This document shows, in pieces, positions 1-64,000 of a stretch of 64,000 nucleotides of DNA. The stretch is from positions 165,139 to 229,138 of the forward strand of contig JACQUX010000038.1 of the NCBI GenBank assembly GCA_016210045.1. The letters run 5' to 3'. The notes beneath the pieces were generated by a model. It saw only the letters and a list, made by a program, of their open reading frames with translations. It made no database searches and was not told the origin of the DNA. The DNA comes from Deltaproteobacteria bacterium (GTDB taxonomy: Bacteria; UBA10199; GCA-002796325; JACPFF01). The position numbers and the translations under genes were made by a program. How positions within the stretch are numbered: position 1 is the stretch's first letter; each line of letters starts with the position of its first letter.

Positions 1-668
1 TGAGGACCGGTCGCAAAGCGGATCGTCGGCGTGAGATGGAGTGTGAACCAACCGGCGAAGCCGGTTAACGTGGCGTTGCGCGTGATGCGAAACGTCGGAC
101 TGAACTGCCATGCGGTCGCACGGGCGGTGCGAAATGCACACACGGGGCTGGTTTGTGGATTTGCGATGAGCTGCGCAGCGGGAATGGCTTCGTCCCGGAG
201 CTGCCACGAGCGACGCCACGAGACAAACTCGGTCGGCGCGATCGTGAGCGCGCAGCCGTGCGGAATGATGCGTCCGCCGGGCTTCAGCCAGACGCGCCGA
301 GCCGTGCAGAGTAGCGGGAGGATGTTTTCATCGAATCCGAGCGAGCCGAGCGTCTCGGTCATAATGGCGTCGACGAGTTTCTTTGGCCGGACGGCTTGCG
401 CGAGGCCGGCGTAAAACGTGATCCGATCCGCGACGCCGCGCGCAGCGGCCTCGTGCCGTGCGAGCGCTAATGTGTGCGGCTCGACTTCGACCGCATGCAC
501 ATGCGCCGCGCCTGCGTCGAGCGCCAGAAATGCGAGCGCGCCAGTCCCGGTGCCGAGATCGGCCACGATATCGCCGGGCCGCACGATCGCGCGGATCGCG
601 CGCGTATAGGCTTGCATTCGGACGGTATCATCGAGCAGGATTTGATGCCGATGCTGCAATACTCTTTT
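1..668 (-). CDS. Class I SAM-dependent methyltransferase (PRMT-like), 3' portion; gene continues beyond window start
   Basis: Minus-strand translation gives ...HQILLDDTVRMQAYTRAIRAIVRPGDIVADLGTGTGALAFLALDAGAAHVHAVE..., containing the canonical SAM-binding motif I (DxGxGxG) and a PRMT-like pre-motif. The ORF track omits it because the ORF runs off the window. A GTG start would overlap the TGA stop of the upstream peptidase gene (GTGA); an alternative ATG start lies at 617. Confidence 0.65.
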
Positions 669-2005
669 CACGTCACAAATTCCTTCACCACATCATAAAG
701 CGTCCGCACGCCCCAGTGAAAGCCGTCGAGCGGGATCCGTTCGTCGTGGGCGTGTGCCAGCGCAACGACGTCAAAACCGCGCGGACAGCGCAGCGGCTGG
801 AAGCCGTAGGTCACGATGCCGAGCCGCTGATAGAAATGCGCATCGTCGAATCCGGTGATCATGAACGGCACGGCCCGCGCGCCCGGATCGGCCGCCGCGA
901 CGACGCGGGCAATGGTCGCAAAGAGCGGCGTGTCGCGCGGTTGCTCCAACGGCGCGCGATAGCGAATGACTTCGTACTCGTAACCGGGACCGAGCAGCAT
1001 TTGGAGCTCCGCCAAGAAATCGGCCTGTGTCTGTCCCGGGAGGATCCGACCGTCGACACTCAACTCCGCCTCCGACGGGATCACATTGACGGAATCGCCG
1101 CTGCCGGCCCGCAGACTGGTCGGGCATGCGGTGTTGTGGAGCGTGGCGAGTAGAAACGCGGTTTGTTGGTTCAGCGGCAATGCGCGTGCGCAATAGTCGC
1201 CGACGCCGCGAAGCGTGATGCCGCGCAGCCACCAACGTTGCGGTACCGGTGACGCCGCCGCGATGGCCTGCACAAAGTCGAGTGCGGCAGCGGTGCGATG
1301 GAGTGGTAAACGCCGCGTCGTTAAGCGGTGCAGCGCCTGTCCGAGACGGGCCACAGCCATATCGGCATGCGGTTTCGATCCATGGCCTGGCGTTCCGCGC
1401 GCGCGCACGTTCACCCAGACGATCCCTTTTTGTGCCACTTCGATCGGATACAGGCGTTGCGCGCCGATATGGAGCGTCATCCCGCCGACTTCATTCAACG
1501 CATACGCGGCACGGATCAGATCGGCGTGGTGTTCTACTAAATACGCGCTGCCGTACTGACAGCCCACTTCTTCGTCGGCCGTCGCGGCGAGAATCACGTC
1601 GCGTCGCACGCGGAGTCCGTGGCGCTTCAGCAGCAGCAGCGTCATCAGTTGGTAAATCGTCATCGACTTCATGTCGAGCGCGCCGCGGCCCCAAATATAT
1701 CCGTCCGCGAGCACGCCGTCGAACGGCGGATGGGTCCAATGCGCTGCCTCGGCGGGGACGACATCGACGTGCGAAGAGAGCAGCAGCGGGCCGTCCGTGC
1801 CGCCGGTCGTGTAGCGGCAGACCACGTTGGCACGACCGGGTGCGGGCTCGATGAGCTGCGGCGAGAATCCCTCGCGGGCCAATATTGCGGCCAGCCAGCG
1901 GGCCGCCGCGAGCTCATTCCCCGGCGGATTCGTAGTGTCGATCCGGAGCAGCTGTTGCAAATAGCCGGTCGCCTCGGCAGAGACTGAGTCCCACGCGATG
2001 TTCAT
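668..2005 (-). CDS. M20 family metallopeptidase (ArgE/DapE/CPG2-like)
   Basis: 445 aa ORF with SSHVDVVP, GRGALDMK and ATADEEVG motifs typical of M20 dinuclear-zinc peptidases/deacylases. Its start overlaps the stop of the thioesterase gene (ATGA). Confidence 0.8.
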   Translation of the reverse strand: MNIAWDSVSAEATGYLQQLLRIDTTNPPGNELAAARWLAAILAREGFSPQLIEPAPGRANVVCRYTTGGTDGPLLLSSHVDVVPAEAAHWTHPPFDGVLADGYIWGRGALDMKSMTIYQLMTLLLLKRHGLRVRRDVILAATADEEVGCQYGSAYLVEHHADLIRAAYALNEVGGMTLHIGAQRLYPIEVAQKGIVWVNVRARGTPGHGSKPHADMAVARLGQALHRLTTRRLPLHRTAAALDFVQAIAAASPVPQRWWLRGITLRGVGDYCARALPLNQQTAFLLATLHNTACPTSLRAGSGDSVNVIPSEAELSVDGRILPGQTQADFLAELQMLLGPGYEYEVIRYRAPLEQPRDTPLFATIARVVAAADPGARAVPFMITGFDDAHFYQRLGIVTYGFQPLRCPRGFDVVALAHAHDERIPLDGFHWGVRTLYDVVKEFVT

Positions 2006-2502
2006 GAACGATGTTTCTTGATGAAGTCGAGCCGCGCTTGGCGCCGTGCCTCGGCTCGACGGTAGCGCGCTTTATCTTCCGTTGCCTCGACGATCAAGCG
2101 CGGCACCGCGGCGGGCCGGCCTAAGTCATCCAGCGCGACCATGGTGAAATACGCACTCCCGACCTTATGGACGCGACCGGCCTTCAAGTCTTCCGCCTCG
2201 ACTAACACGCCGACTTCCATCGAGGTCGTACCGACATAATTGACTTGCGATTTGAGGATCAATACGTCGCCGATCCGCACCGGATGCAGAAAATTTTGTT
2301 GATCCACGCCGGCGGTGACGACGTTGCAGCGCGCCAGTCGCATTGCCGAGACGAACGCGGCTTCGTCGACCAACTTCATGATCTCGCCGCCGTGCACGTA
2401 TCCGTAAATGTTCGCTTGCGGCGGCTGCATGACTTTCATCATCGTATTTCGCGTGGCCCGAACGGGGATTCCTTCCAACTTCGCTAAGCGGCTTGTTTTC
2501 AT
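2002..2502 (-). CDS. Acyl-CoA thioesterase, hotdog fold (YciA-like)
   Basis: Residues ...TMMKVMQPPQANIYGYVHGGEIMKLVDEAAFVSA...VDQQNFLHPVRIGDV... align with YciA-type thioesterases. The ORF-track start at 2586 is probably an N-terminal over-extension, so I chose the ATG at 2502 (MKTSRLAKLEG...). Confidence 0.7.
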   Translation of the reverse strand: MKTSRLAKLEGIPVRATRNTMMKVMQPPQANIYGYVHGGEIMKLVDEAAFVSAMRLARCNVVTAGVDQQNFLHPVRIGDVLILKSQVNYVGTTSMEVGVLVEAEDLKAGRVHKVGSAYFTMVALDDLGRPAAVPRLIVEATEDKARYRRAEARRQARLDFIKKHRS

Positions 2503-2706
2503 AGCGTGCTCGCTCCTTATGCAACTCGTCTCCGGACTGCAAGGCGAATCCCCCGGGACAGGGCACGTATAGATAAGAGACGTCATCCTGAGCCGAAAGG
2601 CGAAGGATCCAGTGGGTTTTGTGGGATTCTGCGCCGCACTCAGAATGACAAATATGCGCGGGACATGACACGAAAAAAATGGAGCACGAATCTGATTTCA
2701 GTGCCG

Positions 2707-4446
2707 CTACGCAGCGGGTTCTTGGGCTGGGGCCGGCTCTGTCGGGGCCTCGGCCTCAGCTGCTGCCTTGGCCGCCGCAGCGGCTGCGGCGATGCTGTCG
2801 TAGTCGCGGAGCGCGGCGCCCACTAATGTCGGATTTTCTGATTCCAGCGCGACCAACGCCGCGCGATAGCGCCCTTCCGCGTGCCACGGTGTGCGGAGGA
2901 CAGCGATGCTGCTGAGTCCCAACAACATCTGCTGTGCGTTGGCGAAGGCCGTCGGCTGTGTTGCGGCCAACTCGCGCTGCGCGGTCAGCAACGGCACGAC
3001 GACGGCGTCGAAAAATGCGGACAAGCGGTCGGGGCGTGTCTCGATCTCGGCGATCTCTTCCTCGATGGCCGCGCGCTGTTCGGCAACGGCGAGCACGAGT
3101 GTATCGGGATCCCGAGCGACGAAGAGGCCAACGAGGCGAAGAAACGCGGCTCTCTCTGTTTCACCCATTGTGTTCAGTGCGGCGAGTGCCGCTTGGCGGT
3201 CCAATACGAGAGTGCGTTGTGCGCGAAGGATTTCCAATTGTGCGGTGTCGCGGGCCTGCTCTTCGCCCAAGTGTAGCAAATATACGCCGCTGCTGGCCCC
3301 TCCACGGGCGTAAAAGGTTACATCCGCATTGCCGAGCTCAGCGTAGCGCAACCATGCCGGGAGTGGTGTTTCGAGATACGGCGCATCTATGTTGAGTCGC
3401 ACGCAGCTCGCGGCATCAGCGCTGGTCTTGACGTGGGCGATGACGTGCTCCAGTCGTGCATTGCACAGCGCCTTCACGCGCGCCAAGGCCGCTTGTACCG
3501 CGGCGAGATACGATTCGCGATCCGCCTCGAGCACGCGCTGCGCCTCGGGCGTCAAGAATCGCAGTTTTCCTGCAATAATTTGGTAGGCCTCGCGGAGCCT
3601 TCCCAAGATTGCGACGTCCACGTCCGGGTCCGTCGATGCCGCGTCACCCAACTGGTCAAGCCGCTCCAGGCCTTGCAGGCCGCGTGCAAAGAAGTGGAGC
3701 GCAATCTCCTGCGGCCTTTTTTCATTGGCCGCGCCGTGTGCGTAACATGTTGCCGCGACAAAAGCGTCGCCAAGGAATTTCACTGCGGACGTTGGTTCCT
3801 CCAACAAAACCGCCAGCCGGGCGCCGAGCTCCATCACGTCGATCACTGCCGGTCCTTTGGATTTTTTATCATCCTGCACGAACCACATGGCGCTGCGAAC
3901 CGCGTCGGTATCTGCGTCGCTTAGTGGCAAGCCGGCGTTCTCCAAGCGATCCGCCAGACGCTGTGCGTTGGCGAGCGTGGCATTCACCGCGCTGCCGCGA
4001 TGCCTTGCCCGATAATGTTCGGCGACCACGGCCGGAACCTCAGCCGCCGTGGCATACTGTCCCGGCGAGAGACGTCGTGCGATGGCTTGCTGCCATCCGG
4101 GGAGTGCCGCGAAGGTCTCGCGCGGCATCCAGACCAAGCGGCGATAGAGTTGGACCGCCTTGAGTGCGCCCAACGAAGCTCCGAGACTGAGCACCGCCAG
4201 TGTAATGCCTCCGACCGTCGCGGTTGTGGCCACGACGTCGGTCGGTTCTCCGTTGCCTCCTTCCCCGAGCTTCGTCGAGAAGACGCCGAGCGGTCCCATC
4301 GGCAATGCGGCCATGCCGAATGTGGCCCGTTCCAATCCCTCTTTGACTCGCGCTCCAAGCGTGCGGCGTTGCGCCAGCGCTATTGCCTCGCCCGTGGGAT
4401 GTGAAATCGCTGTGGTCGTCCGACGCCTCAGTTGCACACGCTGCAT
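2707..4446 (-). CDS. Hypothetical single-pass membrane protein with a large Ala/Leu/Arg-rich helical domain
   Basis: 579 aa ORF with one hydrophobic segment (VGGITLAVLSLGASLGAL) near the N-terminus. A GAGGAG Shine-Dalgarno lies 5 nt upstream of the ATG, which sits 17 nt after the TAA stop of the Hint-domain gene. I recognise no family. Confidence 0.55.
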   Translation of the reverse strand: MQRVQLRRRTTTAISHPTGEAIALAQRRTLGARVKEGLERATFGMAALPMGPLGVFSTKLGEGGNGEPTDVVATTATVGGITLAVLSLGASLGALKAVQLYRRLVWMPRETFAALPGWQQAIARRLSPGQYATAAEVPAVVAEHYRARHRGSAVNATLANAQRLADRLENAGLPLSDADTDAVRSAMWFVQDDKKSKGPAVIDVMELGARLAVLLEEPTSAVKFLGDAFVAATCYAHGAANEKRPQEIALHFFARGLQGLERLDQLGDAASTDPDVDVAILGRLREAYQIIAGKLRFLTPEAQRVLEADRESYLAAVQAALARVKALCNARLEHVIAHVKTSADAASCVRLNIDAPYLETPLPAWLRYAELGNADVTFYARGGASSGVYLLHLGEEQARDTAQLEILRAQRTLVLDRQAALAALNTMGETERAAFLRLVGLFVARDPDTLVLAVAEQRAAIEEEIAEIETRPDRLSAFFDAVVVPLLTAQRELAATQPTAFANAQQMLLGLSSIAVLRTPWHAEGRYRAALVALESENPTLVGAALRDYDSIAAAAAAAKAAAEAEAPTEPAPAQEPAA

Positions 4447-4462
4447 AGTGACTCCTCGATCA

Positions 4463-5935
4463 TTACAATTTCATGTTATGGGCCACGAACCAATGTTGCC
4501 CGCCGTCGGATGACACCAAATAGTTATGGATCGCTCCAGTCCCGAAGCCGAGATTGAAGAGTGCGAACGTCCCTTCCATGCTCATCGAGCCCGCCATCGA
4601 CAGCGCATAGGCCGATCCGTCCGGATTGATGAGCGTATCGCCTTCCTGCAATGCGCCCGCGTGGATCCAGCGTTCCGTGCCGTGGCGTTGTACGCGCAAT
4701 CGATGGATCGACGTCGTCTCGAGCGTGCCGAGTGCGCCGTTCGCGTCGGTCACGGCGAGCGAGAGCAGATCGGACGGAACGACGCCGTGCTGCATCAGTT
4801 GGCGCGGCGTCTGATACACGACGGCGCGCGTGTCCGGATCGAATCCCGCTACGGCCGGCAGTGGCTGTCCCGCAGCCTCCAACGCGGCGAGTGCGGCAAA
4901 CGAAATCGTGCCGCCGTCCGCCGTGCGCAGCACCGCGCGTTCGGTGAAACAGCCGCCGTAGCCCTTGTTGCAACTCCCGACGTCGAAGCTGACTTCCGTG
5001 TCGGGATAGATGCCAAACAGCCACGCGGCGTCGTTGAATTCGACGTCGATCGTGCCTTCACCCTCGCACGCCGCCCAGTCGCCATCGCTCTGCTGTGTGC
5101 GGCATTCAATGGTCTCGACAGACGCGAGGATCTCTGCCGTCTCAGTCCACTGGGTCGCAGCCGCAGCGGCCAGCGGCCGTAGGGCCTCCGGTACACCGAG
5201 CGCGAAGTACGTCATTTGTTTGATCTCGTCGCACCCCTGGCCCAACACCAAATCGCCCGGATCGCGCAATCCGCCTAAGCGCACATAAATGGACAGCCCG
5301 CGCGCGGAGAGATCGGCCAAATAGTCTTTCGTGATGGCCGGGGCCTGCGCGTACGGATGGCTCGCGGGATAATAACCGCGCGGATCGATCCCGCTGCGCA
5401 CCGAATGATCGAATGTGGCTTGGTCGACTTGCAGGACGTCTGCATCGCCGTCGCCCGGAACGCTGTTGAGGACCCACTTTCTTGCATACTCGCTGACCCG
5501 TGCGACCTCCAGAGACCAATCGAGCAACTCGGTGACCGCGCGCTGTTGCCCGATTGTGATGGGTCCGCCAGTGAGCGGTACAGCCGCGTAGCCGATCAGT
5601 CCGCGCAGATGGGCGCGATCGAATCGTTGCGGTGTCTCGGACGGCGTGGGAAGCAGGAAGTCGTCTTCACTGAGCATGCTGAACGGCGACACACGATCGA
5701 AGCGTTTGAGGATCGCGACGGCCTCGGGCGAGCAAAATATCGCGCTGGCGCTGCGTGAGATGGAGGTGAACGCGTCGACCGCCTCGCCACTGCCGGTCAT
5801 ATCCCAAATGGGATGTACTGCAGCACGGATGCACGGTGTCGGCGCCGCGGCCGTCGCCGCATTTGCCGTCGTTCCTTCCACTTCATATCCCGTCACCAGT
5901 TGCGCCAACGCTGTCCCGAGTCCAATTCCAACCAT
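4463..5935 (-). CDS. Protein with C-terminal Hint (Hedgehog/intein-like, bacterial intein-like BIL) domain; N-terminal region of unknown function
   Basis: The C-terminal ~160 aa run CFTERAVLRTADGGTISFAALAALEAAG...TSIHRLRV...WIHAGALQEGDTLINPDGS...FVAHN, then MKL and stop. That gives the Cys1 block A, the TxxH block B and the terminal HN of Hint/intein domains. I placed the start at ATG 5935 because a GGAGG Shine-Dalgarno lies 5 nt upstream. The ORF-track GTG start at 5983 would lie inside the conserved promoter-like motif. Confidence 0.6.
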   Translation of the reverse strand: MVGIGLGTALAQLVTGYEVEGTTANAATAAAPTPCIRAAVHPIWDMTGSGEAVDAFTSISRSASAIFCSPEAVAILKRFDRVSPFSMLSEDDFLLPTPSETPQRFDRAHLRGLIGYAAVPLTGGPITIGQQRAVTELLDWSLEVARVSEYARKWVLNSVPGDGDADVLQVDQATFDHSVRSGIDPRGYYPASHPYAQAPAITKDYLADLSARGLSIYVRLGGLRDPGDLVLGQGCDEIKQMTYFALGVPEALRPLAAAAATQWTETAEILASVETIECRTQQSDGDWAACEGEGTIDVEFNDAAWLFGIYPDTEVSFDVGSCNKGYGGCFTERAVLRTADGGTISFAALAALEAAGQPLPAVAGFDPDTRAVVYQTPRQLMQHGVVPSDLLSLAVTDANGALGTLETTSIHRLRVQRHGTERWIHAGALQEGDTLINPDGSAYALSMAGSMSMEGTFALFNLGFGTGAIHNYLVSSDGGQHWFVAHNMKL

Positions 5936-5968
5936 AAGTGCCTCCGCATGGGTTCCGTACTGTTCGCT

Positions 5969-5997
5969 GTATATCGGCGTCACGAAAAAAGAGTTGC
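5969..5997 (-). promoter_or_regulatory. ECF-sigma-type promoter motif, copy A (GCAAC-N16-CGATATAC) upstream of the Hint-domain gene
   Basis: On the coding strand the sequence is AGCAACtcttttttcgtgacgcCGATATACagcg, lying 34-62 nt upstream of ATG 5935. The same architecture is found at 8402-8430 and 14529-14558. Confidence 0.5.
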
Positions 5998-6145
5998 TAA
6001 GAAAATGCCTGGCCGTTTCCGGGAGTCATTAGGGAACTCATGCCTGGCTTGAATACTCCGCAATCGACCCGCAGGGCTAGCGCCACGGGCGCGCTGATGG
6101 GGAGGCTCCAAATCCGCGAACGAGGACACGCGCACGCCGTCGTGC

Positions 6146-8380
6146 TTATGGCATGTTGCCTGCCGGGGGTGGGGGACAGTCTGGCATGTGCGGTTCCGCC
6201 GGGATATCGGCGGCGCAACGGAAGCCGATGAACTTGGAGCGCTGCGCGGGGTGCCACCGGCGGTCGGTGACATCGCGGATATCCGGGACCGTTTGATCGA
6301 CGGCGATCGCGTCGTCACACTCATTCAGCGGATCGGAGTCTGGATTGATATGATACGCATTGCCAACTACGACGGGTAGTCTGTCTCCGTCGAGTTCCGC
6401 GGTCAGTTCATAGACCGGACCGACCAGGTCGTGGATCCCCAACGGATTGGCCGGTGCGGTGGCGACGGACAACGGCCGCTTGGTGCCGATCGCCATTTCG
6501 TCGGCGCGTAGTTCGCCGCTGCGGGTGCCGAACTGGTTGTTCCCGCCGGCGGTCGCCAGATATTGCCATTCGGCTAGTGTGAGGAGCCGTTTGCCGGCGG
6601 AAAAGGCGAAGAAGAGGGCCTCCCAGAGGGTCACTTTGACGACCGGCTGATTGGGAGCGCCATGAGATTGGGGCAGCCGCCGTTGCGTGGCGACGGGGAC
6701 AATTCGCTCCACCTGCATCGCGTACGCATGGAAACGATGCTCGCTGCGATTCTGCCGAATCCACGCCTCCGCGTCGTTTTCGTTGCGGAAGCCGCCGACC
6801 AGCACGGAGTAGCGCCCGTCGATCTGACCGAAGACCGCGAAGGGCCTCGTGGCATAACGGCCGCAATGGGCATCGAAGGCCTCGTTCGTGACCACATGGG
6901 GATCACAGTAGAAGGGCGCGATGGCGACCACATGGAGGCTGCCGTCAACACCGCGGCTCGTGAAGCCCGTCATTCCCGCCACTTTGACCATTCCGATGAA
7001 ATCCCCGGTGCCATATTCCATGACCGTGTTCGGCGCGGCCAGTTGCAGCGGGTTCGGTGAGGGCGCGAAAGGCGTGCGCCGCACACGTGGAGCGGCCTTC
7101 CCAACCGCGCGCTGGGCTGCGGCCTTGGCCTGTCGTTCTTCCTGTGCCCGTGCAGTGCGCAACGTGTCGATTGCGGCCATCACCAACGCGCGCCGTTGCC
7201 GACGGCGGATCTGCCACCAGTGCGCCGATTCCGGCAGTAGATCCAACAGGGCCGCGAGGGCGGGGACCGCGTCGGTGGCGGCCAGAGTCGAGACATGGCG
7301 CACCGCGGCGGCGACTGTGGACCATCGGTTACGCACGGTGCCGGCGTCGAGGCCCCGCAGGAAGGCCACTTGATGTTGGGTCGTGACCTGCTGCTCCGCT
7401 TGGCGGATTAATTGGGCCTGCTCGCCGGCGCTGCGTTGATCGCGGCCGGCCAAACGGCGGAGATTGACGAGGGCAATCTGCTGGCCCTGCGTGAGGAGTC
7501 CAAATACGGTGAAGGGCTCATCGACCACGGTCCGACGAGTGGCTTCATCCAGTCCATAGAGGATCTCGCGGACGGCCAGTTCGCGCTCACGATCGGGCAG
7601 GACCTCCAACAGCGTAATCGAGAGGATGTAGAGCAGTAGATCGCTGGCGGCATTCAACTGGTGGGTGGGGTACTCCACGACGGTGTGGACCAGTCGGGAG
7701 ACCAGCCCGCGCAACAGGTCGCGCACAAATTCATACCGGCCGTCGACGGCGCGGATCACGTCGCCGCAATCGACGGCCAACATCTGACAGAATTGTTGCC
7801 ATGGCAGTTCGTCGCCCGCAAAGCGTTCCGGAAAGTCGCGCGGAAACATCATACGCAGGATGACCTCGCTTCGGTCCTCGGCCGCGGCGAGGTTCACGAC
7901 TCGACGCAAGTGATCGAAGTCCAGCAGGGAGCGCTCGGCAATCCATAACAGGCCATGATGGGGCGCGGCCGCCACCGGGCCCGAGGCCGTGGTCGCTAAA
8001 GCGGTTGACGGGCTGGTGGCATCAGTGACCGGGACTGCAGTCTCATTCGCGACAGCAGGTTCAGCGCTGGTCGGTGTAGGTGGCTGGGTCTCTCCGCTCA
8101 TACTGAAATGCGGCACTGCGGCGAAGCGAGTGCTGGCGGGTTCGGACGGTGACAGCGCGTGTGCAAAGGTTACTGGTCGATCCGGGACATGCGAAAAGGT
8201 GTCGCCGTTGGCACAGCGGAGGAGTGGCGCAGTGGCTGCATCCGGAGCGATCGGGTGGTGAGGCCGATGGGGAGCGGTCGGTGGTTGTGTTCGCGTCCGT
8301 AACGAAGGCCGAGTGGTCGCGCTAGTCCGCCCCCCCCCGTCTCCCCAGCGTCGCATGTGTGTCGTGCGTCTCCAACTCAT
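6146..8380 (-). CDS. Protein with unknown N-terminal region and C-terminal FGE/SUMF1-type (formylglycine-generating enzyme family) domain
   Basis: The C-terminal ~300 aa contain MVKVAGMTGFTSRGVDGSLHVVAIAPFYCDPHVVTNEAFDAHCG, ...VTLWEALFFAFSAGKRLLTLAEWQYLATAG..., ...NPLGIHDLVGPVYELTAE... and ...SKFIGFRCA, the hallmark blocks of FGE-sulfatase domains. The N-terminal ~430 aa are helical with no recognisable family. An RBS (GAGGAGAG) precedes the ATG at 8380. Confidence 0.65.
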   Translation of the reverse strand: MSWRRTTHMRRWGDGGGRTSATTRPSLRTRTQPPTAPHRPHHPIAPDAATAPLLRCANGDTFSHVPDRPVTFAHALSPSEPASTRFAAVPHFSMSGETQPPTPTSAEPAVANETAVPVTDATSPSTALATTASGPVAAAPHHGLLWIAERSLLDFDHLRRVVNLAAAEDRSEVILRMMFPRDFPERFAGDELPWQQFCQMLAVDCGDVIRAVDGRYEFVRDLLRGLVSRLVHTVVEYPTHQLNAASDLLLYILSITLLEVLPDRERELAVREILYGLDEATRRTVVDEPFTVFGLLTQGQQIALVNLRRLAGRDQRSAGEQAQLIRQAEQQVTTQHQVAFLRGLDAGTVRNRWSTVAAAVRHVSTLAATDAVPALAALLDLLPESAHWWQIRRRQRRALVMAAIDTLRTARAQEERQAKAAAQRAVGKAAPRVRRTPFAPSPNPLQLAAPNTVMEYGTGDFIGMVKVAGMTGFTSRGVDGSLHVVAIAPFYCDPHVVTNEAFDAHCGRYATRPFAVFGQIDGRYSVLVGGFRNENDAEAWIRQNRSEHRFHAYAMQVERIVPVATQRRLPQSHGAPNQPVVKVTLWEALFFAFSAGKRLLTLAEWQYLATAGGNNQFGTRSGELRADEMAIGTKRPLSVATAPANPLGIHDLVGPVYELTAELDGDRLPVVVGNAYHINPDSDPLNECDDAIAVDQTVPDIRDVTDRRWHPAQRSKFIGFRCAADIPAEPHMPDCPPPPAGNMP

Positions 8381-8401
8381 AACGTGGCTCTCCTCTTGTT
8401 C

Positions 8402-8430
8402 CGTGTATATCGGCCCTGCGAAAAAAAAGT
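8402..8430 (-). promoter_or_regulatory. ECF-sigma-type promoter motif, copy B (GCAAC-N16-CGATATAC) upstream of the FGE-domain gene
   Basis: On the coding strand the sequence is CCAGCAACttttttttcgcagggcCGATATACacgg, then ~20 nt containing GAGGAG, then ATG 8380. Confidence 0.5.
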
Positions 8431-8465
8431 TGCTGGATCAATGTGGGTAACTGGGAAACGTGCGT

Positions 8466-8930
8466 TTACGCCATCCACCCGCGCACCAGTGTGGCGAGCG
8501 CGTCCGGGGTGGGGTAGGTCCAGGGCCACACGCTCATCTGGTGCGCGAGCGTGCCGTCCGGTGTCACGAGCGCGACGCCGCGTTTGGGTCTCAGCCAGGA
8601 AGAAAGGCCGAGCGCGCGGAGCAGCACGGCCTGAGGATCGGCGATCAAGTCGAATGGCAGTCGATGCGTCTCGCGAAACTTCGTGTGTTGCTCCACAGTG
8701 CCGGTATTGATTCCCCACCACAGGCACGGCACGGCCTGCAGTGCCGCCCACATGTCGCGATAGGTGCAGAATTGTTTGGTGCATACCGGCGAGAAGTCGC
8801 CCGGATATGACAGAAACACCGTGTTCCGATCTGCGGCCAATATAGCCCGCACCGCTAACGCGCCACGTGTGGTTTCGAACGTCTGATCCAATATGTCCTG
8901 CAACGGAGCCACTGCTTGCGCCTTTCGCAC
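8466..8930 (-). CDS. bcp: Thioredoxin-dependent peroxiredoxin (Bcp/AhpC-TSA family)
   Basis: Contains ...VFLSYPGDFSPVCTKQFC..., which matches the peroxiredoxin FTPVCT active-site motif with peroxidatic Cys. The length of 154 aa fits. Confidence 0.8.
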   Translation of the reverse strand: MRKAQAVAPLQDILDQTFETTRGALAVRAILAADRNTVFLSYPGDFSPVCTKQFCTYRDMWAALQAVPCLWWGINTGTVEQHTKFRETHRLPFDLIADPQAVLLRALGLSSWLRPKRGVALVTPDGTLAHQMSVWPWTYPTPDALATLVRGWMA

Positions 8931-8954
8931 ATTCTACGCTAAGGCGAAAGTCCC

Positions 8955-10676
8955 ATGCCACTCGATCGGTCACAAATTGCGGCGCGGCTGATGGAATTCG
9001 CGGCGCTGTTGGAATTGACGGGCGCCAATCCGTTCCGCGTCCGCGCGCTCGCCAACGGCGCGCGCGTGCTCGGCGGGCTGGCCTCGTTCGAGCGACTCTT
9101 GGCCACAGCGCAGCTCACGAGCATCAAAGGGATCGGAGAGGGGCTGGCGGAACATGTGCAAGAACTTGCGACCACCGGGACGTTGCAGGAGTGCGACGCG
9201 CTCGCCAAGACGATTCCGCCCGGGGTGGTAGAGATGCTCGATATCCCCGGCGTCGGGCCGAAGACGGCGCGGCGGCTGTGGCAAGAGTTGCAGCTGACGA
9301 CGGTCGACGCGTTGGCCCAAGCGTGTGGCACACATCGGCTCGCCGCCGTCGCCGGAATGGGCGAGAAGACGGAGCAAAAGATCCTGCACGGGATCGACTA
9401 TCTGCGCACGCAGCACGGACGCCATTTGTATCCGGGCGTCGCGTTGGTCGCATATGAACTGGCGGCCGCGTTGACGCGGAGTCGCGTAGTGCAGCGGATC
9501 GAAGTGGCCGGGAGTATTCGGCGCCACAACGAGATCGTGAAAGATATCGACTTGGTGGCGAGTACGCGCGACGCGGAACGGTTGATGGCCGCGTTCGTCG
9601 CGCATCCGCTGGTCGGTCGGGTCGTGCAACACGGGCCGACAATATCGAGCGTGCAATTACGTCCCGGATTTTCCGCCGATCTGCGTTGTGTGACCGAAAC
9701 GGAATTTCCGTACGCGTTGCTCCACTTGACCGGCAGCAAGGCGCACAACGTGGCATTGCGCGCGCGCGCGCAGCAGATGGGGATGCAATTGAACGAATAT
9801 GGATTATTCAAGAGCGACGGGACTGTCGAATCACTCGTGCCGTGTGTGGCGGAAGACGAAATCTATGCCGCGTTGCAGCTCGCATTCATCCCGCCGGAAC
9901 TGCGCGAGGACTGCGGCGAGATCGCGGACGCAGCGAACGGCGCGTTGCCGGATCTGCTGACGTACGACGACTTGCAAGGCGTGTTTCATTGTCACACCAC
10001 ATACAGCGACGGGCGAGCGACGTTGGCCGAGATGGCGGACGCGGCGGCCGAACGCGGATTTCGGTACCTCGGCGTGACGGATCACAGTCAATCGGTGACC
10101 TACGCACGCGGTTTAGAACCGGCGCGGGTGCGCGAGCAGTGGCGCGAGATTGAACGGCTCAATACCAACGGCAAGATCCGGATCTACAAAGGGACGGAAG
10201 TCGATATCCTGAAAGACGGCGCGCTCGATTATCCGGATGAATTATTGCGCGGCTTCGATTTCGTGATCGCGTCCGTTCACACCCACTTCACACTCACGCG
10301 CGACGAAATGACCGCGCGCGTAATCCGCGCACTGCGCCATCCGGCGGTGCGGGTGTTGGGACATCCGACCGGACGGCTGCTGTTGTCGCGAGAACCGTTT
10401 GCGGTCGATCTCGAAGCCGTGTTGCGCGTGGCGGGGGAGGAGGGCGTCGTGGTGGAAACGAATTGCAATCCGCAGCGCGCGGAACTCGATTGGCGGCTGG
10501 CGCGCACGGCCCAAAGTTGCGGCGTGCGCACGATGATCTCGCCCGACGCGCATCACGTGGACGGACTCGACTACCTCCGCTTCGGCGTCGGGATCGCGCG
10601 CAAAGGCGGCTGGACGCGGGCGCACGTCGTGAATGCGTGGACGCCGCGCGCGGTGGAACGATGGCTCGGACAATGA
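8955..10676 (+). CDS. polX: DNA polymerase X family protein with C-terminal PHP phosphoesterase domain
   Basis: N-terminal helix-hairpin-helix and Pol-beta-like regions (...DIPGVGPKTARRL...). C-terminal PHP domain motifs (HCHTTYSDGRATLAEMA..., ...VTDHSQS...). 573 aa. Confidence 0.85.
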   Translation: MPLDRSQIAARLMEFAALLELTGANPFRVRALANGARVLGGLASFERLLATAQLTSIKGIGEGLAEHVQELATTGTLQECDALAKTIPPGVVEMLDIPGVGPKTARRLWQELQLTTVDALAQACGTHRLAAVAGMGEKTEQKILHGIDYLRTQHGRHLYPGVALVAYELAAALTRSRVVQRIEVAGSIRRHNEIVKDIDLVASTRDAERLMAAFVAHPLVGRVVQHGPTISSVQLRPGFSADLRCVTETEFPYALLHLTGSKAHNVALRARAQQMGMQLNEYGLFKSDGTVESLVPCVAEDEIYAALQLAFIPPELREDCGEIADAANGALPDLLTYDDLQGVFHCHTTYSDGRATLAEMADAAAERGFRYLGVTDHSQSVTYARGLEPARVREQWREIERLNTNGKIRIYKGTEVDILKDGALDYPDELLRGFDFVIASVHTHFTLTRDEMTARVIRALRHPAVRVLGHPTGRLLLSREPFAVDLEAVLRVAGEEGVVVETNCNPQRAELDWRLARTAQSCGVRTMISPDAHHVDGLDYLRFGVGIARKGGWTRAHVVNAWTPRAVERWLGQ

Positions 10677-10680
10677 CGGT

Positions 10681-10715
10681 CCAGCCACTAGCCACCAGTC
10701 ACCAGCCACCAACAA
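10681..10715. repeat. CCAGYCA heptamer tandem array (locus 1 of 4)
   Basis: The sequence ccagccactagccaccagtcaccagccaccaac lies at the polX/nth junction. Arrays of the same heptamer occur at 21661-21745, 46851-46960 and 49291-49380. Confidence 0.6.
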
Positions 10716-10732
10716 GGCGAGCGCCCCGCATC

Positions 10733-11335
10733 ATGTCGTTATTGCGCGCCGCCTATCCCTCGATCCACGTCGCGCTGACCCACGACAACCCGCTGCAGCT
10801 GTTAATCGCGACCATTCTTTCCGCGCAGTGTACCGACGAACGCGTCAATCAAGTCACGCCGCGACTCTTTGCGCGCTATGTCACGGCCGCCGACTTCGCG
10901 ACAGCCGCGACGGCGGAACTCGAAACGCTGATTCGGTCCACCGGTTTTTTCCGCAGCAAGGCGCGAAATATTATCGGTTGTTGTCGTGGCATCATGGAGC
11001 GATTCAATGGCGAAGTGCCGCCCCGACTCGACGACTTAGTCACGTTGCCCGGCGTGGGTCGCAAGACCGCCAACGTGGTCCTCGGGGCCTGTTGGGGGGT
11101 TCCGGGCGTCGTGGTCGATACGCATGTCAAACGAATCTCGAATCTTTTGGGCCTCACGCAATACGACGATCCGGAGAAAATTGAACGGGACTTGATGGCC
11201 TTGTTGCCACAATCCGACTGGAACGATTTCAGCCTCGCGCTCATTTGGCACGGCCGCCGCGTTTGCATCGCCCGCCGCCCCCGCTGCGCGGAATGCGTCT
11301 TGAGCGTGCTGTGCCCGAGCGCGCGCAGGAAGTAA
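10733..11335 (+). CDS. nth: Endonuclease III (DNA glycosylase/AP lyase)
   Basis: Contains ...LLIATILSAQCTDERVN..., the HhH-GPD motif LPGVGRKTANVVL, and a C-terminal 4Fe-4S cluster loop CxxxxxxCxxCxxxxxC (CIARRPRCAECVLSVLC). The ORF-track N-terminal extension overlapping polX is not supported. An alternative ATG lies at 10661. Confidence 0.85.
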   Translation: MSLLRAAYPSIHVALTHDNPLQLLIATILSAQCTDERVNQVTPRLFARYVTAADFATAATAELETLIRSTGFFRSKARNIIGCCRGIMERFNGEVPPRLDDLVTLPGVGRKTANVVLGACWGVPGVVVDTHVKRISNLLGLTQYDDPEKIERDLMALLPQSDWNDFSLALIWHGRRVCIARRPRCAECVLSVLCPSARRK

Positions 11336-11341
11336 CTTTCG

Positions 11342-12532
11342 TTACTCCAGATATTGGAAAAGTTCGGCCCATGGAATGGCCAAAATTTGTCCGATGCGTT
11401 GTGCTCGCGCCACTTGGCACACAAGATACGCAGCGTGCGGCCGGTACTCTTTGCAAAAATGCGCCAGGCCTTTTGTGTCCGCGAGTGTGGGCCGTGCAGT
11501 TGCTTTGACTTCGATAGCAATGCGCTGTTGACCGGTCTCCAACACCATATCGACTTCATCCCCCTGCTTATGCCGCCAATAAAAGAGTTGCGTTCGGGGG
11601 GAGCGCCGCGCCATCAATTCCAGGACCATCAAATGCTCGAACAACACGCCTTGTTGGAGGGGGAGGAGTCCGGGACCATGCCCGATCTGCGCTGCGGCGT
11701 TGCGGACCCCGAGGTCGAAGAAGTAATACTTCGCCGTGCGGAACACGGCATCGCGCACTTGGCCGAAGGCGGGTAGGCGTTGGATAATCAGCGAATCTTC
11801 AAGGATTTGAAAATACTCCCGGATCGTGGTGTGGCTCAGTCCGATGCGCCCGCCGATCTTCGAGAAATTGGGCGCCCCACCCGATTCTAGGGCAGCCAAA
11901 CGAAGAAATTGCGTAAAGCGCGGCACATTGCGAACCGCTGCCTCGGCGCGAATCTCTTCCTCCAAATAGAGGTGTGTATAGGCATTGAGATTGCCTTCGC
12001 GCTGCGTGAAGTCCGTTTGTGAAAGAATTCCGGGCAACATGCCATAGCGCAAGATTTCTCCCAGCCGAGAGAGGGGGAACCCAGTTTCTTGCCATGTCAA
12101 CGGAGGCAGGAAGTGGAGTTGCACTCGGCCGGGGAGCCAGTTCGTGCGCAAACGTTTCATCTTCCGAGCCGACGAGCCAGTGGCGGCGAGAACGATGCGG
12201 CGATGATCCAGGAGAAATTGTAGCGGATCCATGACGGCAGGGATTTTCTGGATCTCGTCGATGTAGAGGAAGAGCGGCGTGCGGGAACGTTTCGCTTCGA
12301 CCTCGCGCACGATGCACTCGGGGTCCTGTTCGATCGCTTCGCGTTGGGAGGGAAGTTGGAAATAATAGGTGAGACACTGCGCGGCGGGAAGCTGCGCGAA
12401 CAGGGCCTCCAACAGCGTGGATTTTCCCGTCTGACGGGGGCCGAAGAGGAGAAACGACTGGCGGCGATCGAGTAGTTGCTGCAAGCGCGAGACGGCAGAT
12501 CGAGGGAAAGTAGATGTTTCAAAATTGTTCAT
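11342..12532 (-). CDS. AAA+ ATPase with DUF4143-type C-terminal domain
   Basis: Walker A (LLFGPRQTGKSTLL) and Walker B (LFLYIDEIQ) motifs, with a C-terminal region typical of the widespread ATPase/DUF4143 family. 396 aa. Confidence 0.75.
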   Translation of the reverse strand: MNNFETSTFPRSAVSRLQQLLDRRQSFLLFGPRQTGKSTLLEALFAQLPAAQCLTYYFQLPSQREAIEQDPECIVREVEAKRSRTPLFLYIDEIQKIPAVMDPLQFLLDHRRIVLAATGSSARKMKRLRTNWLPGRVQLHFLPPLTWQETGFPLSRLGEILRYGMLPGILSQTDFTQREGNLNAYTHLYLEEEIRAEAAVRNVPRFTQFLRLAALESGGAPNFSKIGGRIGLSHTTIREYFQILEDSLIIQRLPAFGQVRDAVFRTAKYYFFDLGVRNAAAQIGHGPGLLPLQQGVLFEHLMVLELMARRSPRTQLFYWRHKQGDEVDMVLETGQQRIAIEVKATARPTLADTKGLAHFCKEYRPHAAYLVCQVARAQRIGQILAIPWAELFQYLE

Positions 12533-12674
12533 ATATTGAAAGTACCACTTTCAATTCGAATTCGCTAGCAAAACATCAGGCGCGCATTGGCGGACGTGAT
12601 TGCAGAAACCATTGACGTCGTGGGCTCAGGCTGCGTAGGATCATGCCTCACTTCGCAGGGAGGAGAACGTTTGT

Positions 12675-12908
12675 ATGGCGAATCGAGAAGATCGGGTCAA
12701 AGAGAACGTCGCGGGGCTGTTTTTTGTCGACTCGCAGTGCATCGATTGCAATTTGTGTCGCGACACGGCGCCGGCAAATTTCAAGCAACACGAAGCGGGT
12801 GGCTATTCGTTCGTGTATAAACAACCGGAAACCGACGAAGAGCGTCAACAATGCCAAGAAGCCCTCGAAGCGTGCCCCGTTGAAGCGATTGGCAGTAATG
12901 GGACGTAG
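12675..12908 (+). CDS. Ferredoxin (small 4Fe-4S protein)
   Basis: 77 aa with CIDCNLC...CP cysteine pattern, a single [4Fe-4S]-type ferredoxin signature. Confidence 0.7.
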   Translation: MANREDRVKENVAGLFFVDSQCIDCNLCRDTAPANFKQHEAGGYSFVYKQPETDEERQQCQEALEACPVEAIGSNGT

Positions 12909-12957
12909 TGTGTCGCACACAGTAAATGAGCAGATCATCCAGAATAAGATAGACTGA

Positions 12958-13112
12958 GTCCCAGCTCCGGGAGGGGAGTGCGGGGGGCCTGCGGGCCGTT
13001 CGCCTCGTGTTACGGCGCTCGGCTCACTGAGACCTCGCTCGGTCGAGCTTCAACACCATAGTACTCCCTCGCTCAGACTCGCCCGCAGGCCCCCCGCACT
13101 CCCATCCCGGGA
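12958..13112 (+). repeat. ~155 bp structured repeat element, copy 1 (conserved 95 bp core flanked by ~30 bp complementary terminal stems)
   Basis: Sequence ccgggaggggagtgcggggggcctgcgggc–core–gcccgcaggccccccgcactcccatcccgg. Its core (ggccgttcgcctcg.g.tacggcgctcggct.actgagacctcgctcggtcg.gcttcaacaccatagt.ctccctcgctcagactcgcccgc) is near-identical to 59688-59835. The terminal stems differ between copies but stay complementary. Confidence 0.7.
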
Positions 13113-13483
13113 CCATCGTTTCAATCCGGATAGTCAACCAATCAGATTGAATCATGTCCTTCGTGCTTCGGGGGGCAAGAGAGAAGGCCGTGCAGTGTTC
13201 GACTCCTCATAACCGGTTTGTGTCTCGATAAACATTGATCTTAAGAAAGAGGCTACCCAGGCACCGCTGTCTTATGGCCGGAGTCCAGGCCGGCGGGCGC
13301 CAGGGGCTCTCGCAGCCGTTTTCCCCTTGCGTAATCTAACGACGAAAACGGCGAGGGCGAGCGCGCGGCGGCTCGATGCCGCCGCGATAGCGTACCCTGG
13401 CGCCCGCCGGCCCGGGGCTCCGGCCCTTCGTGTGCCAGCAATGCGTGGACAGATGATCGTAAAGGCATACGTATGGCGTGCTG

Positions 13484-14497
13484 TTATCTCCGCTTCCCCT
13501 TCGCAACCGCCCACTCCACGAGCAGGTCTTGGAACGCGGGGTCGTTCTTGAGCGGGAAAAAGTCGTCGCCGATTTGGACCCACGTCTTGAGTTGGTGGCT
13601 GTTGTCGAGTGGTTGCGCTTGTTGCAGGGTCGCGATCGTTTTTGCCACATCGCCCGTCGCCGCGTAATAGCTGATTAGGGCCGTGAGGCCGCCGAATTCT
13701 TTGGTCACTTCGTCGAGTTTGACCTTTGCCACGCGTCGTTCGGCGTCGCGGGTTTTCCCCATCGTGGCGGCCAGCGCCGCAGTGAGCAGATCCGCTTCGT
13801 ATTGGTGAGCGCCGCGCGTTGCGCGTCGGGCCTTGCTGTAGGCTTGGGTTGCTTTGCCGACGAACCGCTTGTTCATCGTCCCGTGATTTTTCAGAAAGAG
13901 GATCAGGTTGTGATACGCGACGCCGAGGTTGAGGTAGTAATGGTGCTCGTCGCCCGGCGCCGGCTTCACGCCCGCTTGGGCCTCGCCGATCCGCTCCATT
14001 TCCCGAATCAGCATCATGCCGCGTACGGAGGCTGGTTCCAAATAAAGACGCCGTACGGCCGCAGCGATCTCGCCGTCGGCCAGCAGCGTGACGACAGCGC
14101 CGGGAATTGCGGTCTGCAGCGGCATGTTTCGCGGTTTTTCGAGCAGCGCAGGGAGTGGACGCTTGCCACGGGATGCGGCGGGGCGCGCTTTGTCCTTCGC
14201 CGCGTGACTTTTCTTCTTCGTATCCGTCTTGGCGGCACTCTTACTCTTGGCCTCTGTCTTGGTGGACTTCCCCTTCGCGGCGGGAGTGCCTTTCTTGGTC
14301 GGAGGCTGCGGCGTCTTCGCCGGCGCCGTTTTCGGTGCAGTGCCGGCCTTTCGGCCTGATTGGACCCAGGTCGGATTAGCGGCCGCGCCGACGAACGGGG
14401 CCGCGAGCGCGACGATGAGGAACAGGGTCACCAAACTGCCGAACGGGCGTAGAATCTGCATGGGAGGTCGTATAGGGAAGAGTGCTCGCGCTGTCAA
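13484..14497 (-). CDS. Hypothetical secreted protein with Lys/Ala/Pro/Thr-rich low-complexity region and helical C-terminal domain
   Basis: N-terminal signal-like segment (MQILRPFGSLVTLFLIVALAAPFVGAAA), then a KTAPAKTPQPPTKKGTPAAKGKSTKTEAKSK... histone-H1-like tract. The true start is possibly at 14461. Confidence 0.5.
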   Translation of the reverse strand: MTARALFPIRPPMQILRPFGSLVTLFLIVALAAPFVGAAANPTWVQSGRKAGTAPKTAPAKTPQPPTKKGTPAAKGKSTKTEAKSKSAAKTDTKKKSHAAKDKARPAASRGKRPLPALLEKPRNMPLQTAIPGAVVTLLADGEIAAAVRRLYLEPASVRGMMLIREMERIGEAQAGVKPAPGDEHHYYLNLGVAYHNLILFLKNHGTMNKRFVGKATQAYSKARRATRGAHQYEADLLTAALAATMGKTRDAERRVAKVKLDEVTKEFGGLTALISYYAATGDVAKTIATLQQAQPLDNSHQLKTWVQIGDDFFPLKNDPAFQDLLVEWAVAKGKRR

Positions 14498-14528
14498 ATC
14501 GACTGACAGCCATCATGCGTTTTCGCTA

Positions 14529-14558
14529 GCAACTTTTTTTCCACAATACCGATACTAC
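14529..14558 (+). promoter_or_regulatory. ECF-sigma-type promoter motif, copy C (GCAAC-N16-CGATACTAC) upstream of the HATPase-domain gene
   Basis: The sequence is GCAACtttttttccacaatacCGATACTAC, about 50 nt upstream of ATG 14609. It has the same spacing (N16) and the same flanking AGCAAC/T-run as copies A and B. Confidence 0.45.
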
Positions 14559-14608
14559 TGGTAATGGTCATTTGATACCGGCTGCAGGACGAGCTCAAAC
14601 GGGTTGCG

Positions 14609-16012
14609 ATGCGACGGATTGCGAAGGCCCGACCCCCCGTAATATGCACCCAGCGTGTGCGAAGCATCGCACGCCGGACCGGAATCAACGTTCGTCTTCC
14701 CCTGCCACAACCCCATGGGGGACAACCCCTCCACCCCGTCTTGTCGATCGGCGTCCATCGGGGCGGATATCGTCTGGTGCAAGTCGGCTTTGGCGGCGCG
14801 GCCGTGCCCGTACTCCCGTGGCAATACGAGACCTTGGCCATGCGGTTGGCGCGGCATTTTCATCATAATGATGTCGCGCCCGATCCCTGTGCGTTGGAAT
14901 TGGCGGCGACGGGTTTTGGAGATATGCCAGCGACTGAAAGTGTCTCGGTCGCGGCAGCGTGGGTGTTGAGCGGATCTGGAATGTTTGTTCGTGGTGGTGT
15001 CCCGCGTGGTCCGCTGCGCGTGGCATTGGCGACGCCAAACGACGCAGAGGCGGGGGGCGCGCAGATCAGTCACGGGCGCGCGTCTGCTGGCGTTGCAACG
15101 GCCGTTGCGAGCGCTCCGCCGAGCGAAGCGGACGGGATCGCGGCGGTCGATGCGGTGAAGCGGCGCTACGAATGTGAATTACGGCCGCGGATTGAAACGC
15201 TGCTGCAGATGACGGCGCAGCTCGTGGATGGGTCGGTGCCGTTGGTCATCCCGTGGCTCCGAGCGGCCATTGAGGCCATTGATCGGTTGAAGGGCGAGTT
15301 ACATGACATTGCGAAGCGTTTTTCTGCGTATCCCACCCCTTCGACGTATGCCCACATCGTGCGGCACAATACGCTTGCGCCGCTCGGCACGTCCCTCATG
15401 ATGTTGCAGCTTAAGATGGAGGTTGAGACCCAGCATCTCCCGTGGGTCGCATGGCTCCTCCCGGCATTCGGCGCCACGCCGCGGTTGTTGAAACACTTGG
15501 CAGATGCGGCGATGGGGCCGGTGCGCGTCGAGGCCGTGCGGCGGGGGATCAAGGAGGAGCCGGTCCGGTTGGAGCACGTGCAATTGGCCGTGACCATTTC
15601 AGACGCGCAGGCCGAGCAACTGTTGGAGGTGTTCCGCAATTTGGCGACCAATGGAATCGTCCACGGATGGGAGGGACGGGCGGATGAATTCGATCTGACT
15701 GCGGCGGAGGCGCAGCGCCGCTTCGTGCGGCTGAGCTTCAAGGAGGGTCAGTTAGTTTACGAAGATAACGGGCAGGGGATTCCCCCGGAAGTGATCGACG
15801 CCGTGGCGTTGGCCGATTGGACGGCGATTGCGCAGCGTTCGCAGACGCGTGGTACTGGCAGCGGTCTTGGCCTGGAACATTTTGTGCGCACCATGGATTT
15901 ACTTGGCTGGTCGTGGAGCTTCGGACCACGATCCGGTGGCGGGACGCGGATCGTCTGTACCCCAAATCCGGAAGATCTCGCCCATCGCCCGGCATATTCC
16001 CCCGGTTCATAA
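14609..16012 (+). CDS. Histidine-kinase-like ATPase (HATPase_c) domain protein with no obvious sensor or H-box; N-terminal region unknown
   Basis: C-terminal motifs match the N box (...NLATNGIVHG...), G1 (EDNGQGIP) and G2 (GTGSGLGLEHF) of GHKL ATPases. There are no transmembrane segments. The start codon is uncertain because no good Shine-Dalgarno precedes it. Confidence 0.6.
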   Translation: MRRIAKARPPVICTQRVRSIARRTGINVRLPLPQPHGGQPLHPVLSIGVHRGGYRLVQVGFGGAAVPVLPWQYETLAMRLARHFHHNDVAPDPCALELAATGFGDMPATESVSVAAAWVLSGSGMFVRGGVPRGPLRVALATPNDAEAGGAQISHGRASAGVATAVASAPPSEADGIAAVDAVKRRYECELRPRIETLLQMTAQLVDGSVPLVIPWLRAAIEAIDRLKGELHDIAKRFSAYPTPSTYAHIVRHNTLAPLGTSLMMLQLKMEVETQHLPWVAWLLPAFGATPRLLKHLADAAMGPVRVEAVRRGIKEEPVRLEHVQLAVTISDAQAEQLLEVFRNLATNGIVHGWEGRADEFDLTAAEAQRRFVRLSFKEGQLVYEDNGQGIPPEVIDAVALADWTAIAQRSQTRGTGSGLGLEHFVRTMDLLGWSWSFGPRSGGGTRIVCTPNPEDLAHRPAYSPGS

Positions 16013-16022
16013 CTTCATTTGA

Positions 16023-16082
16023 ATGGGGACAGGTACCTTCAAATGCCCGTAGAGTGGGCATTTGAAGGTACCTGTCCCCACT
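16023..16082. repeat. Palindromic hairpin element, family copy 1 (arms ~GGGGACAGGTACCTTCAAATGCCC); probable bidirectional terminator between convergent genes
   Basis: The sequence gaatggggacaggtaccttcaaatgccc-gtagagtg-gggcatttgaaggtacctgtccccactg lies between the HATPase gene end (16012) and the dapA end (16092). Related copies are at 30718-30790 and 50361-50437. Confidence 0.7.
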
Positions 16083-16091
16083 GCGATTACT

Positions 16092-16970
16092 TTATGGGGC
16101 GAGGAGTTGGGCGGTGCGCAGTACGGCGGCCAGCCGGTCCCGATTGGCGGGGGCCATTGGGGTGAGGGGGAGGCGCCAGGCCTCTTCGCAGCGGCCCATT
16201 AGTGCCAGCGCGGTCTTCACCGGGATCGGGTTGGATTCAATGAATAGGGCTTGATTCAGTGCGTACAGCGCTTGGTGGAGGCGTGCGGCCGTGGCGGTAT
16301 CGCCCCGTTGCCACGCGTTCCACAATTCCGCCACGCGGCGCGGCGCGACGTTCGCAGTGACGGAAATAGCGCCTTGGTACCCGATCGCATAGAGCGGATA
16401 GTTGAGCGCATCTTCGCCGGACAACAACGCGAACGTATCGGACACTGCGGCCCGATGTTCCGTGGCCTGGGTCAGCGAGCCGGAGGCGTCTTTGAGGCCG
16501 ACGATGTTGTTAATGCCCGCCAAGCGCGCGACGGTCGGCGGCAGCAAGTTGACGCCGGTGCGGCCGGGAACGTTGTACAAAATGATCGGCAACGGTGTCG
16601 CGGCGGCCACGGCTTGGAAGTGCTGCGCCAATCCCTCTTGCGTCGGCTTGTTGTAATACGGCGTGACGTGCAGCAGGCCGTCGGCTTTACATTCGGTGCA
16701 GAGCGTGGTCAGTTGCGTGGCCTTTTCGGTGATGTTGGCGCCCGCGCCCGCGATGACCGGCACGCGGCCGCGCGCTTGTGCCACCGTGAATCGCACGACG
16801 CGCGCATATTCTTCCAGCGTCAGCGCCCCGGCCTCTCCGGTCGTCCCACACGGCACGAGGCCATGCACGCCTTCGGTAATCAGCCATTCGACGTGGTCGC
16901 GAAACGCCGCTTCGTCGATCGCATTGCCTTTGAACGGAGTGATGACGGCGGGGAAGATGCCAGTGAACAT
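16092..16970 (-). CDS. dapA: 4-hydroxy-tetrahydrodipicolinate synthase
   Basis: 292 aa containing ...FPAVITPF..., ...GLVPCGTTGE... and the catalytic Lys region ...IVGLKDASG... typical of DapA. Confidence 0.9.
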   Translation of the reverse strand: MFTGIFPAVITPFKGNAIDEAAFRDHVEWLITEGVHGLVPCGTTGEAGALTLEEYARVVRFTVAQARGRVPVIAGAGANITEKATQLTTLCTECKADGLLHVTPYYNKPTQEGLAQHFQAVAAATPLPIILYNVPGRTGVNLLPPTVARLAGINNIVGLKDASGSLTQATEHRAAVSDTFALLSGEDALNYPLYAIGYQGAISVTANVAPRRVAELWNAWQRGDTATAARLHQALYALNQALFIESNPIPVKTALALMGRCEEAWRLPLTPMAPANRDRLAAVLRTAQLLAP

Positions 16971-17003
16971 GAAACGCCCCCTATTTGGTGACTAGTCACC
17001 CCT

Positions 17004-17852
17004 TTACGCACTTACAGGCACACTCCCCGAAAAAACCAATTCGGCCGGACCGGTCAGGTGGAGTTCGTGGGTCTCGCGGTCCCAATTCACCTTCACGGTG
17101 CCGCCCGGCATTTTGACTTCCACGTCGCGTTCGGTGTGGCCGTTCAGGACCGACGCCACGACGACCGCGCAGGCCCCGGTGCCGCAGCCGCGGGTCTCGC
17201 CGGTGCCGCGCTCCCAGACCCGCATTTCGATTTCGTTCGGGCTGACGGTGCGGGCGAATTCGACGTTAATGCGGCGCGGAAAGGCATGATAGGTCTCGAC
17301 CAACGGACCGAATTTGGTCACAGGAAAGTCTTGTGGATTTTCGACGAAAATCACGCAGTGCGGATTGCCGATCCCGCAACAGGTAATGCGCAGTTCGCGC
17401 CCTTCCATCCGCAGCGGGCGATTGATGATCCGGCCGTTCAAGCTGACGCCGATCTCTTTCCCCTTTAATTGGGGGACGCCCATGTTGACGCGATATTGCT
17501 TGCCGATCGGCGTGACGCTGTAAAACCCGCCCAACGTTTCGATGTTGACGCTCTTCTTTTTGACCTCTTTGCGGTCGAACAGATACTTCGCGACGCACCG
17601 AATGCCGTTGCCGCACATCTCGGCCTCGGAGCCGTCGGCATTGAAGGCCTGCATTTTGAAATCGCCGTCTTTGCGGCGCGTCGTGGAGATCAGCAGCATT
17701 TGATCCGCGCCGATGCCGGTGGACCGGTTACAGAGCTGCCGTGCGGTCCGTCCGGGGTGTTGCAGCGTCCAACCGCGCAGGTCGAAGATCACGAAGTCGT
17801 TGCCCGTGGCGTACATCTTGACAAAGGGACGGGCTTGTGAGCGTTGGGCCAT
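17004..17852 (-). CDS. dapF: Diaminopimelate epimerase
   Basis: 282 aa with the N-terminal KMYATGNDFVIFD motif and both catalytic Cys regions (EMCGNGIRC and GCGTGACA). Confidence 0.9.
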   Translation of the reverse strand: MAQRSQARPFVKMYATGNDFVIFDLRGWTLQHPGRTARQLCNRSTGIGADQMLLISTTRRKDGDFKMQAFNADGSEAEMCGNGIRCVAKYLFDRKEVKKKSVNIETLGGFYSVTPIGKQYRVNMGVPQLKGKEIGVSLNGRIINRPLRMEGRELRITCCGIGNPHCVIFVENPQDFPVTKFGPLVETYHAFPRRINVEFARTVSPNEIEMRVWERGTGETRGCGTGACAVVVASVLNGHTERDVEVKMPGGTVKVNWDRETHELHLTGPAELVFSGSVPVSA

Positions 17853-17904
17853 ACTTATCCTTATATTCCTTTATAAAGGACCGGGAGCCGCTTGTAGCAA
17901 TCGC

Positions 17905-18861
17905 ATGGGGGCGCTGTCAAAGAAAATGGGCTTCATTCGTCGGATAATCTGCTGTTTCTTGGCCTGTGCCGTGGGATTTCCCGGATATGCGGCGGCCGCA
18001 GCCGGTCGATTTCGGGTCATGGGGGATGGGGCCCTGACCGGGACGCGGGGGAAGGGAACCGCGACGGTCCGGTATCGCGGTGCCGACGGGCAATACCTGG
18101 CCGAGGGATTACGCACCATCAATAACTTCTTCGGGACCTCCTATGACCGCCCCACCGAGCGGATTGAACTCCGGCTGCTGGAATTGCTCGACGCGGTCCA
18201 AGACCATTTTGGCGGTCGCGCGATCGTGTTGCGATCCGGTTTCCGCAGCCCGTCCGAGAATAATGGCCTGCGGCGACAAGGCAAGCTGGCCGGGCAGTCG
18301 AGCATGCACATCGAGGGAGGCGCGGTGGACTTTCACTTGGCCGGTGTGGCGTCGGCTGAAGTCGCGGCGTATGCCCGCTCGTTGGAAGTGGGCGGCGTGG
18401 GCTATTATCACGGCCGAGAGGTCCACCTCGACACCGGCCCGGTCCGGCAGTGGGACGAACAGACGTCCGGGACCGAGAGTCGGGAGCCGCAGCGGAATGC
18501 CAAGATCATCCTGCAGACCGAATATGACCACTACCGCCCCGGAGAGCCGGTGCGGCTGCGCTGGATGCGGATCACCGAGTTTCCCGTGGCCGTCCCGCTC
18601 CGGGTCACGCTCGAATGTGATCGGGATGGGCGGGCCACGTCGCTGGGAGAGGTGATGCTACAGTACGGCGAAGGGGTGCTGCACCGTAAAGACGGCTGCG
18701 CCGTGCTGGAGACGCGGGCGGCGGCGCGGAGCCCCGTGTGGGTGGCGGCAGTCGGCGACCGGTGTGGGGCCCGGCATCGGCTGCGGGTCCGTTTCTGTGA
18801 ACGGCCGTCGGAAGCGATGCCGGCGGAGGTCACGTCCAATATTTTCCAAATCGATGATTGA
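17905..18861 (+). CDS. DUF882 / peptidase M15A-like (YcbK family) secreted protein
   Basis: Signal peptide, then ...SGFRSPSENNGLRRQG...SSMHIEGGAVDFHLAGV...GGVGYYHGREVHLDTGPVRQW, which matches the metal-binding core of DUF882 / peptidase M15 proteins. The ORF-track N-terminal extension antisense to dapF is rejected. Confidence 0.75.
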   Translation: MGALSKKMGFIRRIICCFLACAVGFPGYAAAAAGRFRVMGDGALTGTRGKGTATVRYRGADGQYLAEGLRTINNFFGTSYDRPTERIELRLLELLDAVQDHFGGRAIVLRSGFRSPSENNGLRRQGKLAGQSSMHIEGGAVDFHLAGVASAEVAAYARSLEVGGVGYYHGREVHLDTGPVRQWDEQTSGTESREPQRNAKIILQTEYDHYRPGEPVRLRWMRITEFPVAVPLRVTLECDRDGRATSLGEVMLQYGEGVLHRKDGCAVLETRAAARSPVWVAAVGDRCGARHRLRVRFCERPSEAMPAEVTSNIFQIDD

Positions 18862-19021
18862 CTATCTCGGCAGCTTACAGCATAACCCCGCCCGAATCTG
18901 AATCTGCAGGCCGCCGCACAGACCACCCCGAATGTAGGAATTTCATAACGCCCGACCGACTACGACCACTGCATGCTGCGCCCTCAACTCACTGACCATT
19001 CCCTTAAGGAGGATCTCCCCC

Positions 19022-20272
19022 ATGCATCTCAATGAACTGAAGCGAATGAAATTCGGCGATCTTGTCGAAATGGCCAACGGCTTCCGGGTCGAAAATGCGG
19101 CGGGCATGCGCAAACAAGATCTGATCTTTGCGCTGCTCCAATCGCAGGCCAGCCAAGATAAGGCGATCTACGGCGAAGGCGTCTTGGAAATCCTTCCCGA
19201 CGGGTTCGGTTTCTTGCGCTCCCCCGATTACAGCTATCTCCCCGGTCCCGACGACATCTATGTCTCGCCGTCGCAAATTCGTCGCTTCAGCCTGCGCACC
19301 GGCGATACGGTCGCAGGGGAAATCCGGCCGCCGAAAGAAGGCGAACGCTACTTCGCATTGCTCAAAGTGGAGACGATCAACTTTGAAAGTCCCGAAAAGG
19401 CGAAGACCAAGCTGCTCTTCGACAACTTGACGCCGCTCTATCCGAACCAACGCTTCAAACTCGAGACCAGCGATCCGGAAAATTACTCGATGCGGATCAT
19501 GGAACTGCTGACGCCGCTCGGCAAAGGGCAGCGCAGCCTGATCGTCTCGCCGCCGCGGGCCGGCAAGACCGTGTTGTTGCAAAATATCGCCAACGCGCTG
19601 ACCGGGAACTTCCCCGAAGTGAAACTGATCGTCCTGTTGATCGACGAACGGCCGGAAGAAGTGACCGACATGCAGCGCTCCGTGAAGGGCGAAGTCGTCA
19701 GTTCCACCTTCGATGAACAGGCCTCGCGGCACGTGCAGGTCGCCGAAATGGTCATCGAAAAGGCGAAGCGGTTAGTGGAACACCAACACGACGTGGTCAT
19801 TTTGCTCGACAGCATCACCCGGCTGGCGCGCGCGTACAACACCGTGGTCCCGCCGTCGGGCAAGATCCTCTCCGGCGGCGTCGACGCCAATGCGTTGCAC
19901 AAACCGAAGCGCTTCTTCGGCGCGGCTCGGAACGTGGAAGAGGGCGGCAGCCTCACCATCATCGGGACCGCGTTGATCGACACCGGGAGCCGGATGGACG
20001 AAGTCATCTTCGAAGAATTCAAGGGCACCGGCAACATGGAAATCCACCTCGATCGCCGGCTGATGGAAAAGCGGATCTTCCCGTGCATGGACATTAATAA
20101 GTCCGGCACGCGGAAGGAAGAACTGCTGCTGGAAGATGGCGTGTTGAAGCGTGTCTGGGTATTGCGCAAACTGTTGCAACCGCTGAATCCGATCGACTCG
20201 ATGGAATTCCTGCTCGATAAAATGGGTCATACGAAGAATAATCGCGAATTCCTGGATAGCATGAACAAGTAG
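19022..20272 (+). CDS. rho: Transcription termination factor Rho
   Basis: 416 aa with an N-terminal RNA-binding (OB) domain, Walker A ([15 protein letters not shown]) and full-length similarity to Rho. A strong RBS (AAGGAGG) follows a ~160 nt leader. Confidence 0.95.
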
Positions 20273-20279
20273 GAGTGGT

Positions 20280-20885
20280 ATGGCAATCACTGCCCTGTGT
20301 CGTTGGCTGAAAGGGTCGACGCGCAAAGTCGGCGCGCCTGCTACAGCGCGTGTGTCGCGTCCTGTGGCGCAGCACTTTGGCACGCTGGAGCGGTTTGCGC
20401 AACGGCCGACGCCGTACCAATTCGGCCGCGACCGAGAGGCGTTGCAGCTTGTCGAGTTGGCGTGGGGCGTTGTTAGCGAGCACGACATGCTCATGAATGC
20501 TCGGCGCACGGCCGGCAAGAATATAGAGTTGATCCGTGATTGTGAGCGGCGTTGGTGTCGTGCGATCCGCAGTTTTGCTGAATATGCGGTCCCTCGTTTC
20601 CCTGACACGATGGCGCGGGTGGCCGTACTCTCATCCTTCCAACAGCAGGGATTTCAAGCGGCATTGCCGTTTGGCGTGTTCGCGATCGCGGCACGGCGTG
20701 GCGACGTCGATTTCGTCGTCAGTGCATATCCGCTCGCGGCCGGGGCGCGCGAAGTACTCGCGATCCGCGCGGGTGGAACGGCGCTGGAAATTCTCGACGA
20801 GGCCGACTTGGAGCCGGAAGCCGATTGGTTGAATGATCTCCTCGGGGCGACCACCCTCGTGGTCGCAGCGCGCGACGCGGCGTAA
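20280..20885 (+). CDS. Hypothetical protein, probably co-transcribed with rho (8 nt downstream)
   Basis: 201 aa ORF with coding-like composition. I recognise no family. Confidence 0.45.
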   Translation: MAITALCRWLKGSTRKVGAPATARVSRPVAQHFGTLERFAQRPTPYQFGRDREALQLVELAWGVVSEHDMLMNARRTAGKNIELIRDCERRWCRAIRSFAEYAVPRFPDTMARVAVLSSFQQQGFQAALPFGVFAIAARRGDVDFVVSAYPLAAGAREVLAIRAGGTALEILDEADLEPEADWLNDLLGATTLVVAARDAA

Positions 20886-20898
20886 AGTCGTCGTGTTG

Positions 20899-21651
20899 TC
20901 ATTTTGGCAACACGACGACTGCATCGGTGATCGCACTCAAATTCGGGATGTGGAGCTGAAAGCGGCCTAAGCGGGTAAAGAGTTGGGCGGAACGGCCACC
21001 GTCCAAGTTGAGCGCCGACCGACAGCCGAGCCCGCCCTGTTTTTCGGTGCGCCGGAACAAATCGGCTAGCGTGGCCGTTTCCATCGGCGCGTGTTCCGTG
21101 ATCGCCACGACAACTTTCCCCTGCGGCGTGATCCCGAGCGCGGAACGGTCATCGGTGCCGGGCCGCAGCGGAGGAAGGGCGCCATCCACCAGCAGGCGCG
21201 GTCCTGCTTGCACGGCCATCGTCGGATTCGTGTCGGGACGAAAATCGCGTTGCGCCACGATGCGTGGTTGATGGCCGTGGATTGCAAAAACACCCCACCA
21301 ACTGGTGTTCTTGAGCGGCGAGCGAATCTTGCCGCCTTGAATCCGGAGCCCCAACGGTTCCAGTTCCGGCGAAAAAAACCCGCCGTTGATCGCGAGCAGT
21401 GCCTTCGAGCGCTCCGCCAATTCGCGGACCGAGGTGCTCTTTTGGGAAAAATCTTTGGCGAGCGCGACGCTGAAGCGATACTTCGCCGGATCGATCCGAA
21501 ACGCGTGGACGTAACTTTCGGTATTGGGTCCCGCCGCCGCGAGCTTGGCATATTCAAACCCCGGCGCGAGCGTCATCCACGTCGTCGGCGCCGCAATCGC
21601 CGGCGTGATACGGAGACAGAAGAGGCAGAGGATGAGTGCTCGAAGGCGCAT
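20899..21651 (-). CDS. Phosphodiester glycosidase family protein (NAGPA-like / DUF2233), secreted
   Basis: Signal peptide plus ...LLAINGGFF... and ...ALNLDGGRSAQL... blocks characteristic of the phosphodiester glycosidase domain. Confidence 0.7.
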   Translation of the reverse strand: MRLRALILCLFCLRITPAIAAPTTWMTLAPGFEYAKLAAAGPNTESYVHAFRIDPAKYRFSVALAKDFSQKSTSVRELAERSKALLAINGGFFSPELEPLGLRIQGGKIRSPLKNTSWWGVFAIHGHQPRIVAQRDFRPDTNPTMAVQAGPRLLVDGALPPLRPGTDDRSALGITPQGKVVVAITEHAPMETATLADLFRRTEKQGGLGCRSALNLDGGRSAQLFTRLGRFQLHIPNLSAITDAVVVLPK

Positions 21652-21660
21652 ATGTTAAGG

Positions 21661-21745
21661 GGTGACTGGTGGCTAGTGGCTGGTGATACGTGGTCCGTTC
21701 CCCAGTCACCAGCCACCAGTCACCAGTCACGATTCACCGCACATC
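21661..21745. repeat. CCAGYCA heptamer array with inverted arms (locus 2 of 4), between convergent genes
   Basis: The sequence gtgactggtggctagtggctggtga...ccagtcaccagccaccagtcaccagtcacg has inverted heptamer blocks able to form a long hairpin. Confidence 0.6.
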
Positions 21746-22789
21746 CACCACCGCTCCGTCTTGCAGCCCTTCCGCCCCTTTGACGACCACTAAATCGCCG
21801 CTGTGCACGCCGCTGGCCAGCGTGGCTTCTTCGTCGTCGATCCCTTTCACGACGACCGGCTGCAGCCGGGCGACGCCGCTTTGGATGATATAGACATGGG
21901 GTCGCCCGTTTTTCAACGTGAGCGCTGAGGCCGGGACGAGAAAAATATCGTGGACCTTGGTCGTGCGGAAATCCGCGAACGCGCGCATTCCGATTTTCAG
22001 CGCCGCGAGTGGATTGGGCAGCGCCGCCCAAACGGCGAATGTGGAGCCCGGCATTTCCAGGCTGGGCCCGACGAAGCGGACGGTGGCCTCGAAAGTCTCT
22101 CCGGGAAGTTCTTCGATCCGAATTCGGACCGAGTCGCCAGGCGCGATCGATCCGGCTTCGTCGGCCGTGAGATGGAATTGCGCGAGCAGCGGATCCGGCG
22201 CGACGATTTCCAGCGCCGGCACGCCGGCGGCGAGGTTTTGGCCGACGCTCGCGCCGCGCCGCACCACCATCCCGCCGATTGGACTCGAGACGGTGCCCGC
22301 GGCCAGTTCCTGTTCCAACGCGGCGATCTCTGCGTCGGTGCGTTCGGCGCGCGCCGCACTCAGTTCGACCTCTTTCTCCACGCCGGCGTACTGCAGATCG
22401 TCCATTTTTTTCTCGTCCCGCAACTTGTCCCGATTCTCCAACAAATAGCGGTTCCGGTCGAATTCGGCCGCCGCCTCGCGGCGCGTCGCGCGCAATTGTG
22501 CCAACGCCGATTGGCGCGTGCTCAGATCGAGACTCACGATGGGATCGCCTTTATTGACGACGTCCCCTTCGGTCACAAATATTTTTTCGATGCGCACTTC
22601 GCGAGGAAAAGAAATTTCCGCGCGGTCACTGGCCGCCAACGTGGCCGGAGCGGTAATTTGCGGACTGGCCTGGCGCGATTCCACGGTGGCGACGACGACC
22701 GATTGCCCGATCCCGTGTCCTTTGAACAGACGACCGCACGCCGCCGTCCCCACGGCCACACTCAACACCATGCAGAGCCCCCGCTGCAT
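21734..22789 (-). CDS. Efflux periplasmic adaptor subunit (HlyD / membrane-fusion protein family) lipoprotein
   Basis: Lipobox (LSVAVGTAAC), biotinyl-lipoyl-like beta-hairpin (VTEGDVVNKGDPIVSLD), coiled-coil region and a C-terminal beta-barrel typical of membrane-fusion proteins. No cognate pump gene is on the same strand nearby. Confidence 0.7.
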   Translation of the reverse strand: MQRGLCMVLSVAVGTAACGRLFKGHGIGQSVVVATVESRQASPQITAPATLAASDRAEISFPREVRIEKIFVTEGDVVNKGDPIVSLDLSTRQSALAQLRATRREAAAEFDRNRYLLENRDKLRDEKKMDDLQYAGVEKEVELSAARAERTDAEIAALEQELAAGTVSSPIGGMVVRRGASVGQNLAAGVPALEIVAPDPLLAQFHLTADEAGSIAPGDSVRIRIEELPGETFEATVRFVGPSLEMPGSTFAVWAALPNPLAALKIGMRAFADFRTTKVHDIFLVPASALTLKNGRPHVYIIQSGVARLQPVVVKGIDDEEATLASGVHSGDLVVVKGAEGLQDGAVVDVR

Positions 22790-22846
22790 GGGCCGGTCAT
22801 AGAGGGTCGAGCGAGTGGGGTCAAGGGGGAGAGGGGGCTTTTGTGC

Positions 22847-24577
22847 TTACCGTGTGGATGGCGACGTGCGTGACGCCGGGAGGGTTGTTCCGGCCGGCAT
22901 CGATTCGGTATTGGCAGGAGTGATGGCGCGTTCCATCGGCTGCGTCGCCAGTGGCGATGGGTCGATGGCGCCGCACAGCCGCGTGTTGAGCGGGGCGCCA
23001 AGAGTGCCCGCGGCGCAGCGTTCCACACGCGTGGGAGCGTTGCCGCCGCCGCATTTGGAGCAATCGCAGGCGTTGTGGCCGTCGGGTGAGGGGATGTCGG
23101 TCGGGGCTTGCTCGTTGCAGCAGATCGGGCAGTCGGAGTTTGTCCCGCCTGCGTCTCCGCTGGTCCCGCCGTTTCCCGCGTTCGCGCTGGTTCCCTCGGC
23201 ACGATCCCCACCCTCACCTGGATTGCAACCACAGGTCATCGGTCCACTGGGCGTCGGAAGCGGCATCCCAGGCGTCATGATGGGTGCTTGCTTGCCGGCG
23301 TTTTGCAGTGCGCAGGAGGCAACGGGATCGATCAGCGGCGCCTTAGCGGCGAAGCACCCATACGTGATCGTCGCGACGGCCTGACGGCACCAATTGGCGG
23401 TCTCTGCATCGGGCGTTGGTGAAAACGTGCCGAGCAGTCCGACTTCCGCGTGTCCGAAGCCGACGCCCTCGCCCCCGACATGCACGCTCCCCGAATGATA
23501 CACGCCGAGACCGAGTTCTCCGCCGACGTTTTTGGTGATCCCGCCGCCGCCTCCATACGTCCCGTCGGGATTTTTTCCACCCCATCCGCCGATGGTCGAT
23601 CCTCCTTTGGTCGTGTACCAAATTTCGCCACGCTGCTTGTTCTTGCCGTTCGGATTTTCCGGAGGCTTCGGCGTTGATCCCGGCGGGAGCGGGATCTCCA
23701 CAGGGGGCGCCTCGATCGGTTTCCCCACCCCCTGATTCGGTGTGGTGTAGTCGTTTGGATCTTCCGCCGTCGCAGGAGGCGCTGCTTGATTGCCGCCTTC
23801 CGGTTTTTCAGGCTTGGCGGTCTGTTCGCGAGGAGCCGCGCCCGGATCCTCGGCACTCGTTCCCGGCGCTGTGCTTGGAGCCTCTGCTGCCTGCTCGTTC
23901 GGTGTCGCCGCCCCGCCGAACAGCTTCGTGGGATCCACAGTCAGGCATTTGGCAGAAAGCGCCTCCATCCCTTCCACGCCCTTGGTGAGTGGCGGTTGTC
24001 CGGAGACTGTGCCGTTGCTTGCGCGTCCGGGCGTATATTCCTCGCCCGGCGGTTGCAATTGGCCGAAGTCGCAAAAAGGGTTCACCGCGCCGCTTTCCGG
24101 GCACGCACCGGGCTCCGCAATGTTCATCATCGGCTGAGTGAGCGGGCCGCCGCTCAGTGCCGCAGTCTTGTCGAGCATGGCCGCAAACGTCGCGGGACCG
24201 GTGTCTTCCATGGCTTCGATCATGGAGCGTTCCGCCAGACACCACCACCCCACGACGGCCGGTGTCGGTGTCTGGAGGGTATTCAGCTGCGCGGGGAGGG
24301 AAAGGGTCGAGCCGATCTGTTGCGCGGTGAACGTCTGTTGTAGCGTATTACATTGCTGTAAGGTCATCGTGATCGATTGCGCGCAGGTCTCCGTGAGTCC
24401 GTTGGGGCAAAGGTGGGTGGCCATTTGGGAACGAATCAGCTGCTCGTTGGTCGGCGGCGTAGGGTCCGCCGCCCCGTACAGCCACTGCCAGGCCAAGTTC
24501 CGTGTCGCCGCAGGGCGCGCCGCAGTCAGCCCAAGGCACAGCAACAGCAAAGAACCACGAAGACGAGTCCAGACCAT
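22847..24577 (-). CDS. Hypothetical secreted Cys-, Gly- and Pro-rich protein
   Basis: Signal peptide (MVWTRLRGSLLLLCLGLTAARPA). Pro/Ala/Glu-rich linker. Gly-rich block (GGWGGKNPDGTYGGGGG). C-terminal Cys clusters (CGCNPGEGG, CPICCNEQ, CDCSKCGGG). No family recognised. Start set at the first ATG preceding the signal peptide. Confidence 0.5.
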   Translation of the reverse strand: MVWTRLRGSLLLLCLGLTAARPAATRNLAWQWLYGAADPTPPTNEQLIRSQMATHLCPNGLTETCAQSITMTLQQCNTLQQTFTAQQIGSTLSLPAQLNTLQTPTPAVVGWWCLAERSMIEAMEDTGPATFAAMLDKTAALSGGPLTQPMMNIAEPGACPESGAVNPFCDFGQLQPPGEEYTPGRASNGTVSGQPPLTKGVEGMEALSAKCLTVDPTKLFGGAATPNEQAAEAPSTAPGTSAEDPGAAPREQTAKPEKPEGGNQAAPPATAEDPNDYTTPNQGVGKPIEAPPVEIPLPPGSTPKPPENPNGKNKQRGEIWYTTKGGSTIGGWGGKNPDGTYGGGGGITKNVGGELGLGVYHSGSVHVGGEGVGFGHAEVGLLGTFSPTPDAETANWCRQAVATITYGCFAAKAPLIDPVASCALQNAGKQAPIMTPGMPLPTPSGPMTCGCNPGEGGDRAEGTSANAGNGGTSGDAGGTNSDCPICCNEQAPTDIPSPDGHNACDCSKCGGGNAPTRVERCAAGTLGAPLNTRLCGAIDPSPLATQPMERAITPANTESMPAGTTLPASRTSPSTR

Positions 24578-24678
24578 ACCCAAAGAATTATCGGTGATTC
24601 GTTGTCGGGTGTCGAGATTTCTCTCGAGCCGTTGCACCATCTTGACACGCGCGGCGAAACTTATCATATACGGCGCCC

Positions 24679-25605
24679 ATGATTGAGGTCCGGAATATTG
24701 CGAAGGCGTTCGGTGCGATTCGGGCGGTGCAGGATATCTCGTGTACCATCCAACGCGGCGAAGTGGTCGGATTGCTCGGGCCCAACGGCGCCGGCAAATC
24801 CACGACCATGCGCATGATGACGGGCTATTTGCAGCCGGACGCCGGGGTCGTGCGGATCGGCGGGATCGACGTGGCCACCGATCCGCTCGGCGCGCGCGCC
24901 TTGATCGGCTATCTCCCGGAGAGTGCGCCGTTGTATCACGACATGGAAGTGACCGATTTTCTCGACTACATCGCAGCGCTACGCAAACTCGCCGCCCCGG
25001 TGCGGCGGGAACGGATCCGCGAGATGGTCGAACTGTGCGGGCTGAAGAGCGTGGTCGGGCGACCGATCGCGGAATTATCGAAGGGATATCGCCAACGCGT
25101 CGGCTTGGCCGCCGCGATGCTCCCCCACCCGCCGGTCCTGATCCTCGACGAACCGACCACCGGCCTCGATCCGAATCAAATTCAGGAAATCCGCGACGTG
25201 ATCCGCAACATCGGCCGCGAACGCACGGTCGTACTCAGCACGCATATCATGCAGGAAGTCGAAGCGGTCTGTAGTCGCGCGCTGATCATCCATCGCGGCC
25301 AATTGGCCGGCGAAGGAAGTCTGGCCGAATTAGTGAACCAACAATCGGGGCAAGTCCGGTTCGCGATGCTCGTGAATGCGGCGGAAGGGATGTTGCGGGA
25401 GCGCGCGCGCCAATTCAATCAGGGGAGTCTCGTGACGTGTCGTCGGCTGGACGGCGAATGGCATGAAGCGGTGTTCACGGCGCACGGCGGTGTGGCGGGC
25501 GAGGATCTGTTTCAATGGGTGGTCGCGAACGGCTGGCGATTGCGGGAATTGCGGCGCGAGGCGGTCAGTCTGGAAGACGTCTTCCGGGAGTTGACACGGC
25601 AATGA
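24679..25605 (+). CDS. ABC transporter ATP-binding protein (GldA-like)
   Basis: Walker A (GPNGAGKST), ABC signature (LSKGYRQRV), Walker B (ILDEPTTGLD), H-loop. Confidence 0.9.
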   Translation: MIEVRNIAKAFGAIRAVQDISCTIQRGEVVGLLGPNGAGKSTTMRMMTGYLQPDAGVVRIGGIDVATDPLGARALIGYLPESAPLYHDMEVTDFLDYIAALRKLAAPVRRERIREMVELCGLKSVVGRPIAELSKGYRQRVGLAAAMLPHPPVLILDEPTTGLDPNQIQEIRDVIRNIGRERTVVLSTHIMQEVEAVCSRALIIHRGQLAGEGSLAELVNQQSGQVRFAMLVNAAEGMLRERARQFNQGSLVTCRRLDGEWHEAVFTAHGGVAGEDLFQWVVANGWRLRELRREAVSLEDVFRELTRQ

Positions 25606-26312
25606 ACACGGTGCTCACCATCGCACGGCGGGAGTGGCTCGCGTATTTTCGCTCGCCGATCGCGTATGTTTTTTTGGTCACGTATTTAGCGCTGACCGCC
25701 TTTCTCTTCTTCCGCAGTTTTTTCCTGATCGGCGAAGCGGAACTGCGCCCGTTCTTCATGCTGATGCCGTGGATCTTCCTCTTTTATGTCCCGGCCGTGG
25801 CGATGGGGAAGTGGGCGGAAGAGCGGAAACAAGGGACGTTGGAACTCCTGCTCACGTTGCCGGTCGCGGATCGGGACGTGGTGTTGGGCAAATTTTTCGC
25901 CGGACTCGGCTTAATCGCCGCCGCGCTGCTGTGCACCTTCCCAATGACCTTCACGGTCTCGTTGCTCGGGACGCTCGATTGGGGCGCAGTCTGTGGGGCC
26001 TACCTCGGGCTGCTCTGCCTCGGTGGCGCGTATTTAGCGGTCGGGCTGGTCGTCTCGAGCCTCACGCAAAACCAGATCGTCGCGTTCATCATCGCGGTCG
26101 TGGCCTGTTTCTTGTTGCTCGTGATCGGCGAACCGATCTTCACCGTGGCCATGCCGCAGGGCGTGGTCCCGTTTTTCCAATATTTGGGCCTGGGGTATCA
26201 TTTCGAATCGATCGGCCGCGGCGTGATCGACACCCGCGACGTGGTCTATTACGTCTCGCTGATCGGATTCTTTTTGTGGGTGAATTGGCAAATCATTTTG
26301 AAGCGTAGATAA
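25602..26312 (+). CDS. ABC-2 type transporter permease (GldF-like)
   Basis: 236 aa with six predicted TM helices. ATGA overlap with the upstream ATPase gene. Confidence 0.8.
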   Translation: MNTVLTIARREWLAYFRSPIAYVFLVTYLALTAFLFFRSFFLIGEAELRPFFMLMPWIFLFYVPAVAMGKWAEERKQGTLELLLTLPVADRDVVLGKFFAGLGLIAAALLCTFPMTFTVSLLGTLDWGAVCGAYLGLLCLGGAYLAVGLVVSSLTQNQIVAFIIAVVACFLLLVIGEPIFTVAMPQGVVPFFQYLGLGYHFESIGRGVIDTRDVVYYVSLIGFFLWVNWQIILKRR

Positions 26313-26317
26313 CGATT

Positions 26318-27919
26318 ATGAAACGATCGGCTCCTATTAGCGGTGTGGCGATTGTCCTGACGCTGCTCGTGGTCAATTTCTTGGCGAGTAGGCATTTCGC
26401 GCGACTCGATCTGACCGCGAATCGCGAATATACGCTGGCTGCGGCCACGAAAGAGACGCTGCGCGGTTTGCAAGACGTGATCACGATCCGCGAATATTTC
26501 AGCCGGGATCTGCCGCCGCAGCTGACGTCGATCAAGCGCGGTGTTACGGACATTCTCGGCGAATACCAACGCTATGGCGCGGAGAATATCCAAGTCGAAG
26601 TCCTCGATCCGCAGGCCAATCCGCAGACCGAACGCGAAGTGATGATCCTCGGGATCAACCCGCTGGAAGTGAATGTGGTCAAGAAAGACAAGCAGGAATT
26701 GGCGCGCGTCTTCATGGGCCTCGTGTTGTTGTACGGCGACGACAAAGAAATCATTCAAATCGACCCGCGCGAGCCGACGCGTCATTTGGAAGAATGGCTG
26801 ACCGGCGGGATCGTGAAGCTGACGCGGGACAAACAACCGAAGATCGGTTGGGCGGCGCCGACCACGCGGCCGGAAGGCTCCGGATTCAACATCGCGCGTA
26901 AGTTCTTAGAAGAACGCTACGGCGTGGAGAACATCGACGCCAAGTCGCCGCAACTCGACCCGACGAAACTCGACGCGGTCGTGCTGGTCTCTCCGCAAGA
27001 CGCGACGCCGGAGCTGCCGTACGCGCTCGATCAATATCTCGGCGCCGGCGGAAAAGTCGTGTTGTTCCTCGACCGCGTGCAAGTCGAAGAACGCGGCTTT
27101 AGCGGGACCAAGCAGGCGTCCGGATTGGAACCGCTCTTGGAGGCCTATGGCGTGCAGAGCACCGGCAAGCTCGTCGCCGATGCCTCGGCGAATTATGCCT
27201 CGTTCCAATCGCAGATGTTATCGCAGATGTTCACGTACACCGTGCCGTATCCCTTTTGGCCGGCATTGCGCGGCGCCGGCCTGGACCGCGAGCATCCGGT
27301 CGTGAGCAAATTGGAACTCTTGACGTTGCCGTGGGCGACTGCGCTCGAAGTAGCGGCGACCGTCCCGGCGGGGCTGACGGCGAAGGTGTTGGCGCGGACT
27401 TCACCGAAGAGCGGGTTGTTGGCGGGCGAGCCGCCGTACACGCTCGATCCGGAGTCAGCCGCCGGCGCGATTCCGGCCAATCCCGGCGCCGGGTTCCCAT
27501 TGATTGTCGCCGTGGATGGCCAATTTCCGGATGCGTTCGCGGCCGGAGGATTGGCACGACCGGTCTCTGCGGAAGGAAAACCCGCACTGCCGCGCGGGAC
27601 GACGCCGGGCCGCCTGATTGTGATCGGGACCGCGCATTTGTTGGAAGATCGTTTCGTCGGACAGCGCCAATTCGCCGAAGGTGTCGCGTTTTTTGCCAAC
27701 GTGATCGATCACTGCACGATCGGCGACGCGTTGATCGGGATCCGTTCTCGTCCCGTCACCGCGCGACCGATCAGCCGCGATTTTTCCGAAGCGGATCGCG
27801 CGCTGATTCGCTATGCGAACTTGATCGGCGTGCCGTTGTTAGTGGTCGGCGCCGGGTTGTTCTGCCTGGCGCTGCGCCGCAAACGCTGGGCCGCGCTGCG
27901 CGCCGTGTACGGGCAATAA
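26318..27919 (+). CDS. GldG-family protein (ABC-type uncharacterized transport system auxiliary component)
   Basis: N-terminal TM anchor, large periplasmic domain, C-terminal TM. Its position after the ABC-2 permease is characteristic of GldG-like proteins. Confidence 0.65.
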   Translation: MKRSAPISGVAIVLTLLVVNFLASRHFARLDLTANREYTLAAATKETLRGLQDVITIREYFSRDLPPQLTSIKRGVTDILGEYQRYGAENIQVEVLDPQANPQTEREVMILGINPLEVNVVKKDKQELARVFMGLVLLYGDDKEIIQIDPREPTRHLEEWLTGGIVKLTRDKQPKIGWAAPTTRPEGSGFNIARKFLEERYGVENIDAKSPQLDPTKLDAVVLVSPQDATPELPYALDQYLGAGGKVVLFLDRVQVEERGFSGTKQASGLEPLLEAYGVQSTGKLVADASANYASFQSQMLSQMFTYTVPYPFWPALRGAGLDREHPVVSKLELLTLPWATALEVAATVPAGLTAKVLARTSPKSGLLAGEPPYTLDPESAAGAIPANPGAGFPLIVAVDGQFPDAFAAGGLARPVSAEGKPALPRGTTPGRLIVIGTAHLLEDRFVGQRQFAEGVAFFANVIDHCTIGDALIGIRSRPVTARPISRDFSEADRALIRYANLIGVPLLVVGAGLFCLALRRKRWAALRAVYGQ

Positions 27920-27922
27920 CGT

Positions 27923-28984
27923 ATGCAACTCAAACATCGTCCTTATTGGTACCTCCTCTTCGCGATCGCATTCGCCGGCGTGGTCCTCTGGATCGAACGG
28001 CCGGATCGGGAATCGATTCGTGTCGCGGAGTCGCAGCCACTATTCGCCGGGTTGCAGTCTGAACAGATCGCGCGGATCGAGATCGAGCAACTGCTGGATG
28101 GCGTACAGTTGGTCCGCGACGGGACGCAATGGATGATCCGCCCGTTGACGTCGACGTTGAAGGCCTCGGTGACCGAGGCGGAGGCGCAGCCGACTGCGGA
28201 TGCCCCGGAGACTGTGTCGGCCGCGCCGGCGTCGCCAGCCGACGCGACGCTGATTGCATCGGCGTTGGAGACGTTGACGAAACTCGAAGTCGGCGGCGTA
28301 GCGAGCCGGAATCCGGACGCGCACGACAAATTGCAAGTCGGAAAACTGGCGCTGCAAGTGCGCGCGTTCGACGCCGCAGGCAAGGCGTTGGCCTCGCTGC
28401 GGATCGGCGGCCAAGGCCCCGATTTCCTGAGCAGCTACGTGCGCGCCGGCGACGCGCCGAATGTCTATTTGGTTCGCCAACAATTGCGCAGCCATTTCCC
28501 GACCCGCTTGGCGCCATGGCGCGATAAAGTGATTTGGAAGCTCGACCCGGATCTAATCACGTCCGTGCAACTCGACCGCAAGACCGGCAACTTGGCGATC
28601 GCGAAACAGCCCGATGGCTTATTCGCGCGCAGCGATGTCGCCACGCCAACTCCGCTGGATGCGGCGAAATTGCGGGAGTGGTTCAGCGGCTGGACCGGAC
28701 TCAATGCCGTCGAGATCGCGGAAACTGCGGATCCGAAAACCACCGGTCTCGACGACACGAAAGATCGTTTGATTGTCAAATTGCAAGATGGGACCGAACG
28801 GATGCTGTTGCTCGGTAAAGCGGCCACGCACGGCTCCTACTTCGCGAAGCTAGCCGACCGCGATACCGTGTTCGTGTTGCCGACGACTTTCCAATCCGTG
28901 ATGACCGCCGACGTCGCCCAATGGGTCCCAGCCGCCGAACCGCCCGCTTCCACCGCCGAGTCGTCTGCGCCGGTTGCGGAATAA
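27923..28984 (+). CDS. DUF4340-like protein (usual fourth gene of GldA/F/G-type ABC clusters)
   Basis: N-terminal TM anchor plus periplasmic domain. Assigned by position and general architecture only, with no specific motif. Confidence 0.5.
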   Translation: MQLKHRPYWYLLFAIAFAGVVLWIERPDRESIRVAESQPLFAGLQSEQIARIEIEQLLDGVQLVRDGTQWMIRPLTSTLKASVTEAEAQPTADAPETVSAAPASPADATLIASALETLTKLEVGGVASRNPDAHDKLQVGKLALQVRAFDAAGKALASLRIGGQGPDFLSSYVRAGDAPNVYLVRQQLRSHFPTRLAPWRDKVIWKLDPDLITSVQLDRKTGNLAIAKQPDGLFARSDVATPTPLDAAKLREWFSGWTGLNAVEIAETADPKTTGLDDTKDRLIVKLQDGTERMLLLGKAATHGSYFAKLADRDTVFVLPTTFQSVMTADVAQWVPAAEPPASTAESSAPVAE

Positions 28985-29002
28985 CGCACTGCCTTGCCGT
29001 TA

Positions 29003-29493
29003 TCTCTACGGATCCACGACCGGCAGCCAGCGGTCCAATTCGCCGAGGCGGTCTTCCACTGGGGGCTGGCAAGTATACTCCGTCGTCCGGTGAGCGCGAC
29101 GGTGGCGGACGCGGATGCCGCGCTGTTGCTCCGGCCGCTCGCCCTCGCCGTTGTAATCGGAAAAGAGTTCGTACGTGTAATCGCCGTTGTCGAACGCGAC
29201 CGTGAGATACGTCACTTGATACCGCGTATAGCGCGAAAGTCGGAAATGGGCCGACGGCGTTCCGTGGGCAGTGGGAAACGTGAGTTCCAAATGTCCCAAC
29301 TTGCCGAAGCGATATTGCAACGCCGTCAGCGATTCCCGCTGCCGCGTGCCACAGAGCGCCACGACCTTTCCGCTCCCGACGATCGTGCAACTGAAATACG
29401 TCGCCTCCGGCGGACGGCACCAGGTATCGACACTGGCGGCGTGGAGTAGTGAGGGCGGGAGCGACAAGCAAAATGCCAGTGTCAGGTTACGCA
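29003..29493 (-). CDS. Hypothetical secreted protein
   Basis: Starts MRNLTLAFCLSLPPSLLHAAS (signal peptide). The ATG lies 3 nt after the MFS gene stop. No family recognised. Confidence 0.5.
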
Positions 29494-30707
29494 TGTTCCC
29501 TCTTACGAGCCGATGCGTTTGCAGTGGCATCGGCGTGTCCCCACGCCCGATACCCATACATGCACAATCCGCACGCCACCACGCCGGTTGTGCCGCAGAG
29601 TACCCAGCAGGGGCCGAAGCCAAACCAGTCGAGCAATAGGCCGGCACCGAGCGGGCCCACCATGGCCCCAGCTGCGGAGACGGCGTGGGAGATGCCAAAA
29701 AGCCGGCCGCGAAGGTGACGCGGGGATTGTAATGTGATCAACTGATACAGCACTGCTGCGGCCAGCGCCTCGCCGATCGTGACGACGGCCTCGGCCGCCA
29801 AGAGTCCCGGCAGTGTGCGAGCTATGGCAAACAGTGCGGTCCCGGCACCCAGCACGAGCGTGCCGAGGCCGGTGCCGATGAACGGATGCCAGCGACTGAG
29901 CCACGCCGTGAGCGGATATGCGAGGATGATGATCCCGATCGCGTTCCACGAGACGGTCACGCCGTAGACCCAGGTTGGCAGTGCCAACTGCTGATGGATG
30001 TAAAGCGGCAACACGGAGAAGCCGAGGACCATCGGAATCATAAACAGCAGTTCGACCAACATCACGAGCGCGAAACGCCCGACGAAAAACGTTTCCTGGT
30101 CGTCGCGTGCCGTGTCTTCGGTGCTTGTTGTCGACGGCGCATTCCAAATCAACCGCCAGGCGATCGCCCAACAACCCGCCAGCGCCACCGCATTCCACGC
30201 AAAGAGCCACTCGAAGCCCCAGGCCAGCAGCGCGCTGCCGAGCAACGGGGCGATCAAAAAACCGATGTTGATCATCGTGTGATGCAGGCTGAAGGCCTTC
30301 GTCAACTGAGGTCCGGCCATATAATGAGTCAGCAGCGTCGAGGAGGGTGGCCGGACGAGTTCAATACAGACGCCGCAAGCAAAGACGGATGCCACGAGCC
30401 ACGCGACCGAGTGTGCCCGCAACAGCGCGAGAATGGTGACGACACCGCCGGCGTAACTGAGCAGGATGAGCCGCCGGCATCCCCAACGGTCGACCGCGTA
30501 GCCGCCCAATACCGTGGCGAGGATCGAGCCGGCCCCGTAGATGCCCATCGTTTTGGTCGCCTGCGCCGCCGTGAAGTGGAAGCGTTCCGCCAGATACAAG
30601 GCGAGAAACGGAATCACCATCGCCCCGGCCCGAGAAAGGGCCGTCGTCGTGAAGATCCCCAGCACCGGGCCAGGATAGGAACGCAGCAATGTCAGCAAAG
30701 CGCGCAT
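29487..30707 (-). CDS. MFS transporter
   Basis: 406 aa with 12 predicted TM segments and MFS-like loop motifs (GxxxDRxGxR). Confidence 0.85.
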   Translation of the reverse strand: MRALLTLLRSYPGPVLGIFTTTALSRAGAMVIPFLALYLAERFHFTAAQATKTMGIYGAGSILATVLGGYAVDRWGCRRLILLSYAGGVVTILALLRAHSVAWLVASVFACGVCIELVRPPSSTLLTHYMAGPQLTKAFSLHHTMINIGFLIAPLLGSALLAWGFEWLFAWNAVALAGCWAIAWRLIWNAPSTTSTEDTARDDQETFFVGRFALVMLVELLFMIPMVLGFSVLPLYIHQQLALPTWVYGVTVSWNAIGIIILAYPLTAWLSRWHPFIGTGLGTLVLGAGTALFAIARTLPGLLAAEAVVTIGEALAAAVLYQLITLQSPRHLRGRLFGISHAVSAAGAMVGPLGAGLLLDWFGFGPCWVLCGTTGVVACGLCMYGYRAWGHADATANASARKREHA

Positions 30708-30717
30708 ACGTTACATT

Positions 30718-30790
30718 CATCCGAGTGGGGACAGGTACCTTGCGATCGTTATTTTTCGCGCATTGGAAGGTACCTGTCCCCACTCGGATG
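30718..30790. repeat. Palindromic hairpin element, family copy 2 (arms CATCCGAGTGGGGACAGGTACCTT)
   Basis: The sequence catccgagtggggacaggtacctt-gcgatcgttatttttcgcgcattgg-aaggtacctgtccccactcggatg lies in the divergent region between the MFS gene and the lytic transglycosylase gene. Confidence 0.7.
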
Positions 30791-30899
30791 GAATTAGAAG
30801 TGGGCTATTAGCATCAGGTGGGCGCGGGTGCAATGGGTGTGTTATCCGACAAAATTGCCGATTGACGAGTGGCGATGCTGTGGATAAGTAGCGCCCTCT

Positions 30900-31505
30900 A
30901 TGTCTCGTACCCCGCGTCCTCGGATTCGTTGGTCCATTGGGCTGGCGTTGCTGCTGATCGGTGGCGGCGTGAACTTGTGGCCCGCCCCGACGGCCGTCCG
31001 CTTGGTGGCCCGCGCCGTGCCGTGGGAGGCGGTTGCCGTCACGCGGGGCCGTCCCGCGCTGGGAAAGCGAGTCCAGTTCCGCGGCATCCCCCGCTTGGCG
31101 CAGCACCCGCTGGCGCCGATTATCATCGCGGCCGCAGAGCGGTATCAGCTTGATCCGGCGATCATTGCGGCCATCATTCATGTCGAGTCGGGATTCAATC
31201 CGTTAGCGCGTTCTCCGAAAGGCGCGATGGGGCTGATGCAACTGATGCCGCAGACCGCGGGGCGACTCGGGGTCGAAACGCCGTATGATCCGGCCACGAA
31301 CGTCTTTGCCGGGGCCCGCTACTTCCGCCAAATGCTCAACCGCTTTCATGGCGATTATCTGCTGGCGCTCGCCGCGTACAACGCCGGGCCCGGTGCCGTC
31401 GAACAGCACGGCGGTATTCCTCCGTACGCCGAAACCGTCCAATATGTGCCGAAAGTGATCCGCTACTATCGCCAATACGCGGCCCTCGCGCGTCCCGCCG
31501 GCTAA
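30900..31505 (+). CDS. Lytic transglycosylase (SLT domain) protein
   Basis: Contains ...IHVESGFNPLARSPKGAMGLMQLMPQTA... and ...AYNAGPGAV..., the SLT catalytic Glu region and family motifs. N-terminal signal/TM. Confidence 0.8.
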   Translation: MSRTPRPRIRWSIGLALLLIGGGVNLWPAPTAVRLVARAVPWEAVAVTRGRPALGKRVQFRGIPRLAQHPLAPIIIAAAERYQLDPAIIAAIIHVESGFNPLARSPKGAMGLMQLMPQTAGRLGVETPYDPATNVFAGARYFRQMLNRFHGDYLLALAAYNAGPGAVEQHGGIPPYAETVQYVPKVIRYYRQYAALARPAG

Positions 31506-31508
31506 GCG

Positions 31509-32294
31509 TTACAACAATCCCGCAGCCATCAGCAGGCCGATGACCACGAGCAGCAGCCCCGTGAGCCGCTGGATGGTCGTCATCGTGATCTTGTGGAGGA
31601 ATTGCATCCCGAGCAGGACGCCGCAAACCGCAGCGATGCTGCCGGTCAGGATCATCCGGCCTTCAGCGGTGACAGGGAGCGTCCGCCAGTGGAATGTAGA
31701 CAGCATCGTCCCATACGTCAGCAACCGGATCGCATCCACGGCCAGGCCGATCACCGCGTTGGTCCCGATGAACGCCTGCGGTGTCAGGTCGACTTTCGTG
31801 AGAAACGCGGAACGTAAGGCGCCTTGATGGCCGGAGAGACCGCCGAAAAAGCCGGAGAGCATTCCGCCGAGCGGCAAATATTTGCGGTTGAAGGAGAGGT
31901 GTTTGAATCCGGGGTGCAACTCCAGCACTGCAAAGCCCAAGATGAGTACGCCTAAGACGAATGACAGCGGACTGACGTCGCGTGCGCCGAAACATTGGTA
32001 CGAAAACCATGGAGGGAGATGCGCCAGTCGGACCAGCAATACCGCTCCCACATAGGCCGTCGCAATGGCCGCAAGCCCGAAGCGCCAGACGATTTTGAAA
32101 TCGGCCAGTCGGCCTGCGACCAGCACCTTGAGTACATTATTAGCGCCATGGACGATCGCGGTCGCGGCGACGGCCATATCGGTGGGGAGGAAGATCGCGA
32201 ACACGGGCAACAGAATGGTGCCGAGACCGAATCCGGAAAAGAGGGAAAGAAACGATGCCCCCAACGAAACCACGGCTATGAGTACGAGATCCAT
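31509..32294 (-). CDS. Sulfite exporter TauE/SafE family (DUF81) membrane protein
   Basis: 261 aa, 7-8 TM helices with the duplicated GxGGG-like motifs of the TauE/SafE family. Confidence 0.75.
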   Translation of the reverse strand: MDLVLIAVVSLGASFLSLFSGFGLGTILLPVFAIFLPTDMAVAATAIVHGANNVLKVLVAGRLADFKIVWRFGLAAIATAYVGAVLLVRLAHLPPWFSYQCFGARDVSPLSFVLGVLILGFAVLELHPGFKHLSFNRKYLPLGGMLSGFFGGLSGHQGALRSAFLTKVDLTPQAFIGTNAVIGLAVDAIRLLTYGTMLSTFHWRTLPVTAEGRMILTGSIAAVCGVLLGMQFLHKITMTTIQRLTGLLLVVIGLLMAAGLL

Positions 32295-32359
32295 CGGCTG
32301 ATAGCGAATGTCTCTCGCACGAAATCATCCGGATTGTCTAGGGTGGTATTGCCGTGTCG

Positions 32360-33520
32360 TTAGATCTCGGGGAGAAATCCGAGCCGATCGAGCGTTTCGA
32401 CTACGCTGTCGAGTGAAGGCGCTGCAGCTGCGGCGGCTCTTGGGGCCGGGCGTTTTTGGACGATTCGTAGCGGATTGCGAGCGATCGCCGTCATGAGCGC
32501 TGGGCTCCACGGGGCTTGCGTCAGATGGTAACGCCGGAGGGCCGCCTTCGTGAGCGCCATACGGGCTTTGGGTGGATCGAGATGCCAATCGACCAGTAAA
32601 TGTTGCCACGCCGGCGGGACTGCGAGTTTTTGTTCCATCAGTTGCGTCGCATGTTCCACGCCCTTCACGAGGACTTCCACGGTGATCCACGCATCGCTGA
32701 TCCGATCCACCAAGTCCGCACAATAGCCAGCCAGGCCTCCGTAGTCGGCGTCACATTCGGTCGCGACGCGCTGCAAGTCCGCTAGCGGCGGGAAACAGGC
32801 GGCAAAGCGATCGAGCTTGTGTCGCAGCGTCGTCCGGAATCGGATTTCGTCGATGAGATTCGCAAAGGCCAGCGCAGGATCGCGGTCGGCAAGGAGCTCG
32901 ATTTCGAGCGTCACGGGATCGCGGCTGGTCATCCGTGCCAGCCCTAACGCGAAATCTCGTTCTTCGGGTGGCGTCTCGGCGACGTGATAGCGAATGACGA
33001 GAGGCTCCCGAGGATCTGGAGCCATTTGCCGCAGGGCCGAGGCATAGATGCAGCGGCGCGGATCCGAGGTATTCGAGAGTGGCGCGATCAGGTCCAATGG
33101 GCTGAGTTTGCCGGCCAACGCTGCCGTGTTGCGGTGTTGCGTGGCACGGCGTGCGCGTTCCGCGCTACGACTGGGATGCGGTGGTCGTTCCGCGCGCCGA
33201 GGCGCCGCATCTTCTGCCGGGGGCACGCGGCTCTCGAAGAGGCGCCGTGCGAGCAAAACGGTGCCGGGGACGAAGCGCGCGACGCGCGCATGAGCCGTGG
33301 GCGCGCCGGGTGCGCGGAGTGCCACGGGCGCTGCGCGTTGCATCGGCTTTGGTATTAATGGTGTCGGGGCGCCGGGAAATACGTGCAATTTCCCGCCAAT
33401 GGCAGTGCCGGTGCCCGGGCGCAACTTGCCGCCCCCGCCCATGCGGCCCCGAAACGGTCCAAAAGGTCCTCCCCCGGGTCCCCGGGGCGGTCGCGTACCC
33501 ATCATAAGAGGTATCGGCAA
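32360..33520 (-). CDS. Hypothetical protein; the Gly/Pro-rich N-terminus may be a start-codon over-extension
   Basis: Long ORF with coding-like C-terminal two-thirds and no recognisable family. Divergent from the two-component operon. Confidence 0.4.
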   Translation of the reverse strand: MPIPLMMGTRPPRGPGGGPFGPFRGRMGGGGKLRPGTGTAIGGKLHVFPGAPTPLIPKPMQRAAPVALRAPGAPTAHARVARFVPGTVLLARRLFESRVPPAEDAAPRRAERPPHPSRSAERARRATQHRNTAALAGKLSPLDLIAPLSNTSDPRRCIYASALRQMAPDPREPLVIRYHVAETPPEERDFALGLARMTSRDPVTLEIELLADRDPALAFANLIDEIRFRTTLRHKLDRFAACFPPLADLQRVATECDADYGGLAGYCADLVDRISDAWITVEVLVKGVEHATQLMEQKLAVPPAWQHLLVDWHLDPPKARMALTKAALRRYHLTQAPWSPALMTAIARNPLRIVQKRPAPRAAAAAAPSLDSVVETLDRLGFLPEI

Positions 33521-33668
33521 TCTGCCGGAAAAGTTGTGTCAGTCGGCGAACGACAAGTGCACGGCGGACGCGTATCGCAGAACGAACGGCGCCGTGCAAC
33601 GGAAATGATTTGATATCGAATGACTGCGGTCATGGCGTCTCGGCGTCGGCAGGCGTCCGATAGCCGGT

Positions 33669-35276
33669 ATGGGGCCGCAAGCGCGCACACTCAGCATAAA
33701 ACACCGGATCTTGCTGTTCTCCGTGGTGGGACTCGGTATCTCGATCGCGATGGTCTTGATGTACAGCGTGGCCCATGTGCGCGAGGCGATCGACCGCAGG
33801 GTCACCGAACAACAGCGCGTGACGACGTTGGTGGCTCGGCATCTGGATCACGTGCTGCAATCCCAACTCACAACGTTGAGCGGGCTTTCGCTGTTGCCGG
33901 GCGTGGATCTGCACGACGCCGATTGGGAGCCGGAGCGGGTGGCAATTCACGGCATGGTCCGCACGTCACTTTTTCGGAAGGGGATTTTTTTGCAAGACGC
34001 GCAAGGCGCGGTCCCGTTGCGCGAGCCGATGGATGCCCTCGTGCCGGCGGTCGCGTGGTCGGCCGTATCGTTGCATAAACCGTTAGTGACGACGGTGACG
34101 GCCGACGGGGCGGGGGGCGCGCGGTGGATCCTCATGGTGTTGCCGTTGCGTGACGGGCGCGGGGGCAGCTTCGGTATCATCGGCGGCCTGATCGACCCGG
34201 CCCAGACGGGATGGGTCACGGCGCTGTTTCCGGCAGCGGCCGACCTTCCAGGCATGATCGAGGTGTTGGATCGCGATGGCGTCGCGGTGTGGCGCACGGG
34301 ATGGTCCGACACCACCGCTGTCACGACGGCGCATGATGATGTCTCCGCGACCGTCACGGAGGCCGCGCTGGCCGTGGCGCCGTGGCGAGTGTCTGTGCGG
34401 CAACCGCGAAGCGCGGCGTGGCGGTCTGTGATGTCGTTGCAAACGCGAGCCGTCTTGCTGGCCCTGTTGCTTTTGCTGGTCGGACTCGGGTTTGCGCTCG
34501 GCATGGCCCGCAGTGTGACGCGCCCGATCGCGGTGTTGCAACGGAGCGCGCAGCAGATCGCCGATGGGGATTTCGCGCGGCCGGTCCCGCTGCTGGGCGG
34601 CGACGAACTGGGCGTGCTCAGTCGCCACTTCGAAGTGATGCGGGTCCGGTTGTTTTCCTGGCATCGGGAACTGGAAGGAAAAATCCGGGAACGCACCCAG
34701 AAGATCATTACGGCACAAGAGGAAGAACGGAAGCGGATTGCACGGGAGCTGCACGACGACTTGGCGCAAAAGATGGCCGCGCTGCTGCTGAAACTCGAGT
34801 TGCAGCGGCCGGAGGAGGCGCGCGCATTGGCCATTCAAGTGCTCGACGACATGCAGCGGTTAATGCGCAATTTGCGGCCGTCGATCTTGGACGATGTCGG
34901 ACTCAATTCGGCGATCCGCTGGTTGGTGAAACACAATCTCACGGCGACGGGCGTTGCGACGCAATTGTTTCTCGATGAGTCGCATCCGCGCTTGGCGCCG
35001 GCGCTGGAAACGGCTGTCTTTCGCGTGGTGCAGGAAGCGGTGGCAAACGTCTGTCGTCATGCGGCGGCGCAGCGAGTCGTCATTTGCACGCAACAGCAAC
35101 ACGACGTACTCCACGTCACGATTGAAGATGACGGTTGCGGATTCGATCCCGCGGCGGCCGCGAGCTTCGGGATTGCAGGGATGCAAGAGCGGGTCGCGTT
35201 AGTCGACGGGCGGATGCAGATCGACGCGGTCCCGGGACGCGGCACGAAGATCCGCGTGGAGGTTCCACTGCGATGA
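33669..35276 (+). CDS. Sensor histidine kinase, NarL/HisKA_3 type, with two TM segments and HAMP-like linker
   Basis: Two hydrophobic segments flank a ~230 aa periplasmic region. H-box EERKRIARELHDDLAQ (HisKA_3). C-terminal HATPase with N box, EDDGCGF and G2 motifs. Confidence 0.85.
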   Translation: MGPQARTLSIKHRILLFSVVGLGISIAMVLMYSVAHVREAIDRRVTEQQRVTTLVARHLDHVLQSQLTTLSGLSLLPGVDLHDADWEPERVAIHGMVRTSLFRKGIFLQDAQGAVPLREPMDALVPAVAWSAVSLHKPLVTTVTADGAGGARWILMVLPLRDGRGGSFGIIGGLIDPAQTGWVTALFPAAADLPGMIEVLDRDGVAVWRTGWSDTTAVTTAHDDVSATVTEAALAVAPWRVSVRQPRSAAWRSVMSLQTRAVLLALLLLLVGLGFALGMARSVTRPIAVLQRSAQQIADGDFARPVPLLGGDELGVLSRHFEVMRVRLFSWHRELEGKIRERTQKIITAQEEERKRIARELHDDLAQKMAALLLKLELQRPEEARALAIQVLDDMQRLMRNLRPSILDDVGLNSAIRWLVKHNLTATGVATQLFLDESHPRLAPALETAVFRVVQEAVANVCRHAAAQRVVICTQQQHDVLHVTIEDDGCGFDPAAAASFGIAGMQERVALVDGRMQIDAVPGRGTKIRVEVPLR

Positions 35277-35950
35277 CACCCATCACGGCCACGATTAATG
35301 TGCTGATTGTCGATGATCACGCGATTTTGCGGGAGGGCATCCGCGCGTTGCTCGCGGCCGCGGAGGATATGGTGGTGGTCGGTGAGGCGGCCAATGGCCA
35401 AGAGGCGATCGAGCGGGTTGAGGAACGGCGGCCGGATGTCGTCTTGATGGATATCGCGATGCCGGGGCTCGGTGGGCTCGAAGCCACGCGGCAGGTCTGC
35501 GTGCGGAGTAAAGTCCTGATCCTCACGCAGTACGACAATCCGGAGTATATCTATCGCGCATTCAAGTCCGGTGCCTTGGGCTACATTCTGAAACGCGCCC
35601 TTGGGAGTGAACTGTTGACCGCGATTCGCGCGGTGCATCGCGGCCGCACTTATCTCGATCCGACGATCGCGTCCGACGTCATTGCCGGATATCTGCGTGA
35701 TCGGGGGGAGCACGTAGTGACCGATCCGTACGAACTCTTGACGGATCGCGAGCGCCAAGTGCTGAAACTCTTCGCGGAAGGTTGCACGGCGAAAGAAGTG
35801 GCGACGGTATTGAAAGTCAGCGTGAAGACAGCGGGGGCGCATCGTGACAACCTGATGCGCAAGTTAGGGCTCCATAATCGGGCCGCGCTGGTGCGGTTCG
35901 CGATCGAAAAAGGCGTGCTCTCGGGCATTAAAGAGGGAGAAATCGGGTGA
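35272..35950 (+). CDS. Response regulator, NarL/LuxR family (REC + HTH)
   Basis: REC domain (VLIVDDH...DVVLMDIAMPG...) plus C-terminal LuxR-type HTH (LTDRERQVLKLFAEGCTAKEVATVLKVSVKTAGAHRDNLMRKLG). ATGA overlap with the kinase gene. Confidence 0.9.
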
Positions 35951-36013
35951 GTGCCCAATGGTTAAAGTGTGGCCGACATCGTATCTTGGTGGCGAACCAA
36001 GAAGGAGGTACGT

Positions 36014-36208
36014 ATGAAAACCACATTGCAAGCCATCGGGATGCTCGTGACAGGGTCGCTGTTGGGCCTGCTGTACGTCATCTTTCTCCCGTTCATCGGC
36101 TTCACGATGGTGTTCTATCACGGCATCGTGTGGGCGGGGCGGGCGGCGCGACGGGCGGTGAGCCTCTGCGCAGACGCGGTGGAGAGAAGGGTACGGGACA
36201 AGGCATGA
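36014..36208 (+). CDS. Small (64 aa) membrane protein
   Basis: Strong Shine-Dalgarno (AAGGAGG, 6 nt spacer) before the ATG. One long hydrophobic helix (AIGMLVTGSLLGLLYVIFLPFIGFTMVFY). Stop overlaps the cytochrome c gene start. Confidence 0.5.
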   Translation: MKTTLQAIGMLVTGSLLGLLYVIFLPFIGFTMVFYHGIVWAGRAARRAVSLCADAVERRVRDKA

Positions 36209-37257
36209 AGCGCTGCTGGGTGGTCGTGGGGCTGTGCGGGCTGTTGTTGGGGCCGATAGTCGAGGCGCAGAGCCAAGAGAAAAATGCCGCGTGTCTGGCG
36301 TGCCATGACGATCCGACGTTGACCACGTCGTTGTCGAGCGGCGAGTCGCTGGTCTTGCACGTCGACCCGCAGCAGTTTGCCGGATCGGTGCATGGCGCGC
36401 AACTCTCCTGCACCGACTGCCATGATGTGGCGCTGGAGTCGCATCCGAGCGGGACTGTGGCATTTGCGACGCGGCGCCAATATGCGCTGGCGATGTATGA
36501 AAATTGTAAGCGGTGCCATTTTTCCAATTACACCAAATTGTTGGAAAGCGTGCATTACGACATGCTGGCGCAAGGGGCGCTGCACGCGCCGGTCTGCGTC
36601 GATTGCCACGGCGCCCATGATGTGGAACGGCCGGCCGCGGATCGCCAAGGCATCTCGCGGCGCTGTGCCACGTGCCATCATACAATTTATGCTACGTATG
36701 CCACGAGTGTGCATGGCGCGGCGCTGCTCGGCGACAACAACCAAGACGTTCCCGTATGCACCGATTGCCATACGGCCCACAATATTCAGGACCCGCGGTC
36801 CGCGCAATTTCATTTGGAGTCCCCGGAGGTCTGCGGACGGTGTCATGCCAACGCCCCGTTAATGGCCAAATACGGTCTTTCAACGGACGTCTTGCGCACG
36901 TATCTGAACGACTTTCATGGCGTCTCGGTGCAGTTGCATCGACAGGAAGGCGCCCCCGAATCGACCGCAGTGACGGCGGGGTGTATCGATTGTCACGGCG
37001 TTCATAATATCAGTCGAGCCGATGCGCCGAATTCAACCGTCATGAAAACCAATCTCGTCCAACAGTGCCGGCGCTGTCATCCGGAGGCCTCGGAGCACTT
37101 TCCCGATGCGTGGCTGTCGCATTACGAGCCGACGCCGACCAAGGCGCCGCTCGTCTACGCGGTGAAGCTCTTTTATCGGATCTTTATTCCGTTCATCATC
37201 GGGGGGCTGGCGCTCCATATCTTGCTCCATATCTGGCGAGCGATCGTGAATCGATAG
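36205..37257 (+). CDS. Multiheme c-type cytochrome with nine CXXCH motifs, signal peptide and C-terminal membrane anchor
   Basis: Nine haem-binding motifs: CLACH, CTDCH, CKRCH, CVDCH, CATCH, CTDCH, CGRCH, CIDCH, CRRCH. N-terminal signal peptide. C-terminal hydrophobic helix. Confidence 0.85.
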   Translation: MKRCWVVVGLCGLLLGPIVEAQSQEKNAACLACHDDPTLTTSLSSGESLVLHVDPQQFAGSVHGAQLSCTDCHDVALESHPSGTVAFATRRQYALAMYENCKRCHFSNYTKLLESVHYDMLAQGALHAPVCVDCHGAHDVERPAADRQGISRRCATCHHTIYATYATSVHGAALLGDNNQDVPVCTDCHTAHNIQDPRSAQFHLESPEVCGRCHANAPLMAKYGLSTDVLRTYLNDFHGVSVQLHRQEGAPESTAVTAGCIDCHGVHNISRADAPNSTVMKTNLVQQCRRCHPEASEHFPDAWLSHYEPTPTKAPLVYAVKLFYRIFIPFIIGGLALHILLHIWRAIVNR

Positions 37258-37266
37258 GAGGCGGTT

Positions 37267-37953
37267 GTGCGAAAGTGGATACGCTTTACCCGGCAAGATC
37301 GTCTGGAGCACTGGCTGGTCGCGCTCTGTTTTCTGTTGTTGGTGTGGACCGGGCTGCCACAAAAATACTACGGAGCCGAGGTGTCGCAGTGGATCATCGC
37401 CCACAGTGGCGGGATCGATTACACCCGATTACTACATCGCGTGGTCGGTTTTGTTTTTACTGCGCTGACCGTATGGCATGTCGGCTCGCGCGTCTGGGGC
37501 TTTCTGCGCAAAAAAATTGCCCCCTCGATGCTGCCGACGAAACGCGATTTTACCGACGCGATCACGAATCTACGCTATTACATGGGGCTCACGGACCACG
37601 AAGCGCGCTGCGATCGATTCGATTACAAACAGAAGTTCGAATATTGGGGCATGCTGATGGGGAGCGCCGTGATGATCGCCACCGGGCTGCTGCTCTATGC
37701 GCCGGCATGGTTCACGCAGTGGTTGCCCGGGGTGTTGATCCCCGCCGCTAAAGTGGCGCACAGCAATGAGGCAATGTTGGCACTGCTCGTAATCGTCGTT
37801 TGGCATTTGTACGGCGTGGTGTTCAGCCCCGAAGTCTTCCCGCTCGATACCAGTATGTTCACCGGCAACATTTCGGAAGAGCGGATGAAGAAAGAACATC
37901 CGTTGGAATACGAACGCCTGCAGCGCGAAGCGGAGACGCCGCCGCTCACTTGA
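37267..37953 (+). CDS. Membrane cytochrome b (Ni/Fe-hydrogenase / formate dehydrogenase gamma-subunit-type, PF01292-like)
   Basis: 228 aa, 4 TM helices with conserved His residues (..EHWLVA.., ..HRVVGF.., ..VWH..) in the arrangement of dihaem cytochrome b quinone-interacting subunits. Confidence 0.75.
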   Translation: MRKWIRFTRQDRLEHWLVALCFLLLVWTGLPQKYYGAEVSQWIIAHSGGIDYTRLLHRVVGFVFTALTVWHVGSRVWGFLRKKIAPSMLPTKRDFTDAITNLRYYMGLTDHEARCDRFDYKQKFEYWGMLMGSAVMIATGLLLYAPAWFTQWLPGVLIPAAKVAHSNEAMLALLVIVVWHLYGVVFSPEVFPLDTSMFTGNISEERMKKEHPLEYERLQREAETPPLT

Positions 37954-40900
37954 CGTCGAAGTAGCGCGCGGCGGGATGGTGCACGATCAAGGCCGACGTG
38001 CTGGCTTCCGGATCCATTTGGAACGTCTCGCTGAGACTGACGCCGATCCGTTCCGGTTGCAGCAATTCAAACAGCAGCGCCTGATCCTCTAAATTCGGAC
38101 ACGCGGGATATCCGAAACTGTACCGACTCCCTTGATACCCTTGGTGATACAGTCCCTCGATCGTTGTCGCGTCGGCTCCCGTAATGCCAAGTTCCACGCG
38201 GATTGCCCGGTGCCAATATTCCGCCAACGCCTCCGCCGTTTCGACCGAAAGCCCGTGGAGATAGAGGTAATCCGTGTAATTGCCCGCTTCGTAATACTGC
38301 TGACACACGGCCTTCGCGCGCGCGCCGATCGTGACCACATGCAGCCCGATCACGTCCATCGTGCCCGCATCGAGCGGCCGGAAGAAATCCGCAATGCAGT
38401 GATACGGCTCTCGCGGCTGCCGCGGAAACGTAAACAGCACGCGCTCTTGCCGCGTCTCCGGATCCAACACGATCACGTCATTGCCCACCGCGCCACAGGG
38501 GAAATATCCGTACACCACCTGCGGCGCGAAAATCCCCTCCCGCTCCACGCGTCCCGTCAACTCGCGAAAGATCGGTTCAATTTTTTCCCGCACCAGCGCT
38601 TCATACTCCGCCTTCCGCATCTGCCCCTGCCGAAACTGCCACTGCCCCTTGAACAACGCCGTCCGATTAATCAACGGCCACAGTTGCCCCACAGCAATAT
38701 CCCCCACCACCCGCGTCCCCCAAAACGGCGGCGTAGGGATTGAAGCCGCCATCTTAATGGCAGAGCGCCTGCCTCGTCCCCCCAATAAAGTGGAGGATTG
38801 CGATGCAGCCGGAGACGGGATGGGGTCCGCGGGGGGGACTTGCGGAGCCCGCTGCAACGATGTTGTTGATACCGCAGCGGGCGAGCATGAGCGCGGCTGC
38901 GGCGCGTAAGCCGCAGCCGACGCGTGCCCCCCCGCGGACCCCATCCCGTCTCCGGCTGCCACCTTGCATTCCGAAACGACCGCTTCCATCACCCGCAACC
39001 CCTCGAACGCATCTTTACCATAATACACCGCCCGCCCATACGCGCTCGCCAAGTCGCTCTCCACAAAGCGCCGCGTCAACGCCGCCCCGCCGCAGATCAC
39101 TGGGATCGCCAGGCCGCGGTGCGACATCTCTTCCAAGTTTTCCTTCATGATCGCCGTCGACTTCACCAGCAAGCCCGACATCCCGATCGCGTGCGCCGCA
39201 TGCTGTTCCGCCGCCGCCAACATCTGTTCCAACGGGACTTTAATGCCGAGATTGTAGACCGTGTAGCCGTTGTTGGTCAGGATGATATCGACCAAGTTCT
39301 TTCCGATGTCATGCACGTCGCCTTTTACCGTTGCCAACACGATCTTCCCCTTCGATTGGCCCTCGACCCGCTCCATGTGCGGTTCCAGGAATGTCACTGC
39401 GGCTTTCATGACTTCCGCCGACTGGAGCACAAACGGGAGTTGCATCTTGCCGGCGCCGAACAACTCGCCCACGACTTTCATCCCGTCGAGCAGGATCGTG
39501 TTGATAATTTCGAGCGGCGCGTAGCGCCCCATTGCCTCGCGGAGCAACGGTTCCAAGTCGGTGCGGCGTCCGTTGATGATCCGTTGTTTCAACCGTTCTT
39601 CGAGCGGTGCGGCGCGATCCTCCGCTTCGCTGGGACCCGTCTCCAAACGGTTCGTCTGAAAATAGGCCATGAACGCCGTGAGCGGATCGCCTTGGCTGCG
39701 GTCGTTGTGCACCAGCCGCTGCGCCAACTGGAGTGCCGCATCGGGGATTCGGTTGAGCGGCAAGATCTTCGCGGCGTGGACAATGGCGGCGTCGAGCCCG
39801 GCCTCGACAGCGGCGTGCAAGAAGACGCTGTTCAACACGACGCGGGCCGCCGGATCGAGGCCGAACGAAATATTGCTGACGCCCAAGACCGTGCGCACGC
39901 CGGGCAATGTGGCCTTGACTTGGCGAATTCCGGCAAGCGTCTGGACGCCGGCATCATGAAATTCAGCGTCGCCGCTGCCGAGCGTGAACGTCAGCGTGTC
40001 GAACAACAGATCTTCCGGCTTCAGGCCGTATTCTTCCACACAGAGGCGATAGATCCGTTGCGCAATGGCGACTTTTTGTTCCGCGCGCTTCGCCATCCCT
40101 TGTTCGTCGATGGTCAGCGCAATCACGCCGGCGCCGAAGCGCCGCGCCAGTTCCAAGACACGCCGCGCGCGCGCGTCGCCGTCTTCCAAGTTGATCGAGT
40201 TGATCAGGCAGCGTCCGCCGGCGAGCGCGAGCGCGTGCTCCAACACCGGGAGCTCGGTGGTGTCGATCACGAGTGGCAGCGGAACTTGCGTGACATAGCG
40301 GCGGATCGTTTCCGTCATATCGCGCACTTCGTCGCGGCCCACGTACGCTACGCAAACGTCGAGCGCGTGACAGCCTTCGGCGACTTGTTCTTTCGCCATC
40401 TCGACCAGGCCATCCCAATCGTCGCGTTGCAATAAGTCGCGGAATTTTTTCGACCCGTTCGCATTGGTCCGCTCGCCGATCAGAAACGGCCGCGGCTCTT
40501 GGTCGAGCGCTTGCGCGGTGTACATGCTGCTCACCGCGGGCGTCCATTCCACCGTGCGGGCGTTGGGCGCTCGTCCGGCCAGCGCGATGGAGAGTGCGCG
40601 GATATGTTCGTCGGTCGTCCCGCAGCAGCCGCCAACTGCGGCGACGCCGTAATGCTCGACGAAATACGTCTGCCACTGGACGAATTCCTCCGGCGTGAGG
40701 CGGTAATGGGCGTGGCCGCCGACATTTTCCGGCAGTCCGGCGTTTGGATTGATCACGATCGGGACGGGACAGTGTTGACTTAAATGGCGGACGTTGTCTT
40801 CCATCTCCTTCGGACCGGTCGCGCAGTTCATTCCGAAGAGATCGATGCCATACGGCAGCAATGCCGTGCAGGCCGCGCCGATTTCGGTGCCGATCAACAT

Positions 40901-41491
40901 GGTGCCGGTCTGTTCGATCGTGACGGAGACGAGGATCGGGACGCGCTGTCCGGCCGTGGCCATCGCCTCGTGCGCCGCGACGATCGCGGCCTTGACTTGC
41001 AGCAAGTCCTGACAGGTCTCGATCGCGAAGAGATCCACGCCGCCTTCGAGTAATCCGAGACATTGTTCGGCATATGAAAGGCGCAATTCGTCGAATGTGG
41101 TTTGCCCTAAGGTGGCGAGTTTAGTGCCGGGACCGATCGAGCCGGCCACAAAGCGCGGTCGTTCCGGCGTGGCGAATTGGTCGGCGGTCCGTCGCGCGAG
41201 CGCGGCGGCGCTGCGATTCAGTTCTTGCGCCTGTGCAGCGATGTCGTACTCCGCCAATACGATCCGGTTGGCGCCGAACGTATCAGTCTCGACGATGTCG
41301 GCGCCGGCCGCATAATAGCGGGTATGAATGTCGGCAATCGTATCTGGGCGGGTGACGACCAGATATTCGTTGCACCCCTCCAGCGCCTTGCCGCCGAAAT
41401 CGTCCGCGGTCAGCCCGACCCGTTGGATCATCGTGCCCATGCCACCGTCGAATACGAGCACGCGCCGTTGTAGAAGCGTCAACAGTTCCAC
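37946..41491 (-). CDS. metH: Cobalamin-dependent methionine synthase
   Basis: 1181 aa with all four modules: Hcy-binding (N-term), pterin-binding, B12-binding (DxHxxG-type region ...GDVHDIGKNLV...) and the C-terminal AdoMet activation domain. Confidence 0.95.
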   Translation of the reverse strand: MELLTLLQRRVLVFDGGMGTMIQRVGLTADDFGGKALEGCNEYLVVTRPDTIADIHTRYYAAGADIVETDTFGANRIVLAEYDIAAQAQELNRSAAALARRTADQFATPERPRFVAGSIGPGTKLATLGQTTFDELRLSYAEQCLGLLEGGVDLFAIETCQDLLQVKAAIVAAHEAMATAGQRVPILVSVTIEQTGTMLIGTEIGAACTALLPYGIDLFGMNCATGPKEMEDNVRHLSQHCPVPIVINPNAGLPENVGGHAHYRLTPEEFVQWQTYFVEHYGVAAVGGCCGTTDEHIRALSIALAGRAPNARTVEWTPAVSSMYTAQALDQEPRPFLIGERTNANGSKKFRDLLQRDDWDGLVEMAKEQVAEGCHALDVCVAYVGRDEVRDMTETIRRYVTQVPLPLVIDTTELPVLEHALALAGGRCLINSINLEDGDARARRVLELARRFGAGVIALTIDEQGMAKRAEQKVAIAQRIYRLCVEEYGLKPEDLLFDTLTFTLGSGDAEFHDAGVQTLAGIRQVKATLPGVRTVLGVSNISFGLDPAARVVLNSVFLHAAVEAGLDAAIVHAAKILPLNRIPDAALQLAQRLVHNDRSQGDPLTAFMAYFQTNRLETGPSEAEDRAAPLEERLKQRIINGRRTDLEPLLREAMGRYAPLEIINTILLDGMKVVGELFGAGKMQLPFVLQSAEVMKAAVTFLEPHMERVEGQSKGKIVLATVKGDVHDIGKNLVDIILTNNGYTVYNLGIKVPLEQMLAAAEQHAAHAIGMSGLLVKSTAIMKENLEEMSHRGLAIPVICGGAALTRRFVESDLASAYGRAVYYGKDAFEGLRVMEAVVSECKVAAGDGMGSAGGHASAAAYAPQPRSCSPAAVSTTSLQRAPQVPPADPIPSPAASQSSTLLGGRGRRSAIKMAASIPTPPFWGTRVVGDIAVGQLWPLINRTALFKGQWQFRQGQMRKAEYEALVREKIEPIFRELTGRVEREGIFAPQVVYGYFPCGAVGNDVIVLDPETRQERVLFTFPRQPREPYHCIADFFRPLDAGTMDVIGLHVVTIGARAKAVCQQYYEAGNYTDYLYLHGLSVETAEALAEYWHRAIRVELGITGADATTIEGLYHQGYQGSRYSFGYPACPNLEDQALLFELLQPERIGVSLSETFQMDPEASTSALIVHHPAARYFDVK

Positions 41492-41540
41492 GCGCGGGGC
41501 TTACTAAGGTCCAGGGGCGGGGGTCAAGGGGTGAGAGGGA

Positions 41541-41590
41541 AATGCAAACGGCAAAATGCAAAAATCAAAAGGCAAAATGCCGGGACCACG
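41541..41590 (-). promoter_or_regulatory. Triple direct repeat (GCATTTTGCC-like) and sigma70-like promoter upstream of metH
   Basis: The coding strand is ggCATTTTGCCttttgattttTGCATTTTGCCgtttGCATTTccctctcacccc TTGACC cccgcccctggacct TAGTAA. It holds three T-rich direct repeats followed by a candidate -35/-10 ~45 nt before the metH ATG. Confidence 0.35.
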
Positions 41591-41618
41591 TCCGAACCGT
41601 TTGCGGAGGCCGGTCCCT

Positions 41619-42056
41619 TCACAGCGGATTAATGACGTGCAGCTTCGGGATGCGGCGGAATTCCGTGTCGCGTGTGAAGATCGTGTCGATGCCGTGTTCG
41701 CGCATGATCGCCGCAATCCGGCAGTCGTGGACAAAACTTCCGCGCACGGCGCCGACGTCCTGCAAGATCGCTTGCAGCGTCGTCCAATATCCTTCGCCTT
41801 CGGTGAGGAGGCGCAATGTCGGGAGCGCCAACAATGACGTCACGTTGGCGCACGCCTCCTGAAGAGAGAAGAGGGGCGGCGCGCCGCCGAACGACTGGGT
41901 CACGAAGGCGAGATATTCGCCGATGTTGATCCATGTGATGGCGTATGAAGATCGGTCCTGTGCCACTTGATCCAGGAATGCACGGGCCGCCCGATGCTCC
42001 GGCGCGGCCTCACTCGAGGCGTAAATGAGGATGTTCGTGTCGATCAGGCCGTGCAC
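41619..42056 (-). CDS. vapC: Type II toxin-antitoxin system toxin, PIN domain (VapC family)
   Basis: The N-terminus MHGLIDTNILIY is the PIN-domain motif with acidic residues. 145 aa. Confidence 0.85.
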   Translation of the reverse strand: MHGLIDTNILIYASSEAAPEHRAARAFLDQVAQDRSSYAITWINIGEYLAFVTQSFGGAPPLFSLQEACANVTSLLALPTLRLLTEGEGYWTTLQAILQDVGAVRGSFVHDCRIAAIMREHGIDTIFTRDTEFRRIPKLHVINPL

Positions 42057-42307
42057 GGCAGTGGTCGCTCCAAATCAGGGAGATACGAAGTGCGATCCGC
42101 AGGGTCGATGCCGGCCGGAAGCGGACGTTTGCTCGTGTGCCACGTGGCCAGCCGGGCGGCCGCCGTATGCCGCCGCTCCGTGCGCGCCTCCAAGCCGCCG
42201 CGAATGAGTTCCACCACAAGGTGTTTCAATCGTCGGCCCTCGCTCACGCACAGCCGTTTGAGGGTGCGCAACAACTGGTCGTCCATTTCGATGGTGGTTC
42301 GATGCAT
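42044..42307 (-). CDS. vapB: Type II antitoxin (VapB-like)
   Basis: Small ORF (MHRTTIEMDDQLLRTLKR...) overlapping the vapC start, the typical arrangement. Confidence 0.7.
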   Translation of the reverse strand: MHRTTIEMDDQLLRTLKRLCVSEGRRLKHLVVELIRGGLEARTERRHTAAARLATWHTSKRPLPAGIDPADRTSYLPDLERPLPCTA

Positions 42308-42331
42308 CGTCAAAAATGATAAAATGTTCCA

Positions 42332-45300
42332 ATGAATGTGTCAATATGTGAAAACCTTCCGATTGCACCCCCGTTGGGGGCGTGGCACAATGGTCGCGTG
42401 ATCGAAAAGAGTCTGAACCTCGGCCATCTGGCCGAGGATTTTGCAAAGTTGTTGGTCGATGTCCCGGGCGAATCCCTGCCCGAAGACACGATTCAATTGG
42501 AGGAAGGAGAGCGACGCGAAGTCACGATCCTTTTCCTCGATATCGTCGGCTATACGCGGCTGGCGGAACAACTCGATCCGGAACAACTCAAGTTCGTCAT
42601 CTCGAACACGTTGCAAGTCTTTACCAATCAGATCAAACGCTGCGGCGGGACGGTCGAGAAATACGTCGGCGACGCGATCATGGCGTTGTTCGGCCGTTCG
42701 GAGGCGCACGAAGACGATTCGCGGCGCGCGGTGGCCGCCGCGCGCGCCATCTTGGAACGGCTCGAAGACATCAACAGCATCCTGGCGCAGAAGGGGATCA
42801 ACATCAGTTGTCGGATCGGCGTGAATCGCGGTTTGATCGTCACCGGACAGATGGGCGAACACGACACCGTGACCGGCGAAGCGATCAATATCGCGCAACG
42901 GTTGGAAGCCAACGCCCCATCGAACGGGATTCTCGTCTCCGACTCTGTTTTTGCGGAATGTCAGGCATATTACGATTGCCAAGCCTTGCCGCCGCTGCAT
43001 GTGAAAAATAAGACCGAGCCGGTGATCGTCTATTTAGTGAGCGACGAAAAGGCCGGCGGCGATCGCGTGATGATCCGGCATGAAGGGACGTTCGCGGGAC
43101 GGGAAGGGGAACGGTCGACGTTGCGGGCGGTGTGGGAGCGGGCCGCGCAAGGGCAAATGGGTTTGGTGCAGGTGGTCGGCGAGGCCGGGGTCGGCAAGAG
43201 CGCGCTGTTGCAAGCGGTGATGCAGGAAATGCGGTCCGAGACGTTGCGCGCGGCGACCGTGTATTTCAAGGCCGATTCGTTCGGATTGACGCCCTACCAT
43301 GTCCTTTCGGACTTGGTGCGGGAATATTTGGCCGGACACGTGACGAGTCTCGAGGACTTTATCGCGGCGATTCCGGACGCGGCGTTGCGCGACGGTCTCG
43401 GCGCGTATCGACTGTATCTCACAGATATTCTCGGATTGCCGCTCGGTGAAGACGATCGGCAGCGCTTATCGCGGATGGATCCGCGGGCGCGCCAAGCGGA
43501 AACCAATTTGGCGTTGAAACGCTTTATCGAAGCCGCCGTGGCGACCGAACGCGTCCGTGGTGCGCTGCCGCTGGTGATCGCGGTCGACAACTTTCAATGG
43601 GTCACGCATGCCTCGCGCGAGGCGCTCAGTCAAATCATCCAGACGTTGCCGTCCGAATCGGCGGTACTCTGGCTGATGGCGGGGCGCAGCGGCGATGCGG
43701 CGCCATGGTTGTCGGCGCAATTGGGGGCAACCGTGTTGCAACTCACGCCGTTGCCGTTCGAGGCCGCAGCGACACTGATTCGGGCGCGTTTCCCGGAACG
43801 CGTGTTAGGCGACGAGTTTTGTCGTCGTCTGTTTTTGCGCAGCGGCGGCAACGCGCTGTTTCTCAACGAACTGGTCGGCGAGTTGCGGCACGACAGCGAT
43901 CTGAGCGATGTCAGTTTCGCTGAGCGGCTGCCGTCGTCGATCAAGGCGTTAGTGTTGTCGCGTCTGGATCGACTGCCGCGTCCGGAAAAATTCGCGCTGC
44001 AACTCGGCGCGTTGGCGGGGCGGGAATTTTCCGAAGACCTGTTGCGCCATGTGCTGCGGCGCGCGATGTACGATTACGACGCCACGCAACTGATCGAACG
44101 GCTCTGTGCCGCGAATTTCCTGGCCCGCAGCGATCACGGCGTCACGATCGCGCAGCCGATGCTGACCGAAGTCGCGTACTCCACGATTTTGTACGCCAAT
44201 CGCCGCAAACTCCACGCGACCGTCGCGCAGTGGGTGGAAGACAATCGTCCCGACATCTCGATTTACGCCGCGTATTTGGCCGAACAGTGGGAGCGGGCCG
44301 AGGAATATGCGAAGGCGTATCATTACTATGCCGACGCCGGGCATTCCGCGCGGCGCCGCTATGCGCAACGCGAAGCGGCGACATTCCTTGAAAAGGCCCT
44401 CAAGTTCCGATCGGCGGCGAATGCGACTCCGGACCAATTGGCGGAGGTGTACGGACATTTGGTCGGCGCGTTCGAGGCGTTGGGCGATCAGGAAAAATGG
44501 CAATTGTATTTAAAAGAAGGGTTGCAATATGCTCCGCCCGAAAGCCGGATGCATTTTCGCTTTCGCTTGTCCGCGATCGAAGTGGAGCAGCGCTATGGCG
44601 ACCGCGCGAAGGCAAAAGAGCGATTGGCTGTGTTTCTTGCCGATGCCGCCGTGCAGGCCAATGCGGAAGTCCATTTGCGGGCGTTGCTGACGGCCAGTAA
44701 TTTTGCGAACGATCAAGGCGCCGACGACACCGCCTTCATCGGCACGGCATTGGCGTTGCGTCCCAAAATTCAAGACGTGGATCTCCAAGAGAAACTCGAT
44801 CATTGCGTGTTTAATCATTACAAAAACGCGGACGAGCTGACGCAAGCGGAACAATATCTCATGCGGCTGCTGGATGCGGCGCAGACGGATTTTCGGCGTC
44901 ATTTGTGCGATCTTTTTTATTGTTCGTTCGCGTGGGATCGTGGCGTTGATTTCGCGGCGATCATGACGCGGGCGTTGGCGGCGCAGAACTATTGGCGAGA
45001 AGTCGGCTGGGTGCGGGGCGTCGGCTGGGGCGCGTTTTATCGAGGCGCGGCGTTATGGCGGATGAGCCGTTACACGGAGGCGCGGCAGGTCTTCATTGAA
45101 GGCGTCAAGGAATTAGAACGCGCGCGGGACCAATTCATGTTGGGTAAATTGGAACTCGTGTTGGCGGCGATCCATCTATTCAGCGGCGATCAAGTGAATT
45201 ACCAAGTGCGGAAGAATCGGATTCTCACGCACGCGCAGCAGACGTCGGAATCGGAATGGCTCGCGCTGCGGCGCGAATTTGCGATGTTCGAAGGCCAATG

Positions 45301-45757
45301 CCTCGAGCCGCGCCATGCGCTGACGGGCGTGTATGAAGAACTCGTCGCGACCGGGTCGGCGCCGTTAGCGAAGGTGCAGATCGACGAATATACCGTCACA
45401 TTGGCGCTCGTGGCCGTGCAGTTAGGCCACACCGTGGAGGCGGAACAGTTAATCCACAAAGTGGGTCCGCATATTCGCGACAATGAAAAGACGTGGCTGT
45501 GGGGACTGTGCGGCCGGGTCGAGGCGTTGATCGCCGCGGCGCGGGAGGAGTGGGAACCGATGGAACGGTCGTTTGCGGAGAGCGTGCTGCGGTTTCAAAA
45601 ACTCGGCGCGCTGTACGACGCGTATCAGACCTATCGCGGTTGGTGGCGGGCGTTGAAGCAGCGAGGATTGGGAGAAACGCCGACCGGGGCAACGGTCCAG
45701 CAAGCGCTGGCGCAGCTGGCGGTTTCGGTGGGTGTGCCGGGGGAGGGACGGGGATGA
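42332..45757 (+). CDS. Adenylate/guanylate cyclase (class III) fused to STAND-type AAA ATPase and TPR/helical repeats
   Basis: Cyclase domain motifs (VTILFLDIVGYTRL..., ...KYVGDAIMALFG...). Walker A (VVGEAGVGKSALL). A long C-terminal helical repeat region. 1141 aa. Confidence 0.85.
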   Translation: MNVSICENLPIAPPLGAWHNGRVIEKSLNLGHLAEDFAKLLVDVPGESLPEDTIQLEEGERREVTILFLDIVGYTRLAEQLDPEQLKFVISNTLQVFTNQIKRCGGTVEKYVGDAIMALFGRSEAHEDDSRRAVAAARAILERLEDINSILAQKGINISCRIGVNRGLIVTGQMGEHDTVTGEAINIAQRLEANAPSNGILVSDSVFAECQAYYDCQALPPLHVKNKTEPVIVYLVSDEKAGGDRVMIRHEGTFAGREGERSTLRAVWERAAQGQMGLVQVVGEAGVGKSALLQAVMQEMRSETLRAATVYFKADSFGLTPYHVLSDLVREYLAGHVTSLEDFIAAIPDAALRDGLGAYRLYLTDILGLPLGEDDRQRLSRMDPRARQAETNLALKRFIEAAVATERVRGALPLVIAVDNFQWVTHASREALSQIIQTLPSESAVLWLMAGRSGDAAPWLSAQLGATVLQLTPLPFEAAATLIRARFPERVLGDEFCRRLFLRSGGNALFLNELVGELRHDSDLSDVSFAERLPSSIKALVLSRLDRLPRPEKFALQLGALAGREFSEDLLRHVLRRAMYDYDATQLIERLCAANFLARSDHGVTIAQPMLTEVAYSTILYANRRKLHATVAQWVEDNRPDISIYAAYLAEQWERAEEYAKAYHYYADAGHSARRRYAQREAATFLEKALKFRSAANATPDQLAEVYGHLVGAFEALGDQEKWQLYLKEGLQYAPPESRMHFRFRLSAIEVEQRYGDRAKAKERLAVFLADAAVQANAEVHLRALLTASNFANDQGADDTAFIGTALALRPKIQDVDLQEKLDHCVFNHYKNADELTQAEQYLMRLLDAAQTDFRRHLCDLFYCSFAWDRGVDFAAIMTRALAAQNYWREVGWVRGVGWGAFYRGAALWRMSRYTEARQVFIEGVKELERARDQFMLGKLELVLAAIHLFSGDQVNYQVRKNRILTHAQQTSESEWLALRREFAMFEGQCLEPRHALTGVYEELVATGSAPLAKVQIDEYTVTLALVAVQLGHTVEAEQLIHKVGPHIRDNEKTWLWGLCGRVEALIAAAREEWEPMERSFAESVLRFQKLGALYDAYQTYRGWWRALKQRGLGETPTGATVQQALAQLAVSVGVPGEGRG

Positions 45758-46431
45758 CCGACATGCACGACGTGATGATCACGCTTTTTTCGGGACTCGA
45801 CGCGGCCGCATTGGCCGGCGTGCGCCAGCGGGCGGAGCCGCGCGACTTCGACGGTAACGTGGCGATCATTCGCGAAGGGGAGCCGGGCGATGCGCTGTAT
45901 ATTATTGTGCAAGGGACAGTGGCCATCATTAAACATGCGGCGAGCGGACGCGGCGACTTGCTGGGCATTTTGGGGCGCGGTGAATACGTCGGCGAGATGG
46001 CGCTGCTGACCGTTGCGCCACGCTCGGCCTCGGTCATCACGTTGGAGCCGGTCAAGACGTTGGCGATCAGTCACGCCCATTTCGGGCAATTCGTCGAACA
46101 ATTCCCCGGCGCCGGGGCGCAGATTTTCCGGACCTTTGCAACGACGCTGAGCGCCCGGTTGCAGCGCGTGACGGAAAAATTGGGGGAACTCTTGACCCCG
46201 ACCGCCGCGCGGGCCTCGCAGGCTGCGTCCGTGGACGCGAGTATCAGCCAGCCCGATGCCGAACTCTCGACGCCGGCTGCGGTGCTGAAAGGCACTGTGG
46301 ATCTGTTGTCCCAAACGGCCTTGACGCCGGAACGGCGGCAGGAATTCTTGCGCACGATGACGATTCAAGCGGAACGCTTGGTCGGTCTGTTGCGCACGGC
46401 GAACGGATTGAGTCATGAACAGACGCAGTAA
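45754..46431 (+). CDS. Cyclic-nucleotide-binding domain protein (CAP/CRP-type cNMP-binding fold) with C-terminal helical extension
   Basis: Contains ...GEPGDALYIIVQGTVAI...GEYVGEMALL...PRSASVITL..., the conserved Gly/Glu/Arg-Ser-Ala phosphate-binding cassette of cNMP-binding domains. ATGA overlap with the cyclase gene. Confidence 0.8.
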   Translation: MTDMHDVMITLFSGLDAAALAGVRQRAEPRDFDGNVAIIREGEPGDALYIIVQGTVAIIKHAASGRGDLLGILGRGEYVGEMALLTVAPRSASVITLEPVKTLAISHAHFGQFVEQFPGAGAQIFRTFATTLSARLQRVTEKLGELLTPTAARASQAASVDASISQPDAELSTPAAVLKGTVDLLSQTALTPERRQEFLRTMTIQAERLVGLLRTANGLSHEQTQ

Positions 46432-46849
46432 CTGCGGCGTGATCATCCTGTTGGCGCTAGCGGCGTGCAGTGCCGTGGGCTGCCGCGATTCGCGCTACTA
46501 CGGAACGGTCGAAGATTTGGTCTTCGATTCGGTGCCGGAAAAACACGACTTGATGACACAAACCATTAGTGGATTTGTGACTTGCCCGACCTGTCCGCCG
46601 GATACCTCCAGTATGTTGATCGAAGTGCGTGGTCCGCAATTATTGACCGCAGAGCCGTTAGTGAGTGAACCCTTCGCGCGGGTCGGGGCCTACGAAGTCA
46701 CCGTGAAGGTGCGGCCCGGCGAACCTCTCGTCGTCGAAGCGACCATCTTTACCAGCGGCGGGCTCCGCAACGTCTCACAAGAAGTCATGGCCATCGCCGA
46801 CGCCCCCGATGGGACCGCGAGTATGACGGTGAATTTGCGCGTGGAATGA
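46415..46849 (+). CDS. Hypothetical lipoprotein
   Basis: Signal peptide with lipobox (LALAACSAVGC). 144 aa. No family recognised. Confidence 0.5.
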   Translation: MNRRSNCGVIILLALAACSAVGCRDSRYYGTVEDLVFDSVPEKHDLMTQTISGFVTCPTCPPDTSSMLIEVRGPQLLTAEPLVSEPFARVGAYEVTVKVRPGEPLVVEATIFTSGGLRNVSQEVMAIADAPDGTASMTVNLRVE

Positions 46850-46850
46850 G

Positions 46851-46960
46851 TGGCTGGTAAGCGGCGCGCATAGCACACGTTGTTCCCAGCCACCAGTCAC
46901 GAGTCACCAGCCACCGCTTTTCCCAGTCACCAGTCACTAGCCACCAGTCACGCATCTAAA
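46851..46960. repeat. CCAGYCA heptamer tandem array (locus 3 of 4)
   Basis: The array cccagccaccagtcacgagtcaccagccaccgcttttcccagtcaccagtcactagccaccagtcacg lies between convergent genes, preceded by an inverted block gtggctggt. Confidence 0.6.
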
Positions 46961-49148
46961 ACTCCGTCACTTCCACCGGTGTAGTTTGCGGGGGCAGTTG
47001 ATAGCCGGGGTTGATGCCGATGCCGAGTTGTCCCGAGCTTGGATCGCCCCACGCCCAGACAGTGCCGTCGTTCTTGAGCGCCAAACTGTGGCGCATTCCC
47101 GCCGCGACGGCGATCACGCGGTCCAAATTCACGGTCGTGGGGTCGCAAGAGGTCCGGTCGATCGTCGTGCCGTCGCCCAGTTGCCCATTGTCGTTCTCGC
47201 CCCACGCGAAGACGCGGCCGCTCGCATCGATCGCCAAGAAATGGTTGCTATTGGCGCCTAAGCCGGCATCCACGATATTCGACAATGCAGTGACCTGGCG
47301 TGGGCCGGTGTTCCATTCGTTCTCCACGTCGCAATAGCTGCCGCCCCAGACCCAAAGTGTGCCGTCGCGTTTGACGGCCAACGAGACGCCGCTGCCTGCG
47401 GCAATGTCGACGACATCGGAGATCCCGGGGATTTGGGTGGGAGTTGGGACGTAGCGGTCGTCGGGAGACGAATTCGAATCATACGGCGTAATCTCGCCAT
47501 TCACGGACCATCCCCACCCCCACACCGTGCCGTCGCTGCGCAGTGCCAGATTATGAAACGATCCCGCTGCGAGTGTGACGACGTTTGACAGCGAGCCGAT
47601 GAGTACCGGGGTCAAGCGGTCGGTCGTCGTGCCATCCCCCAATTGTCCGGTGCCGTTATCGCCCCAGGCCCAGATCGTGCCGTCGTTGCGCAGCGCAATG
47701 TTGTGACTGTCGCCCGCGCCGACAGTAATGATATTGCTGAGCGACGAAACTTGGATCGGCGTCGGGCTATAGGTCGTGGTCCCGTTGCCGAGTTGCCCCG
47801 AACGATTACTCCCCCACGTCCAGACCGTGCCGTCGCGTGCCCGCGCCACGGCGTGTTGCGGCCCGGCGCTTAGCTGAGTCGCTGCGATGTTCACCACGGC
47901 TGGCGTGAAGACGTTGGTCTGTCCTTCGCCCGTGCCGAGCGTATATTCCACGCCATCATCCACCGCCCACCGGATATAATTGTTGCCCCATCCGTACACG
48001 GTCCCATCGACATCCAACGTGTACGAAGTCACGTTGCCAGCAAAGACGCCGACGAATCCGGTCGACGCGGCAGTGGTCGATGCCAACGTGACGTCATCGT
48101 CCGCCGCACGACCTGGGACGGCGAGCAGCTCTTGGGCGGTGCATCCGCTGGCCGCGCTACCAGCCAGCGTAACGCAGCTTTGCGACGCGCTTTCTCCGTC
48201 GACCGTGTAGGTTGTGTAAAGTTTGCCCGAGGCCGGGGTCCAAGTGGCCGTGAATTCGACATCCGCTTCGGCGCCGAAGTCCGCGTGCGTCCCGAGCACT
48301 GCGGCCTGTACCACGGTGTCGCTGGCCGCGGTCTTGTCGCGGGCGATCGACTGTGACGAGCCCGCCGTTTCGGTCAAGTACGCGTGCGACGTCTCCACGT
48401 CGAACCCGGTGAGATCGGGGAGCGACGTCGACCAATACAGCTCGAGTTGTCGGCTAGTCGTCGCTTGCTGATCCCAGACGCCGCTCAGCACGTAGGTTTC
48501 CACCCCGCGGATCTGCGCGTCTTCGTTGGTGCCGGTGTTGTGCGTCCCGAAGAGGCGGAAACAGCCGGCCCCTTGTCCGGTGTCGTCTTCGGCCGGCAGC
48601 GCGGTGAATTTCCCGACGAAGACGCGGCGATTGTTCACATACAGCCGGACACACATCGGCAGTTCGCCCGCATTGCCCGAACAACTGGCGGAGCAATCGA
48701 CGGTCGAGATCTGTTGATTGGACAGCGCGGGAAACGTGAAGGACGAAAAGTCGAGTCGGTAACTGCTGCCACCTGCCGTCGTGCCGGTGGTCGCGGTCGT
48801 CGCGGTGTTATTTTCGACTTCGATGCCGCTGAGCAACAGCAGCAGCGCGTCTAATCGATCGCTCGCATCGTCGACAAATGAGAGCGCCCGTTCCGGCGCC
48901 CCGCTGCCAGAGAGTGCCTTCGCCGACTTGGCCGCGCTGACACTGCTGCTGCTCGAGCTCACCGTGCCGACGCCGACGCCTAAACTATTAGGGAACGAGA
49001 AGTTGCCGGTGGCGGACGGCAGTTCAATCGGAATCGGCGTGCTGGTTCCTCCGCCGGTCGGGACCCCGGCGCCGCCACAGGCGGCCACGCCGATACACAG
49101 CATCAAGACAGAGATACACCGCCAACACACCTGGGACGGTTTTCGCAT
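46956..49148 (-). CDS. Secreted/lipoprotein RCC1-repeat (regulator of chromosome condensation-like beta-propeller) protein
   Basis: The C-terminal half is seven consecutive ~50 aa repeats of the form ...HxxALxxDGTVWxWGxNxxGQLGxG.... The N-terminus is a signal/lipobox (MLCIGVAACGGAG), then a Thr/Ser-rich region. Confidence 0.8.
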   Translation of the reverse strand: MRKPSQVCWRCISVLMLCIGVAACGGAGVPTGGGTSTPIPIELPSATGNFSFPNSLGVGVGTVSSSSSSVSAAKSAKALSGSGAPERALSFVDDASDRLDALLLLLSGIEVENNTATTATTGTTAGGSSYRLDFSSFTFPALSNQQISTVDCSASCSGNAGELPMCVRLYVNNRRVFVGKFTALPAEDDTGQGAGCFRLFGTHNTGTNEDAQIRGVETYVLSGVWDQQATTSRQLELYWSTSLPDLTGFDVETSHAYLTETAGSSQSIARDKTAASDTVVQAAVLGTHADFGAEADVEFTATWTPASGKLYTTYTVDGESASQSCVTLAGSAASGCTAQELLAVPGRAADDDVTLASTTAASTGFVGVFAGNVTSYTLDVDGTVYGWGNNYIRWAVDDGVEYTLGTGEGQTNVFTPAVVNIAATQLSAGPQHAVARARDGTVWTWGSNRSGQLGNGTTTYSPTPIQVSSLSNIITVGAGDSHNIALRNDGTIWAWGDNGTGQLGDGTTTDRLTPVLIGSLSNVVTLAAGSFHNLALRSDGTVWGWGWSVNGEITPYDSNSSPDDRYVPTPTQIPGISDVVDIAAGSGVSLAVKRDGTLWVWGGSYCDVENEWNTGPRQVTALSNIVDAGLGANSNHFLAIDASGRVFAWGENDNGQLGDGTTIDRTSCDPTTVNLDRVIAVAAGMRHSLALKNDGTVWAWGDPSSGQLGIGINPGYQLPPQTTPVEVTEF

Positions 49149-49290
49149 ATCGTCATGGAAGAGCAAAGGACATGCCGCAGCCCCTCGATGCCAACGCGTC
49201 AATATCGCAACGCTTTTATCCGGCGTATCCGTCCGCCCGGGTAGGCGTTCACCACAAAATCCTCGAAATGAATGAGAATGCACTCATACG

Positions 49291-49380
49291 GCAGTGACTG
49301 GTGGCTAGTGGCTGGGAAATGGGACTCACTTGCTCCGTTCCCCCGCCACCAGTCACACCTTTCCCAGCCACCGCTTTACA
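49291..49380. repeat. CCAGYCA heptamer array with inverted arms (locus 4 of 4), in a divergent promoter region
   Basis: The sequence is cagtgactggtggctagtggctgg...ccgccaccagtcacacctttcccagccaccg. Confidence 0.6.
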
Positions 49381-49413
49381 CCGCCCCGCAGATCGACTAG
49401 CCCTCGCGGACCT

Positions 49414-50358
49414 ATGCAACCGAGCTTGTGGCAACGCCTGCGCTATGCGCCGTGGTTTGTGCAGTTGGTGGTGATCCGCCGCTGCAATTTGAGCTGCGGG
49501 TATTGCAACGAATTCGACAAGACCTCCGCGCCGGTCCCGTTGGACCTCTTGAAAGCGCGCGTGGATCGGATCAAAGATTTGGGCTCGTTCGGGATCTGTT
49601 TCACCGGCGGCGAACCGACGTTGCACCCCGATCTGCCGGCACTCATTCATTACGCCCGCTATGAACGGCGTTTTCTCCGCACCGGGATGATCTCGAACGG
49701 CACCTATCTGACGCCGAAGTTGATCCAGGCGCTGAACGAGGCCGGACTGCAGGAATTGCAAATCTCGATCGACGGTGTGCAACGCAACGAAACGACCGAA
49801 AAGGTGTTGAACAATTTGCGCAAACGCTTGGAGGCGCTCCGCGAACACGCCACGTTTAATGTTACGGTCTCCGGGGTCGTCGGCGCGTGTCCGCCGGAGG
49901 AGAGTTTCGAAGTCATCGCGTATGCGAAACAGATGGGTTTTCGTCCGCGCGTGTTACTGGTGCACGGCGCTGACGGACAGATTCGGCTGACGGCAGAGCA
50001 GTTGCAAGCGTATCACGAAATCCAAAAGAGTATCGGCCGGCATCTGTTCGAACCGTCGGCGTATCGGCATCGCTTGATCACCACGGGCCGCGCGCCGTTC
50101 AAGTGCCGCGCCGGAAGCCGCTATTTGTACGTCAACGAATTCGGGATGGTGCATTGGTGTTCGCAGACCAAGCAATATTTCGGCAAGCCGTTGGCCGAGT
50201 ATACGTTCGACGATTTGAAGCAACAATTCCACACCCCGAAATCCTGCGCCGATCGCTGCACGCTCGGCTGCGTCCGCTCCGCCAGCGCGTTCGATGAATG
50301 GCGCGGCCAAACGGCACTCGCTACGCAAGCGCCCGCCGCGGCCTCCAACTCCCGCTAG
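49414..50358 (+). CDS. Radical SAM protein, possibly with a C-terminal auxiliary Cys cluster
   Basis: CNLSCGYC (CxxxCxxC) sits near the N-terminus after the start MQPSLWQRLRY.... GGEPTL glycine-rich SAM motif. C-terminal cysteines: C..C....WC and CADRCTLGC. The ORF-track upstream extension is encoded by the heptamer repeat and is rejected. Confidence 0.75.
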   Translation: MQPSLWQRLRYAPWFVQLVVIRRCNLSCGYCNEFDKTSAPVPLDLLKARVDRIKDLGSFGICFTGGEPTLHPDLPALIHYARYERRFLRTGMISNGTYLTPKLIQALNEAGLQELQISIDGVQRNETTEKVLNNLRKRLEALREHATFNVTVSGVVGACPPEESFEVIAYAKQMGFRPRVLLVHGADGQIRLTAEQLQAYHEIQKSIGRHLFEPSAYRHRLITTGRAPFKCRAGSRYLYVNEFGMVHWCSQTKQYFGKPLAEYTFDDLKQQFHTPKSCADRCTLGCVRSASAFDEWRGQTALATQAPAAASNSR

Positions 50359-50360
50359 AA

Positions 50361-50437
50361 TACATCCGAGTGGGGACAGGTACCTTCAAACGCTGTATTG
50401 ACAATGGTTTGAAGGTACCTGTCCCCACTCGGATGTA
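50361..50437. repeat. Palindromic hairpin element, family copy 3 (perfect 31 bp arms TACATCCGAGTGGGGACAGGTACCTTCAAAC); likely bidirectional terminator
   Basis: The sequence tacatccgagtggggacaggtaccttcaaac-gctgtattgacaatg-gtttgaaggtacctgtccccactcggatgta lies between convergent radical SAM and DedA genes. Confidence 0.75.
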
Positions 50438-50450
50438 TTTGATTGCGATG

Positions 50451-51161
50451 CTACGCTGCACCGCCGGCATGGTGCGCGCGGCGGCGTTCGCGCCATGCGG
50501 TGATCACGGCCGGGAGCAGTGAGAGGCCGATGATGGCGAAGATCACCAGGCTGAAATGTTCTCGGACCGTCGGTAAATTGCCGAAGCCGAAGCCGGCGCC
50601 GACGAAGCCGCCGACCCACAACGCGGTGCCGACGACGCTGAAGGTCAGGAAGCGCGGATAGTGCATCCGGCCGATCCCGGCGACAAACGGCGCGAAGGTG
50701 CGCACGATTGGCGCGAAGCGGGCGATGATCACCGTCTTGCCGCCGTGCCGCGCGTAAAAGGCGTGCGTTTGATCGAGATGGCGCCGATTCAGGAAGCGAT
50801 GTCGTGCATCGTGAAAGAGGCGCGGGCCCACTACGCGGCCGATCCAATAATTCGTCGAGTCGCCGGCCACCGCCGCGCCCGCCAATACTGCCAGCACGGA
50901 TGCGCAGTCCAACGCACCGGTCCCCGCCAATGCCCCCGCCGCAAAGAGGAGCGAGTCGCCGGGGAGGAACGGCGTGACGACCAGGCCGGTCTCGCAGAAG
51001 ACGATCAGGAAGAGGAACGCATAAATCCACGGGCCGTACATCGCCGCGAGCGCCACCAAGTGGCGATCGATATGCAGGACGAAGTCGATCACGAGGGGGA
51101 TGCCTTGCCAGAGCCAGTCGAGCATGAGGCGGCTCATAGCGGATGCAGAGATTTGAGACAA
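50451..51161 (-). CDS. DedA/VTT-domain family membrane protein
   Basis: 236 aa with the DedA signature region (...FCETGLVVTPFLPGDSLLFAAG...) and re-entrant helices. Confidence 0.85.
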   Translation of the reverse strand: MSQISASAMSRLMLDWLWQGIPLVIDFVLHIDRHLVALAAMYGPWIYAFLFLIVFCETGLVVTPFLPGDSLLFAAGALAGTGALDCASVLAVLAGAAVAGDSTNYWIGRVVGPRLFHDARHRFLNRRHLDQTHAFYARHGGKTVIIARFAPIVRTFAPFVAGIGRMHYPRFLTFSVVGTALWVGGFVGAGFGFGNLPTVREHFSLVIFAIIGLSLLPAVITAWRERRRAHHAGGAA

Positions 51162-51223
51162 GGTTTTGACAGCGCCGCAAATTGCGCTATGGGAGACAGC
51201 TCAACAGGACAACAGGGGGAACT

Positions 51224-52603
51224 ATGCGACGACGAATCAGCTTCGTACTGATTGGACTGCTCAGTGCTGCGGCCTATGCCGCCGGATGTGGAGGGAGTGG
51301 CACGACAACGACGACCGAAAGTGGGCTGGGAGACGCGACGAATATTACCGGCACCGTCTACGCCCCGAGCGGGTTGACCGGCGTTGCCGGTGCCTCGGTC
51401 TATGTCCCGGGCGGCGTTACGAGCAACGTCACGGCCTCGAAGGCCGTGACCGATCCGGCCGATGACGGGACGACGTGCGACGACCCGCCCGAAACAGCCT
51501 GTGCCAGCACGTGTACCCAGGCCAACGGGACGTTTGCGTTAGACGTCAGCGCATGCGCCGACTCTGCCACGTCGATCAAATTCGCGAAGGGATCGTTTAC
51601 CAAGACCACGACATTGGATTGCGGGACCGACACGACCTGCACCTTAGTCGCGACCGATACCACGTTCGCCGCGACGGTCGTGAGCATGGCCGTGGTCTCG
51701 GGCGCATACGACAACATGGAAGACGTCTTGGCAAAATTGGGCTTCGGCACGTTGGACGCAACCGGACATCTCACGATCGGCACGGAACAGTTCGCGATCT
51801 ATCGCGGCGGCGGCAGTATCGACAGCCAGCTGACCGACACGGATCGCTATAAGGCCTCCACGACACTCTTTTCCGATATCGACGAGTTGAAAAAATACAG
51901 CATCATCTTCATTAATTGTGGGGCCGACGAATCCTTAGTGACGACCGACGAAAATGCGTTGCCGAGTTTCAATTTCAAGTCCCATCAGAAAACGGCTCAT
52001 GTCCATAAGTCGCTGCCGGCGGCGGTCGTCAGTAATCTCCAAACGTATGTGCAAGACGGCGGACGATTGTATGTCACCGATTTGGCCTATGACTTCATCG
52101 AACAATCGTTCCCCGCCGTCATGGACTTTGAAGGCGACGGGACCGATGCGAGCACGGCGGAAAATTACGGCGAGGCGCAACTCGGCACGTCGGGCATCGT
52201 GTCGGACGCGACCGTCAACGACGCGACGATGCAGTCATGGCTCAGTTCGCAAACGAGCAACACGATCGCCAGCACCGGGGCACCGAGCAGTAGCGAGTGC
52301 ACGACGACGGAAAACGGCAGCACGACCGCGTTGAATGCCAATAATACGATCCGGATCGGCGACTTCCTCTCCGGCTGGGCGGTGATGAACAGCGTCCATA
52401 ACGGACAGGACACCAAGATCTGGCTGACCGGCCCCGTCAGTTTCAGCGGCGGTTCCGGCGATCGTCCGCTGACGATCACGAAGACGGTCGGCAGCGGCAA
52501 GGTCCTCTATTCGTCGTACCACACCGCCCACTCCTGCCCCACGACCGGCGCGTGGCCGCAGGAACGTGTGCTGCAATATTTAGTCTTCGACGTAGCGGAT
52601 TAG
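51224..52603 (+). CDS. Hypothetical Thr/Ser-rich lipoprotein with carboxypeptidase-regulatory-like beta-sandwich segment
   Basis: Lipobox ([15 protein letters not shown]). The [25 protein letters not shown] segment resembles CarbopepD_reg-like domains. Ends 11 nt before gmd. Confidence 0.5.
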
Positions 52604-52614
52604 CGAGGGCGTCT

Positions 52615-53655
52615 ATGGCGCGCGCGTTGATTACCGGGATTACTGGGCAAGACGGGTCCTATTTAGCGGAGTTCTTGCTGGCGCAAGGCTACGAAGTTCA
52701 TGGCCTGATCCGGCGGGCCAGCACGTTCAACACCAAGCGGATCGATCACCTTTATACCGATCCGCATACGTCGACCGCAGCGCTGCAGCTTCACTACGCT
52801 GACTTGGCCGACGGCGGCCAGCTGACCCATTTAGTCTACCAAATCGCCCCGGACGAAGTGTATCACTTGGGCGCACAGAGCCACGTGCGGGTCAGTTTCG
52901 ATCTGCCGGAGTACACCGTCGACATCACGGGGCTCGGGACCGTGCGCCTGCTGGAAGCGATTCGGCGCAGCGGCATCACAACGCGATTTTATCAAGCGTC
53001 GTCTTCGGAAATGTTCGGCGATGCGCCCACGCCCCAATCGGAGCAAACGCCGCTGCGTCCGCGCAGTCCGTATGCGATCGCGAAAGTGGCGGCGTATTGG
53101 TCGGTCGTCAATTATCGCGAGGCGTATGGGCTCTTCGCCTGTAACGGCATCTTGTTTAATCACGAATCGCCGCGGCGTGGCGAGACGTTCGTCACCCGCA
53201 AGATCACGCGCGCGGTGGTCGCGATCAAGGCAGGACGCCAGGAGAAGCTCTACTTAGGCAATCTGCAGGCCTGCCGCGATTGGGGCTTTGCGCCGGAGTA
53301 TGTGGCGTGCCAATGGCGGATGTTACAACACGACACGCCGGACGATTACGTGATCGGGACCGGAGAGACGCATCGTGTGCAGGAATTCGTGGAAGCGGCG
53401 TTTGCGTATGCCGGACTCGATTGGCGGGTGCATGTGGCGGAAGATCCACGTTACTTGCGCCCCACCGAAGTGGAGTGTCTGCAAGCGGATGCGAGTAAGG
53501 CGCGGCGGATCTTGGCATGGGAGCCGCGGGTGCGATTTCACGATCTGGTCGCGATCATGGTCGACGCGGATCTGCGGGACGCCGGGCTTCCGGCACCGGG
53601 GCGGGGGGCCGCGGCGCTGGAGCGGGCGGGATTGACGTGGTTGCAACGGTGGTAA
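52615..53655 (+). CDS. gmd: GDP-mannose 4,6-dehydratase
   Basis: Starts [22 protein letters not shown] (Rossmann GxxGxxG). Contains the catalytic YxxxK region ([10 protein letters not shown]) and the characteristic ...[17 protein letters not shown]... block. Confidence 0.9.
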
Positions 53656-53659
53656 GTCG

Positions 53660-54619
53660 ATGACGACGCGCGCGAAAACAATCTATGTCGCGGGGCACAC
53701 GGGTTTAGTGGGGCATGCGTTGTGCCCGCAAATACAAGCGGCCGGATGTGCGCGGCTCGTGGTGCGGACGCATCAGGAATTGGAATTGACCGATCAAGCG
53801 GCCGTCGACGCGTTCTTCGCGGCGGAACGGCCCGACAGCGTCGTGTTGTTGGCGGGGCGCGTGGGCGGCATTCTCGCGAACAACACGTATCCGGGCGATT
53901 TCATCGAGCAGAATCTCTTGATCCAGACCAACGTGCTGCGCGCGGCATTGCGGGCGCATGTGCGGCGACTGCTCTTTTTCGGCAGCGTCTGTATTTATCC
54001 GCGCGAGGCGGCGGTGCCGGTGCGGGAAGCGGCGTTGCTGACCGGGCCATTGGAAGCGACCAACGATGCCTATGCCGTGGCCAAGATCGCCGGCATTCTG
54101 CAATGCCACGCGTACAATCGCCAACACGGGACGCAGTATCTCGGGCTGATGCCCGCGAATTTATATGGTCCGCACGACAATTTTCATCCGCACGACGCGC
54201 ACGTCATTCCGGCACTGCTGCGTCGCTTTCACGAGGCCGCGCAGCGCGGCGATGCGAGCGTAACGCTGTGCGGAACCGGCGCGCCGCGACGGGAGTTCCT
54301 CTTCGCCGACGACTTGGCCCGCGCGGCCGTGCAGCTGTTGCAATTAGACGATGCCGCGTGGGGCGCGTTGTTGGCGGAATCCCGCTATCCGATCGTGAAT
54401 GCCGGGAGCGGCGAAGAGGTGACGATCCGGGACTTGGCCGAACAGATTCGTGCGCTCACCGGATTTCGTGGCGAGATCGTCTGGGACACGACCAAACCCG
54501 ACGGCACGCCGAGCCGCATGATGGACAGCACGCGGATGCGCCGCCTGGGTTGGCAACCGCTGGTCCCGTTGTCCGCAGGCTTGGCGCAGGCCTATCGGTG
54601 GTTTGCGGGCCGCAAGTAG
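53660..54619 (+). CDS. fcl: GDP-L-fucose synthase (GDP-4-keto-6-deoxymannose 3,5-epimerase/4-reductase)
   Basis: Starts IYVAGHTGLVGHAL. Contains YAVAKIAG (YxxxK) and ...LYGPHDNFHPHDAHVIPALLRRFHEA..., typical of Fcl/WcaG. Confidence 0.9.
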   Translation: MTTRAKTIYVAGHTGLVGHALCPQIQAAGCARLVVRTHQELELTDQAAVDAFFAAERPDSVVLLAGRVGGILANNTYPGDFIEQNLLIQTNVLRAALRAHVRRLLFFGSVCIYPREAAVPVREAALLTGPLEATNDAYAVAKIAGILQCHAYNRQHGTQYLGLMPANLYGPHDNFHPHDAHVIPALLRRFHEAAQRGDASVTLCGTGAPRREFLFADDLARAAVQLLQLDDAAWGALLAESRYPIVNAGSGEEVTIRDLAEQIRALTGFRGEIVWDTTKPDGTPSRMMDSTRMRRLGWQPLVPLSAGLAQAYRWFAGRK

Positions 54620-54646
54620 AGCATTTTCCATAAGAGGGACGGGCTG

Positions 54647-56515
54647 TCATCCCGGGAACCCGCTACACCACGCCCGCCACATGCCGCGATATGCCGCTTC
54701 CAAGTCGCGTGTGAAGGCCGCGGCGTCGCAGAGCGAAGATGCTCGCATCCGGTCACGCAATTGCGCACGCCAGGTTGCGAGCTGGTCCGGATCGTTGGCG
54801 AGCCGCACGGCCGTTGTGACATATCCGGCACGATCATTCGCGATGCATTCAGATAAACCGACGCGCGTAAGCAGACTCGCGCTGACACGTGCGGCATGCC
54901 GATCGCCCCAGGACGCGATGACGGGCACGCCCATCCAGAGTGCCTCGCACGTGGTCGTCGTGCCGTTGTACGGAAATGGATCGAGGGCGAGGTCGAGTTC
55001 CCGATAATACGAAAGCTGATCGCGTCGGTCGGTACTCCACCCGACCAGCTCCAGACGCGCAGCCGCGATGCCGTGCGCCGCGAAGCGCTGCGCCACGAAT
55101 GCGCGCGTCGCCGCGTCGCCGAGCGCCTTGCTCTTGAGCAGCAGACGCGCGGTCGGCACGCCGTGCAGGATCGCGGCCCACGTCTGCAATACGTCGTCGT
55201 TGAGCTTGGCCGGATTGTTGAGCGAACCGAACACGACGTGGCCGCGCTGTCGCGCCGGTAGCGGTCCCACAGCCGGCGCATCGGCGGGCGGGAGATAACA
55301 GTTGAAGCCGTGCGGGAGTCGCCACAATCGCTCGCTGTGAACTGGCTCGGCGCCGTCCGGATCGGTGAGCGCGTCGACCAGGCGATAATCGATCGTCGCG
55401 AGGCCGGTCGTGTTCGGATAGCCGAGATACGTGACTTGGAGCGGCGCCGGCTGTTGTGCGAACACGTCGAGTCGTTCGCCTTCGGTGTGGCCGGCCAAGT
55501 CCACTAGGATGTCGATCCGGTCCGCGACGATCTGTGCCGCGATCTCGTTGGTGGCGCGGCGATGAATCATCCGCCAGAAATCACCGTAACTTTGCAGCCG
55601 CGTGGTCGTGGCGTCGGGTTGGGCCACGTTGGCGTAACAAAACAGTTCAAACACGGCACGATCGTGTTGTTGCAGAAACGGCTCGATGAAATAGACGCAC
55701 GCGTGCCGCCGAAAATCGGGCGAGACATATCCGATACGCAGCCGTCGATTCGGGTCGCGATCGTGGTCCGTACCGACGATTGTTCGCACCGGCTGCCGCT
55801 GCCCCCACGCGCGGTGTTGCGCAGCGACGGAGGCAGTGCTCAACGACGGATGGTAATTCAAGTTCAGTAAATGGTTGTGCCATGCCTCACGATAATCCGG
55901 TTTCAATGCGGTCGCCTGTTCCAACGCGGCCAACGCCTCCACAATCCGTCCTTGGGCGGTGAAAATGGCACTCCGATTGTTCCAAACCTCCGCCAGGATC
56001 GCGGGGTCTTGCGCCGCGCGGTCGAAATATTCCAACGCGCGGCTGAAATTTCCCCACTGCGTATGAATCACGCCTAAGTTGAGCGCGGCGGCGCTTGGAT
56101 TGGCGTCGAGCTCTAAGACGCGCTGATAGCAAGCCGCCGCGGCCTCGAGGTCTCCGTGGTGTTCATGCCAACTGCCTAAGTATTGGTGGGCGCACGCGGA
56201 CGGCGGATTGCAGTCGGCTGCGCGGGCAAGGCATGCCCCGGCCTCGTCGCGTTGTCCCGTTTGCAGATAGACGATGCCTAAGTTAAGCCACGCATCGCCG
56301 TGCTGCGGCTCCCGTTCCACGACCTGTTGGAGATGGGTAATCGCCTCGGCCGATGCTCCGTGCTGTGCACACGCGGTGCCCAGCAGAATGCGGACTTCCA
56401 CAGACTCCGGCAGTGCCGCTAAGACCGTGCGATAGCCGTCGATCGCTGCTTTGAGACGACCTTGTTGTTGATCGGCGATGGCGTGATCGAGCAACGTGGC
56501 GAGTTCCGGCGTCAC
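54647..56515 (-). CDS. TPR-repeat glycosyltransferase, O-GlcNAc-transferase-like (GT41 family)
   Basis: N-terminal TPR repeats. The C-terminal catalytic region (...LRIGYVSPDFRRHACVYF...PLQVTYLGYPNTTGLATIDYRLVDALTDP...) matches SPINDLY/OGT-type transferases. The start is probably the GTG overlapping the upstream gene's stop (TTGTGA); the ORF-track ATG at 56677 would overlap the upstream CDS by 165 nt. Confidence 0.7.
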   Translation of the reverse strand: MTPELATLLDHAIADQQQGRLKAAIDGYRTVLAALPESVEVRILLGTACAQHGASAEAITHLQQVVEREPQHGDAWLNLGIVYLQTGQRDEAGACLARAADCNPPSACAHQYLGSWHEHHGDLEAAAACYQRVLELDANPSAAALNLGVIHTQWGNFSRALEYFDRAAQDPAILAEVWNNRSAIFTAQGRIVEALAALEQATALKPDYREAWHNHLLNLNYHPSLSTASVAAQHRAWGQRQPVRTIVGTDHDRDPNRRLRIGYVSPDFRRHACVYFIEPFLQQHDRAVFELFCYANVAQPDATTTRLQSYGDFWRMIHRRATNEIAAQIVADRIDILVDLAGHTEGERLDVFAQQPAPLQVTYLGYPNTTGLATIDYRLVDALTDPDGAEPVHSERLWRLPHGFNCYLPPADAPAVGPLPARQRGHVVFGSLNNPAKLNDDVLQTWAAILHGVPTARLLLKSKALGDAATRAFVAQRFAAHGIAAARLELVGWSTDRRDQLSYYRELDLALDPFPYNGTTTTCEALWMGVPVIASWGDRHAARVSASLLTRVGLSECIANDRAGYVTTAVRLANDPDQLATWRAQLRDRMRASSLCDAAAFTRDLEAAYRGMWRAWCSGFPG

Positions 56516-58389
56516 AAATGTGTTCCGCGCAACGCCGCGACGCGTTCTTGTAAGTCTGCGGCGCGAACTTGCGTCGGCGGAAGCGGCTCGGCGATTACCA
56601 GCCGAATGTGGGAACGCAGTCGTTGTAGAAATCGCCATACGGTGCGGCCCGGCATCCGGCTGAACGCGCTGCCCCACAACCCTTGCAGCGCCATCGGAAT
56701 GACCGGCGCCGGTGTGCGTTCGATGATTCGCTCAATCCCCGGTTTGAACGGATTCATCGCGCCGTCGTGCGTCAGTTTCCCTTCGGGGAAAATGCAGACG
56801 ACGTCGCCTTCCTGCAGCGCCTGCGCGATCGCGTCGTATGCGGATCCCAACACATCCGGATTTTCCCGCTTCGACGCGATCGGGATCGCGCGGCCGCGTT
56901 TGGCGAAGTAGCTGATGATCGGATGCGCGGCGATGTAATGATCCATGATAAATCGGGCAGGGCGACGGCATGCCGCGGCGACGATCAGGCCGTCGACGAA
57001 GCTGACGTGGTTGCAGACCAACACCACCGGCCCGTGTTCCGGGATCCGCTCCGCGCCTTCGACCTCGAGCCGATAGAGGGAGTGCATCAGGATCCAGATC
57101 ATGAAGCGGTAGAGGAATTCCGGGATGATCCCGTAAATGTAACTCGCGACGGCGGCGTTCAAGATTGCGAGCACGAGGAACATCTGGGGAATGGAGCAAT
57201 GGAGTTGTGTGAGGAGCATCGTCAGCAGCGCGGAGCTGACGACGAACACGGCGTTAATGATGTTATTCGCAGCGATAATCCGCGAGCGCCGCTCCGGTGC
57301 GGACCGTTGTTGAATCAACGCTTGCAGTGGCACGACGAAGAATCCGGAGAAGATGCTGATGCCGACGAGGTCGATGAGAATTCGCCAACTCCCGACACTG
57401 TGCAGAAATGCGGCGACGCCCAATGGTCCGGACGCATTGCCGTGAAACTGCGGACTGGCCCACGCGAGATCGAGTGTGAAGAGTGTCATGCCGATCGAAC
57501 CGAACGGCACTAAGCCCAATTCCACGCGCTTGCCCGAGAGCCGTTCGCAGCCGAGTGATCCGATCCCGATCCCGACACAAAACATCACGAGACACAGCGT
57601 GACCACCGACTCGCGACTGCCCAAGACGTCTTTACCGAAACTCGGCAGCAGCGTGAGCAACATCGCGCCGAAGAACCAGAACCACGAGATACCGAGAATG
57701 GAGAGAAAGATCGTGCGATGGCGGCGCGCGTCGCGGACCAAGGCATACGTCAGGCGCAGCGGATTCCACGTAGCGACGGTCGTGTGATCGAGTGGCGGGG
57801 CGGTTGGGATGCCGCGGGAAAATCCCCAACCGAGCATGGCGACGCCGATGGCCGTGAGCGGGACAATATGCGCGCCGTTCGGCAGCGCCATCAGGACGCC
57901 GCCCAAGATCGTGCCGAGCAAGATCGCGAGGAACGTCCCCATTTCGATCATACCGTTCCCGCCGATCAATTCGTCCGCATGCAGGTGTTGCGGCAGTAAA
58001 CTGAACTTGATCGGGCCGAAGACCGTGGAGTGGAGCCCCATCAATGTGAGTACGACCAACAATCCCGCCAGGCTGTGGTAGTGAAAGGCGATGAGCGCGA
58101 GTCCCATAATGGCGATTTCTGCCAGCTTGACGAAACGCACCAAGCGCGATTTTTCGCAGCGATCCGCCAATTGCCCGGCCAGCGCGGAAAAAAGGAAGAA
58201 CGGCAGAATGAACAACCCTTGGCAGAGGGCCACCAGCGACGTGCGTTGCGCCTCGCTCGTCTCCGCGCTGTGGAAGACGATCAGGATCATCAGCGCGTTC
58301 TTGAATAAGTTGTCGTTGAGTGCGCCAAAAAATTGCGTCCCGAACAACGGCCAAAAGCGCGTGCTGCGCAGCAACAGGAATTGATTCAT
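56512..58389 (-). CDS. Lysophospholipid transporter (MFS, LplT-like) fused to acyltransferase (PlsC/Aas-like)
   Basis: N-terminal 12-TM MFS region. The C-terminal acyltransferase region carries the NHVSFVDG (HxxxxD) and FPEGKLTHDG (FPEG) motifs. Confidence 0.8.
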   Translation of the reverse strand: MNQFLLLRSTRFWPLFGTQFFGALNDNLFKNALMILIVFHSAETSEAQRTSLVALCQGLFILPFFLFSALAGQLADRCEKSRLVRFVKLAEIAIMGLALIAFHYHSLAGLLVVLTLMGLHSTVFGPIKFSLLPQHLHADELIGGNGMIEMGTFLAILLGTILGGVLMALPNGAHIVPLTAIGVAMLGWGFSRGIPTAPPLDHTTVATWNPLRLTYALVRDARRHRTIFLSILGISWFWFFGAMLLTLLPSFGKDVLGSRESVVTLCLVMFCVGIGIGSLGCERLSGKRVELGLVPFGSIGMTLFTLDLAWASPQFHGNASGPLGVAAFLHSVGSWRILIDLVGISIFSGFFVVPLQALIQQRSAPERRSRIIAANNIINAVFVVSSALLTMLLTQLHCSIPQMFLVLAILNAAVASYIYGIIPEFLYRFMIWILMHSLYRLEVEGAERIPEHGPVVLVCNHVSFVDGLIVAAACRRPARFIMDHYIAAHPIISYFAKRGRAIPIASKRENPDVLGSAYDAIAQALQEGDVVCIFPEGKLTHDGAMNPFKPGIERIIERTPAPVIPMALQGLWGSAFSRMPGRTVWRFLQRLRSHIRLVIAEPLPPTQVRAADLQERVAALRGTHL

Positions 58390-58458
58390 CGCTGCTCGTC
58401 TATATCGTATCGTCACTACTTGCCTCAACGGGATAATTGGCGTAAGAGACGCGACACT

Positions 58459-59619
58459 ATGCGCAAATGGGGAGCGAGTATTGTGGTGGCGGCGGCGCTG
58501 TTCGGAGTGCTCTGCAGTGCCATCGCGTTGAAACATTACGTCGGCATCGCACAAGGCGGATTAAGCGAGCCCTCGTTCTGCAACATCAGCGAGGCGTTCA
58601 ATTGCGACGCCGTCGCCGCGAGCAGTTATGCTACGCTGGGCGGCCTTCCGGTCGCGGGACTCGGCCTCATCTTCTTCGCGGCGCAGGCCCTGTTCGGGCT
58701 CTGGGTCCTGTTTCAAGGCGAAGCGGCGCATGCCACGGCCGGCTTCGGCCTTTGGTTGGCAGCGTTGGGGCTCATCCCCAGTGCGTATCTCCTCTATGTC
58801 ATGACCGTCGTGTTGGGAACGTACTGTCTCACTTGTCTCGGCATGGACGCCGCAACACTGCTGATGCTGTTCGGCTGGGCATGTTATGGGCGCGCCGGCT
58901 TGGCTGCCTTGAAAGATCGCAGCGCTTGGGTGCGGCACGGTTCCACGTTAGGCGTGCTGTTTTTCGTCGGGATCTTGTTCCTCGTCAACCTGCGCAGCGC
59001 GACGGGCGGCGGCCAAGTGAAGCCGGAAGTGTTGCGCGAGGCGCTGCGGGCCTTTCAACGTCAGCCGCAAGTACAACTGGCGATCAATCCGCAAGAACAT
59101 CCGGTATGGGGCGCGCCGGACGCCAAGGTCACGATCGTGGAATTCAGCGACTTCGAATGTCCGCATTGTCAAAAGGCGGCGTTCTTTATTCGCCCATCGT
59201 TGGCGGAATTCCGGCGCCACGTGCGTTTCGTGTTCGTCAATAATCCGCTCGATCAGTCGTGCAATGACGACATCAAGCACCCGGCCCACCAATTCGCGTG
59301 CCTCGCCGCGCGCGCGGCGCTCTGCGCCGGAGACGTGGGTCGGTTTTGGGAATATCACGACGCCGTATTCAAGATCCAAACGAAGCTGTCACGCGAGCGC
59401 TTGATCGGCCTCGCGAAGACGCACGGGATCGAAGAGTCCGCATTTGTCGCCTGTCTCGATGCGCCGGAAACTGACCAACGGGTGCGCCGCGATCTGGAAA
59501 TCGGTCGTAGTGTGAAAATCAGCGGTACGCCGACCGTCTATGTGAATGGGCGGCTCCTCCGCATTTGGCAAAACGCCGAATTCCTCCGCGCCGTCCTCAA
59601 CGCCGAGTTGTCTCGATGA
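58459..59619 (+). CDS. Vitamin K epoxide reductase (VKOR) domain fused to DsbA-like thioredoxin-fold domain
   Basis: N-terminal 4-5 TM helices with CxxC (TYCLTCLG) and loop Cys pair (FCNISEAFNC). C-terminal periplasmic thioredoxin-fold with CPHC. Confidence 0.8.
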   Translation: MRKWGASIVVAAALFGVLCSAIALKHYVGIAQGGLSEPSFCNISEAFNCDAVAASSYATLGGLPVAGLGLIFFAAQALFGLWVLFQGEAAHATAGFGLWLAALGLIPSAYLLYVMTVVLGTYCLTCLGMDAATLLMLFGWACYGRAGLAALKDRSAWVRHGSTLGVLFFVGILFLVNLRSATGGGQVKPEVLREALRAFQRQPQVQLAINPQEHPVWGAPDAKVTIVEFSDFECPHCQKAAFFIRPSLAEFRRHVRFVFVNNPLDQSCNDDIKHPAHQFACLAARAALCAGDVGRFWEYHDAVFKIQTKLSRERLIGLAKTHGIEESAFVACLDAPETDQRVRRDLEIGRSVKISGTPTVYVNGRLLRIWQNAEFLRAVLNAELSR

Positions 59620-59687
59620 TGCATACGCCGAGAGCTTCAAGGCATGCCGTAGTAGAGCATCCAGATTGAATTGTAGCGTCACATGCC

Positions 59688-59835
59688 CCGGCAGGGGCGT
59701 GAGGGGAGTCCCGCGGGGCCGTTCGCCTCGCGGTACGGCGCTCGGCTTACTGAGACCTCGCTCGGTCGGGCTTCAACACCATAGTGCTCCCTCGCTCAGA
59801 CTCGCCCGCGGGACTCCCCTCTCGCCCCTGCCGGG
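59688..59835 (+). repeat. ~155 bp structured repeat element, copy 2
   Basis: The core is near-identical to 12988-13082. The terminal stems (ccggcaggggcgtgaggggagtcccgcggg ... cccgcgggactcccctctcgcccctgccgg) differ from copy 1 but remain self-complementary. Located ~70 nt after the VKOR-DsbA gene stop. Confidence 0.7.
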
Positions 59836-60077
59836 ACCTTTTTACAATTTGGATACTCTACTAAAGCACATCGCACTCAATGCCGAAGCGCCTGCTCCTC
59901 TCAGCGGGTGACGCCGGCGGAAGGCCTCCAGTCTGGAGCCGCACAGCGTCGGCAAGGCCAGCTCTTACGGACCTGGAAGGCGTCAGCGAGCAGCGAAGAC
60001 TGGAGGGACCCGCCGGTGGCAGGACCCGCCCACGTGGCCAGAAGCGAATTAGAAGATGTGTGCTGGATGCTAGGTGT

Positions 60078-62630
60078 TCACGGTCTCGCGAGCGATGACG
60101 CAGATGGAATGTGATTCGAGTTCCCCATAACTTTTTGTTCCAATTCAATCCACGTCACATACGCCGGTAGCACGACCACGGCTGTGAGCAGACAGGTGAT
60201 CTCTGCGAGCAAGCCCGTCAGTCCGAAGGTCTGGAGCGCGCCGTTGCGCGAGATCATCAATACGCCGTAGCCGAGAATCGTCGTAAGGGAACAGAGGCAG
60301 ACCGCACCGCCGACTTGTTGCACGGCCGTGCGCATGGAGCCGGGGCCGTCTTGCCGATACCGTTGGAAGATGTTGACGGCGTAATCGACGCCGATTCCGA
60401 ATGCGATCGGCAGTGCGACGAAATTCAAAAAGTTGAGTTTGACGCGGAACAGCGGCAGACACGCGATCAGCCAAATGATCCCGAGACAAAGACTCGCGAG
60501 CACCTTCGTGACCGCGAACCGATCGCGGAACGTCAGCCAGACGACGAAGACGACTAACGCCAGCGCCAACAGCGAGACCCGCGGCCCCTCGCGCGTGACG
60601 ACGTTCAGCAGGTCGGAAAAGATCACCGCCTCGCCCGAGGCATAAATGATCTTACCAGACGCGAGTTCAATCCGACTGAGCAGTCCGGCGAATTTAACCA
60701 GCTCCCGACCGTCCCACAAATTGGCAGAAGAGGTCGGATACACGTAAATGACGAGCCCCGTTCGCCCATCCAATTCGCGGAATTTTTCGATGACCGTCAC
60801 CGGCAAATCCTTGATCTTGACCGGCTGCAAGTCGACAGTCCGCTCGAATTCATCGACTTTTTCCCGCTGCGCATCGGTCAGAAACTTCAACGTGTTGCCG
60901 GTCAGGAGTTTCCGGATGCGTTGCAAGGCGGCCAGCTTGTCTTCCTGTTGTTCGGGGATGAACGAAAACAGCGTCTTGCATTGATCGAAAATCCGGTGTC
61001 CCGCCTCGGTGTACAGATTCGCGGCCTTGGCGTGAATGGCGTCGCAAATCGGCTGTACGTCGGCGAGGTCGTCGGCCAAGATCACGGCCGGCGAGGCCGA
61101 TTCGCCGAAGACGTCGTCGGCGTGGCTCTGCGCCCATTTCTCCCACGACTCCTGCTGTTCCTGCGGTTTGAATCGCAGCTTATTGAAATCGTACTCCAGC
61201 GAATCGGGAATATACCAGCCCGCGACGACCAGCGACGTGGCCGCGAGGCACGCCGCGCTGATCAAGACCGGACGCCAGCGCTGCGTGGCGAGACGTGCCA
61301 ACGGATTCATGAACAATGCGAACGGCGTGCGCGCGTTCGCGCGGAAGCGGAGCGGCCACATCCGTTCGGTGCAGTGGATCCAGCCGGGGAGCAATCCATA
61401 CGTGGCCAGCCAGCAACCGACCATGCCGATGCTGCCGATCACGCCAAACTGATTGAAGCCGCGCACCTGCGCGACCGCGAGCGCCAAGAACGAAAAGACC
61501 GTCGTGGCACACGACGCGAACGTGCCGCGCCAGGTCTGATGCATCGCGATCGCCATCGCGCCGATGGGCGGATGCGCGCGCTCCCGTCGTTCTTCCAGAT
61601 ACCGCGCCATCAGGATCAGGCCGTAGTTGATCCCGTTGCCCAAGATAATCGAACCGAGGAAGGCCGTTTGCGAGGTGAGATAGCCGATCGTGTAGCGCGC
61701 AAACGTCAGCGCAGCCAACGTGCCGAGTCCCGCCGCGCCGATCATCAGGAAACACATTCGGAATTTGCGAAAATAGAGCAATACGGTGCTCCCGACCAGC
61801 AACGCGCACAGCAGCAGCGTGTGTTGTGCATCGCCGACGATCGTCTCGTACTCGGTGATCATTTTCGGATAACGCCCGCCGAATCCGATCCGCAGCCCAA
61901 CGCCATATTGTTCGGGATGGAGTTTATCGACTAATGCACGCGCGGCAGCGATCAGCCGCTTCGCGTCTGCGACGTTCAGCGAACCCGCCTTCGGTTTCAA
62001 CACCACGATCGCCAGCGTCGCTTCGGCATTGGTGAAATAGCCGTCTCGGTTTTTCCCCGGCTCTTTGGAGGTGTGGCGATACTTCCCTTCGATATCGGTA
62101 ATGTCGAAGTTCGGCGGATCGTCGATGTCGACGAAGAATGGATTCTTTTTCAGTTTTTCGTAACGAATTTGGCGATCAAGCCGTTTTTCGATCTCATGCA
62201 AATCAGGGAGATCGATATAGAGGTAGCGATATTTTTCCGTGAAGTCATCGATCGGCTTGGTGTTGTATTCGACGCGGTCCACCAACTCCCGGAGCCGCTC
62301 CGGTGCCGCAGCGGCGAAATCGTCGATGAAGCGCCGCATCGTCGGCCAATCGGGCCCGGCCGCGCCATCCGCCATGTTGCCGCCGCCAATCAGTAACAGC
62401 AAGTTGGCGGTGGAACGGAAGCGCTGTTCGATTTCTTCCAACTCCTGCACGCTCGGATAGCTACGCGGCAACATGCGCTTGAAGTCGCTGTCGATCCCCA
62501 AACGGCGCACTGCCAACGTCGTGAGCACGGCGCATGTCATCCCGAGGATGACAAATCCCCACGCATACTTCCACGCGACCCGACTGTATCGTTCCCAAAA
62601 CGTGGCCATACGTCCGTGCGTCCGTAGCAT
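60078..62630 (-). CDS. MMPL/RND superfamily transporter (12 TM, two large periplasmic loops)
   Basis: 850 aa with duplicated 6-TM plus periplasmic-domain architecture and MMPL-type motifs. Resembles hopanoid/lipid exporters of the HpnN type, but the substrate cannot be inferred. Confidence 0.85.
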   Translation of the reverse strand: MLRTHGRMATFWERYSRVAWKYAWGFVILGMTCAVLTTLAVRRLGIDSDFKRMLPRSYPSVQELEEIEQRFRSTANLLLLIGGGNMADGAAGPDWPTMRRFIDDFAAAAPERLRELVDRVEYNTKPIDDFTEKYRYLYIDLPDLHEIEKRLDRQIRYEKLKKNPFFVDIDDPPNFDITDIEGKYRHTSKEPGKNRDGYFTNAEATLAIVVLKPKAGSLNVADAKRLIAAARALVDKLHPEQYGVGLRIGFGGRYPKMITEYETIVGDAQHTLLLCALLVGSTVLLYFRKFRMCFLMIGAAGLGTLAALTFARYTIGYLTSQTAFLGSIILGNGINYGLILMARYLEERRERAHPPIGAMAIAMHQTWRGTFASCATTVFSFLALAVAQVRGFNQFGVIGSIGMVGCWLATYGLLPGWIHCTERMWPLRFRANARTPFALFMNPLARLATQRWRPVLISAACLAATSLVVAGWYIPDSLEYDFNKLRFKPQEQQESWEKWAQSHADDVFGESASPAVILADDLADVQPICDAIHAKAANLYTEAGHRIFDQCKTLFSFIPEQQEDKLAALQRIRKLLTGNTLKFLTDAQREKVDEFERTVDLQPVKIKDLPVTVIEKFRELDGRTGLVIYVYPTSSANLWDGRELVKFAGLLSRIELASGKIIYASGEAVIFSDLLNVVTREGPRVSLLALALVVFVVWLTFRDRFAVTKVLASLCLGIIWLIACLPLFRVKLNFLNFVALPIAFGIGVDYAVNIFQRYRQDGPGSMRTAVQQVGGAVCLCSLTTILGYGVLMISRNGALQTFGLTGLLAEITCLLTAVVVLPAYVTWIELEQKVMGNSNHIPSASSLARP

Positions 62631-62715
62631 GGGTCAGGGAAGGGGAGCAAGGGAATGGGGGACGCGGAGTTCCCCTTCTTGCGCCCCCTGCCGAAGCGTG
62701 CTACTGCTTCTTCCT

Positions 62716-63480
62716 ATGTGTTCCCGCCTTGGTGTCAGTCTCGGTCTTTGTGGGGTGCTGGCTGTTTCGGCGCCGGCGTTTGCCAAGAAAAAAGGGGATG
62801 ACCTCGGCGTGATCACGGTGGAAGAAGTGCCGCTCGGGGCCGTGCCGGCGTCGCGTAGCACCGGAAAATCCGCGCCGGCCGTGAAGCGGAAGAAACCGAA
62901 GCCGGTAGTGCAAACGAAGGCCGCGCCGCACCATGCGCACACCGCGACTCCGCCGAGTGAACCCGCGACTGCGACCGTCGCGACGCCCGTTCCGATGCCG
63001 ACACCCACAGCCTCCGCAACGGGTCCCACTGCGACCGCAGAGCCAACCGTCGTTGTCACGCCTCCTTCGCCGCAGGCGGGAGTCGAGGCCGCTCCACCCG
63101 CGGCGACTGCAGACGCGACCGCCGCGCCAACTCCCGTGCCTCCACCGACCGAAACGCCAACGACTCCAGCGGTGACAGCCACGGCCCCCGTCGAAGTTGT
63201 GACGCCGTCACCGAGCCCCAGCGCCCCGATCGCTTCACTCCCCCCCGCAGCCGTGCCGCCGCGTCCCGAAGCTCCCACGAAACGTCCCGAGGATCAATTT
63301 GCGGGCCAACTCGTGCAAGTCACGCCCCAGTCCGTCGTGGTTCGTGCGCTGAACGGCGAGACCCGCACGTTTGCACGCGCCGGCCTCAAGATCGAAACGC
63401 CTCGCGCCGGCGACATGGTCACTGCCCGCTTCCGCGAAGGCACCGATGAATTAGTCGCCGTCGATGTTGCCGGGCCTTGA
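62716..63480 (+). CDS. Hypothetical secreted Pro/Thr/Ala-rich protein with small C-terminal beta-rich domain
   Basis: Signal peptide (MCSRLGVSLGLCGVLAVSAPAFA). ~180 aa of PTA-rich low complexity. C-terminal ~70 aa globular segment. Confidence 0.5.
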   Translation: MCSRLGVSLGLCGVLAVSAPAFAKKKGDDLGVITVEEVPLGAVPASRSTGKSAPAVKRKKPKPVVQTKAAPHHAHTATPPSEPATATVATPVPMPTPTASATGPTATAEPTVVVTPPSPQAGVEAAPPAATADATAAPTPVPPPTETPTTPAVTATAPVEVVTPSPSPSAPIASLPPAAVPPRPEAPTKRPEDQFAGQLVQVTPQSVVVRALNGETRTFARAGLKIETPRAGDMVTARFREGTDELVAVDVAGP

Positions 63481-63536
63481 GGGAACTTCTTACAAATTCA
63501 ATTTGTTGGGGACCTTGAAGAATGCCCCAGATGCTA

Positions 63537-63599
63537 GGCGCCCGGCCCGCCGCGACCGGAGCGTACTCGGTTGTACGTGAGGATCGCGGCGGGCCGGGC
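63537..63599. terminator. Hairpin (16 bp perfect GC-rich stem) between convergent genes
   Basis: The hairpin is gcccggcccgccgcga-ccggagcgtactcggttgtacgtgaggatcgcg-tcgcggcgggccgggc. Confidence 0.5.
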
Positions 63600-63633
63600 A
63601 ACAACGCAGATGTGGTATTCTCCGAGGTCCCCA

Positions 63634-64000
63634 CTAATCCGCAAACACGAAGACTGATTCTGGGTAATAGCGAATGCGATCTGCTTCGTAACACCAACGC
63701 AGATGCTCGCGCAGTAGCCGATTTTTGGCCGCGAGGCTGACTTGGCCGCGCAGCCAGGCGAGCGCAACGTCGACCCGCAGCGGACGCCCCGGAATCAGGT
63801 GGCGTGTGCTTTTCCGCGGGAAGATCTTCCCGGCGACCGTGCGCTCGATGACCTCGGCCTTCGTGTAGAGCGGCCGCATCACCAGTCCACCGCAATCCAT
63901 CCGGTGAAAATCGCGCAGCGACAATACATCCGGGACATACAGCGGACGAAACCCGTCCGCATCGAGCGCGGCATCCATCCGCGCACAGGCCTGCACGCAG
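63634..64000 (-). CDS. Hypothetical protein, 3' portion (gene runs off the window end)
   Basis: ORF of ≥120 aa reaching the window edge. No family recognised. Confidence 0.35.
   Translation of the reverse strand, partial: CVQACARMDAALDADGFRPLYVPDVLSLRDFHRMDCGGLVMRPLYTKAEVIERTVAGKIFPRKSTRHLIPGRPLRVDVALAWLRGQVSLAAKNRLLREHLRWCYEADRIRYYPESVFVFAD

What the first reader, a model, noticed from the sequence alone, without database searches (positions are those of the whole stretch)
2707..8380. Three consecutive minus-strand genes of unknown function: FGE-domain fusion, Hint-domain protein, membrane protein
None of the three large ORFs has an assignable function: 744 aa, ~490 aa and 579 aa. The first fuses a helical ~430 aa N-terminal region to an FGE/SUMF1-type domain. 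That fold in bacteria also serves non-sulfatase roles, as in EgtB, PvdO and kinase-associated FGE domains. The first two genes carry copies of the same promoter motif, and the last two are translationally coupled. The block therefore looks like a functional unit rather than a random collection of hypotheticals.
Basis: inference. Interest (0 to 1): 0.55.

Follow-up and report, generated by a model that had tools for sequence, protein, structure and literature searches.

The report
Self-cleaving Hint protein with partner gene
The middle gene encodes a rare bacterial protein with a hedgehog/intein-type self-cutting module at its very end. It travels with a fast-evolving partner gene behind a conserved flagellar-sigma-like promoter, while the neighbouring "FGE" gene is an inactive look-alike that only shares that promoter type.

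Summary
All three minus-strand ORFs exist as described: 744, 490 and 579 aa, NCBI MBI4238980, MBI4238979 and MBI4238978.

**Not one unit.** Only g2 (Hint) and g3 form a conserved pair. They are adjacent, 8-16 nt apart, in three genomes that share no other neighbouring genes. g1 is an orphan and is absent from the other two loci.

**g2.** An AlphaFold model (pLDDT 81) matches inteins, a bacterial intein-like domain and hedgehog HhC over aa 329-490. The catalytic set is complete: GG|Cys329-Phe, T408-x-x-H411 and His486-Asn487. Three residues follow, then the stop codon. About 70 rare relatives keep this terminal Hint but carry different N-terminal cargos, including vWA, PKD and the novel g2-type domain.

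**g1.** The FGE-like domain lacks both copper-binding cysteines of true FGEs. No sulfatase signature occurs in the window.

**Promoter.** The shared motif is GCAACTTT-N11-GCCGATA. It resembles sigma-28 (TAAAGTTT-N11-GCCGATAA). It precedes 8 of 13 family loci, about 25 other, mostly uncharacterised, genes in related metagenome contigs, and two further genes in this window. It therefore marks a broad regulon, not a g1-g2 link.

**Best reading.** g2 is a Hog-like autoprocessing protein with a membrane-anchored partner. It is a new variant of a known kind.

The parts
8408..8433 (-). Sigma-28-like promoter of g1: GCAACTTT-N11-GCCGATA, 0 mismatches. An AGGAG Shine-Dalgarno and the ATG follow 27 nt after the motif.
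   Evidence: Consensus TAAAGTTT-n11-GCCGATAA from PMC2859248.
6146..8380 (-). g1, 744 aa (MBI4238980.1). It has a low-complexity Ala/Thr/Pro-rich N-terminus (~aa 1-150), an orphan middle region and a C-terminal FGE-like domain.
6212..6952 (-). FGE-sulfatase-like domain of g1 (aa 477-723). It lacks the Cys336/Cys341 copper-binding pair of true formylglycine-generating enzymes.
   Evidence: Pfam 69 bits. Alignment with a human FGE fragment that was verified 171/171 against PDB 1y1e.
5972..5997 (-). Sigma-28-like promoter of the g2-g3 operon: GCAACTCT-N11-GCCGATA, 1 mismatch. It is conserved upstream of the g2 homologues in L001 and L002.
4463..5935 (-). g2, 490 aa (MBI4238979.1, HY696_11290): a cargo-Hint autoprocessing protein.
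4970..5752 (-). Novel alpha/beta N-terminal 'cargo' domain of g2 (aa ~62-322). Y243, C278 and C290 are invariant. The loop that is EF-hand-like in relatives is degenerate here. No Pfam, PDB or BFVD match was found.
   Evidence: Alignment A3. Model pLDDT is mostly 75-95. No non-Hint hits.
4466..4951 (-). Terminal Hint domain of g2 (aa 329-490). The predicted scissile bond is Gly328|Cys329, with the Cys codon at 4949-4951. The motifs are T408-x-x-H411 and His486-Asn487, followed by Met-Lys-Leu and the stop codon.
   Evidence: Foldseek hits to inteins, BIL and hedgehog HhC with TMt up to 0.82. Family-wide conservation: CF 50/50, T 59/59, H 59/59, H 59/59, N 56/59.
2707..4446 (-). g3, 579 aa (MBI4238978.1, HY696_11285): an Ala/Leu-rich partner protein, probably alpha-helical by composition. 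It starts 16 nt after the g2 stop, with a GAGGAG Shine-Dalgarno between them.
4156..4236 (-). The single moderately hydrophobic segment of g3 (aa 71-97), a putative membrane anchor, followed by the conserved K-A-V..R.L.W.P.E.
   Evidence: Kyte-Doolittle scan of the three orthologues. Alignment A6.
14529..14554 (+). A further sigma-28-like site (1 mismatch), upstream of the HATPase_c histidine-kinase gene at 14609-16012. It shows that the promoter type is not specific to g1 and g2.
33512..33537 (-). A further sigma-28-like site (1 mismatch). An ATG lies 7 nt downstream, within the no-Pfam ORF 32360-33520.

Best explanation
The block holds two transcription units, not one.

**Unit 1: the g2-g3 operon**
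- g2 is a cargo-Hint protein. It has a novel ~260-aa N-terminal domain fused directly to a terminal Hint (hedgehog/intein) module.
- As in Hedgehog and bacterial intein-like domains, Cys329 would attack the Gly328 carbonyl (an N-to-S acyl shift assisted by T408/H411). The resulting thioester would be resolved by water or another nucleophile. This would release a ~33-kDa N-terminal fragment from the ~17-kDa Hint module (inferred from complete, strongly conserved catalytic motifs and fold; not shown experimentally).
- No C-extein exists, so splicing is impossible. The architecture is Hog-like: variable cargo, constant terminal processing domain.
- Cargos elsewhere in the family are vWA and PKD domains, and two members have lipobox-like N-termini. 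These points suggest surface or extracytoplasmic roles (inferred).
- g3 is a single-anchor, mostly helical protein that co-occurs and co-diverges with g2. It is most likely the physical partner of g2 at the membrane, as anchor, receptor or handling factor (inferred from conserved operon structure only).

**Unit 2: g1**
- g1 is an orphan protein ending in an FGE-fold domain that has lost the catalytic cysteines. It would act as a binding module, not as a sulfatase maturase.

**Shared control**
- Both units carry a sigma-28 (FliA/WhiG-family)-like promoter. They are therefore probably switched on together with a large set of lineage-specific genes, by analogy with the FliA-driven attack-phase regulon of Bdellovibrio.
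For: **Hint fold and residues**
- The AF2 model built on a 15-sequence alignment has pLDDT 81.
- The top 49 PDB hits are inteins, C. thermocellum BIL (2lwy, TMt 0.82), Tetrahymena BIL2 and hedgehog HhC (1at0). All are aligned over ~165 columns.
- Pfam PT-HINT, Hint and Intein_splicing hit several family members.
- The catalytic residues are invariant or nearly so across 59 relatives.

**Terminal position and variable cargo**
- 71 cluster representatives match only profile positions ~320-484, and the match ends at each protein's own C-terminus.
- 59 of 67 end in HN plus a tail of 1-6 residues.
- N-terminal regions include vWA and PKD and lipobox-like starts in P0007 and P0019.

**g2-g3 pair**
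- The two genes are adjacent in the window, in L001 and in L002-L005.
- The g3 orthologues are collinear over their full length despite 45% and 24% identity in alignment A6.
- No flanking gene is shared between the three contexts.

**g1**
- It is found only as itself in the homologue search.
- The catalytic Cys are replaced.
- NCBIfam EgtB and SenA scores are 24 and 23 bits against cutoffs of 360 and 420.
- No sulfatase signature was found.

**Promoter**
- Site counts and shuffle controls.
- The motif is conserved upstream of g2 homologues and of 8 of 13 family loci.
- The metagenome scan gave 40 sites. Positions outside the imposed pattern are also enriched: G and C before CGATA, and an A-rich stretch upstream.
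- Sigma-28 consensus from PMC2859248. Bdellovibrio precedent from PMC3627812.
Against: - No experiment shows cleavage.
- g2 itself has no signal peptide and no hydrophobic segment, so its export is unproven.
- A g3-like partner is present only in the three closest genomes. More distant family members have other neighbours. g3 is therefore not a general requirement of the Hint family.
- The sigma-28 assignment rests on motif similarity alone. The -35 half matches only 5 of 8 positions.
- The membrane anchoring of g3 rests on a borderline hydrophobicity score.
Confidence: 0.6

Rival explanations
1. g2-g3 is an effector-immunity (polymorphic-toxin-like) pair. The variable N-terminal domain would be a toxin or effector released by the Hint domain. 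g3 would be its immunity or neutralising protein.
For: - A conserved processing domain combined with swapped partner domains resembles polymorphic toxin logic.
- The best Pfam match is the pretoxin HINT family.
- g3 diverges faster than g2, at 42% and 22% identity against 60% and 45%.
- In L002 and L058 the genes sit among toxin-antitoxin genes: AbiEii, ParE and HI1420.
Against: - In polymorphic toxins the variable toxin lies C-terminal to the PT-HINT. Here nothing follows the Hint.
- The other cargos are adhesion-type domains (vWA, PKD), not toxins.
- The g2 N-domain has no conserved catalytic-looking residues; only Y243, C278 and C290 are invariant.
- g3 is 579 aa with a membrane anchor, far larger than typical immunity proteins.
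- A g3-like gene is absent next to other family members.
- There are no PADLOC hits.
Confidence: 0.12
2. All three genes form one functional module. The FGE-like domain of g1 would act on or bind g2 or g3, for example by recognising a Cys-containing peptide.
For: - The genes are adjacent on the same strand and share a 38-nt promoter repeat at 82% identity.
- In the groundwater metagenome that holds the g2 homologue P0003, a stand-alone FGE-like gene (L050, 29% identical to the g1 FGE domain) has the same promoter type.
Against: - g1 is not next to the g2-g3 pair in L001 or L002.
- The N-terminal 470 aa of g1 have no relative anywhere.
- The promoter type is shared with many unrelated genes, including two more in this window.
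- The FGE-like domain lacks its catalytic cysteines.
Confidence: 0.1
3. The Hint domain of g2 is a degenerate remnant with no processing activity. g2 would act as an intact two-domain protein, and the g2-g3 adjacency would reflect only shared ancestry of closely related genomes.
For: - No biochemical data exist.
- g2 scores below the Pfam gathering threshold for PT-HINT, 17.5 bits against 27.7.
- Only three genomes carry the pair.
Against: - Every catalytic position is invariant or nearly so across 59 divergent relatives, whose identity to g2 over the Hint domain falls to about 40% in the subset aligned. This argues for selection on the chemistry.
- The three genomes share no flanking genes, and protein identity is only 45-60%. 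Simple recent shared ancestry of the region is therefore unlikely.
Confidence: 0.1

Closest known systems
Hedgehog / Hog proteins (C-terminal Hint autoprocessing domain, e.g. Drosophila HhC, PDB 1at0)
   Same: - The architecture is the same: a cargo domain followed directly by a processing Hint.
- The junction is Gly-Gly|Cys-Phe, as in Hh.
- Many relatives begin CFPG or CFTG.
- The TxxH motif is present.
- The structural match to 1at0 has TMt 0.69.
- The family exchanges N-terminal cargos, as eukaryotic Hog proteins do (PMC2362128).
- A His conserved in 50 of 59 members sits next to the column aligned with the Hh general base D46.
   Different: - There is no sterol-recognition region. The protein ends 3 residues after His-Asn.
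- It has the intein-type block G (HN), which Hog domains lack.
- The D46 column holds Gln in g2 and is variable across the family.
- g2 has no signal peptide.
Bacterial intein-like domains, type A (BIL-A; Pfam PT-HINT PF07591; C. thermocellum BIL, PDB 2lwy)
   Same: - This is the best structural match with meaningful identity: 2lwy at TMt 0.82 and 21% identity.
- The C-terminal His-Asn is conserved and no +1 nucleophile follows. This is the BIL-A hallmark described in PMC7765530.
- PT-HINT is the most frequent Pfam hit in the family.
   Different: - BIL-A domains sit inside hypervariable secreted proteins, upstream of a C-terminal variable or toxin region.
- Here the Hint is strictly terminal and the variable part is N-terminal.
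- g2 scores below the PF07591 gathering threshold.
Bacterial proteins with a C-terminal Hint-like domain and two conserved upstream cysteines (Burglin 2008; Dassa and Pietrokovski; e.g. MXAN_6253, STIAU_1829, plu1731)
   Same: - Both have a Hint-like domain at the C-terminus and a weakly conserved upstream region with two invariant cysteines. In g2 these are C278 and C290.
- In both groups some members carry secretion signals.
- Myxobacterial members were formerly classed as 'deltaproteobacteria' (PMC2362128).
   Different: - That group was described as conserving mainly motifs A and B. No C-terminal HN was reported.
- I could not obtain their sequences, so homology to g2 is untested.
Eukaryotic vWA-Vint proteins
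   Same: Several relatives of g2 (P0013, P0016, P0026, P0027, P0030) combine a vWA domain with the terminal Hint. One member hits Pfam Vint.
   Different: g2 itself has no vWA domain. Vint domains lack the intein-type C-terminal motifs (PMC2362128).
FliA (sigma-28) global regulon of Bdellovibrio attack phase; WhiG and chlamydial sigma-28 non-flagellar regulons
   Same: - The promoter geometry and the -10 element match: CCGATA, with AGCAA-N16-CCGATA here against TTAAG-N16-CCGATA there.
- In both cases the promoter drives many non-flagellar and uncharacterised genes, including a protease (PMC3627812).
   Different: - The -35 half differs: GCAACTTT against TAAAGTTT.
- No sigma gene, flagellar gene or expression data were available for this lineage.
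Formylglycine-generating enzyme (SUMF1) and non-catalytic FGE-fold domains (pFGE/SUMF2, PvdO, kinase-associated)
   Same: g1 aa 477-723 is a bona fide FGE-sulfatase-fold domain ending in the family's IGFRCA motif.
   Different: - Both copper-binding cysteines are replaced.
- There is an insertion before the C-terminal motif.
- The domain is fused to an orphan 470-aa N-terminal region.
- No sulfatase lies nearby.

Membership tests
HINT superfamily (hedgehog/intein fold) | Horseshoe all-beta Hint fold | tested here: met
   AF2 model (pLDDT 81). Foldseek against the PDB gave 46 hits with E<=1e-3, all inteins, BIL or hedgehog, with TMt up to 0.82. BFVD gave the same picture.
HINT superfamily (hedgehog/intein fold) | Block A nucleophile (Cys/Ser at position 1) and block B TxxH | tested here: met
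   Cys329, and T408-S-I-H411 in g2. Across the family: CF 50/50, T 59/59, H 59/59.
Intein (protein-splicing element) | A C-extein beginning with a Cys/Ser/Thr nucleophile, so that the flanks can be ligated | tested here: not met
   The protein ends Met-Lys-Leu-stop after His-Asn. Family tails are 1-6 residues.
Intein (protein-splicing element) | Insertion in a conserved site of a host protein that also exists without the insert | tested here: not met
   The Hint is always terminal and follows unrelated N-terminal domains.
BIL type A / Pfam PT-HINT (PF07591) | Conserved C-terminal His-Asn without a +1 nucleophile | tested here: met
   H486-N487 followed by Met. Across the family H is 59/59 and N is 56/59. 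Definition taken from PMC7765530.
BIL type A / Pfam PT-HINT (PF07591) | Score above the Pfam gathering threshold | tested here: not met
   g2 scores 17.5 bits against 27.7. Relatives reach E 6e-8.
BIL type A / Pfam PT-HINT (PF07591) | Location upstream of a variable C-terminal (toxin) region of a secreted protein | tested here: not met
   Nothing follows the domain.
Hog (hedgehog-type) autoprocessing domain | Cargo-Hint architecture with a Gly|Cys-Phe junction | tested here: met
   The junction is GG|CF in g2. The -2/-1 residues are GG in 11 of 53 family members, and all 53 start CF.
Hog (hedgehog-type) autoprocessing domain | General base equivalent to Hh D46 (D303) | tested here: inconclusive
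   In a MAFFT alignment with 1at0 (sequence verified), the D46 column holds Q in g2 and D in 14 of 59 relatives. The next residue is His in 50 of 59. Identity is only 23%, so the equivalence is uncertain.
Hog (hedgehog-type) autoprocessing domain | Sterol-recognition region (motifs K and L) after the Hint module | tested here: not met
   The protein terminates 3 residues after the Hint.
Formylglycine-generating enzyme (true FGE) | FGE-sulfatase fold or domain | tested here: met
   PF03781, 69 bits, aa 477-723.
Formylglycine-generating enzyme (true FGE) | Catalytic copper-binding cysteine pair (human Cys336 and Cys341) | tested here: not met
   In alignment A5 with the human FGE fragment (verified against 1y1e), both positions are non-Cys in g1 and in L050.
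Formylglycine-generating enzyme (true FGE) | Sulfatase substrate genes in the neighbourhood | tested here: not met
   No match to the two PROSITE sulfatase patterns (recalled from memory) in any frame of the 64-kb window. Neighbouring genes are a peptidase, a thioesterase, AhpC and PolX.
EgtB / SenA sulfoxide synthases | Full-length match including the N-terminal DinB-like iron-binding domain | tested here: not met
   NCBIfam scores are 24 and 23 bits against cutoffs of 360 and 420, covering only ~80 residues of the FGE-like part.
Sigma-28 (FliA/WhiG) dependent promoter | -10 element GCCGATAA and an 11-nt spacer after an 8-nt -35 element | tested here: met
   GCCGATA with an N11 spacer at both sites. 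Consensus from PMC2859248.
Sigma-28 (FliA/WhiG) dependent promoter | -35 element TAAAGTTT | tested here: inconclusive
   GCAACTTT matches 5 of 8 positions. The same variant recurs in ~40 sites.
Sigma-28 (FliA/WhiG) dependent promoter | Recognition by a group-3 sigma factor encoded in the genome | not testable with these tools
   Only 64 kb of the 300-kb contig is held. No FliA-like or flagellin-like sequence was found in the ~479 kb held.
Polymorphic toxin-immunity pair | Variable C-terminal toxin with a small cognate immunity gene immediately downstream | tested here: not met
   The variable part is N-terminal. The downstream gene is 579 aa and is absent from other family loci.

The most novel reading that the evidence does not exclude
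g2 and its ~70 relatives could be a bacterial counterpart of Hedgehog or BUBL-type chemistry. In this reading the terminal Hint does not simply hydrolyse. It would hand the thioester-activated C-terminus of the cargo to a specific non-water nucleophile, such as a membrane lipid, a cell-envelope component or a residue of the co-encoded anchor protein g3. The cargo would then be covalently tethered at the cell surface. The conserved His next to the Hh-D46 column would act as the activating base. The whole set would be deployed by a sigma-28-type regulon in a dispersal or attack phase.
Probability: 0.12. Interest if true: 0.8.

Novelty: new variant of a known kind. Interest (0 to 1): 0.5.

Why it matters
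- Hint domains are known in bacteria mainly as inteins or as pretoxin modules inside polymorphic toxins. This family combines strictly terminal, Hog-like architecture with intein-type catalytic motifs, interchangeable adhesion-type cargos and, in one branch, a dedicated partner gene. That shows a third way bacteria use the fold. It also bears on the origin of Hedgehog-type autoprocessing.
- The family is invisible to current annotation. Its members are all 'hypothetical' and fall below Pfam thresholds.
- The conserved GCAACTTT-N11-GCCGATA promoter gives a handle on a large regulon of uncharacterised genes in uncultivated 'Deltaproteobacteria' MAGs. The regulon recalls the FliA-driven attack-phase programme of Bdellovibrio.
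- For the original finding, the practical outcome is a correction. The unit is two genes, not three, and the FGE domain is a non-catalytic look-alike.

Tried and rejected
**Homologue and family searches**
- The k-mer homologue searches were nearly empty: g1 found only itself, and g2 and g3 each had two relatives. g2's own cluster is represented by a 49-aa fragment, which hid it from that search.
- PADLOC, PHROGs and NCBIfam gave nothing useful for any of the three proteins.
- Cluster look-ups returned no organism names.

**Structure**
- The first AF2 run, on a 3-sequence alignment, was useless at pLDDT 37. The 15-sequence alignment fixed this.
- Profile searches against PDB sequences gave only noise for g2 (a designed repeat protein), for g3 (PDCD10, E 0.2) and for the g1 N-region.

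**Locus retrieval**
- I scanned genome contigs with a hand-made degenerate pattern for DG-xx-WFVAHN instead. It returned 3 true loci out of 6 hits.

**Ideas dropped**
- ECF-sigma promoter. I considered this first because of AAC...CGA. I rejected it in favour of sigma-28, because GCCGATA and the N11 spacing fit exactly, and no ECF-sigma motif was found in the window.
- Phage origin. No relatives were found in IMG/VR by protein or by DNA pattern.
- RNA elements in the region. No Rfam hit reached E<=0.1.
- Sigma-70 promoters and terminators. Neither exceeded the shuffled expectation.
- A shared upstream partner. The genes coupled upstream of P0006 (919 aa) and P0019 (357+ aa) show no similarity to g1, to g3 or to each other.

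Full report
**Observation**

The region 2707-8380 contains three consecutive minus-strand ORFs.
- g1 is 6146-8380, 744 aa.
- g2 is 4463-5935, 490 aa. It starts at an ATG preceded by GGAGG. The mechanical ORF runs to a GTG at 5983, but that start overlaps the promoter.
- g3 is 2707-4446, 579 aa.

NCBI annotates the same three proteins on a 299,721-bp contig of a MAG named 'Deltaproteobacteria bacterium'. They are MBI4238980.1 ('SUMF1/EgtB/PvdO family nonheme iron enzyme'), MBI4238979.1 and MBI4238978.1, the last two both 'hypothetical'. GC content is like the rest of the window. The flanking genes are ordinary: M20 peptidase, 4HBT thioesterase, AhpC/TSA, PolX, endonuclease III and a DUF4143 ATPase.

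**Is the block a unit?**

g2 has two detectable homologues by the k-mer search, P0002 (60% identity) and P0003 (45%). g3 has one, P0005 (42%).

On their contigs, a g3-type gene directly follows each g2 homologue.
- In L001 the gap is 8 nt.
- In L002-L005 the gap is 10 nt, and the 589-aa product is only 22% identical to g3 by BLASTP but collinear over its full length.
- In the window the gap is 16 nt and contains GAGGAG.

None of the window's flanking genes occurs on those contigs. There the pair lies among toxin-antitoxin genes. A two-gene cassette kept together in otherwise unrelated contexts, at 45-60% protein identity, is good evidence for an operon with linked function.

g1 is absent from those loci. 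Its only hit among 5.8 billion proteins is itself. The three-gene unit is therefore not supported. The two-gene unit is.

**g2**

A full HMMER scan of 1.84 billion representatives with the three-sequence profile found 71 proteins. All of them match only the last ~165 profile positions, and in each the match ends at the protein's own C-terminus. A subset shares more of the g2 N-terminal domain: P0006, P0007, P0008, P0012, P0015, P0019, P0023, P0032, P0035, P0038 and P0040.

With a 15-sequence alignment (A3), AlphaFold gave a confident model with pLDDT 81.2. A 3-sequence alignment had failed at pLDDT 37.

Foldseek against the PDB returned only Hint-fold proteins over ~165 aligned columns.
- Inteins.
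- The Clostridium thermocellum bacterial intein-like domain (2lwy, TMt 0.82, 21% identity).
- Tetrahymena BIL2 (6y75).
- The hedgehog autoprocessing domain (1at0, TMt 0.69).

BFVD gave the same picture.

The motifs are complete.
- GG|C329-F.
- T408-x-x-H411.
- A block-F-like LFNLGF.
- H486-N487, then Met-Lys-Leu and the stop codon.

Across 59 relatives the conservation is as follows.
- C-F at the start of the Hint is 50/50.
- The T and H of TxxH are each 59/59.
- The penultimate His is 59/59 and the terminal Asn is 56/59.
- The tail after HN is 1-6 residues.

Such conservation at low overall identity argues for an active module.

No C-extein exists, so splicing is impossible. The only meaningful reaction is cleavage of the cargo at Gly328|Cys329 through a thioester. 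This is the Hedgehog/Hog logic, not the intein or pretoxin logic.

An alignment with Drosophila HhC, whose sequence I verified 145/145 against 1at0, places the family's 'x-His' dipeptide at the Hh general-base position D46. The x is Asp in 14 of 59 relatives and Gln in g2. The His is conserved in 50 of 59. D46 activates cholesterol, and D46H retains activity (PMC9163320). At 23% identity this is a lead only.

**Cargo domains**

The g2 N-domain (aa ~62-322) is predicted with confidence as a mixed alpha/beta domain. It has no Pfam, PDB or BFVD match. Only Y243, C278 and C290 are invariant. Relatives carry an EF-hand-like loop, LDxNxDxxVxxxDF, which is degenerate in g2.

Other family members carry vWA and PKD-like domains. 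P0007 and P0019 have lipobox-like N-termini. These features point to surface or extracytoplasmic roles for the family. g2 itself has no signal peptide or hydrophobic segment.

Burglin (2008) noted bacterial proteins with a C-terminal Hint-like domain and two conserved upstream cysteines, among them MXAN_6253 and plu1731 (PMC2362128). Whether g2 belongs to that group could not be tested.

**g3**

g3 has no hit in Pfam, PADLOC or the PDB, and only sub-threshold hits in NCBIfam and PHROGs. It is 20% Ala and 12% Leu. It has one moderately hydrophobic segment at aa 71-97 (Kyte-Doolittle 1.75), present at the same place in all three orthologues and followed by a conserved basic motif.

More distant family members do not have a g3-like neighbour. 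Their neighbours include MetRS, FtsY, a 142-aa ORF, a Castor/Pollux-like channel and UbiA. g3 is therefore a branch-specific partner. I take it to be a membrane-anchored helical protein that handles, anchors or receives the g2 product. This is inference from gene order only.

**g1**

Pfam FGE-sulfatase covers aa 477-723 at 69 bits. I aligned the domain with a human FGE fragment that I had verified 171/171 against PDB 1y1e. Both copper-binding cysteines, Cys336 and Cys341, are replaced in g1. EgtB and SenA models score 24 and 23 bits against cutoffs of 360 and 420. No sulfatase signature occurs in any frame of the window. The first ~150 residues are Ala/Thr/Pro-rich. The following ~320 residues have no relatives. 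g1 is thus an orphan protein ending in a non-catalytic FGE-fold domain, presumably a binding module.

**The promoter**

It gives 2 exact matches against 0.03 expected and is the top direct repeat of the region. The same sequence precedes the g2 homologues in L001 and L002.

Written as GCAACTTT-N11-GCCGATA, it matches the sigma-28 consensus TAAAGTTT-n11-GCCGATAA in the -10 element, in the spacing and in 5 of 8 positions of the -35 element (PMC2859248).

A metagenome scan with a 37-bit version of the motif found 40 sites.
- Many come from the same groundwater metagenomes as P0003.
- About 25 lie 6-60 nt upstream of an ORF.
- Positions outside the imposed pattern are also enriched: G and C before CGATA, and an A-rich stretch upstream.
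- Of ten downstream products scanned, eight have no Pfam domain. One is a lipoprotein Met-zincin. One (L050) is a stand-alone FGE-like protein 29% identical to the g1 domain.

The window holds two more sites with one mismatch. One precedes a histidine-kinase gene and the other a 386-aa ORF.

Among 13 loci of the Hint family, 8 carry the motif in front of the gene or its operon.

The motif therefore marks a broad regulon in which the Hint family is over-represented. It is not a private g1-g2 link. The precedent is Bdellovibrio, where TTAAG-N16-CCGATA (FliA) drives two-thirds of the mapped attack-phase promoters, including many non-flagellar and uncharacterised genes (PMC3627812).

Caveats apply. 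No sigma gene, flagellin or expression data were available, so the sigma assignment is by similarity only.

**Verdict**

- The best explanation is a sigma-28-like-controlled g2-g3 operon. It would encode a Hog-like self-cleaving cargo-Hint protein and its membrane-anchored partner.
- Next to it lies an independently transcribed orphan gene with a non-catalytic FGE-like domain that belongs to the same broad regulon.
- The fold, the motifs, the gene pairing and the promoter recurrence are shown by computation. Cleavage, localisation, the role of g3 and the identity of the sigma factor are inferred.
- This is a new variant of a known kind of module. It is rare, with about 70 clusters among 1.8 billion representatives, and it is unannotated.

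Noticed in passing
window 14529-14554 (+) and 33512-33537 (-): Two more sigma-28-like sites (GCAACTTT-N11-aCCGATA and aCAACTTT-N11-GCCGATA). The first lies 54 nt upstream of a histidine-kinase gene (14609-16012). The second is followed 7 nt later by an ATG in a no-Pfam ORF, which suggests a leaderless or very short-leader mRNA.
   Followed up: partly
L017-L056 (metagenome loci), e.g. L050:4379 (-), L034:6985 (+), L041:9081 (-): The GCAACTTT-N11-GCCGATA motif recurs on many contigs of the same groundwater metagenomes (Ga0209515, OBEQ01, Ga0210019). It precedes mostly no-Pfam proteins, a lipoprotein Met-zincin and a stand-alone cysteine-less FGE-like protein. This looks like a large lineage-specific regulon.
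   Followed up: partly
L059:~470-535 (upstream of P0032): One relative of g2 carries a sigma-54-like sequence (TGGCAC-N5-TTGCT) upstream instead of the sigma-28-like motif.
   Followed up: no
L012:1360-4154 and L057:1-1074: In two distant relatives (P0006, P0019) the Hint gene overlaps the end of a large upstream no-Pfam gene (919 aa; 357+ aa, truncated). In L012 the sigma-28-like motif sits in front of that upstream gene. The upstream genes resemble neither g1, nor g3, nor each other.
   Followed up: partly
window 11342-12532 (-); L015:6756-7892; L017:3487-4431: AAA_14/DUF4143 ATPase genes lie within a few kb of the Hint gene or of sigma-28-like sites in three unrelated loci. They are 25-34% identical to each other. 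This may be coincidence, because the family is common.
   Followed up: no
window 2640-2706 (-), downstream of g3: A T-rich stretch, CCATTTTTTTCGTG, resembles the -35-proximal part of the promoter motif but lacks the CCGATA -10 element. It may act as a terminator tail for g3 or as an unrelated promoter for the thioesterase gene. The terminator scan did not call it.
   Followed up: partly
window 42332-45757 (+) and 46956-49283 (-): An adenylate/guanylate cyclase fused to a STAND (AAA_16/NACHT-like) NTPase, next to a 775-aa RCC1-repeat protein. Gene content of this sort is typical of bacteria with complex lifestyles.
   Followed up: no
protein collection, cluster of g2: The 90%-identity cluster that contains g2 is represented by a 49-aa fragment. 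The exact protein therefore did not appear in the homologue search, although it is in NCBI.
   Followed up: yes
L008 and L009 (same MAG, JAUSII01): One MAG carries at least two paralogous vWA-Hint genes of this family on different contigs, so the family can be multi-copy within a genome.
   Followed up: partly

Follow-up and report, generated by a model that had tools for sequence, protein, structure and literature searches.

The 64-kb window, the whole stretch of 64,000 nucleotides that was analysed, contains exactly three matches to GCAAC-N16-CGATA, located at 5972-5997(-), 8408-8433(-) and 14529-14554(+). Shuffled versions of the window gave a mean of 0.19 matches, and 0/100 shuffles reached three; the longer form AGCAACTYTTTTT-N8-CCGATA recovered only the same three sites even at 3 mismatches, with 0.02 expected. 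These counts confirm the original prediction of an architecture shared by three sites upstream of genes. Its placement of them 20-60 nt before the start codon is also correct, as CCGATA lies 36, 27 and 54 nt from the start codon at promoters P1, P2 and P3, respectively. Scored with a position weight matrix (PWM) whose training sites came exclusively from other genomes, the three strong sites reached 34-38 bits, against a random-sequence maximum of 6.7. However, they are not the full set: a weaker fourth copy (P4), CACAAC-N15-CCGATA at 33511-33538(-), scored 18.8 bits.

P1 (5969-5998, minus strand) is an exact pattern match (36.4 bits) with the -35 element AGCAAC at 5998-5993, the T-tract TCTTTTTT and the -10 element GCCGATAT at 5978-5971, and its predicted transcription start lies at ~5963. 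It precedes gene 1 (4463-5935, minus strand, 490 aa), whose ATG at 5935 follows a GGAGG ribosome-binding site and for which the Logan gene call gives the identical 490 aa. The N-terminal ~328 aa of the product belong to no known family, and Hint/BIL-type motifs (CFTERAVL at C329, T408-x-x-H411 and VAHN at H486-N487), which are kept in an alignment with P0004 and P0005, lie at the C-terminus; the match to Pfam PT-HINT (E=0.005) stays under the family cut-off. After a 16-nt gap comes gene 1b (2707-4446, minus strand, 579 aa), which has no known domain and no family match in Pfam or NCBIfam. The two genes are probably transcribed together, and their arrangement is kept at two loci with gene 1 orthologues (L200 and L201).

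P2 is another exact match (34.4 bits) in the 85-nt gap after an AhpC/TSA-like gene; its real span is 8405-8434 on the minus strand, not 8402-8430 as first given. It consists of AGCAAC at 8434-8429, a run of eight T and the -10 element GCCGATAT at 8414-8407, with a predicted transcription start at ~8399. Gene 2 (6146-8380, minus strand), called by NCBI as the same 744-aa product, ends in an FGE-sulfatase/SUMF1-like domain (residues 477-723, Pfam PF03781, E=6e-19) behind an N-terminal half of no known family, and a search for its orthologues returned none at E<=1e-10. P3 (14528-14558, plus strand, exact match, 38.3 bits) combines AGCAAC at 14528-14533, a run of seven T and the -10 element ACCGATAC at 14548-14555, with a predicted start at ~14563. 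The final C of CGATAyaC, formerly taken as common to all three sites, is out of register here, where the sequence is CGATACTA. Gene 3 (14609-16012, plus strand, 467 aa) encodes a C-terminal HATPase_c domain (Pfam PF02518, E=5e-10); no HisKA or sensor domain is recognisable, and its N-terminal ~330 aa have no known family. The NCBI product is shorter (423 aa), and the ATG at 14609 together with the first 8 codons is conserved in an orthologue (L199).

The weaker P4 (minus strand) is composed of CACAAC at 33538-33533, TTTT and the -10 element GCCGATAC at 33518-33511, and the CACAAC variant also occurs at one related locus (L086). Because ATGs at 33505 and 33502 coincide with the predicted transcription start, its mRNA would be leaderless. 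Gene 4 (32360-33505, minus strand, 381 aa) encodes a protein with a Gly/Pro/Arg-rich N-terminus and no known domain. A TauE/SafE exporter gene (31509-32294, minus strand) follows after 65 nt and may share a transcript with gene 4; on one metagenome contig (L140), a TauE gene likewise lies downstream of the motif.

The motif is retained in front of orthologues, and this is not circular, since the orthologues were found by protein homology. The gene 3 orthologue (L199, 57% amino acid identity) keeps AGCAAC-N15-CCGATACTAC with a diverged spacer, and the gene 1 orthologues at L200 (60%) and L201 (45%) have AGCAAC-N15-TCGATAT and AGCAAC-N15-ACGATAC, respectively. PilZ orthologues with the motif were found on 9 contigs.

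A pattern scan of 185,579 species genomes yielded 88 loci, 57 of which come from a small number of uncultured MAGs that carry the labels Deltaproteobacteria, Myxococcota, Polyangia or Pseudobdellovibrionaceae (JAUSII01 with 13, JAHFSU01 with 8, and MGRG01, CAZLRI01 and SBBF01 with 5 each), and a metagenome scan added 108 further loci on contigs. Altogether, related uncultured bacteria have the motif in front of genes at ~140 distinct locations. Its position relative to genes is biased: 50/58 clade matches have a co-oriented ORF starting <=150 nt downstream and 2/58 are intragenic, whereas the chance hits in other phyla show the reverse (3/31 and 22/31, respectively). At 28/140 sites the start codon comes 3-11 nt after CCGATA, that is, at the predicted +1, which implies leaderless mRNAs; most of the remaining start codons come 18-47 nt after it, many with a ribosome-binding-site-like motif. 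The motif is a genuine promoter class restricted to one clade of uncultured bacteria.

In related genomes, sites occur about once every 30 kb and the motif precedes on the order of 100 genes in each, so the earlier description of the regulon as small is not borne out. The downstream genes are mostly lineage-specific orphans. Among the others are genes for signalling proteins of the PilZ, GGDEF, cyclase and kinase types, an operon for a contractile-injection sheath and a family whose members have an eCIS-core domain. Nothing among them points to envelope stress, the function originally suggested. Flagellar and chemotaxis genes are the usual sigma-28 targets, and none was found among the 122 distinct downstream genes.

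Together, ~170 sites from related genomes give the extended consensus GCAACTTT-N11-GCCGATAA: a -35 block of (A/T)AGCAAC, a run of ~7 T, a variable stretch of 7-8 bases and the -10 octamer GCCGATAA, preceded in many low-GC members by an A-rich, UP-element-like tract at about -46 to -38. Positions left free by the search are also conserved in the clade relative to chance hits (T-28, 82% vs 9%; G-15, 80% vs 32%; A-8, 64% vs 41%). When the search was anchored on the -35 region alone (GCAACTTTTT), 26/31 new sites had a -10 element at the fixed distance, with the consensus GCCGATAA, CGA invariant, G-15 in 22/26 and C-14 in 20/26. The information content of the clade matrix is very high (~43 bits), a figure inflated by the choice of sites by pattern.

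Judged from its sequence, the downstream half of the promoter fits the sigma-28 type rather than the ECF type. Sigma-28 (FliA/SigD/WhiG) promoters, TAAAGTTT-N11-GCCGATAA, have the same register and the same 11-bp gap between octamers, and their -10 consensus GCCGATAA at -15 to -8, in which GC is the extended -10 (PMC12784957), is identical to that of the clade, CGA being invariant in both. The tolerated -10 variants are likewise common to both (GACGATAA, GTCGATAA, GCCGAAAA and GCCGACA-); those of E. coli FliA include GACGATAA (fliC), GTCGATAA, GCCGAAAA (tsr) and GCCGACAT (aer), which the clade also tolerates. Both share a T-run after the -35 core, AA at -32/-31 and a PilZ-domain target (ycgR in E. 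coli, a 106-aa PilZ gene in the clade). The E. coli FliA ChIP-seq matrix aligned with the clade matrix in a single register, TAAAG over GCAAC, scoring 14.0 there and <=3.0 at all other offsets. However, GCAAC differs from TAAAG at 3/5 positions, the T-run is ~7 nt rather than 3, and 0/122 clade targets are flagellar or chemotaxis genes.

The original prediction ascribed the motif to an ECF (group 4) sigma factor, whose region 4 would read GCAAC and region 2 CGAT and which would control the regulon. Part of this stands, namely the shared alternative-sigma promoter with a fixed spacer near start codons and the ECF-like -35 (GCAAC plus T-run). Myxococcota-like genomes encode many ECF sigma factors. 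The -35 of B. subtilis sigma-M and sigma-V, TGCAAC, equals the GCAAC core, and the sigma-M/-V/-W consensus (TGCAAC or TGAAAC-N16/17-CGTx) likewise has an AAC-containing -35 and a -10 starting with CG. The SigD promoters of M. abscessus (GTAACA/G-N16-CGAT, 72 ChIP sites) and C. glutamicum (GTAACA/G-N17-18-GAT) resemble the clade motif in the AAC of the -35, the T-rich stretch after it, the spacer of ~16 nt (16 nt between GCAAC and CGATA in the clade) and a -10 that begins with CG, being CGAT in M. abscessus; S. coelicolor sigma-E targets also include TGCAAC -35 elements. Yet all eight -10 positions equal the sigma-28 consensus GCCGATAA, including the conserved GC upstream of CGAT that is read by sigma-28 region 3, a region absent from ECF sigma factors. 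The spacing is exactly that of E. coli FliA sites and one base shorter than that of SigD, and the tolerated variants are those of sigma-28, which makes an ECF factor unlikely. Pfam agrees with the earlier statement that the window has no ECF sigma/anti-sigma gene (no sigma or anti-sigma domain in ~50 genes), and the motif-bearing, autoregulated sigma/anti-sigma operon that had been suggested as a check did not appear among the 122 distinct downstream genes, not one of which codes for a sigma or anti-sigma factor; this absence is a weak point, since only about one match was expected by sampling. A search of ~1.5 Mb of related loci, of low sensitivity given its approximate probe sequences, found no sigma-like gene.

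It is improbable that the motif belongs to another, undescribed sigma-70-family factor, such as a different group-3 sigma, with a merely convergent likeness to sigma-28: the searchable literature yielded no instance of GCAAC combined with a T7 run and GCCGATAA, and the motif-rich genomes are all uncultured MAGs, but convergence on the identical octamer, spacing and tolerated variants of FliA sites is hard to expect. Very improbable is an operator of a dimeric transcription factor, the palindrome AAAAAAGTT-AGC-AACTTTTTT over a sigma-70-type promoter (-10 GATAAT within GCCGATAAT, 5/6 positions of TATAAT), because AAAAAAGTT, although directly 5' of AGCAAC at many low-GC sites as an inverted repeat with AACTTTTTT, is missing at high-GC sites, those of the window included, full inverted copies (L072, L117 and L050) are divergent second promoters with their own -10, T-7 reaches just 36%, sigma-70 leaves G-15, C-14 and C-13 unexplained, and the sites have no TTGACA-like element and give no hit in a generic sigma-70 scan.

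We therefore hold with moderate confidence that a sigma factor of the sigma-28 family, or at the border of groups 3 and 4, controls a large non-flagellar regulon, and we infer its identity, the transcription start sites and its physiological role as follows. One alternative sigma factor, conserved within a group of uncultured bacteria, would use the motif as its promoter, with region 2 reading CGATAA, region 3 the extended GC, and region 4 shifted in specificity from TAAAG to GCAAC. Such a hybrid promoter is plausible, since the base of the ECF tree is occupied by FliA-like groups whose sigma-3 domain is weak (PMC7826278). Transcription would start ~8 nt after CCGATA, giving 5' leaders of ~20-45 nt at P1-P3 and a leaderless mRNA at P4, and the motif would drive four transcription units in the window: genes 2 and 3 singly, gene 1 together with gene 1b, and gene 4, possibly joined by the TauE gene.

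Streptomyces WhiG and Chlamydia sigma-28 differ from the factor proposed here in that their regulons are small and their -35 elements remain of the TAAA type. WhiG is a precedent for a FliA-family sigma that serves a non-motility programme without flagella (PMC12871210), and Chlamydia sigma-28 appears, from a work cited in PMC3627812, to be another. By analogy, the closest functional parallel may be the attack-phase programme that FliA drives globally in Bdellovibrio bacteriovorus rather than a flagellar or envelope-stress regulon. There, FliA-type promoters (TTAAG-N16-CCGATA) account for 92/140 attack-phase promoters, mostly non-flagellar (Karunker et al. 2013, PMC3627812); the CCGATA -10, the large and mostly non-flagellar regulon, its many uncharacterised proteins and the former-Deltaproteobacteria lineage recur in the clade. 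The two differ in the -35 sequence and, by one base, in the stated spacing. In the 185,579 species genomes scanned, the exact pattern had no match in any named Bdellovibrio genome, and one motif-rich MAG is labelled Pseudobdellovibrionaceae.

The three GCAAC-N16-CGATA sites claimed by the original prediction are all present, and they are the only matches to this pattern in the 64 kb of the window, where shuffled sequences contain a mean of 0.19 and three matches were not reached in any of 100 shuffles. These predicted promoters lie at 5969..5998(-) (P1), 8405..8434(-) (P2, first placed at 8402-8430) and 14528..14558(+) (P3), and the last C of the form CGATAyaC that had been proposed as common to them is out of register at P3. 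The pattern AGCAACTYTTTTT-N8-CCGATA recovers these three sites alone (expected 0.02), and allowing three mismatches adds none. At the -35 position all three read AGCAAC followed by T7, with one C within the run at P1, and their -10 elements are GCCGATAT, GCCGATAT and ACCGATAC. By listing every CCGATA in the window, we also found a fourth and weaker copy that had been overlooked, P4 at 33511..33538(-) (CACAAC-TTTT-N11-GCCGATAC); it keeps the 15-nt gap of the others, while its CACAAC is followed by TTTT only and its -10 is GCCGATAC. Scored with a weight matrix whose training sites all came from other genomes, P3 reached 38.3, P1 36.4, P2 34.4 and P4 18.8 bits, against 4.6 bits for the next best position in the window and 6.7 bits for the best of 30 composition-matched random windows. 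A generic scan for sigma-70 promoters and terminators returned nothing at the motif sites. The Rfam search of the window gave no match, and therefore the motif is not a known RNA element; no description of it, as GCAAC, CCGATA or GCAACTTTTT, was found in the searchable literature.

In the window, with a G+C content of 61-63%, P2 occupies the 85-nt gap before gene 2 (744 aa, with a C-terminal FGE-sulfatase domain), and P1 lies in the gap between gene 2 and gene 1 (490 aa), with a 579-aa orphan after gene 1. Gene 3 (467 aa, with a C-terminal HATPase_c domain) has P3 upstream, and P4 precedes gene 4 (32360-33505(-)), a 381-aa orphan with a TauE exporter gene 65 nt downstream. The NCBIfam search of these targets yielded sub-threshold matches only, and PDB sequence and profile searches gave nothing informative.

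To follow the motif across genomes, we searched 185,579 species, each represented by a single genome, for the pattern AGCAACTNTTTTT-N8-CCGATA, which has 18 specified bases, and obtained 88 loci. Fifty-seven of them belong to a small set of uncultured MAGs with 36 to 69% G+C, which we treat as a clade by the labels in the record titles: JAUSII01 has 13 matches, JAHFSU01 has 8, and MGRG01, CAZLRI01 ('Pseudobdellovibrionaceae') and SBBF01 have 5 each, the rest coming from several NC_groundwater 'Deltaproteobacteria' and from two 'Polyangia' and 'Myxococcota' MAGs. The 31 loci outside this set are spread over unrelated phyla and behave like chance matches. The two groups differ at positions that the search had left free, with T-28 in 82% of clade against 9% of chance matches, G-15 in 80% against 32%, and A-8 in 64% against 41%. 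They also differ in placement: a co-oriented ORF begins no more than 150 nt downstream of 50 of the 58 clade matches and 2 fall inside genes, whereas only 3 of the 31 chance matches are so placed and 22 are intragenic. Abundance without positional bias, which the original prediction had named as evidence against a promoter, is not what we observed; the motif is abundant in the clade, yet its placement is strongly biased. Metagenomes searched with the pattern plus G-15 contributed 108 further loci that share the properties of the clade matches, and no viral contig matched. The flanks of known sites give, by extrapolation, a density of about one site per 30 kb.

The orthologues of genes 1 and 3 were retrieved by protein homology and not by pattern, and this evidence is non-circular. 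A gene 3 homologue of 57% identity on a Logan contig (L199) carries AGCAAC-N15-CCGATACTAC upstream, although the spacer has diverged, and two gene 1 homologues of 60% and 45% identity (L200 and L201) carry AGCAAC-N15-TCGATAT and AGCAAC-N15-ACGATAC, respectively; L201 has two or three more motif sites within 15.6 kb. For gene 2, no orthologue was found at E<=1e-10. The ATG at 14609 and the first eight codons of gene 3 are conserved in the L199 homologue, and therefore the deposited gene model is probably truncated at its 5' end: the NCBI product (MBI4238987.1, on a 299,721-bp contig of a MAG deposited as 'Deltaproteobacteria bacterium') has 423 aa and starts at 14741(+), 44 codons downstream. 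A 106-aa PilZ protein has the motif upstream in nine contigs; because these sites were retrieved with the pattern, the conserved blocks of their alignment are circular and the evidence is the recurrence of the gene family alone.

The consensus of 172 sites is (A/T)AGCAACTTTTTTT-N7-GCCGATAA, in which the -10 combines a CGATAA core with an extended GC. When 31 new sites were anchored on the -35 alone, leaving out the retrieval pattern, the -10 appeared at the fixed distance in 26, with CGA in 26/26, G-15 in 22/26 and C-14 in 20/26 of these. This octamer is identical at all eight positions to the sigma-28 -10 consensus, GCCGATAA at -15 to -8 with GC as the extended -10 (PMC12784957). We aligned the clade matrix with an E. 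coli FliA matrix built from 22 ChIP-seq sites (PMC4203485) and found a single register, TAAAG over GCAAC, with a score of 14.0, while every other offset scored 3.0 or less; the architecture is therefore GCAACTTT-N11-GCCGATAA in the clade against TAAAGTTT-N11-GCCGATAA for sigma-28, and the 11-bp gap between octamers (TAAA-N15-GCCGATAA in sigma-28) is the same. Additionally, the -10 variants of E. coli FliA, GACGATAA (fliC), GTCGATAA, GCCGAAAA (tsr) and GCCGACAT (aer) (PMC4203485), also occur in clade sites and gene 1 orthologues. The -35 is where the two depart, because the clade lacks TAAAG(T)TT and its GCAAC matches just two A's of TAAAG, although the following TTT is present; no TAAA-type -35 paired with CCGATA was found in 367 kb of clade loci.

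Late flagellar and chemotaxis targets are typical of the sigma-28 family but not universal. Flagellin, MCP and Che families were absent from the matches listed for 122 distinct downstream proteins (for one set, the best 25 of 49 matched families), and a flagellar regulon was rejected since the listed matches include no flagellar target. In Bdellovibrio, FliA-type promoters (TTAAG-N16-CCGATA) account for 92 of 140 attack-phase promoters, mostly non-flagellar (PMC3627812; PMC12622784), and FliA-like groups with weak sigma-3 domains branch basally in the ECF tree (Casas-Pastor et al., PMC7826278). A sigma factor at the border of groups 3 and 4 could account for such a hybrid promoter. On balance, we consider it rather probable that the motif is read by a sigma-28-family or borderline sigma factor. 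Judged from sequence, the motif is a predicted sigma-28-like promoter class of uncultured lineages with a distinct -35.

ECF promoters have a short, CGT-like -10 about 16-17 nt downstream of the -35. The original prediction had ascribed the motif to an ECF sigma factor, a reading that is supported in part. The -35 is ECF-like, with the conserved AAC of GCAAC followed by a T-rich run; the -10 has the core CGAT and not the ECF-typical CGT (CGTC, CGTA, CGTT), and the conserved element extends over 8 bp, equal to the sigma-28 consensus. An ECF factor with a CGAT -10 does exist, M. abscessus SigD with GTAACA/G-N16-CGAT, so that CGAT is documented for an ECF -10 and the proposal was a reasonable one (PMC13537577). 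However, the clade sites match sigma-28 throughout the octamer, conserve the extended GC, and have the spacing of FliA sites, one base shorter than that of SigD. An autoregulated sigma/anti-sigma operon bearing the motif was found neither in the window nor downstream of 122 distinct sites, which is a weak point against an ECF factor because only about one such match was expected by sampling. A true ECF sigma factor is the less likely reader of the motif, and the small remaining share of probability goes to other explanations; a repeat or mobile element was rejected, as the copies have only about 35 bp in common and unrelated flanks.

The absence of a sigma or anti-sigma gene from the window, as originally noted, was borne out, with no such domain in its approximately 50 genes. 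Low-sensitivity searches by tblastn and phmmer of the window and related loci (about 1.5 Mb), with E. coli FliA and RpoE sequences as probes, gave no credible match to a sigma gene, and the matches listed for the downstream proteins include no Pfam sigma, anti-sigma or FlgM family.

The spacing of the motif is rigid, with zero shift at nearly all sites. At 28 of 140 distinct sites (among them L046, L052, L012, L066, L089, L084, L087, L096, L128, L158 and L163, loci of other MAGs or metagenomes), an ATG opening a long ORF follows CCGATA by 3-11 nt, and given a predicted transcription start about 8 nt after CCGATA, this class therefore implies leaderless mRNAs. Most of the remaining sites have the start codon at 18-47 nt, often with a ribosome-binding-site-like motif upstream. 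P4 belongs to the leaderless class, with ATG codons 6 and 9 nt after CCGATA, and this indicates that the gene 4 mRNA would be leaderless with its start at 33505 or 33502. The motif can thus serve to fix start codons in annotation, favoring 14609 for gene 3 and one of these two leaderless starts for gene 4. At many low-GC sites AAAAAAGTT stands directly 5' of AGCAAC, forming the near-palindrome AAAAAAGTT-AGC-AACTTTTTT, and we take this upstream element to resemble a proximal UP-element. Divergent promoter pairs occur in L072 (about 1841-1900), L117 (about 12490-12551) and L050 (about 160-222), where back-to-back -35 copies (AAAGTTGC-N4-6-AGCAACT) on opposite strands are each paired with a separate GCCGA-type -10; L023 showed just the inverted -35 copy.

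Most downstream proteins have no Pfam family, and the window targets are as obscure as the others. The recurrent or notable families are PilZ, TPR, GGDEF, adenylate cyclase/CHASE2, Ser/Thr kinase and PP2C, and further ones are Fic, FGE-sulfatase, TauE and peptidase M15. In three contigs of 66-68% G+C (L048, from a MAG labelled Polyangia, L110 and L134), the first gene downstream of the motif encodes a sheath protein of the contractile-injection or phage type, with its start codon 85 nt after CCGATA. An eCIS_core (DUF4157) protein family recurs in eight soil contigs of 67-74% G+C (L099, L100, L127, L136, L154, L159, L184 and L023, the last from a MAG labelled Polyangia); its proteins begin MMGYHDLSAAGG, the full-length member has 903 aa, and in all copies the promoter is nearly identical and the ATG lies 3-7 nt after CCGATA, so that leaderless mRNAs are predicted. 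From this regulon content and the Bdellovibrio parallel, we infer that an 'attack' or effector programme may be under control of the motif.

Taken jointly, these observations lead to a tentative reading, which we hold as possible rather than probable: a sigma factor derived from sigma-28, or lying at the group 3/group 4 border, would have acquired an ECF-like -35 specificity (GCAAC and T-tract). In uncultured Myxococcota- and Bdellovibrionota-like bacteria it would be a global, non-flagellar regulator that reads of the order of 100 near-consensus promoters in each genome, a good many of which would give leaderless mRNAs, and its targets would be lineage-specific orphans, c-di-GMP and kinase signalling and contractile-injection genes. 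If so, never-cultured lineages would have a counterpart of the attack-phase switch of Bdellovibrio, and the motif would offer an entry point to a major regulatory programme of groundwater and soil bacteria known from metagenomes only. It would be a high-specificity marker (about 40 bits) for co-regulated, mostly orphan genes, and a natural combination of a sigma-28-type -10 with an ECF-type -35, bearing on the evolution of promoter specificity at the group 3/group 4 sigma border and possibly of use to synthetic biology as part of an orthogonal sigma/promoter pair.

Gene 1 (4463-5935(-)) forms with gene 1b (2707-4446(-)) a two-gene operon of orphan proteins that is kept in L200 and L201. Its C terminus resembles a Hint/BIL-type module with C329 (CFTERAVL), T408-x-x-H411 and H486-N487 (VAHN), all invariant in an alignment of three homologues with 44-64% identity. 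Pfam PT-HINT matched at E=0.005 with 17.5 bits, below the cut-off of 27.7; no Hint-family or intein chain was among the results of a PDB profile search, and the AlphaFold2 model from the 3-sequence alignment has a mean pLDDT of 36.6, too low for use. Only 2-3 residues follow the HN of this Hint/BIL-like module, an arrangement that suggests autoprocessing that would free an N-terminal part of about 328 aa.

Among the neighbors, a PolX-family DNA polymerase gene with a PHP domain (8955-10676(+)) is divergent from the AhpC/TSA-like gene preceding P2. ARAGORN called a tRNA-Ser(CGA) at 13342-13432(+); at E<=1 Rfam detects no tRNA there and a recognisable T-loop is absent, and the call is probably spurious, arising in intergenic DNA that is rich in GC. 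A gene cluster at 41619-42313(-), 42332-45757(+) and 46956-49283(-) has the motif on none of its genes. Its PIN-domain gene is overlapped by a small ORF on the upstream side, with which it likely forms a toxin-antitoxin pair, and the adjoining genes encode a STAND-type protein of 1141 aa (adenylate-cyclase/AAA_16) and an RCC1-repeat protein of 775 aa.

Follow-up and report, generated by a model that had tools for sequence, protein, structure and literature searches.

Two sites in the DNA analysed here, a 64-kb stretch referred to below as the window, carry a small palindromic repeat that is real and previously uncatalogued, and that is most likely a miniature mobile DNA hairpin and not a dedicated RNA gene. 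Described in full, it would be a new family of bacterial repeats of the MITE/REPIN/ERIC kind, non-autonomous and hairpin-forming, in which a process at the DNA level keeps the arms complementary and the centre is a sequence-specific module. We hold this full description with middling confidence, and it stays provisional because only two full copies underlie it. The element is genuine and somewhat unusual, yet it falls within a well-populated kind of bacterial repeat.

If this reading is right, the repeat is a new small palindromic family from a lineage without close sequenced relatives, and its layout is inverted with respect to the usual one, the middle being conserved and the stem being free to vary as long as it remains self-complementary. 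Such a layout could help to separate selection on a fold from templating at the DNA level, two usually confounded causes of ‘compensatory’ change. The most interesting point is a geometry common to three unrelated families, together with this free, self-matching stem.

Anatomy and setting of the repeat

The two copies of the repeat (family D2, see Table 1) are small, non-coding and dispersed, lying 46.7 kb apart (∼47 kb), and they align without gaps over 103 nt (12993-13095 against 59716-59818). The first-pass annotation of this DNA had described a centre repeated in two copies and arms that are reverse complements of each other within each copy, and our analysis agrees with it on both points. 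Identity over the ungapped alignment is 92%, the centres (84-87 nt) differ at five positions, and an nhmmer profile of the centre matched at two sites of the window only (E = 1.7e-29 and 3.5e-29). The arms, detected in an inverted-repeat scan for arms separated by 30-130 nt, are 97% complementary in both copies, with 30 nt pairing across 84 nt in copy 1 and 31 nt pairing across 87 nt in copy 2, and no inverted repeats of the same class occurred in 20 mononucleotide shuffles of the window.

The limits given to the element in that annotation (12958-13112 and 59688-59835) proved too narrow, as similarity between the copies goes on beyond the G+C-rich stems to approximately the unit limits listed in Table 1. 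The four flank segments (outer left, left arm, right arm and outer right) are collinear between the copies, and each of them aligns better than shuffled sequence, the observed score being reached by 1 to 50 of 2000 shuffles. The arms had also been said to differ between the copies; the differences are real, but the arms are homologous nevertheless, with 22 of 28 aligned pairs identical. Because both arms and outer flanks are still homologous, the homology unit is the whole element of ∼213-215 nt, and judging from the alignments it is a nested palindrome whose conservation declines from the centre to the outside. In copy 2, the outer A+T-rich flanks TAGTAGAGCATCCA..AATTGTA and TACAATTTGGATACTCTACTA pair too (DNA fold, z = -8.85), and the corresponding outer repeat of copy 1 is degenerate. 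Beyond the outer repeat, homology between the copies ends within ∼30 nt, and the flanking genes are unrelated.

Table 1. Positions in the window of the two copies and their parts, of two further long hairpins (I10 and I3) and of the neighbouring genes
Feature	Position	Strand	Basis or remark
Ferredoxin gene (Fer4_13), upstream of copy 1	12675-12908	+	
Copy 1, whole homologous unit, ∼213 nt (outer flank/G+C stem/centre/G+C stem/outer flank)	12929-13141	+	Pairwise alignment; flank shuffles; nhmmer E = 2e-69
Copy 1, left arm, G+C-rich stem, 30 nt	12967-12996	+	Inverted repeat I5, 97% complementary; folds
Copy 1, conserved centre, 84 nt, no intrinsic structure	12997-13080	+	Five differences from copy 2; fold z; Logan contig ends at 13038
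Copy 1, right arm, G+C-rich stem	13081-13110	+	Inverted repeat I5; arm alignment
Element I10, arms of ∼30 nt, 89-nt interior with two hairpins	13275-13425		Inverted-repeat scan; folding
Gene of 325 aa, no Pfam domain, convergent partner at copy 1	13484-14461	minus	
Element I3, perfect arms 33/33, 89-nt interior with two hairpins	38805-38959		Inverted-repeat scan; fold z = -14
VKOR-DsbA fusion gene, upstream of copy 2	58459-59619	+	Start codon uncertain; ORF opens at 58333
Copy 2, whole homologous unit, ∼215 nt	59650-59864	+	Alignment; DNA fold; nhmmer E = 6e-71
Copy 2, outer A+T-rich inverted repeat	59650-59675 paired with 59843-59863		DNA fold
Copy 2, left arm, G+C-rich stem, 31 nt	59687-59717	+	Inverted repeat I4, 97% complementary
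Copy 2, conserved centre, 87 nt	59718-59804	+	Five differences from copy 1; nhmmer profile; fold z
Copy 2, right arm, then GACCTTTTTAC (terminator-like T run)	59805-59835	+	Inverted repeat I4; terminator-site scan
MMPL transporter gene, convergent partner at copy 2	60078-62630	minus	

The window is ordinary chromosome (rho, dapA, dapF, metH, polX and others), and none of its 48 predicted proteins contains a transposase, integrase, HUH or reverse-transcriptase domain. Both copies sit in gaps between convergent genes. Direct repeats of the kind left by target-site duplication are not evident at the stem or at the outer boundary, where two copies cannot fix the exact ends. A second hairpin beside copy 2 (59914-60017) was dropped from consideration, as its fold is no better than that of shuffles. 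Within the centre, three CGCTCRG direct repeats were likewise discarded, being barely above shuffles (their count was reached in 13-17 of 500). A coding role of the centre was rejected too, the sole open frame having four non-synonymous changes against one synonymous change, and an 11-codon mini-ORF on the minus strand of the element, which is found behind GGGAG, looks fortuitous.

Mirrored changes in the stem and signals for RNA

To compare the stems, the left arms were aligned with each other, and so were the reverse-complemented right arms. Among the pair columns 22 are identical and 5 have substitutions in both arms (G>C, A>C, C>A, G>T and T>C, that is four transversions and one transition), and one internal 1-bp indel is mirrored on both arms. 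Only two changes are confined to one side, and they make up the one mismatch that each stem contains (G.A in copy 1, T.T in copy 2). In total, 59 of 61 stem positions are paired, all by Watson-Crick pairs, and G.U pairs account for 0 of 61. The innermost 5 bp are the same in both copies, and the changes are distributed evenly over the whole stem and show no step at any junction. The compensatory changes that the first-pass annotation saw between the arms are thus confirmed, as five two-sided substitutions and a mirrored indel stand against two one-sided changes. Its contrast between variable arms and a conserved core is real as well but weaker than it looks, because every mirrored change shows up twice: when a pair is taken as one evolving unit, 6 of 29 stem columns and 5 of 84 centre positions are changed (Fisher p = 0.03), and adding the one-sided changes gives Fisher p = 0.005.

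When compensation in RNA proceeds step by step, it usually does so by way of G.U intermediates, a route that is closed to transversions and indels. With four transversions among five substitutions, a mirrored indel and no G.U pair, the stems appear from their sequences to fit templating at the DNA level better than such stepwise compensation. One arm of a quasipalindrome can be copied onto the other by replication template switching, a documented process (PMC7202029) that gives mirrored changes without selection. The earlier conclusion that base pairing is under selection is therefore not compelling, since quasipalindrome templating, or the making of one arm from the other, mirrors changes just as well, and selection on structure is not established as the cause of the mirrored changes. 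More generally, a long perfect stem with mirrored changes does not in itself testify to a functional RNA.

In our model, a unit whose conserved centre of ∼85 nt is enclosed first by the G+C-rich stem of 30-31 bp and then by an outer inverted repeat, weaker and rich in A+T, would have spread, in the past or up to the present, as DNA within this genome, and would have survived where insertion is harmless, as in the gaps between convergent genes. The arms would stay complementary through a DNA process, either intramolecular template switching or hairpin-templated repair of an imperfect palindrome; alternatively, only those copies that form a single-stranded DNA hairpin may get propagated. Mutations, including the transversions and the indel, would then appear mirrored because the DNA-level process keeps the arms complementary. 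The centre, which seems to change 3-4 times slower than the stem, would be the sequence-specific part, and most plausibly a recognition site for a trans-acting protein encoded elsewhere. Any transcript that runs on from the gene upstream would inevitably fold into the 30-bp stem, which could then act as a 3′ barrier, a terminator (by the T run in copy 2) or an RNase III site, as a by-product. We therefore regard effects on transcript 3′ ends as secondary. Among the options offered at first reading, a REP/MITE-like mobile unit is the one favoured by the evidence.

Some observations were counted against this mobile-hairpin reading. The combination of a conserved middle with variable ends is the reverse of known MITEs and REPINs, and the position of both copies, in the same orientation close behind a gene, suits an RNA function too. 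Moreover, there are two complete copies, with no target-site duplication, no transposase in the window and no homologue in the collections searched.

An RNA function is possible but, in our estimation, unlikely. The element would then belong to the 3′ UTR of the upstream gene, where the stem ends or protects the transcript, or where cutting by RNase III releases a small RNA derived from the 3′ UTR; the unpaired centre, with its C-rich ACUCCCUC, would be displayed to targets or to a protein, and selection on RNA structure would keep the stem. Position is the first point in its favour, as both copies are in the sense orientation, the G+C stems start 58 nt (ferredoxin) and 67 nt (VKOR-DsbA) past the stop codons, and no terminator-like site lies between upstream stop codon and stem in either copy. 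The first-pass annotation had noted the shared orientation of the two copies and their place 3′ of a plus-strand gene; this is correct, but the argument has n = 2 and both gaps are convergent. A T run follows the stem in copy 2 (CCTTTTTAC); at copy 1 the stem is followed by CGTTTC and no terminator-like site was called. As an intrinsic terminator the element would also be atypical, its interior of 84-87 nt being unlike that of a compact hairpin. The main stems, as described above, are without G.U pairs, and their two-sided changes are mostly transversions with one mirrored indel, which also tells against an RNA origin of the pattern.

The stem is very stable, and whole-hairpin folding gave z of -8 to -9 against dinucleotide shuffles for both strands of both copies, but the fold of the minus strand is as good as that of the plus strand or better. 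Like a seed region, the centre has a conserved sequence and is unpaired, and two of its differences (C to U and A to G) replace Watson-Crick pairs by G.U ones within a small hairpin of the plus strand. On the other side, the small hairpins predicted in the centre are not the same in copy 1 and copy 2, and the centre alone folds with z about 0 (-0.09 on the plus and +0.67 on the minus strand in copy 1, -0.21 and -0.22 on the two strands in copy 2). Rfam 15 at gathering thresholds gave 0 matches in the whole window, and in E-value mode it returned only generic long-hairpin miRNA models far under threshold. Promoter-like sites were found neither in nor ahead of either copy. Thus the suggestion of a structured 3′ UTR or an sRNA gained no RNA-specific support: Rfam is silent, the strands fold equally, the centre is unstructured and no promoter-like site was found. 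An element of the same geometry inside a coding gene weighs against it further. A precedent in its favour exists in the Correia and ERIC elements, which have such effects on mRNA (PMC10969869).

Elements of the same geometry and further copies

Apart from copies 1 and 2, only two long hairpins of this size came out of the inverted-repeat scan of the window, namely I10 and I3 (Table 1). I10 lies 59 nt past the stop codon of the minus-strand gene at 13484-14461, in the same intergenic gap as copy 1, so that each of the two convergent genes has its own element behind it. The interiors of I3 and I10 contain two strong hairpins each (z from -2.9 to -4.3), unlike the centre of copies 1 and 2. Homology in sequence between I3 or I10 and the two copies was rejected, as nhmmer profiles detected nothing. 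Near the outer arm ends we read GCCGGAG in I3 and I10, CCGGGAG in copy 1 and CCGGCAG in copy 2; a short CCGG(N)AG motif may thus be shared by all four elements, which is suggestive and no more.

The interiors measure 84, 87, 89 and 89 nt in three unrelated sequence families, a coincidence with a chance of ∼0.01 under a uniform model of 30-130 nt. When the same scan was run over 1.34 Mb of other bacterial loci, it gave 11 weaker repeats, with a best score of 24 against 27-33 here, and their spacings are scattered from 33 to 129 nt.

I3 is located in frame inside metH (37946-41491, minus strand), in a linker of low conservation that joins the B12-binding domain to the activation domain. In the nearest MetH homologue (P0006, 64% identical), the linker is ∼40 residues shorter, and other homologues have long linkers. 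Selection on the protein cannot explain a perfect 33-bp inverted repeat in this linker, and our comparison suggests that I3 was inserted in frame, in the manner of an RPE or an intragenic REP (PMC10969869, PMC3733652). The location of I3 inside a coding sequence argues for mobile DNA, and if so, such units can remodel protein linkers outside Rickettsia.

Taken together, these elements may form a superfamily of mobile hairpins defined by structure, with three sequence-unrelated families that share a 30-33 bp stem, an interior of 84-89 nt and CCGG(N)AG near the outer ends, and in which the stem would be free to change provided that both arms change together and the interior is constant (in the family seen twice). 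We consider this superfamily improbable. If it were true, propagation or maintenance would sense shape and would remake one arm from the other in each round. To our knowledge, no such shape-measuring mechanism has been described for bacterial repeats, in which the ends are normally the conserved part.

The shared geometry also bears on a distinctly unlikely alternative, a nested insertion. Here the mobile unit would be an ∼96-nt conserved block with a terminal inverted repeat of 5-6 bp (GCGGG...CCCGC), which was inserted at the tips of pre-existing long intergenic palindromes; the arms would derive from the target sites, whose own differences would account for those between the copies. Families of uninterrupted long palindromes do fill intergenic gaps of this window (16008-16096, 30718-30790 and 50359-50439), the identical innermost 5 bp of both stems would fit the ends of such a block, and REP dimers inside longer palindromes have been described in Anabaena variabilis, Halothiobacillus neapolitanus and Thermomicrobium roseum (PMC3733652). 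However, the window contains neither an arm without a centre nor a centre without arms, and the even distribution of stem differences leaves no junction step. Two independent insertions at the same point of diverged palindromes would moreover need strict targeting of the apex, and I3 and I10, whose interiors are quite different in sequence, match the two copies in stem and interior length.

Further copies were searched for in several collections. An exact 20-mer of the centre had 0 matches in GTDB representative genomes and JGI metagenomes, a second 20-mer had one match in JGI metagenomes, which is unrelated, and words of 17 and 18 nt gave only chance matches in IMG/VR. Blastn against plasmids and phages returned only noise and no further copies. 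The translated open frame had no matches in a set of 5.8 billion proteins, and in 1.84 billion representatives it matched one irrelevant repeat protein. The nhmmer profiles found nothing over 1.34 Mb of VKOR-DsbA and MetH loci of relatives. In the resources searched the host bacterium is without close sequenced relatives: the VKOR-DsbA relatives in GTDB are at most 33% identical over the full length (the best segment, among partial matches, reaches 40%), and MetH relatives are at most 64% identical. Because these relatives are too distant, they offer no comparable intergenic DNA for a comparison with empty sites.

The organism is present in the Logan assemblies of four runs, SRR12113385, SRR12113390, SRR12113401 and SRR12113422, where look-ups gave matches for the ferredoxin, the 325-aa neighbour and cytochrome b561, and none for VKOR-DsbA or MMPL (with the start codons tried) or for the 337-aa start of the neighbour. 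Two Logan contigs from two runs (L001 and L002) both cross the ferredoxin gene and the full left arm and stop at 13038, in the centre of copy 1. The arms of copy 1 have no 31-mer in common, so the stop is not due to the symmetry of the element itself. Position 13008, the base before the shared stretch, is one of the five centre sites that differ between copies 1 and 2. The simplest cause of the stop is a branch of the assembly graph coming from another copy. From the contig ends in two runs, the missing common 31-mer and the variable site 13008, we infer at least a third copy, with an arm unlike that of copy 1. A further contig (L084, one run only) enters I10 from its gene and stops in the interior at 13373. 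The contig end at I3 (38834) is accounted for by the 33-nt perfect repeat of I3 itself at k = 31, and hence it is uninformative on the copy number of I3.

It is very improbable that the repeat is a relic, that is one old segmental duplication of a hairpin-bearing intergenic piece partly homogenised by gene conversion, or else an assembly artefact: the two full copies and the lack of homologues elsewhere in the collections searched would suit it, but the flank, left arm and beginning of the centre of copy 1 recur in the Logan assemblies of two runs, so that a fault of a single assembly does not account for copy 1, the genes on either side are unrelated and homology ends within ∼30 nt of the outer repeat, the contig ends argue for a further copy, and six mirrored changes would still need a process that maintains pairing.

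Comparison with known systems

Known MITEs and REPINs have conserved ends and a variable middle. The present element was assigned to neither of them, because its ends vary and its middle is conserved, REP units and tags are absent, and neither a target duplication at the copies nor a parent element in the window or the collections searched was found. Integron attC sites are imperfect palindromes of 57-141 nt that lie 3′ of genes, are recognised as folded single-stranded DNA and conserve structure above sequence. Copies 1 and 2 are like them as imperfect palindromes placed 3′ of genes, but attC sites have conserved outer R″/R′ boxes (RYYYAAC...GTTRRRY) and a variable middle, and these boxes are absent at both copies; moreover, the copies are 47 kb apart and outside any cassette array, and the window encodes no integrase. 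A retron msr/msd origin was rejected, the neighbours being a ferredoxin, VKOR-DsbA, an MMPL transporter and a domain-less protein, with no reverse transcriptase present.

REPINs and BIMEs are inverted REP doublets that form a long hairpin and are mobilised by RAYT tyrosine transposases (PMC3116915, PMC3733652). Our element resembles them in its size class (∼100-150 nt), its dispersed extragenic copies and the one long hairpin that it would form in single-stranded DNA or RNA. The arrangement of two inverted units around a spacer is also shared, and so are compensatory changes across the hairpin, which are reported as common in REPINs (PMC3116915). REP dimers with conserved spacers may be nested in longer palindromes, and there too the empty palindrome was not found in the genomes concerned (PMC3733652). 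The differences are that in REPINs the REP ends (with a GTAG or CGTC tag) are conserved and the spacer is variable, whereas here the centre is conserved and the stem variable, and that the arms are G-rich and not self-complementary, so palindromic REP units do not exist in them. None of GTAG, CTAC, CGTC and GACG occurs in the centre, GTAG is found only in the outer repeat of copy 2, and no RAYT gene is encoded in the 64-kb window.

Bacterial MITEs that fold in RNA include Correia in Neisseria, ERIC/IRU in enterobacteria and RUP, BOX and SPRITE in pneumococcus (PMC10969869, PMC3184786). They are often situated at gene 3′ ends, where the co-transcribed stem affects the mRNA via RNase III or RNase E sites or by terminator-like action (PMC10969869, PMC3184786). 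Like our repeat, Correia/ERIC/RUP-type elements are small, non-coding, multi-copy and intergenic with long terminal inverted repeats, but their terminal repeats are nearly constant, and they mostly have target-site duplications and recognisable parent insertion sequences, none of which was found for copies 1 and 2. No sequence similarity to these MITEs was obtained with Rfam or with blastn against plasmids and phages. The first reading was fair in remarking that a classic MITE has identical terminal repeats; here the repeats differ at 6 of 29 pair columns, above the level of the centre, and because of this difference between the copies the element was not classed as a classic MITE.

For I3 the closest likeness is to Rickettsia palindromic elements and intragenic REPs (PMC10969869, PMC3733652), as it is a palindrome of ∼150 bp which stands in frame in the flexible linker of a housekeeping gene and adds ∼50 residues. 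The organism and the sequence are unrelated to those of Rickettsia, however, copies 1 and 2 are intergenic, and homology of I3 with these copies is not demonstrable. With respect to the stem, the nearest parallel is the correction of quasipalindromes (PMC7202029). Although this is a mutational mechanism and not a family of elements, and leaves the multi-copy nature and the conserved centre unexplained, arm-to-arm copying at the DNA level would give exactly the mirrored substitutions and the mirrored indel that distinguish the two copies.

Centre of the two-copy element

The centre of the palindromic element found behind the ferredoxin and VKOR-DsbA genes holds three direct repeats in both copies (Table), whose starts are spaced by 20 and 34 nt and which are in marginal excess over shuffled sequences, 13-17 of 500 of which match the observed number. 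The minus strand of the centre carries GGGAG and, behind it, an 11-codon ORF (MVLK[L/P]DRARSQ), which is probably fortuitous.

Table. Repeats and palindromes in the window
Feature	Position	Location or structure
Direct repeats (C)TCGCTC(G/A)G, three	13015-13080; 59738-59803	Centre of the two-copy element
I10, inverted repeat	13275-13425	Arms ~30 nt; interior 89 nt with two hairpins
I3, palindromic element, 155 bp	38805-38959	Inside metH (37946-41491, minus strand)
Separate palindrome family, three copies	16008-16096; 30718-30790; 50359-50439	
Heptamer CCAG[TC]CA, short arrays	10677-10710; 21661-21745; 46882-46952	

Relatives of the organism

No close relative of the organism was found in the searched resources (loci L004-L083 from other genomes and protein matches P0001-P0120). 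Among GTDB representatives, the best full-length match of VKOR-DsbA was 33% identical (Bdellovibrionota and Acidobacteriota MAGs), with partial matches reaching 40% over the best segment, and the top match of the C-terminal half of MetH among 5.8 billion proteins was 64% identical. In Logan, the organism occurs at low coverage only, in the assemblies of SRR12113385, SRR12113390, SRR12113401 and SRR12113422. A hairpin of unrelated sequence (arms of 24 nt, loop of 33 nt) also stands ≤10 nt behind a distant VKOR-DsbA homologue in a Pseudobdellovibrionaceae MAG (L007, 11200-11280).

Other intergenic repeats

In the separate palindrome family, the arms measure 29-41 nt, are built around GGGGACAGGTACCTT / AAGGTACCTGTCCCC and enclose loops of 7-15 nt. 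Two of its copies fully occupy gaps between convergent genes and reach the stop codons, the third lies between divergent genes, and the family is REP-like or resembles bidirectional terminators. The heptamer arrays are all intergenic and adjoin gene ends, and some pair with their own reverse complement to form hairpins. The repetition at 47047-47836, with a period of ~150 nt, is nothing more than the RCC1 repeats in the protein that 46956-49283 encodes.

Inverted repeats I10 and I3

I10 is placed 59 nt past the stop codon of the minus-strand gene 13484-14461, thus each of the convergent genes has one such element behind it in their shared gap. A Logan contig ends at 13373, within the I10 interior. 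I10 shares its geometry with I3, the inverted repeat in metH, but the two are unrelated in sequence. The arms of I3 are perfect (33/33), its 89-nt interior contains two strong hairpins, and its fold has z = -14. I3 is in frame with metH and encodes a low-complexity stretch of ~50 residues at the linker from the B12-binding to the activation domain of methionine synthase, and in this it is similar to the Rickettsia palindromic elements.
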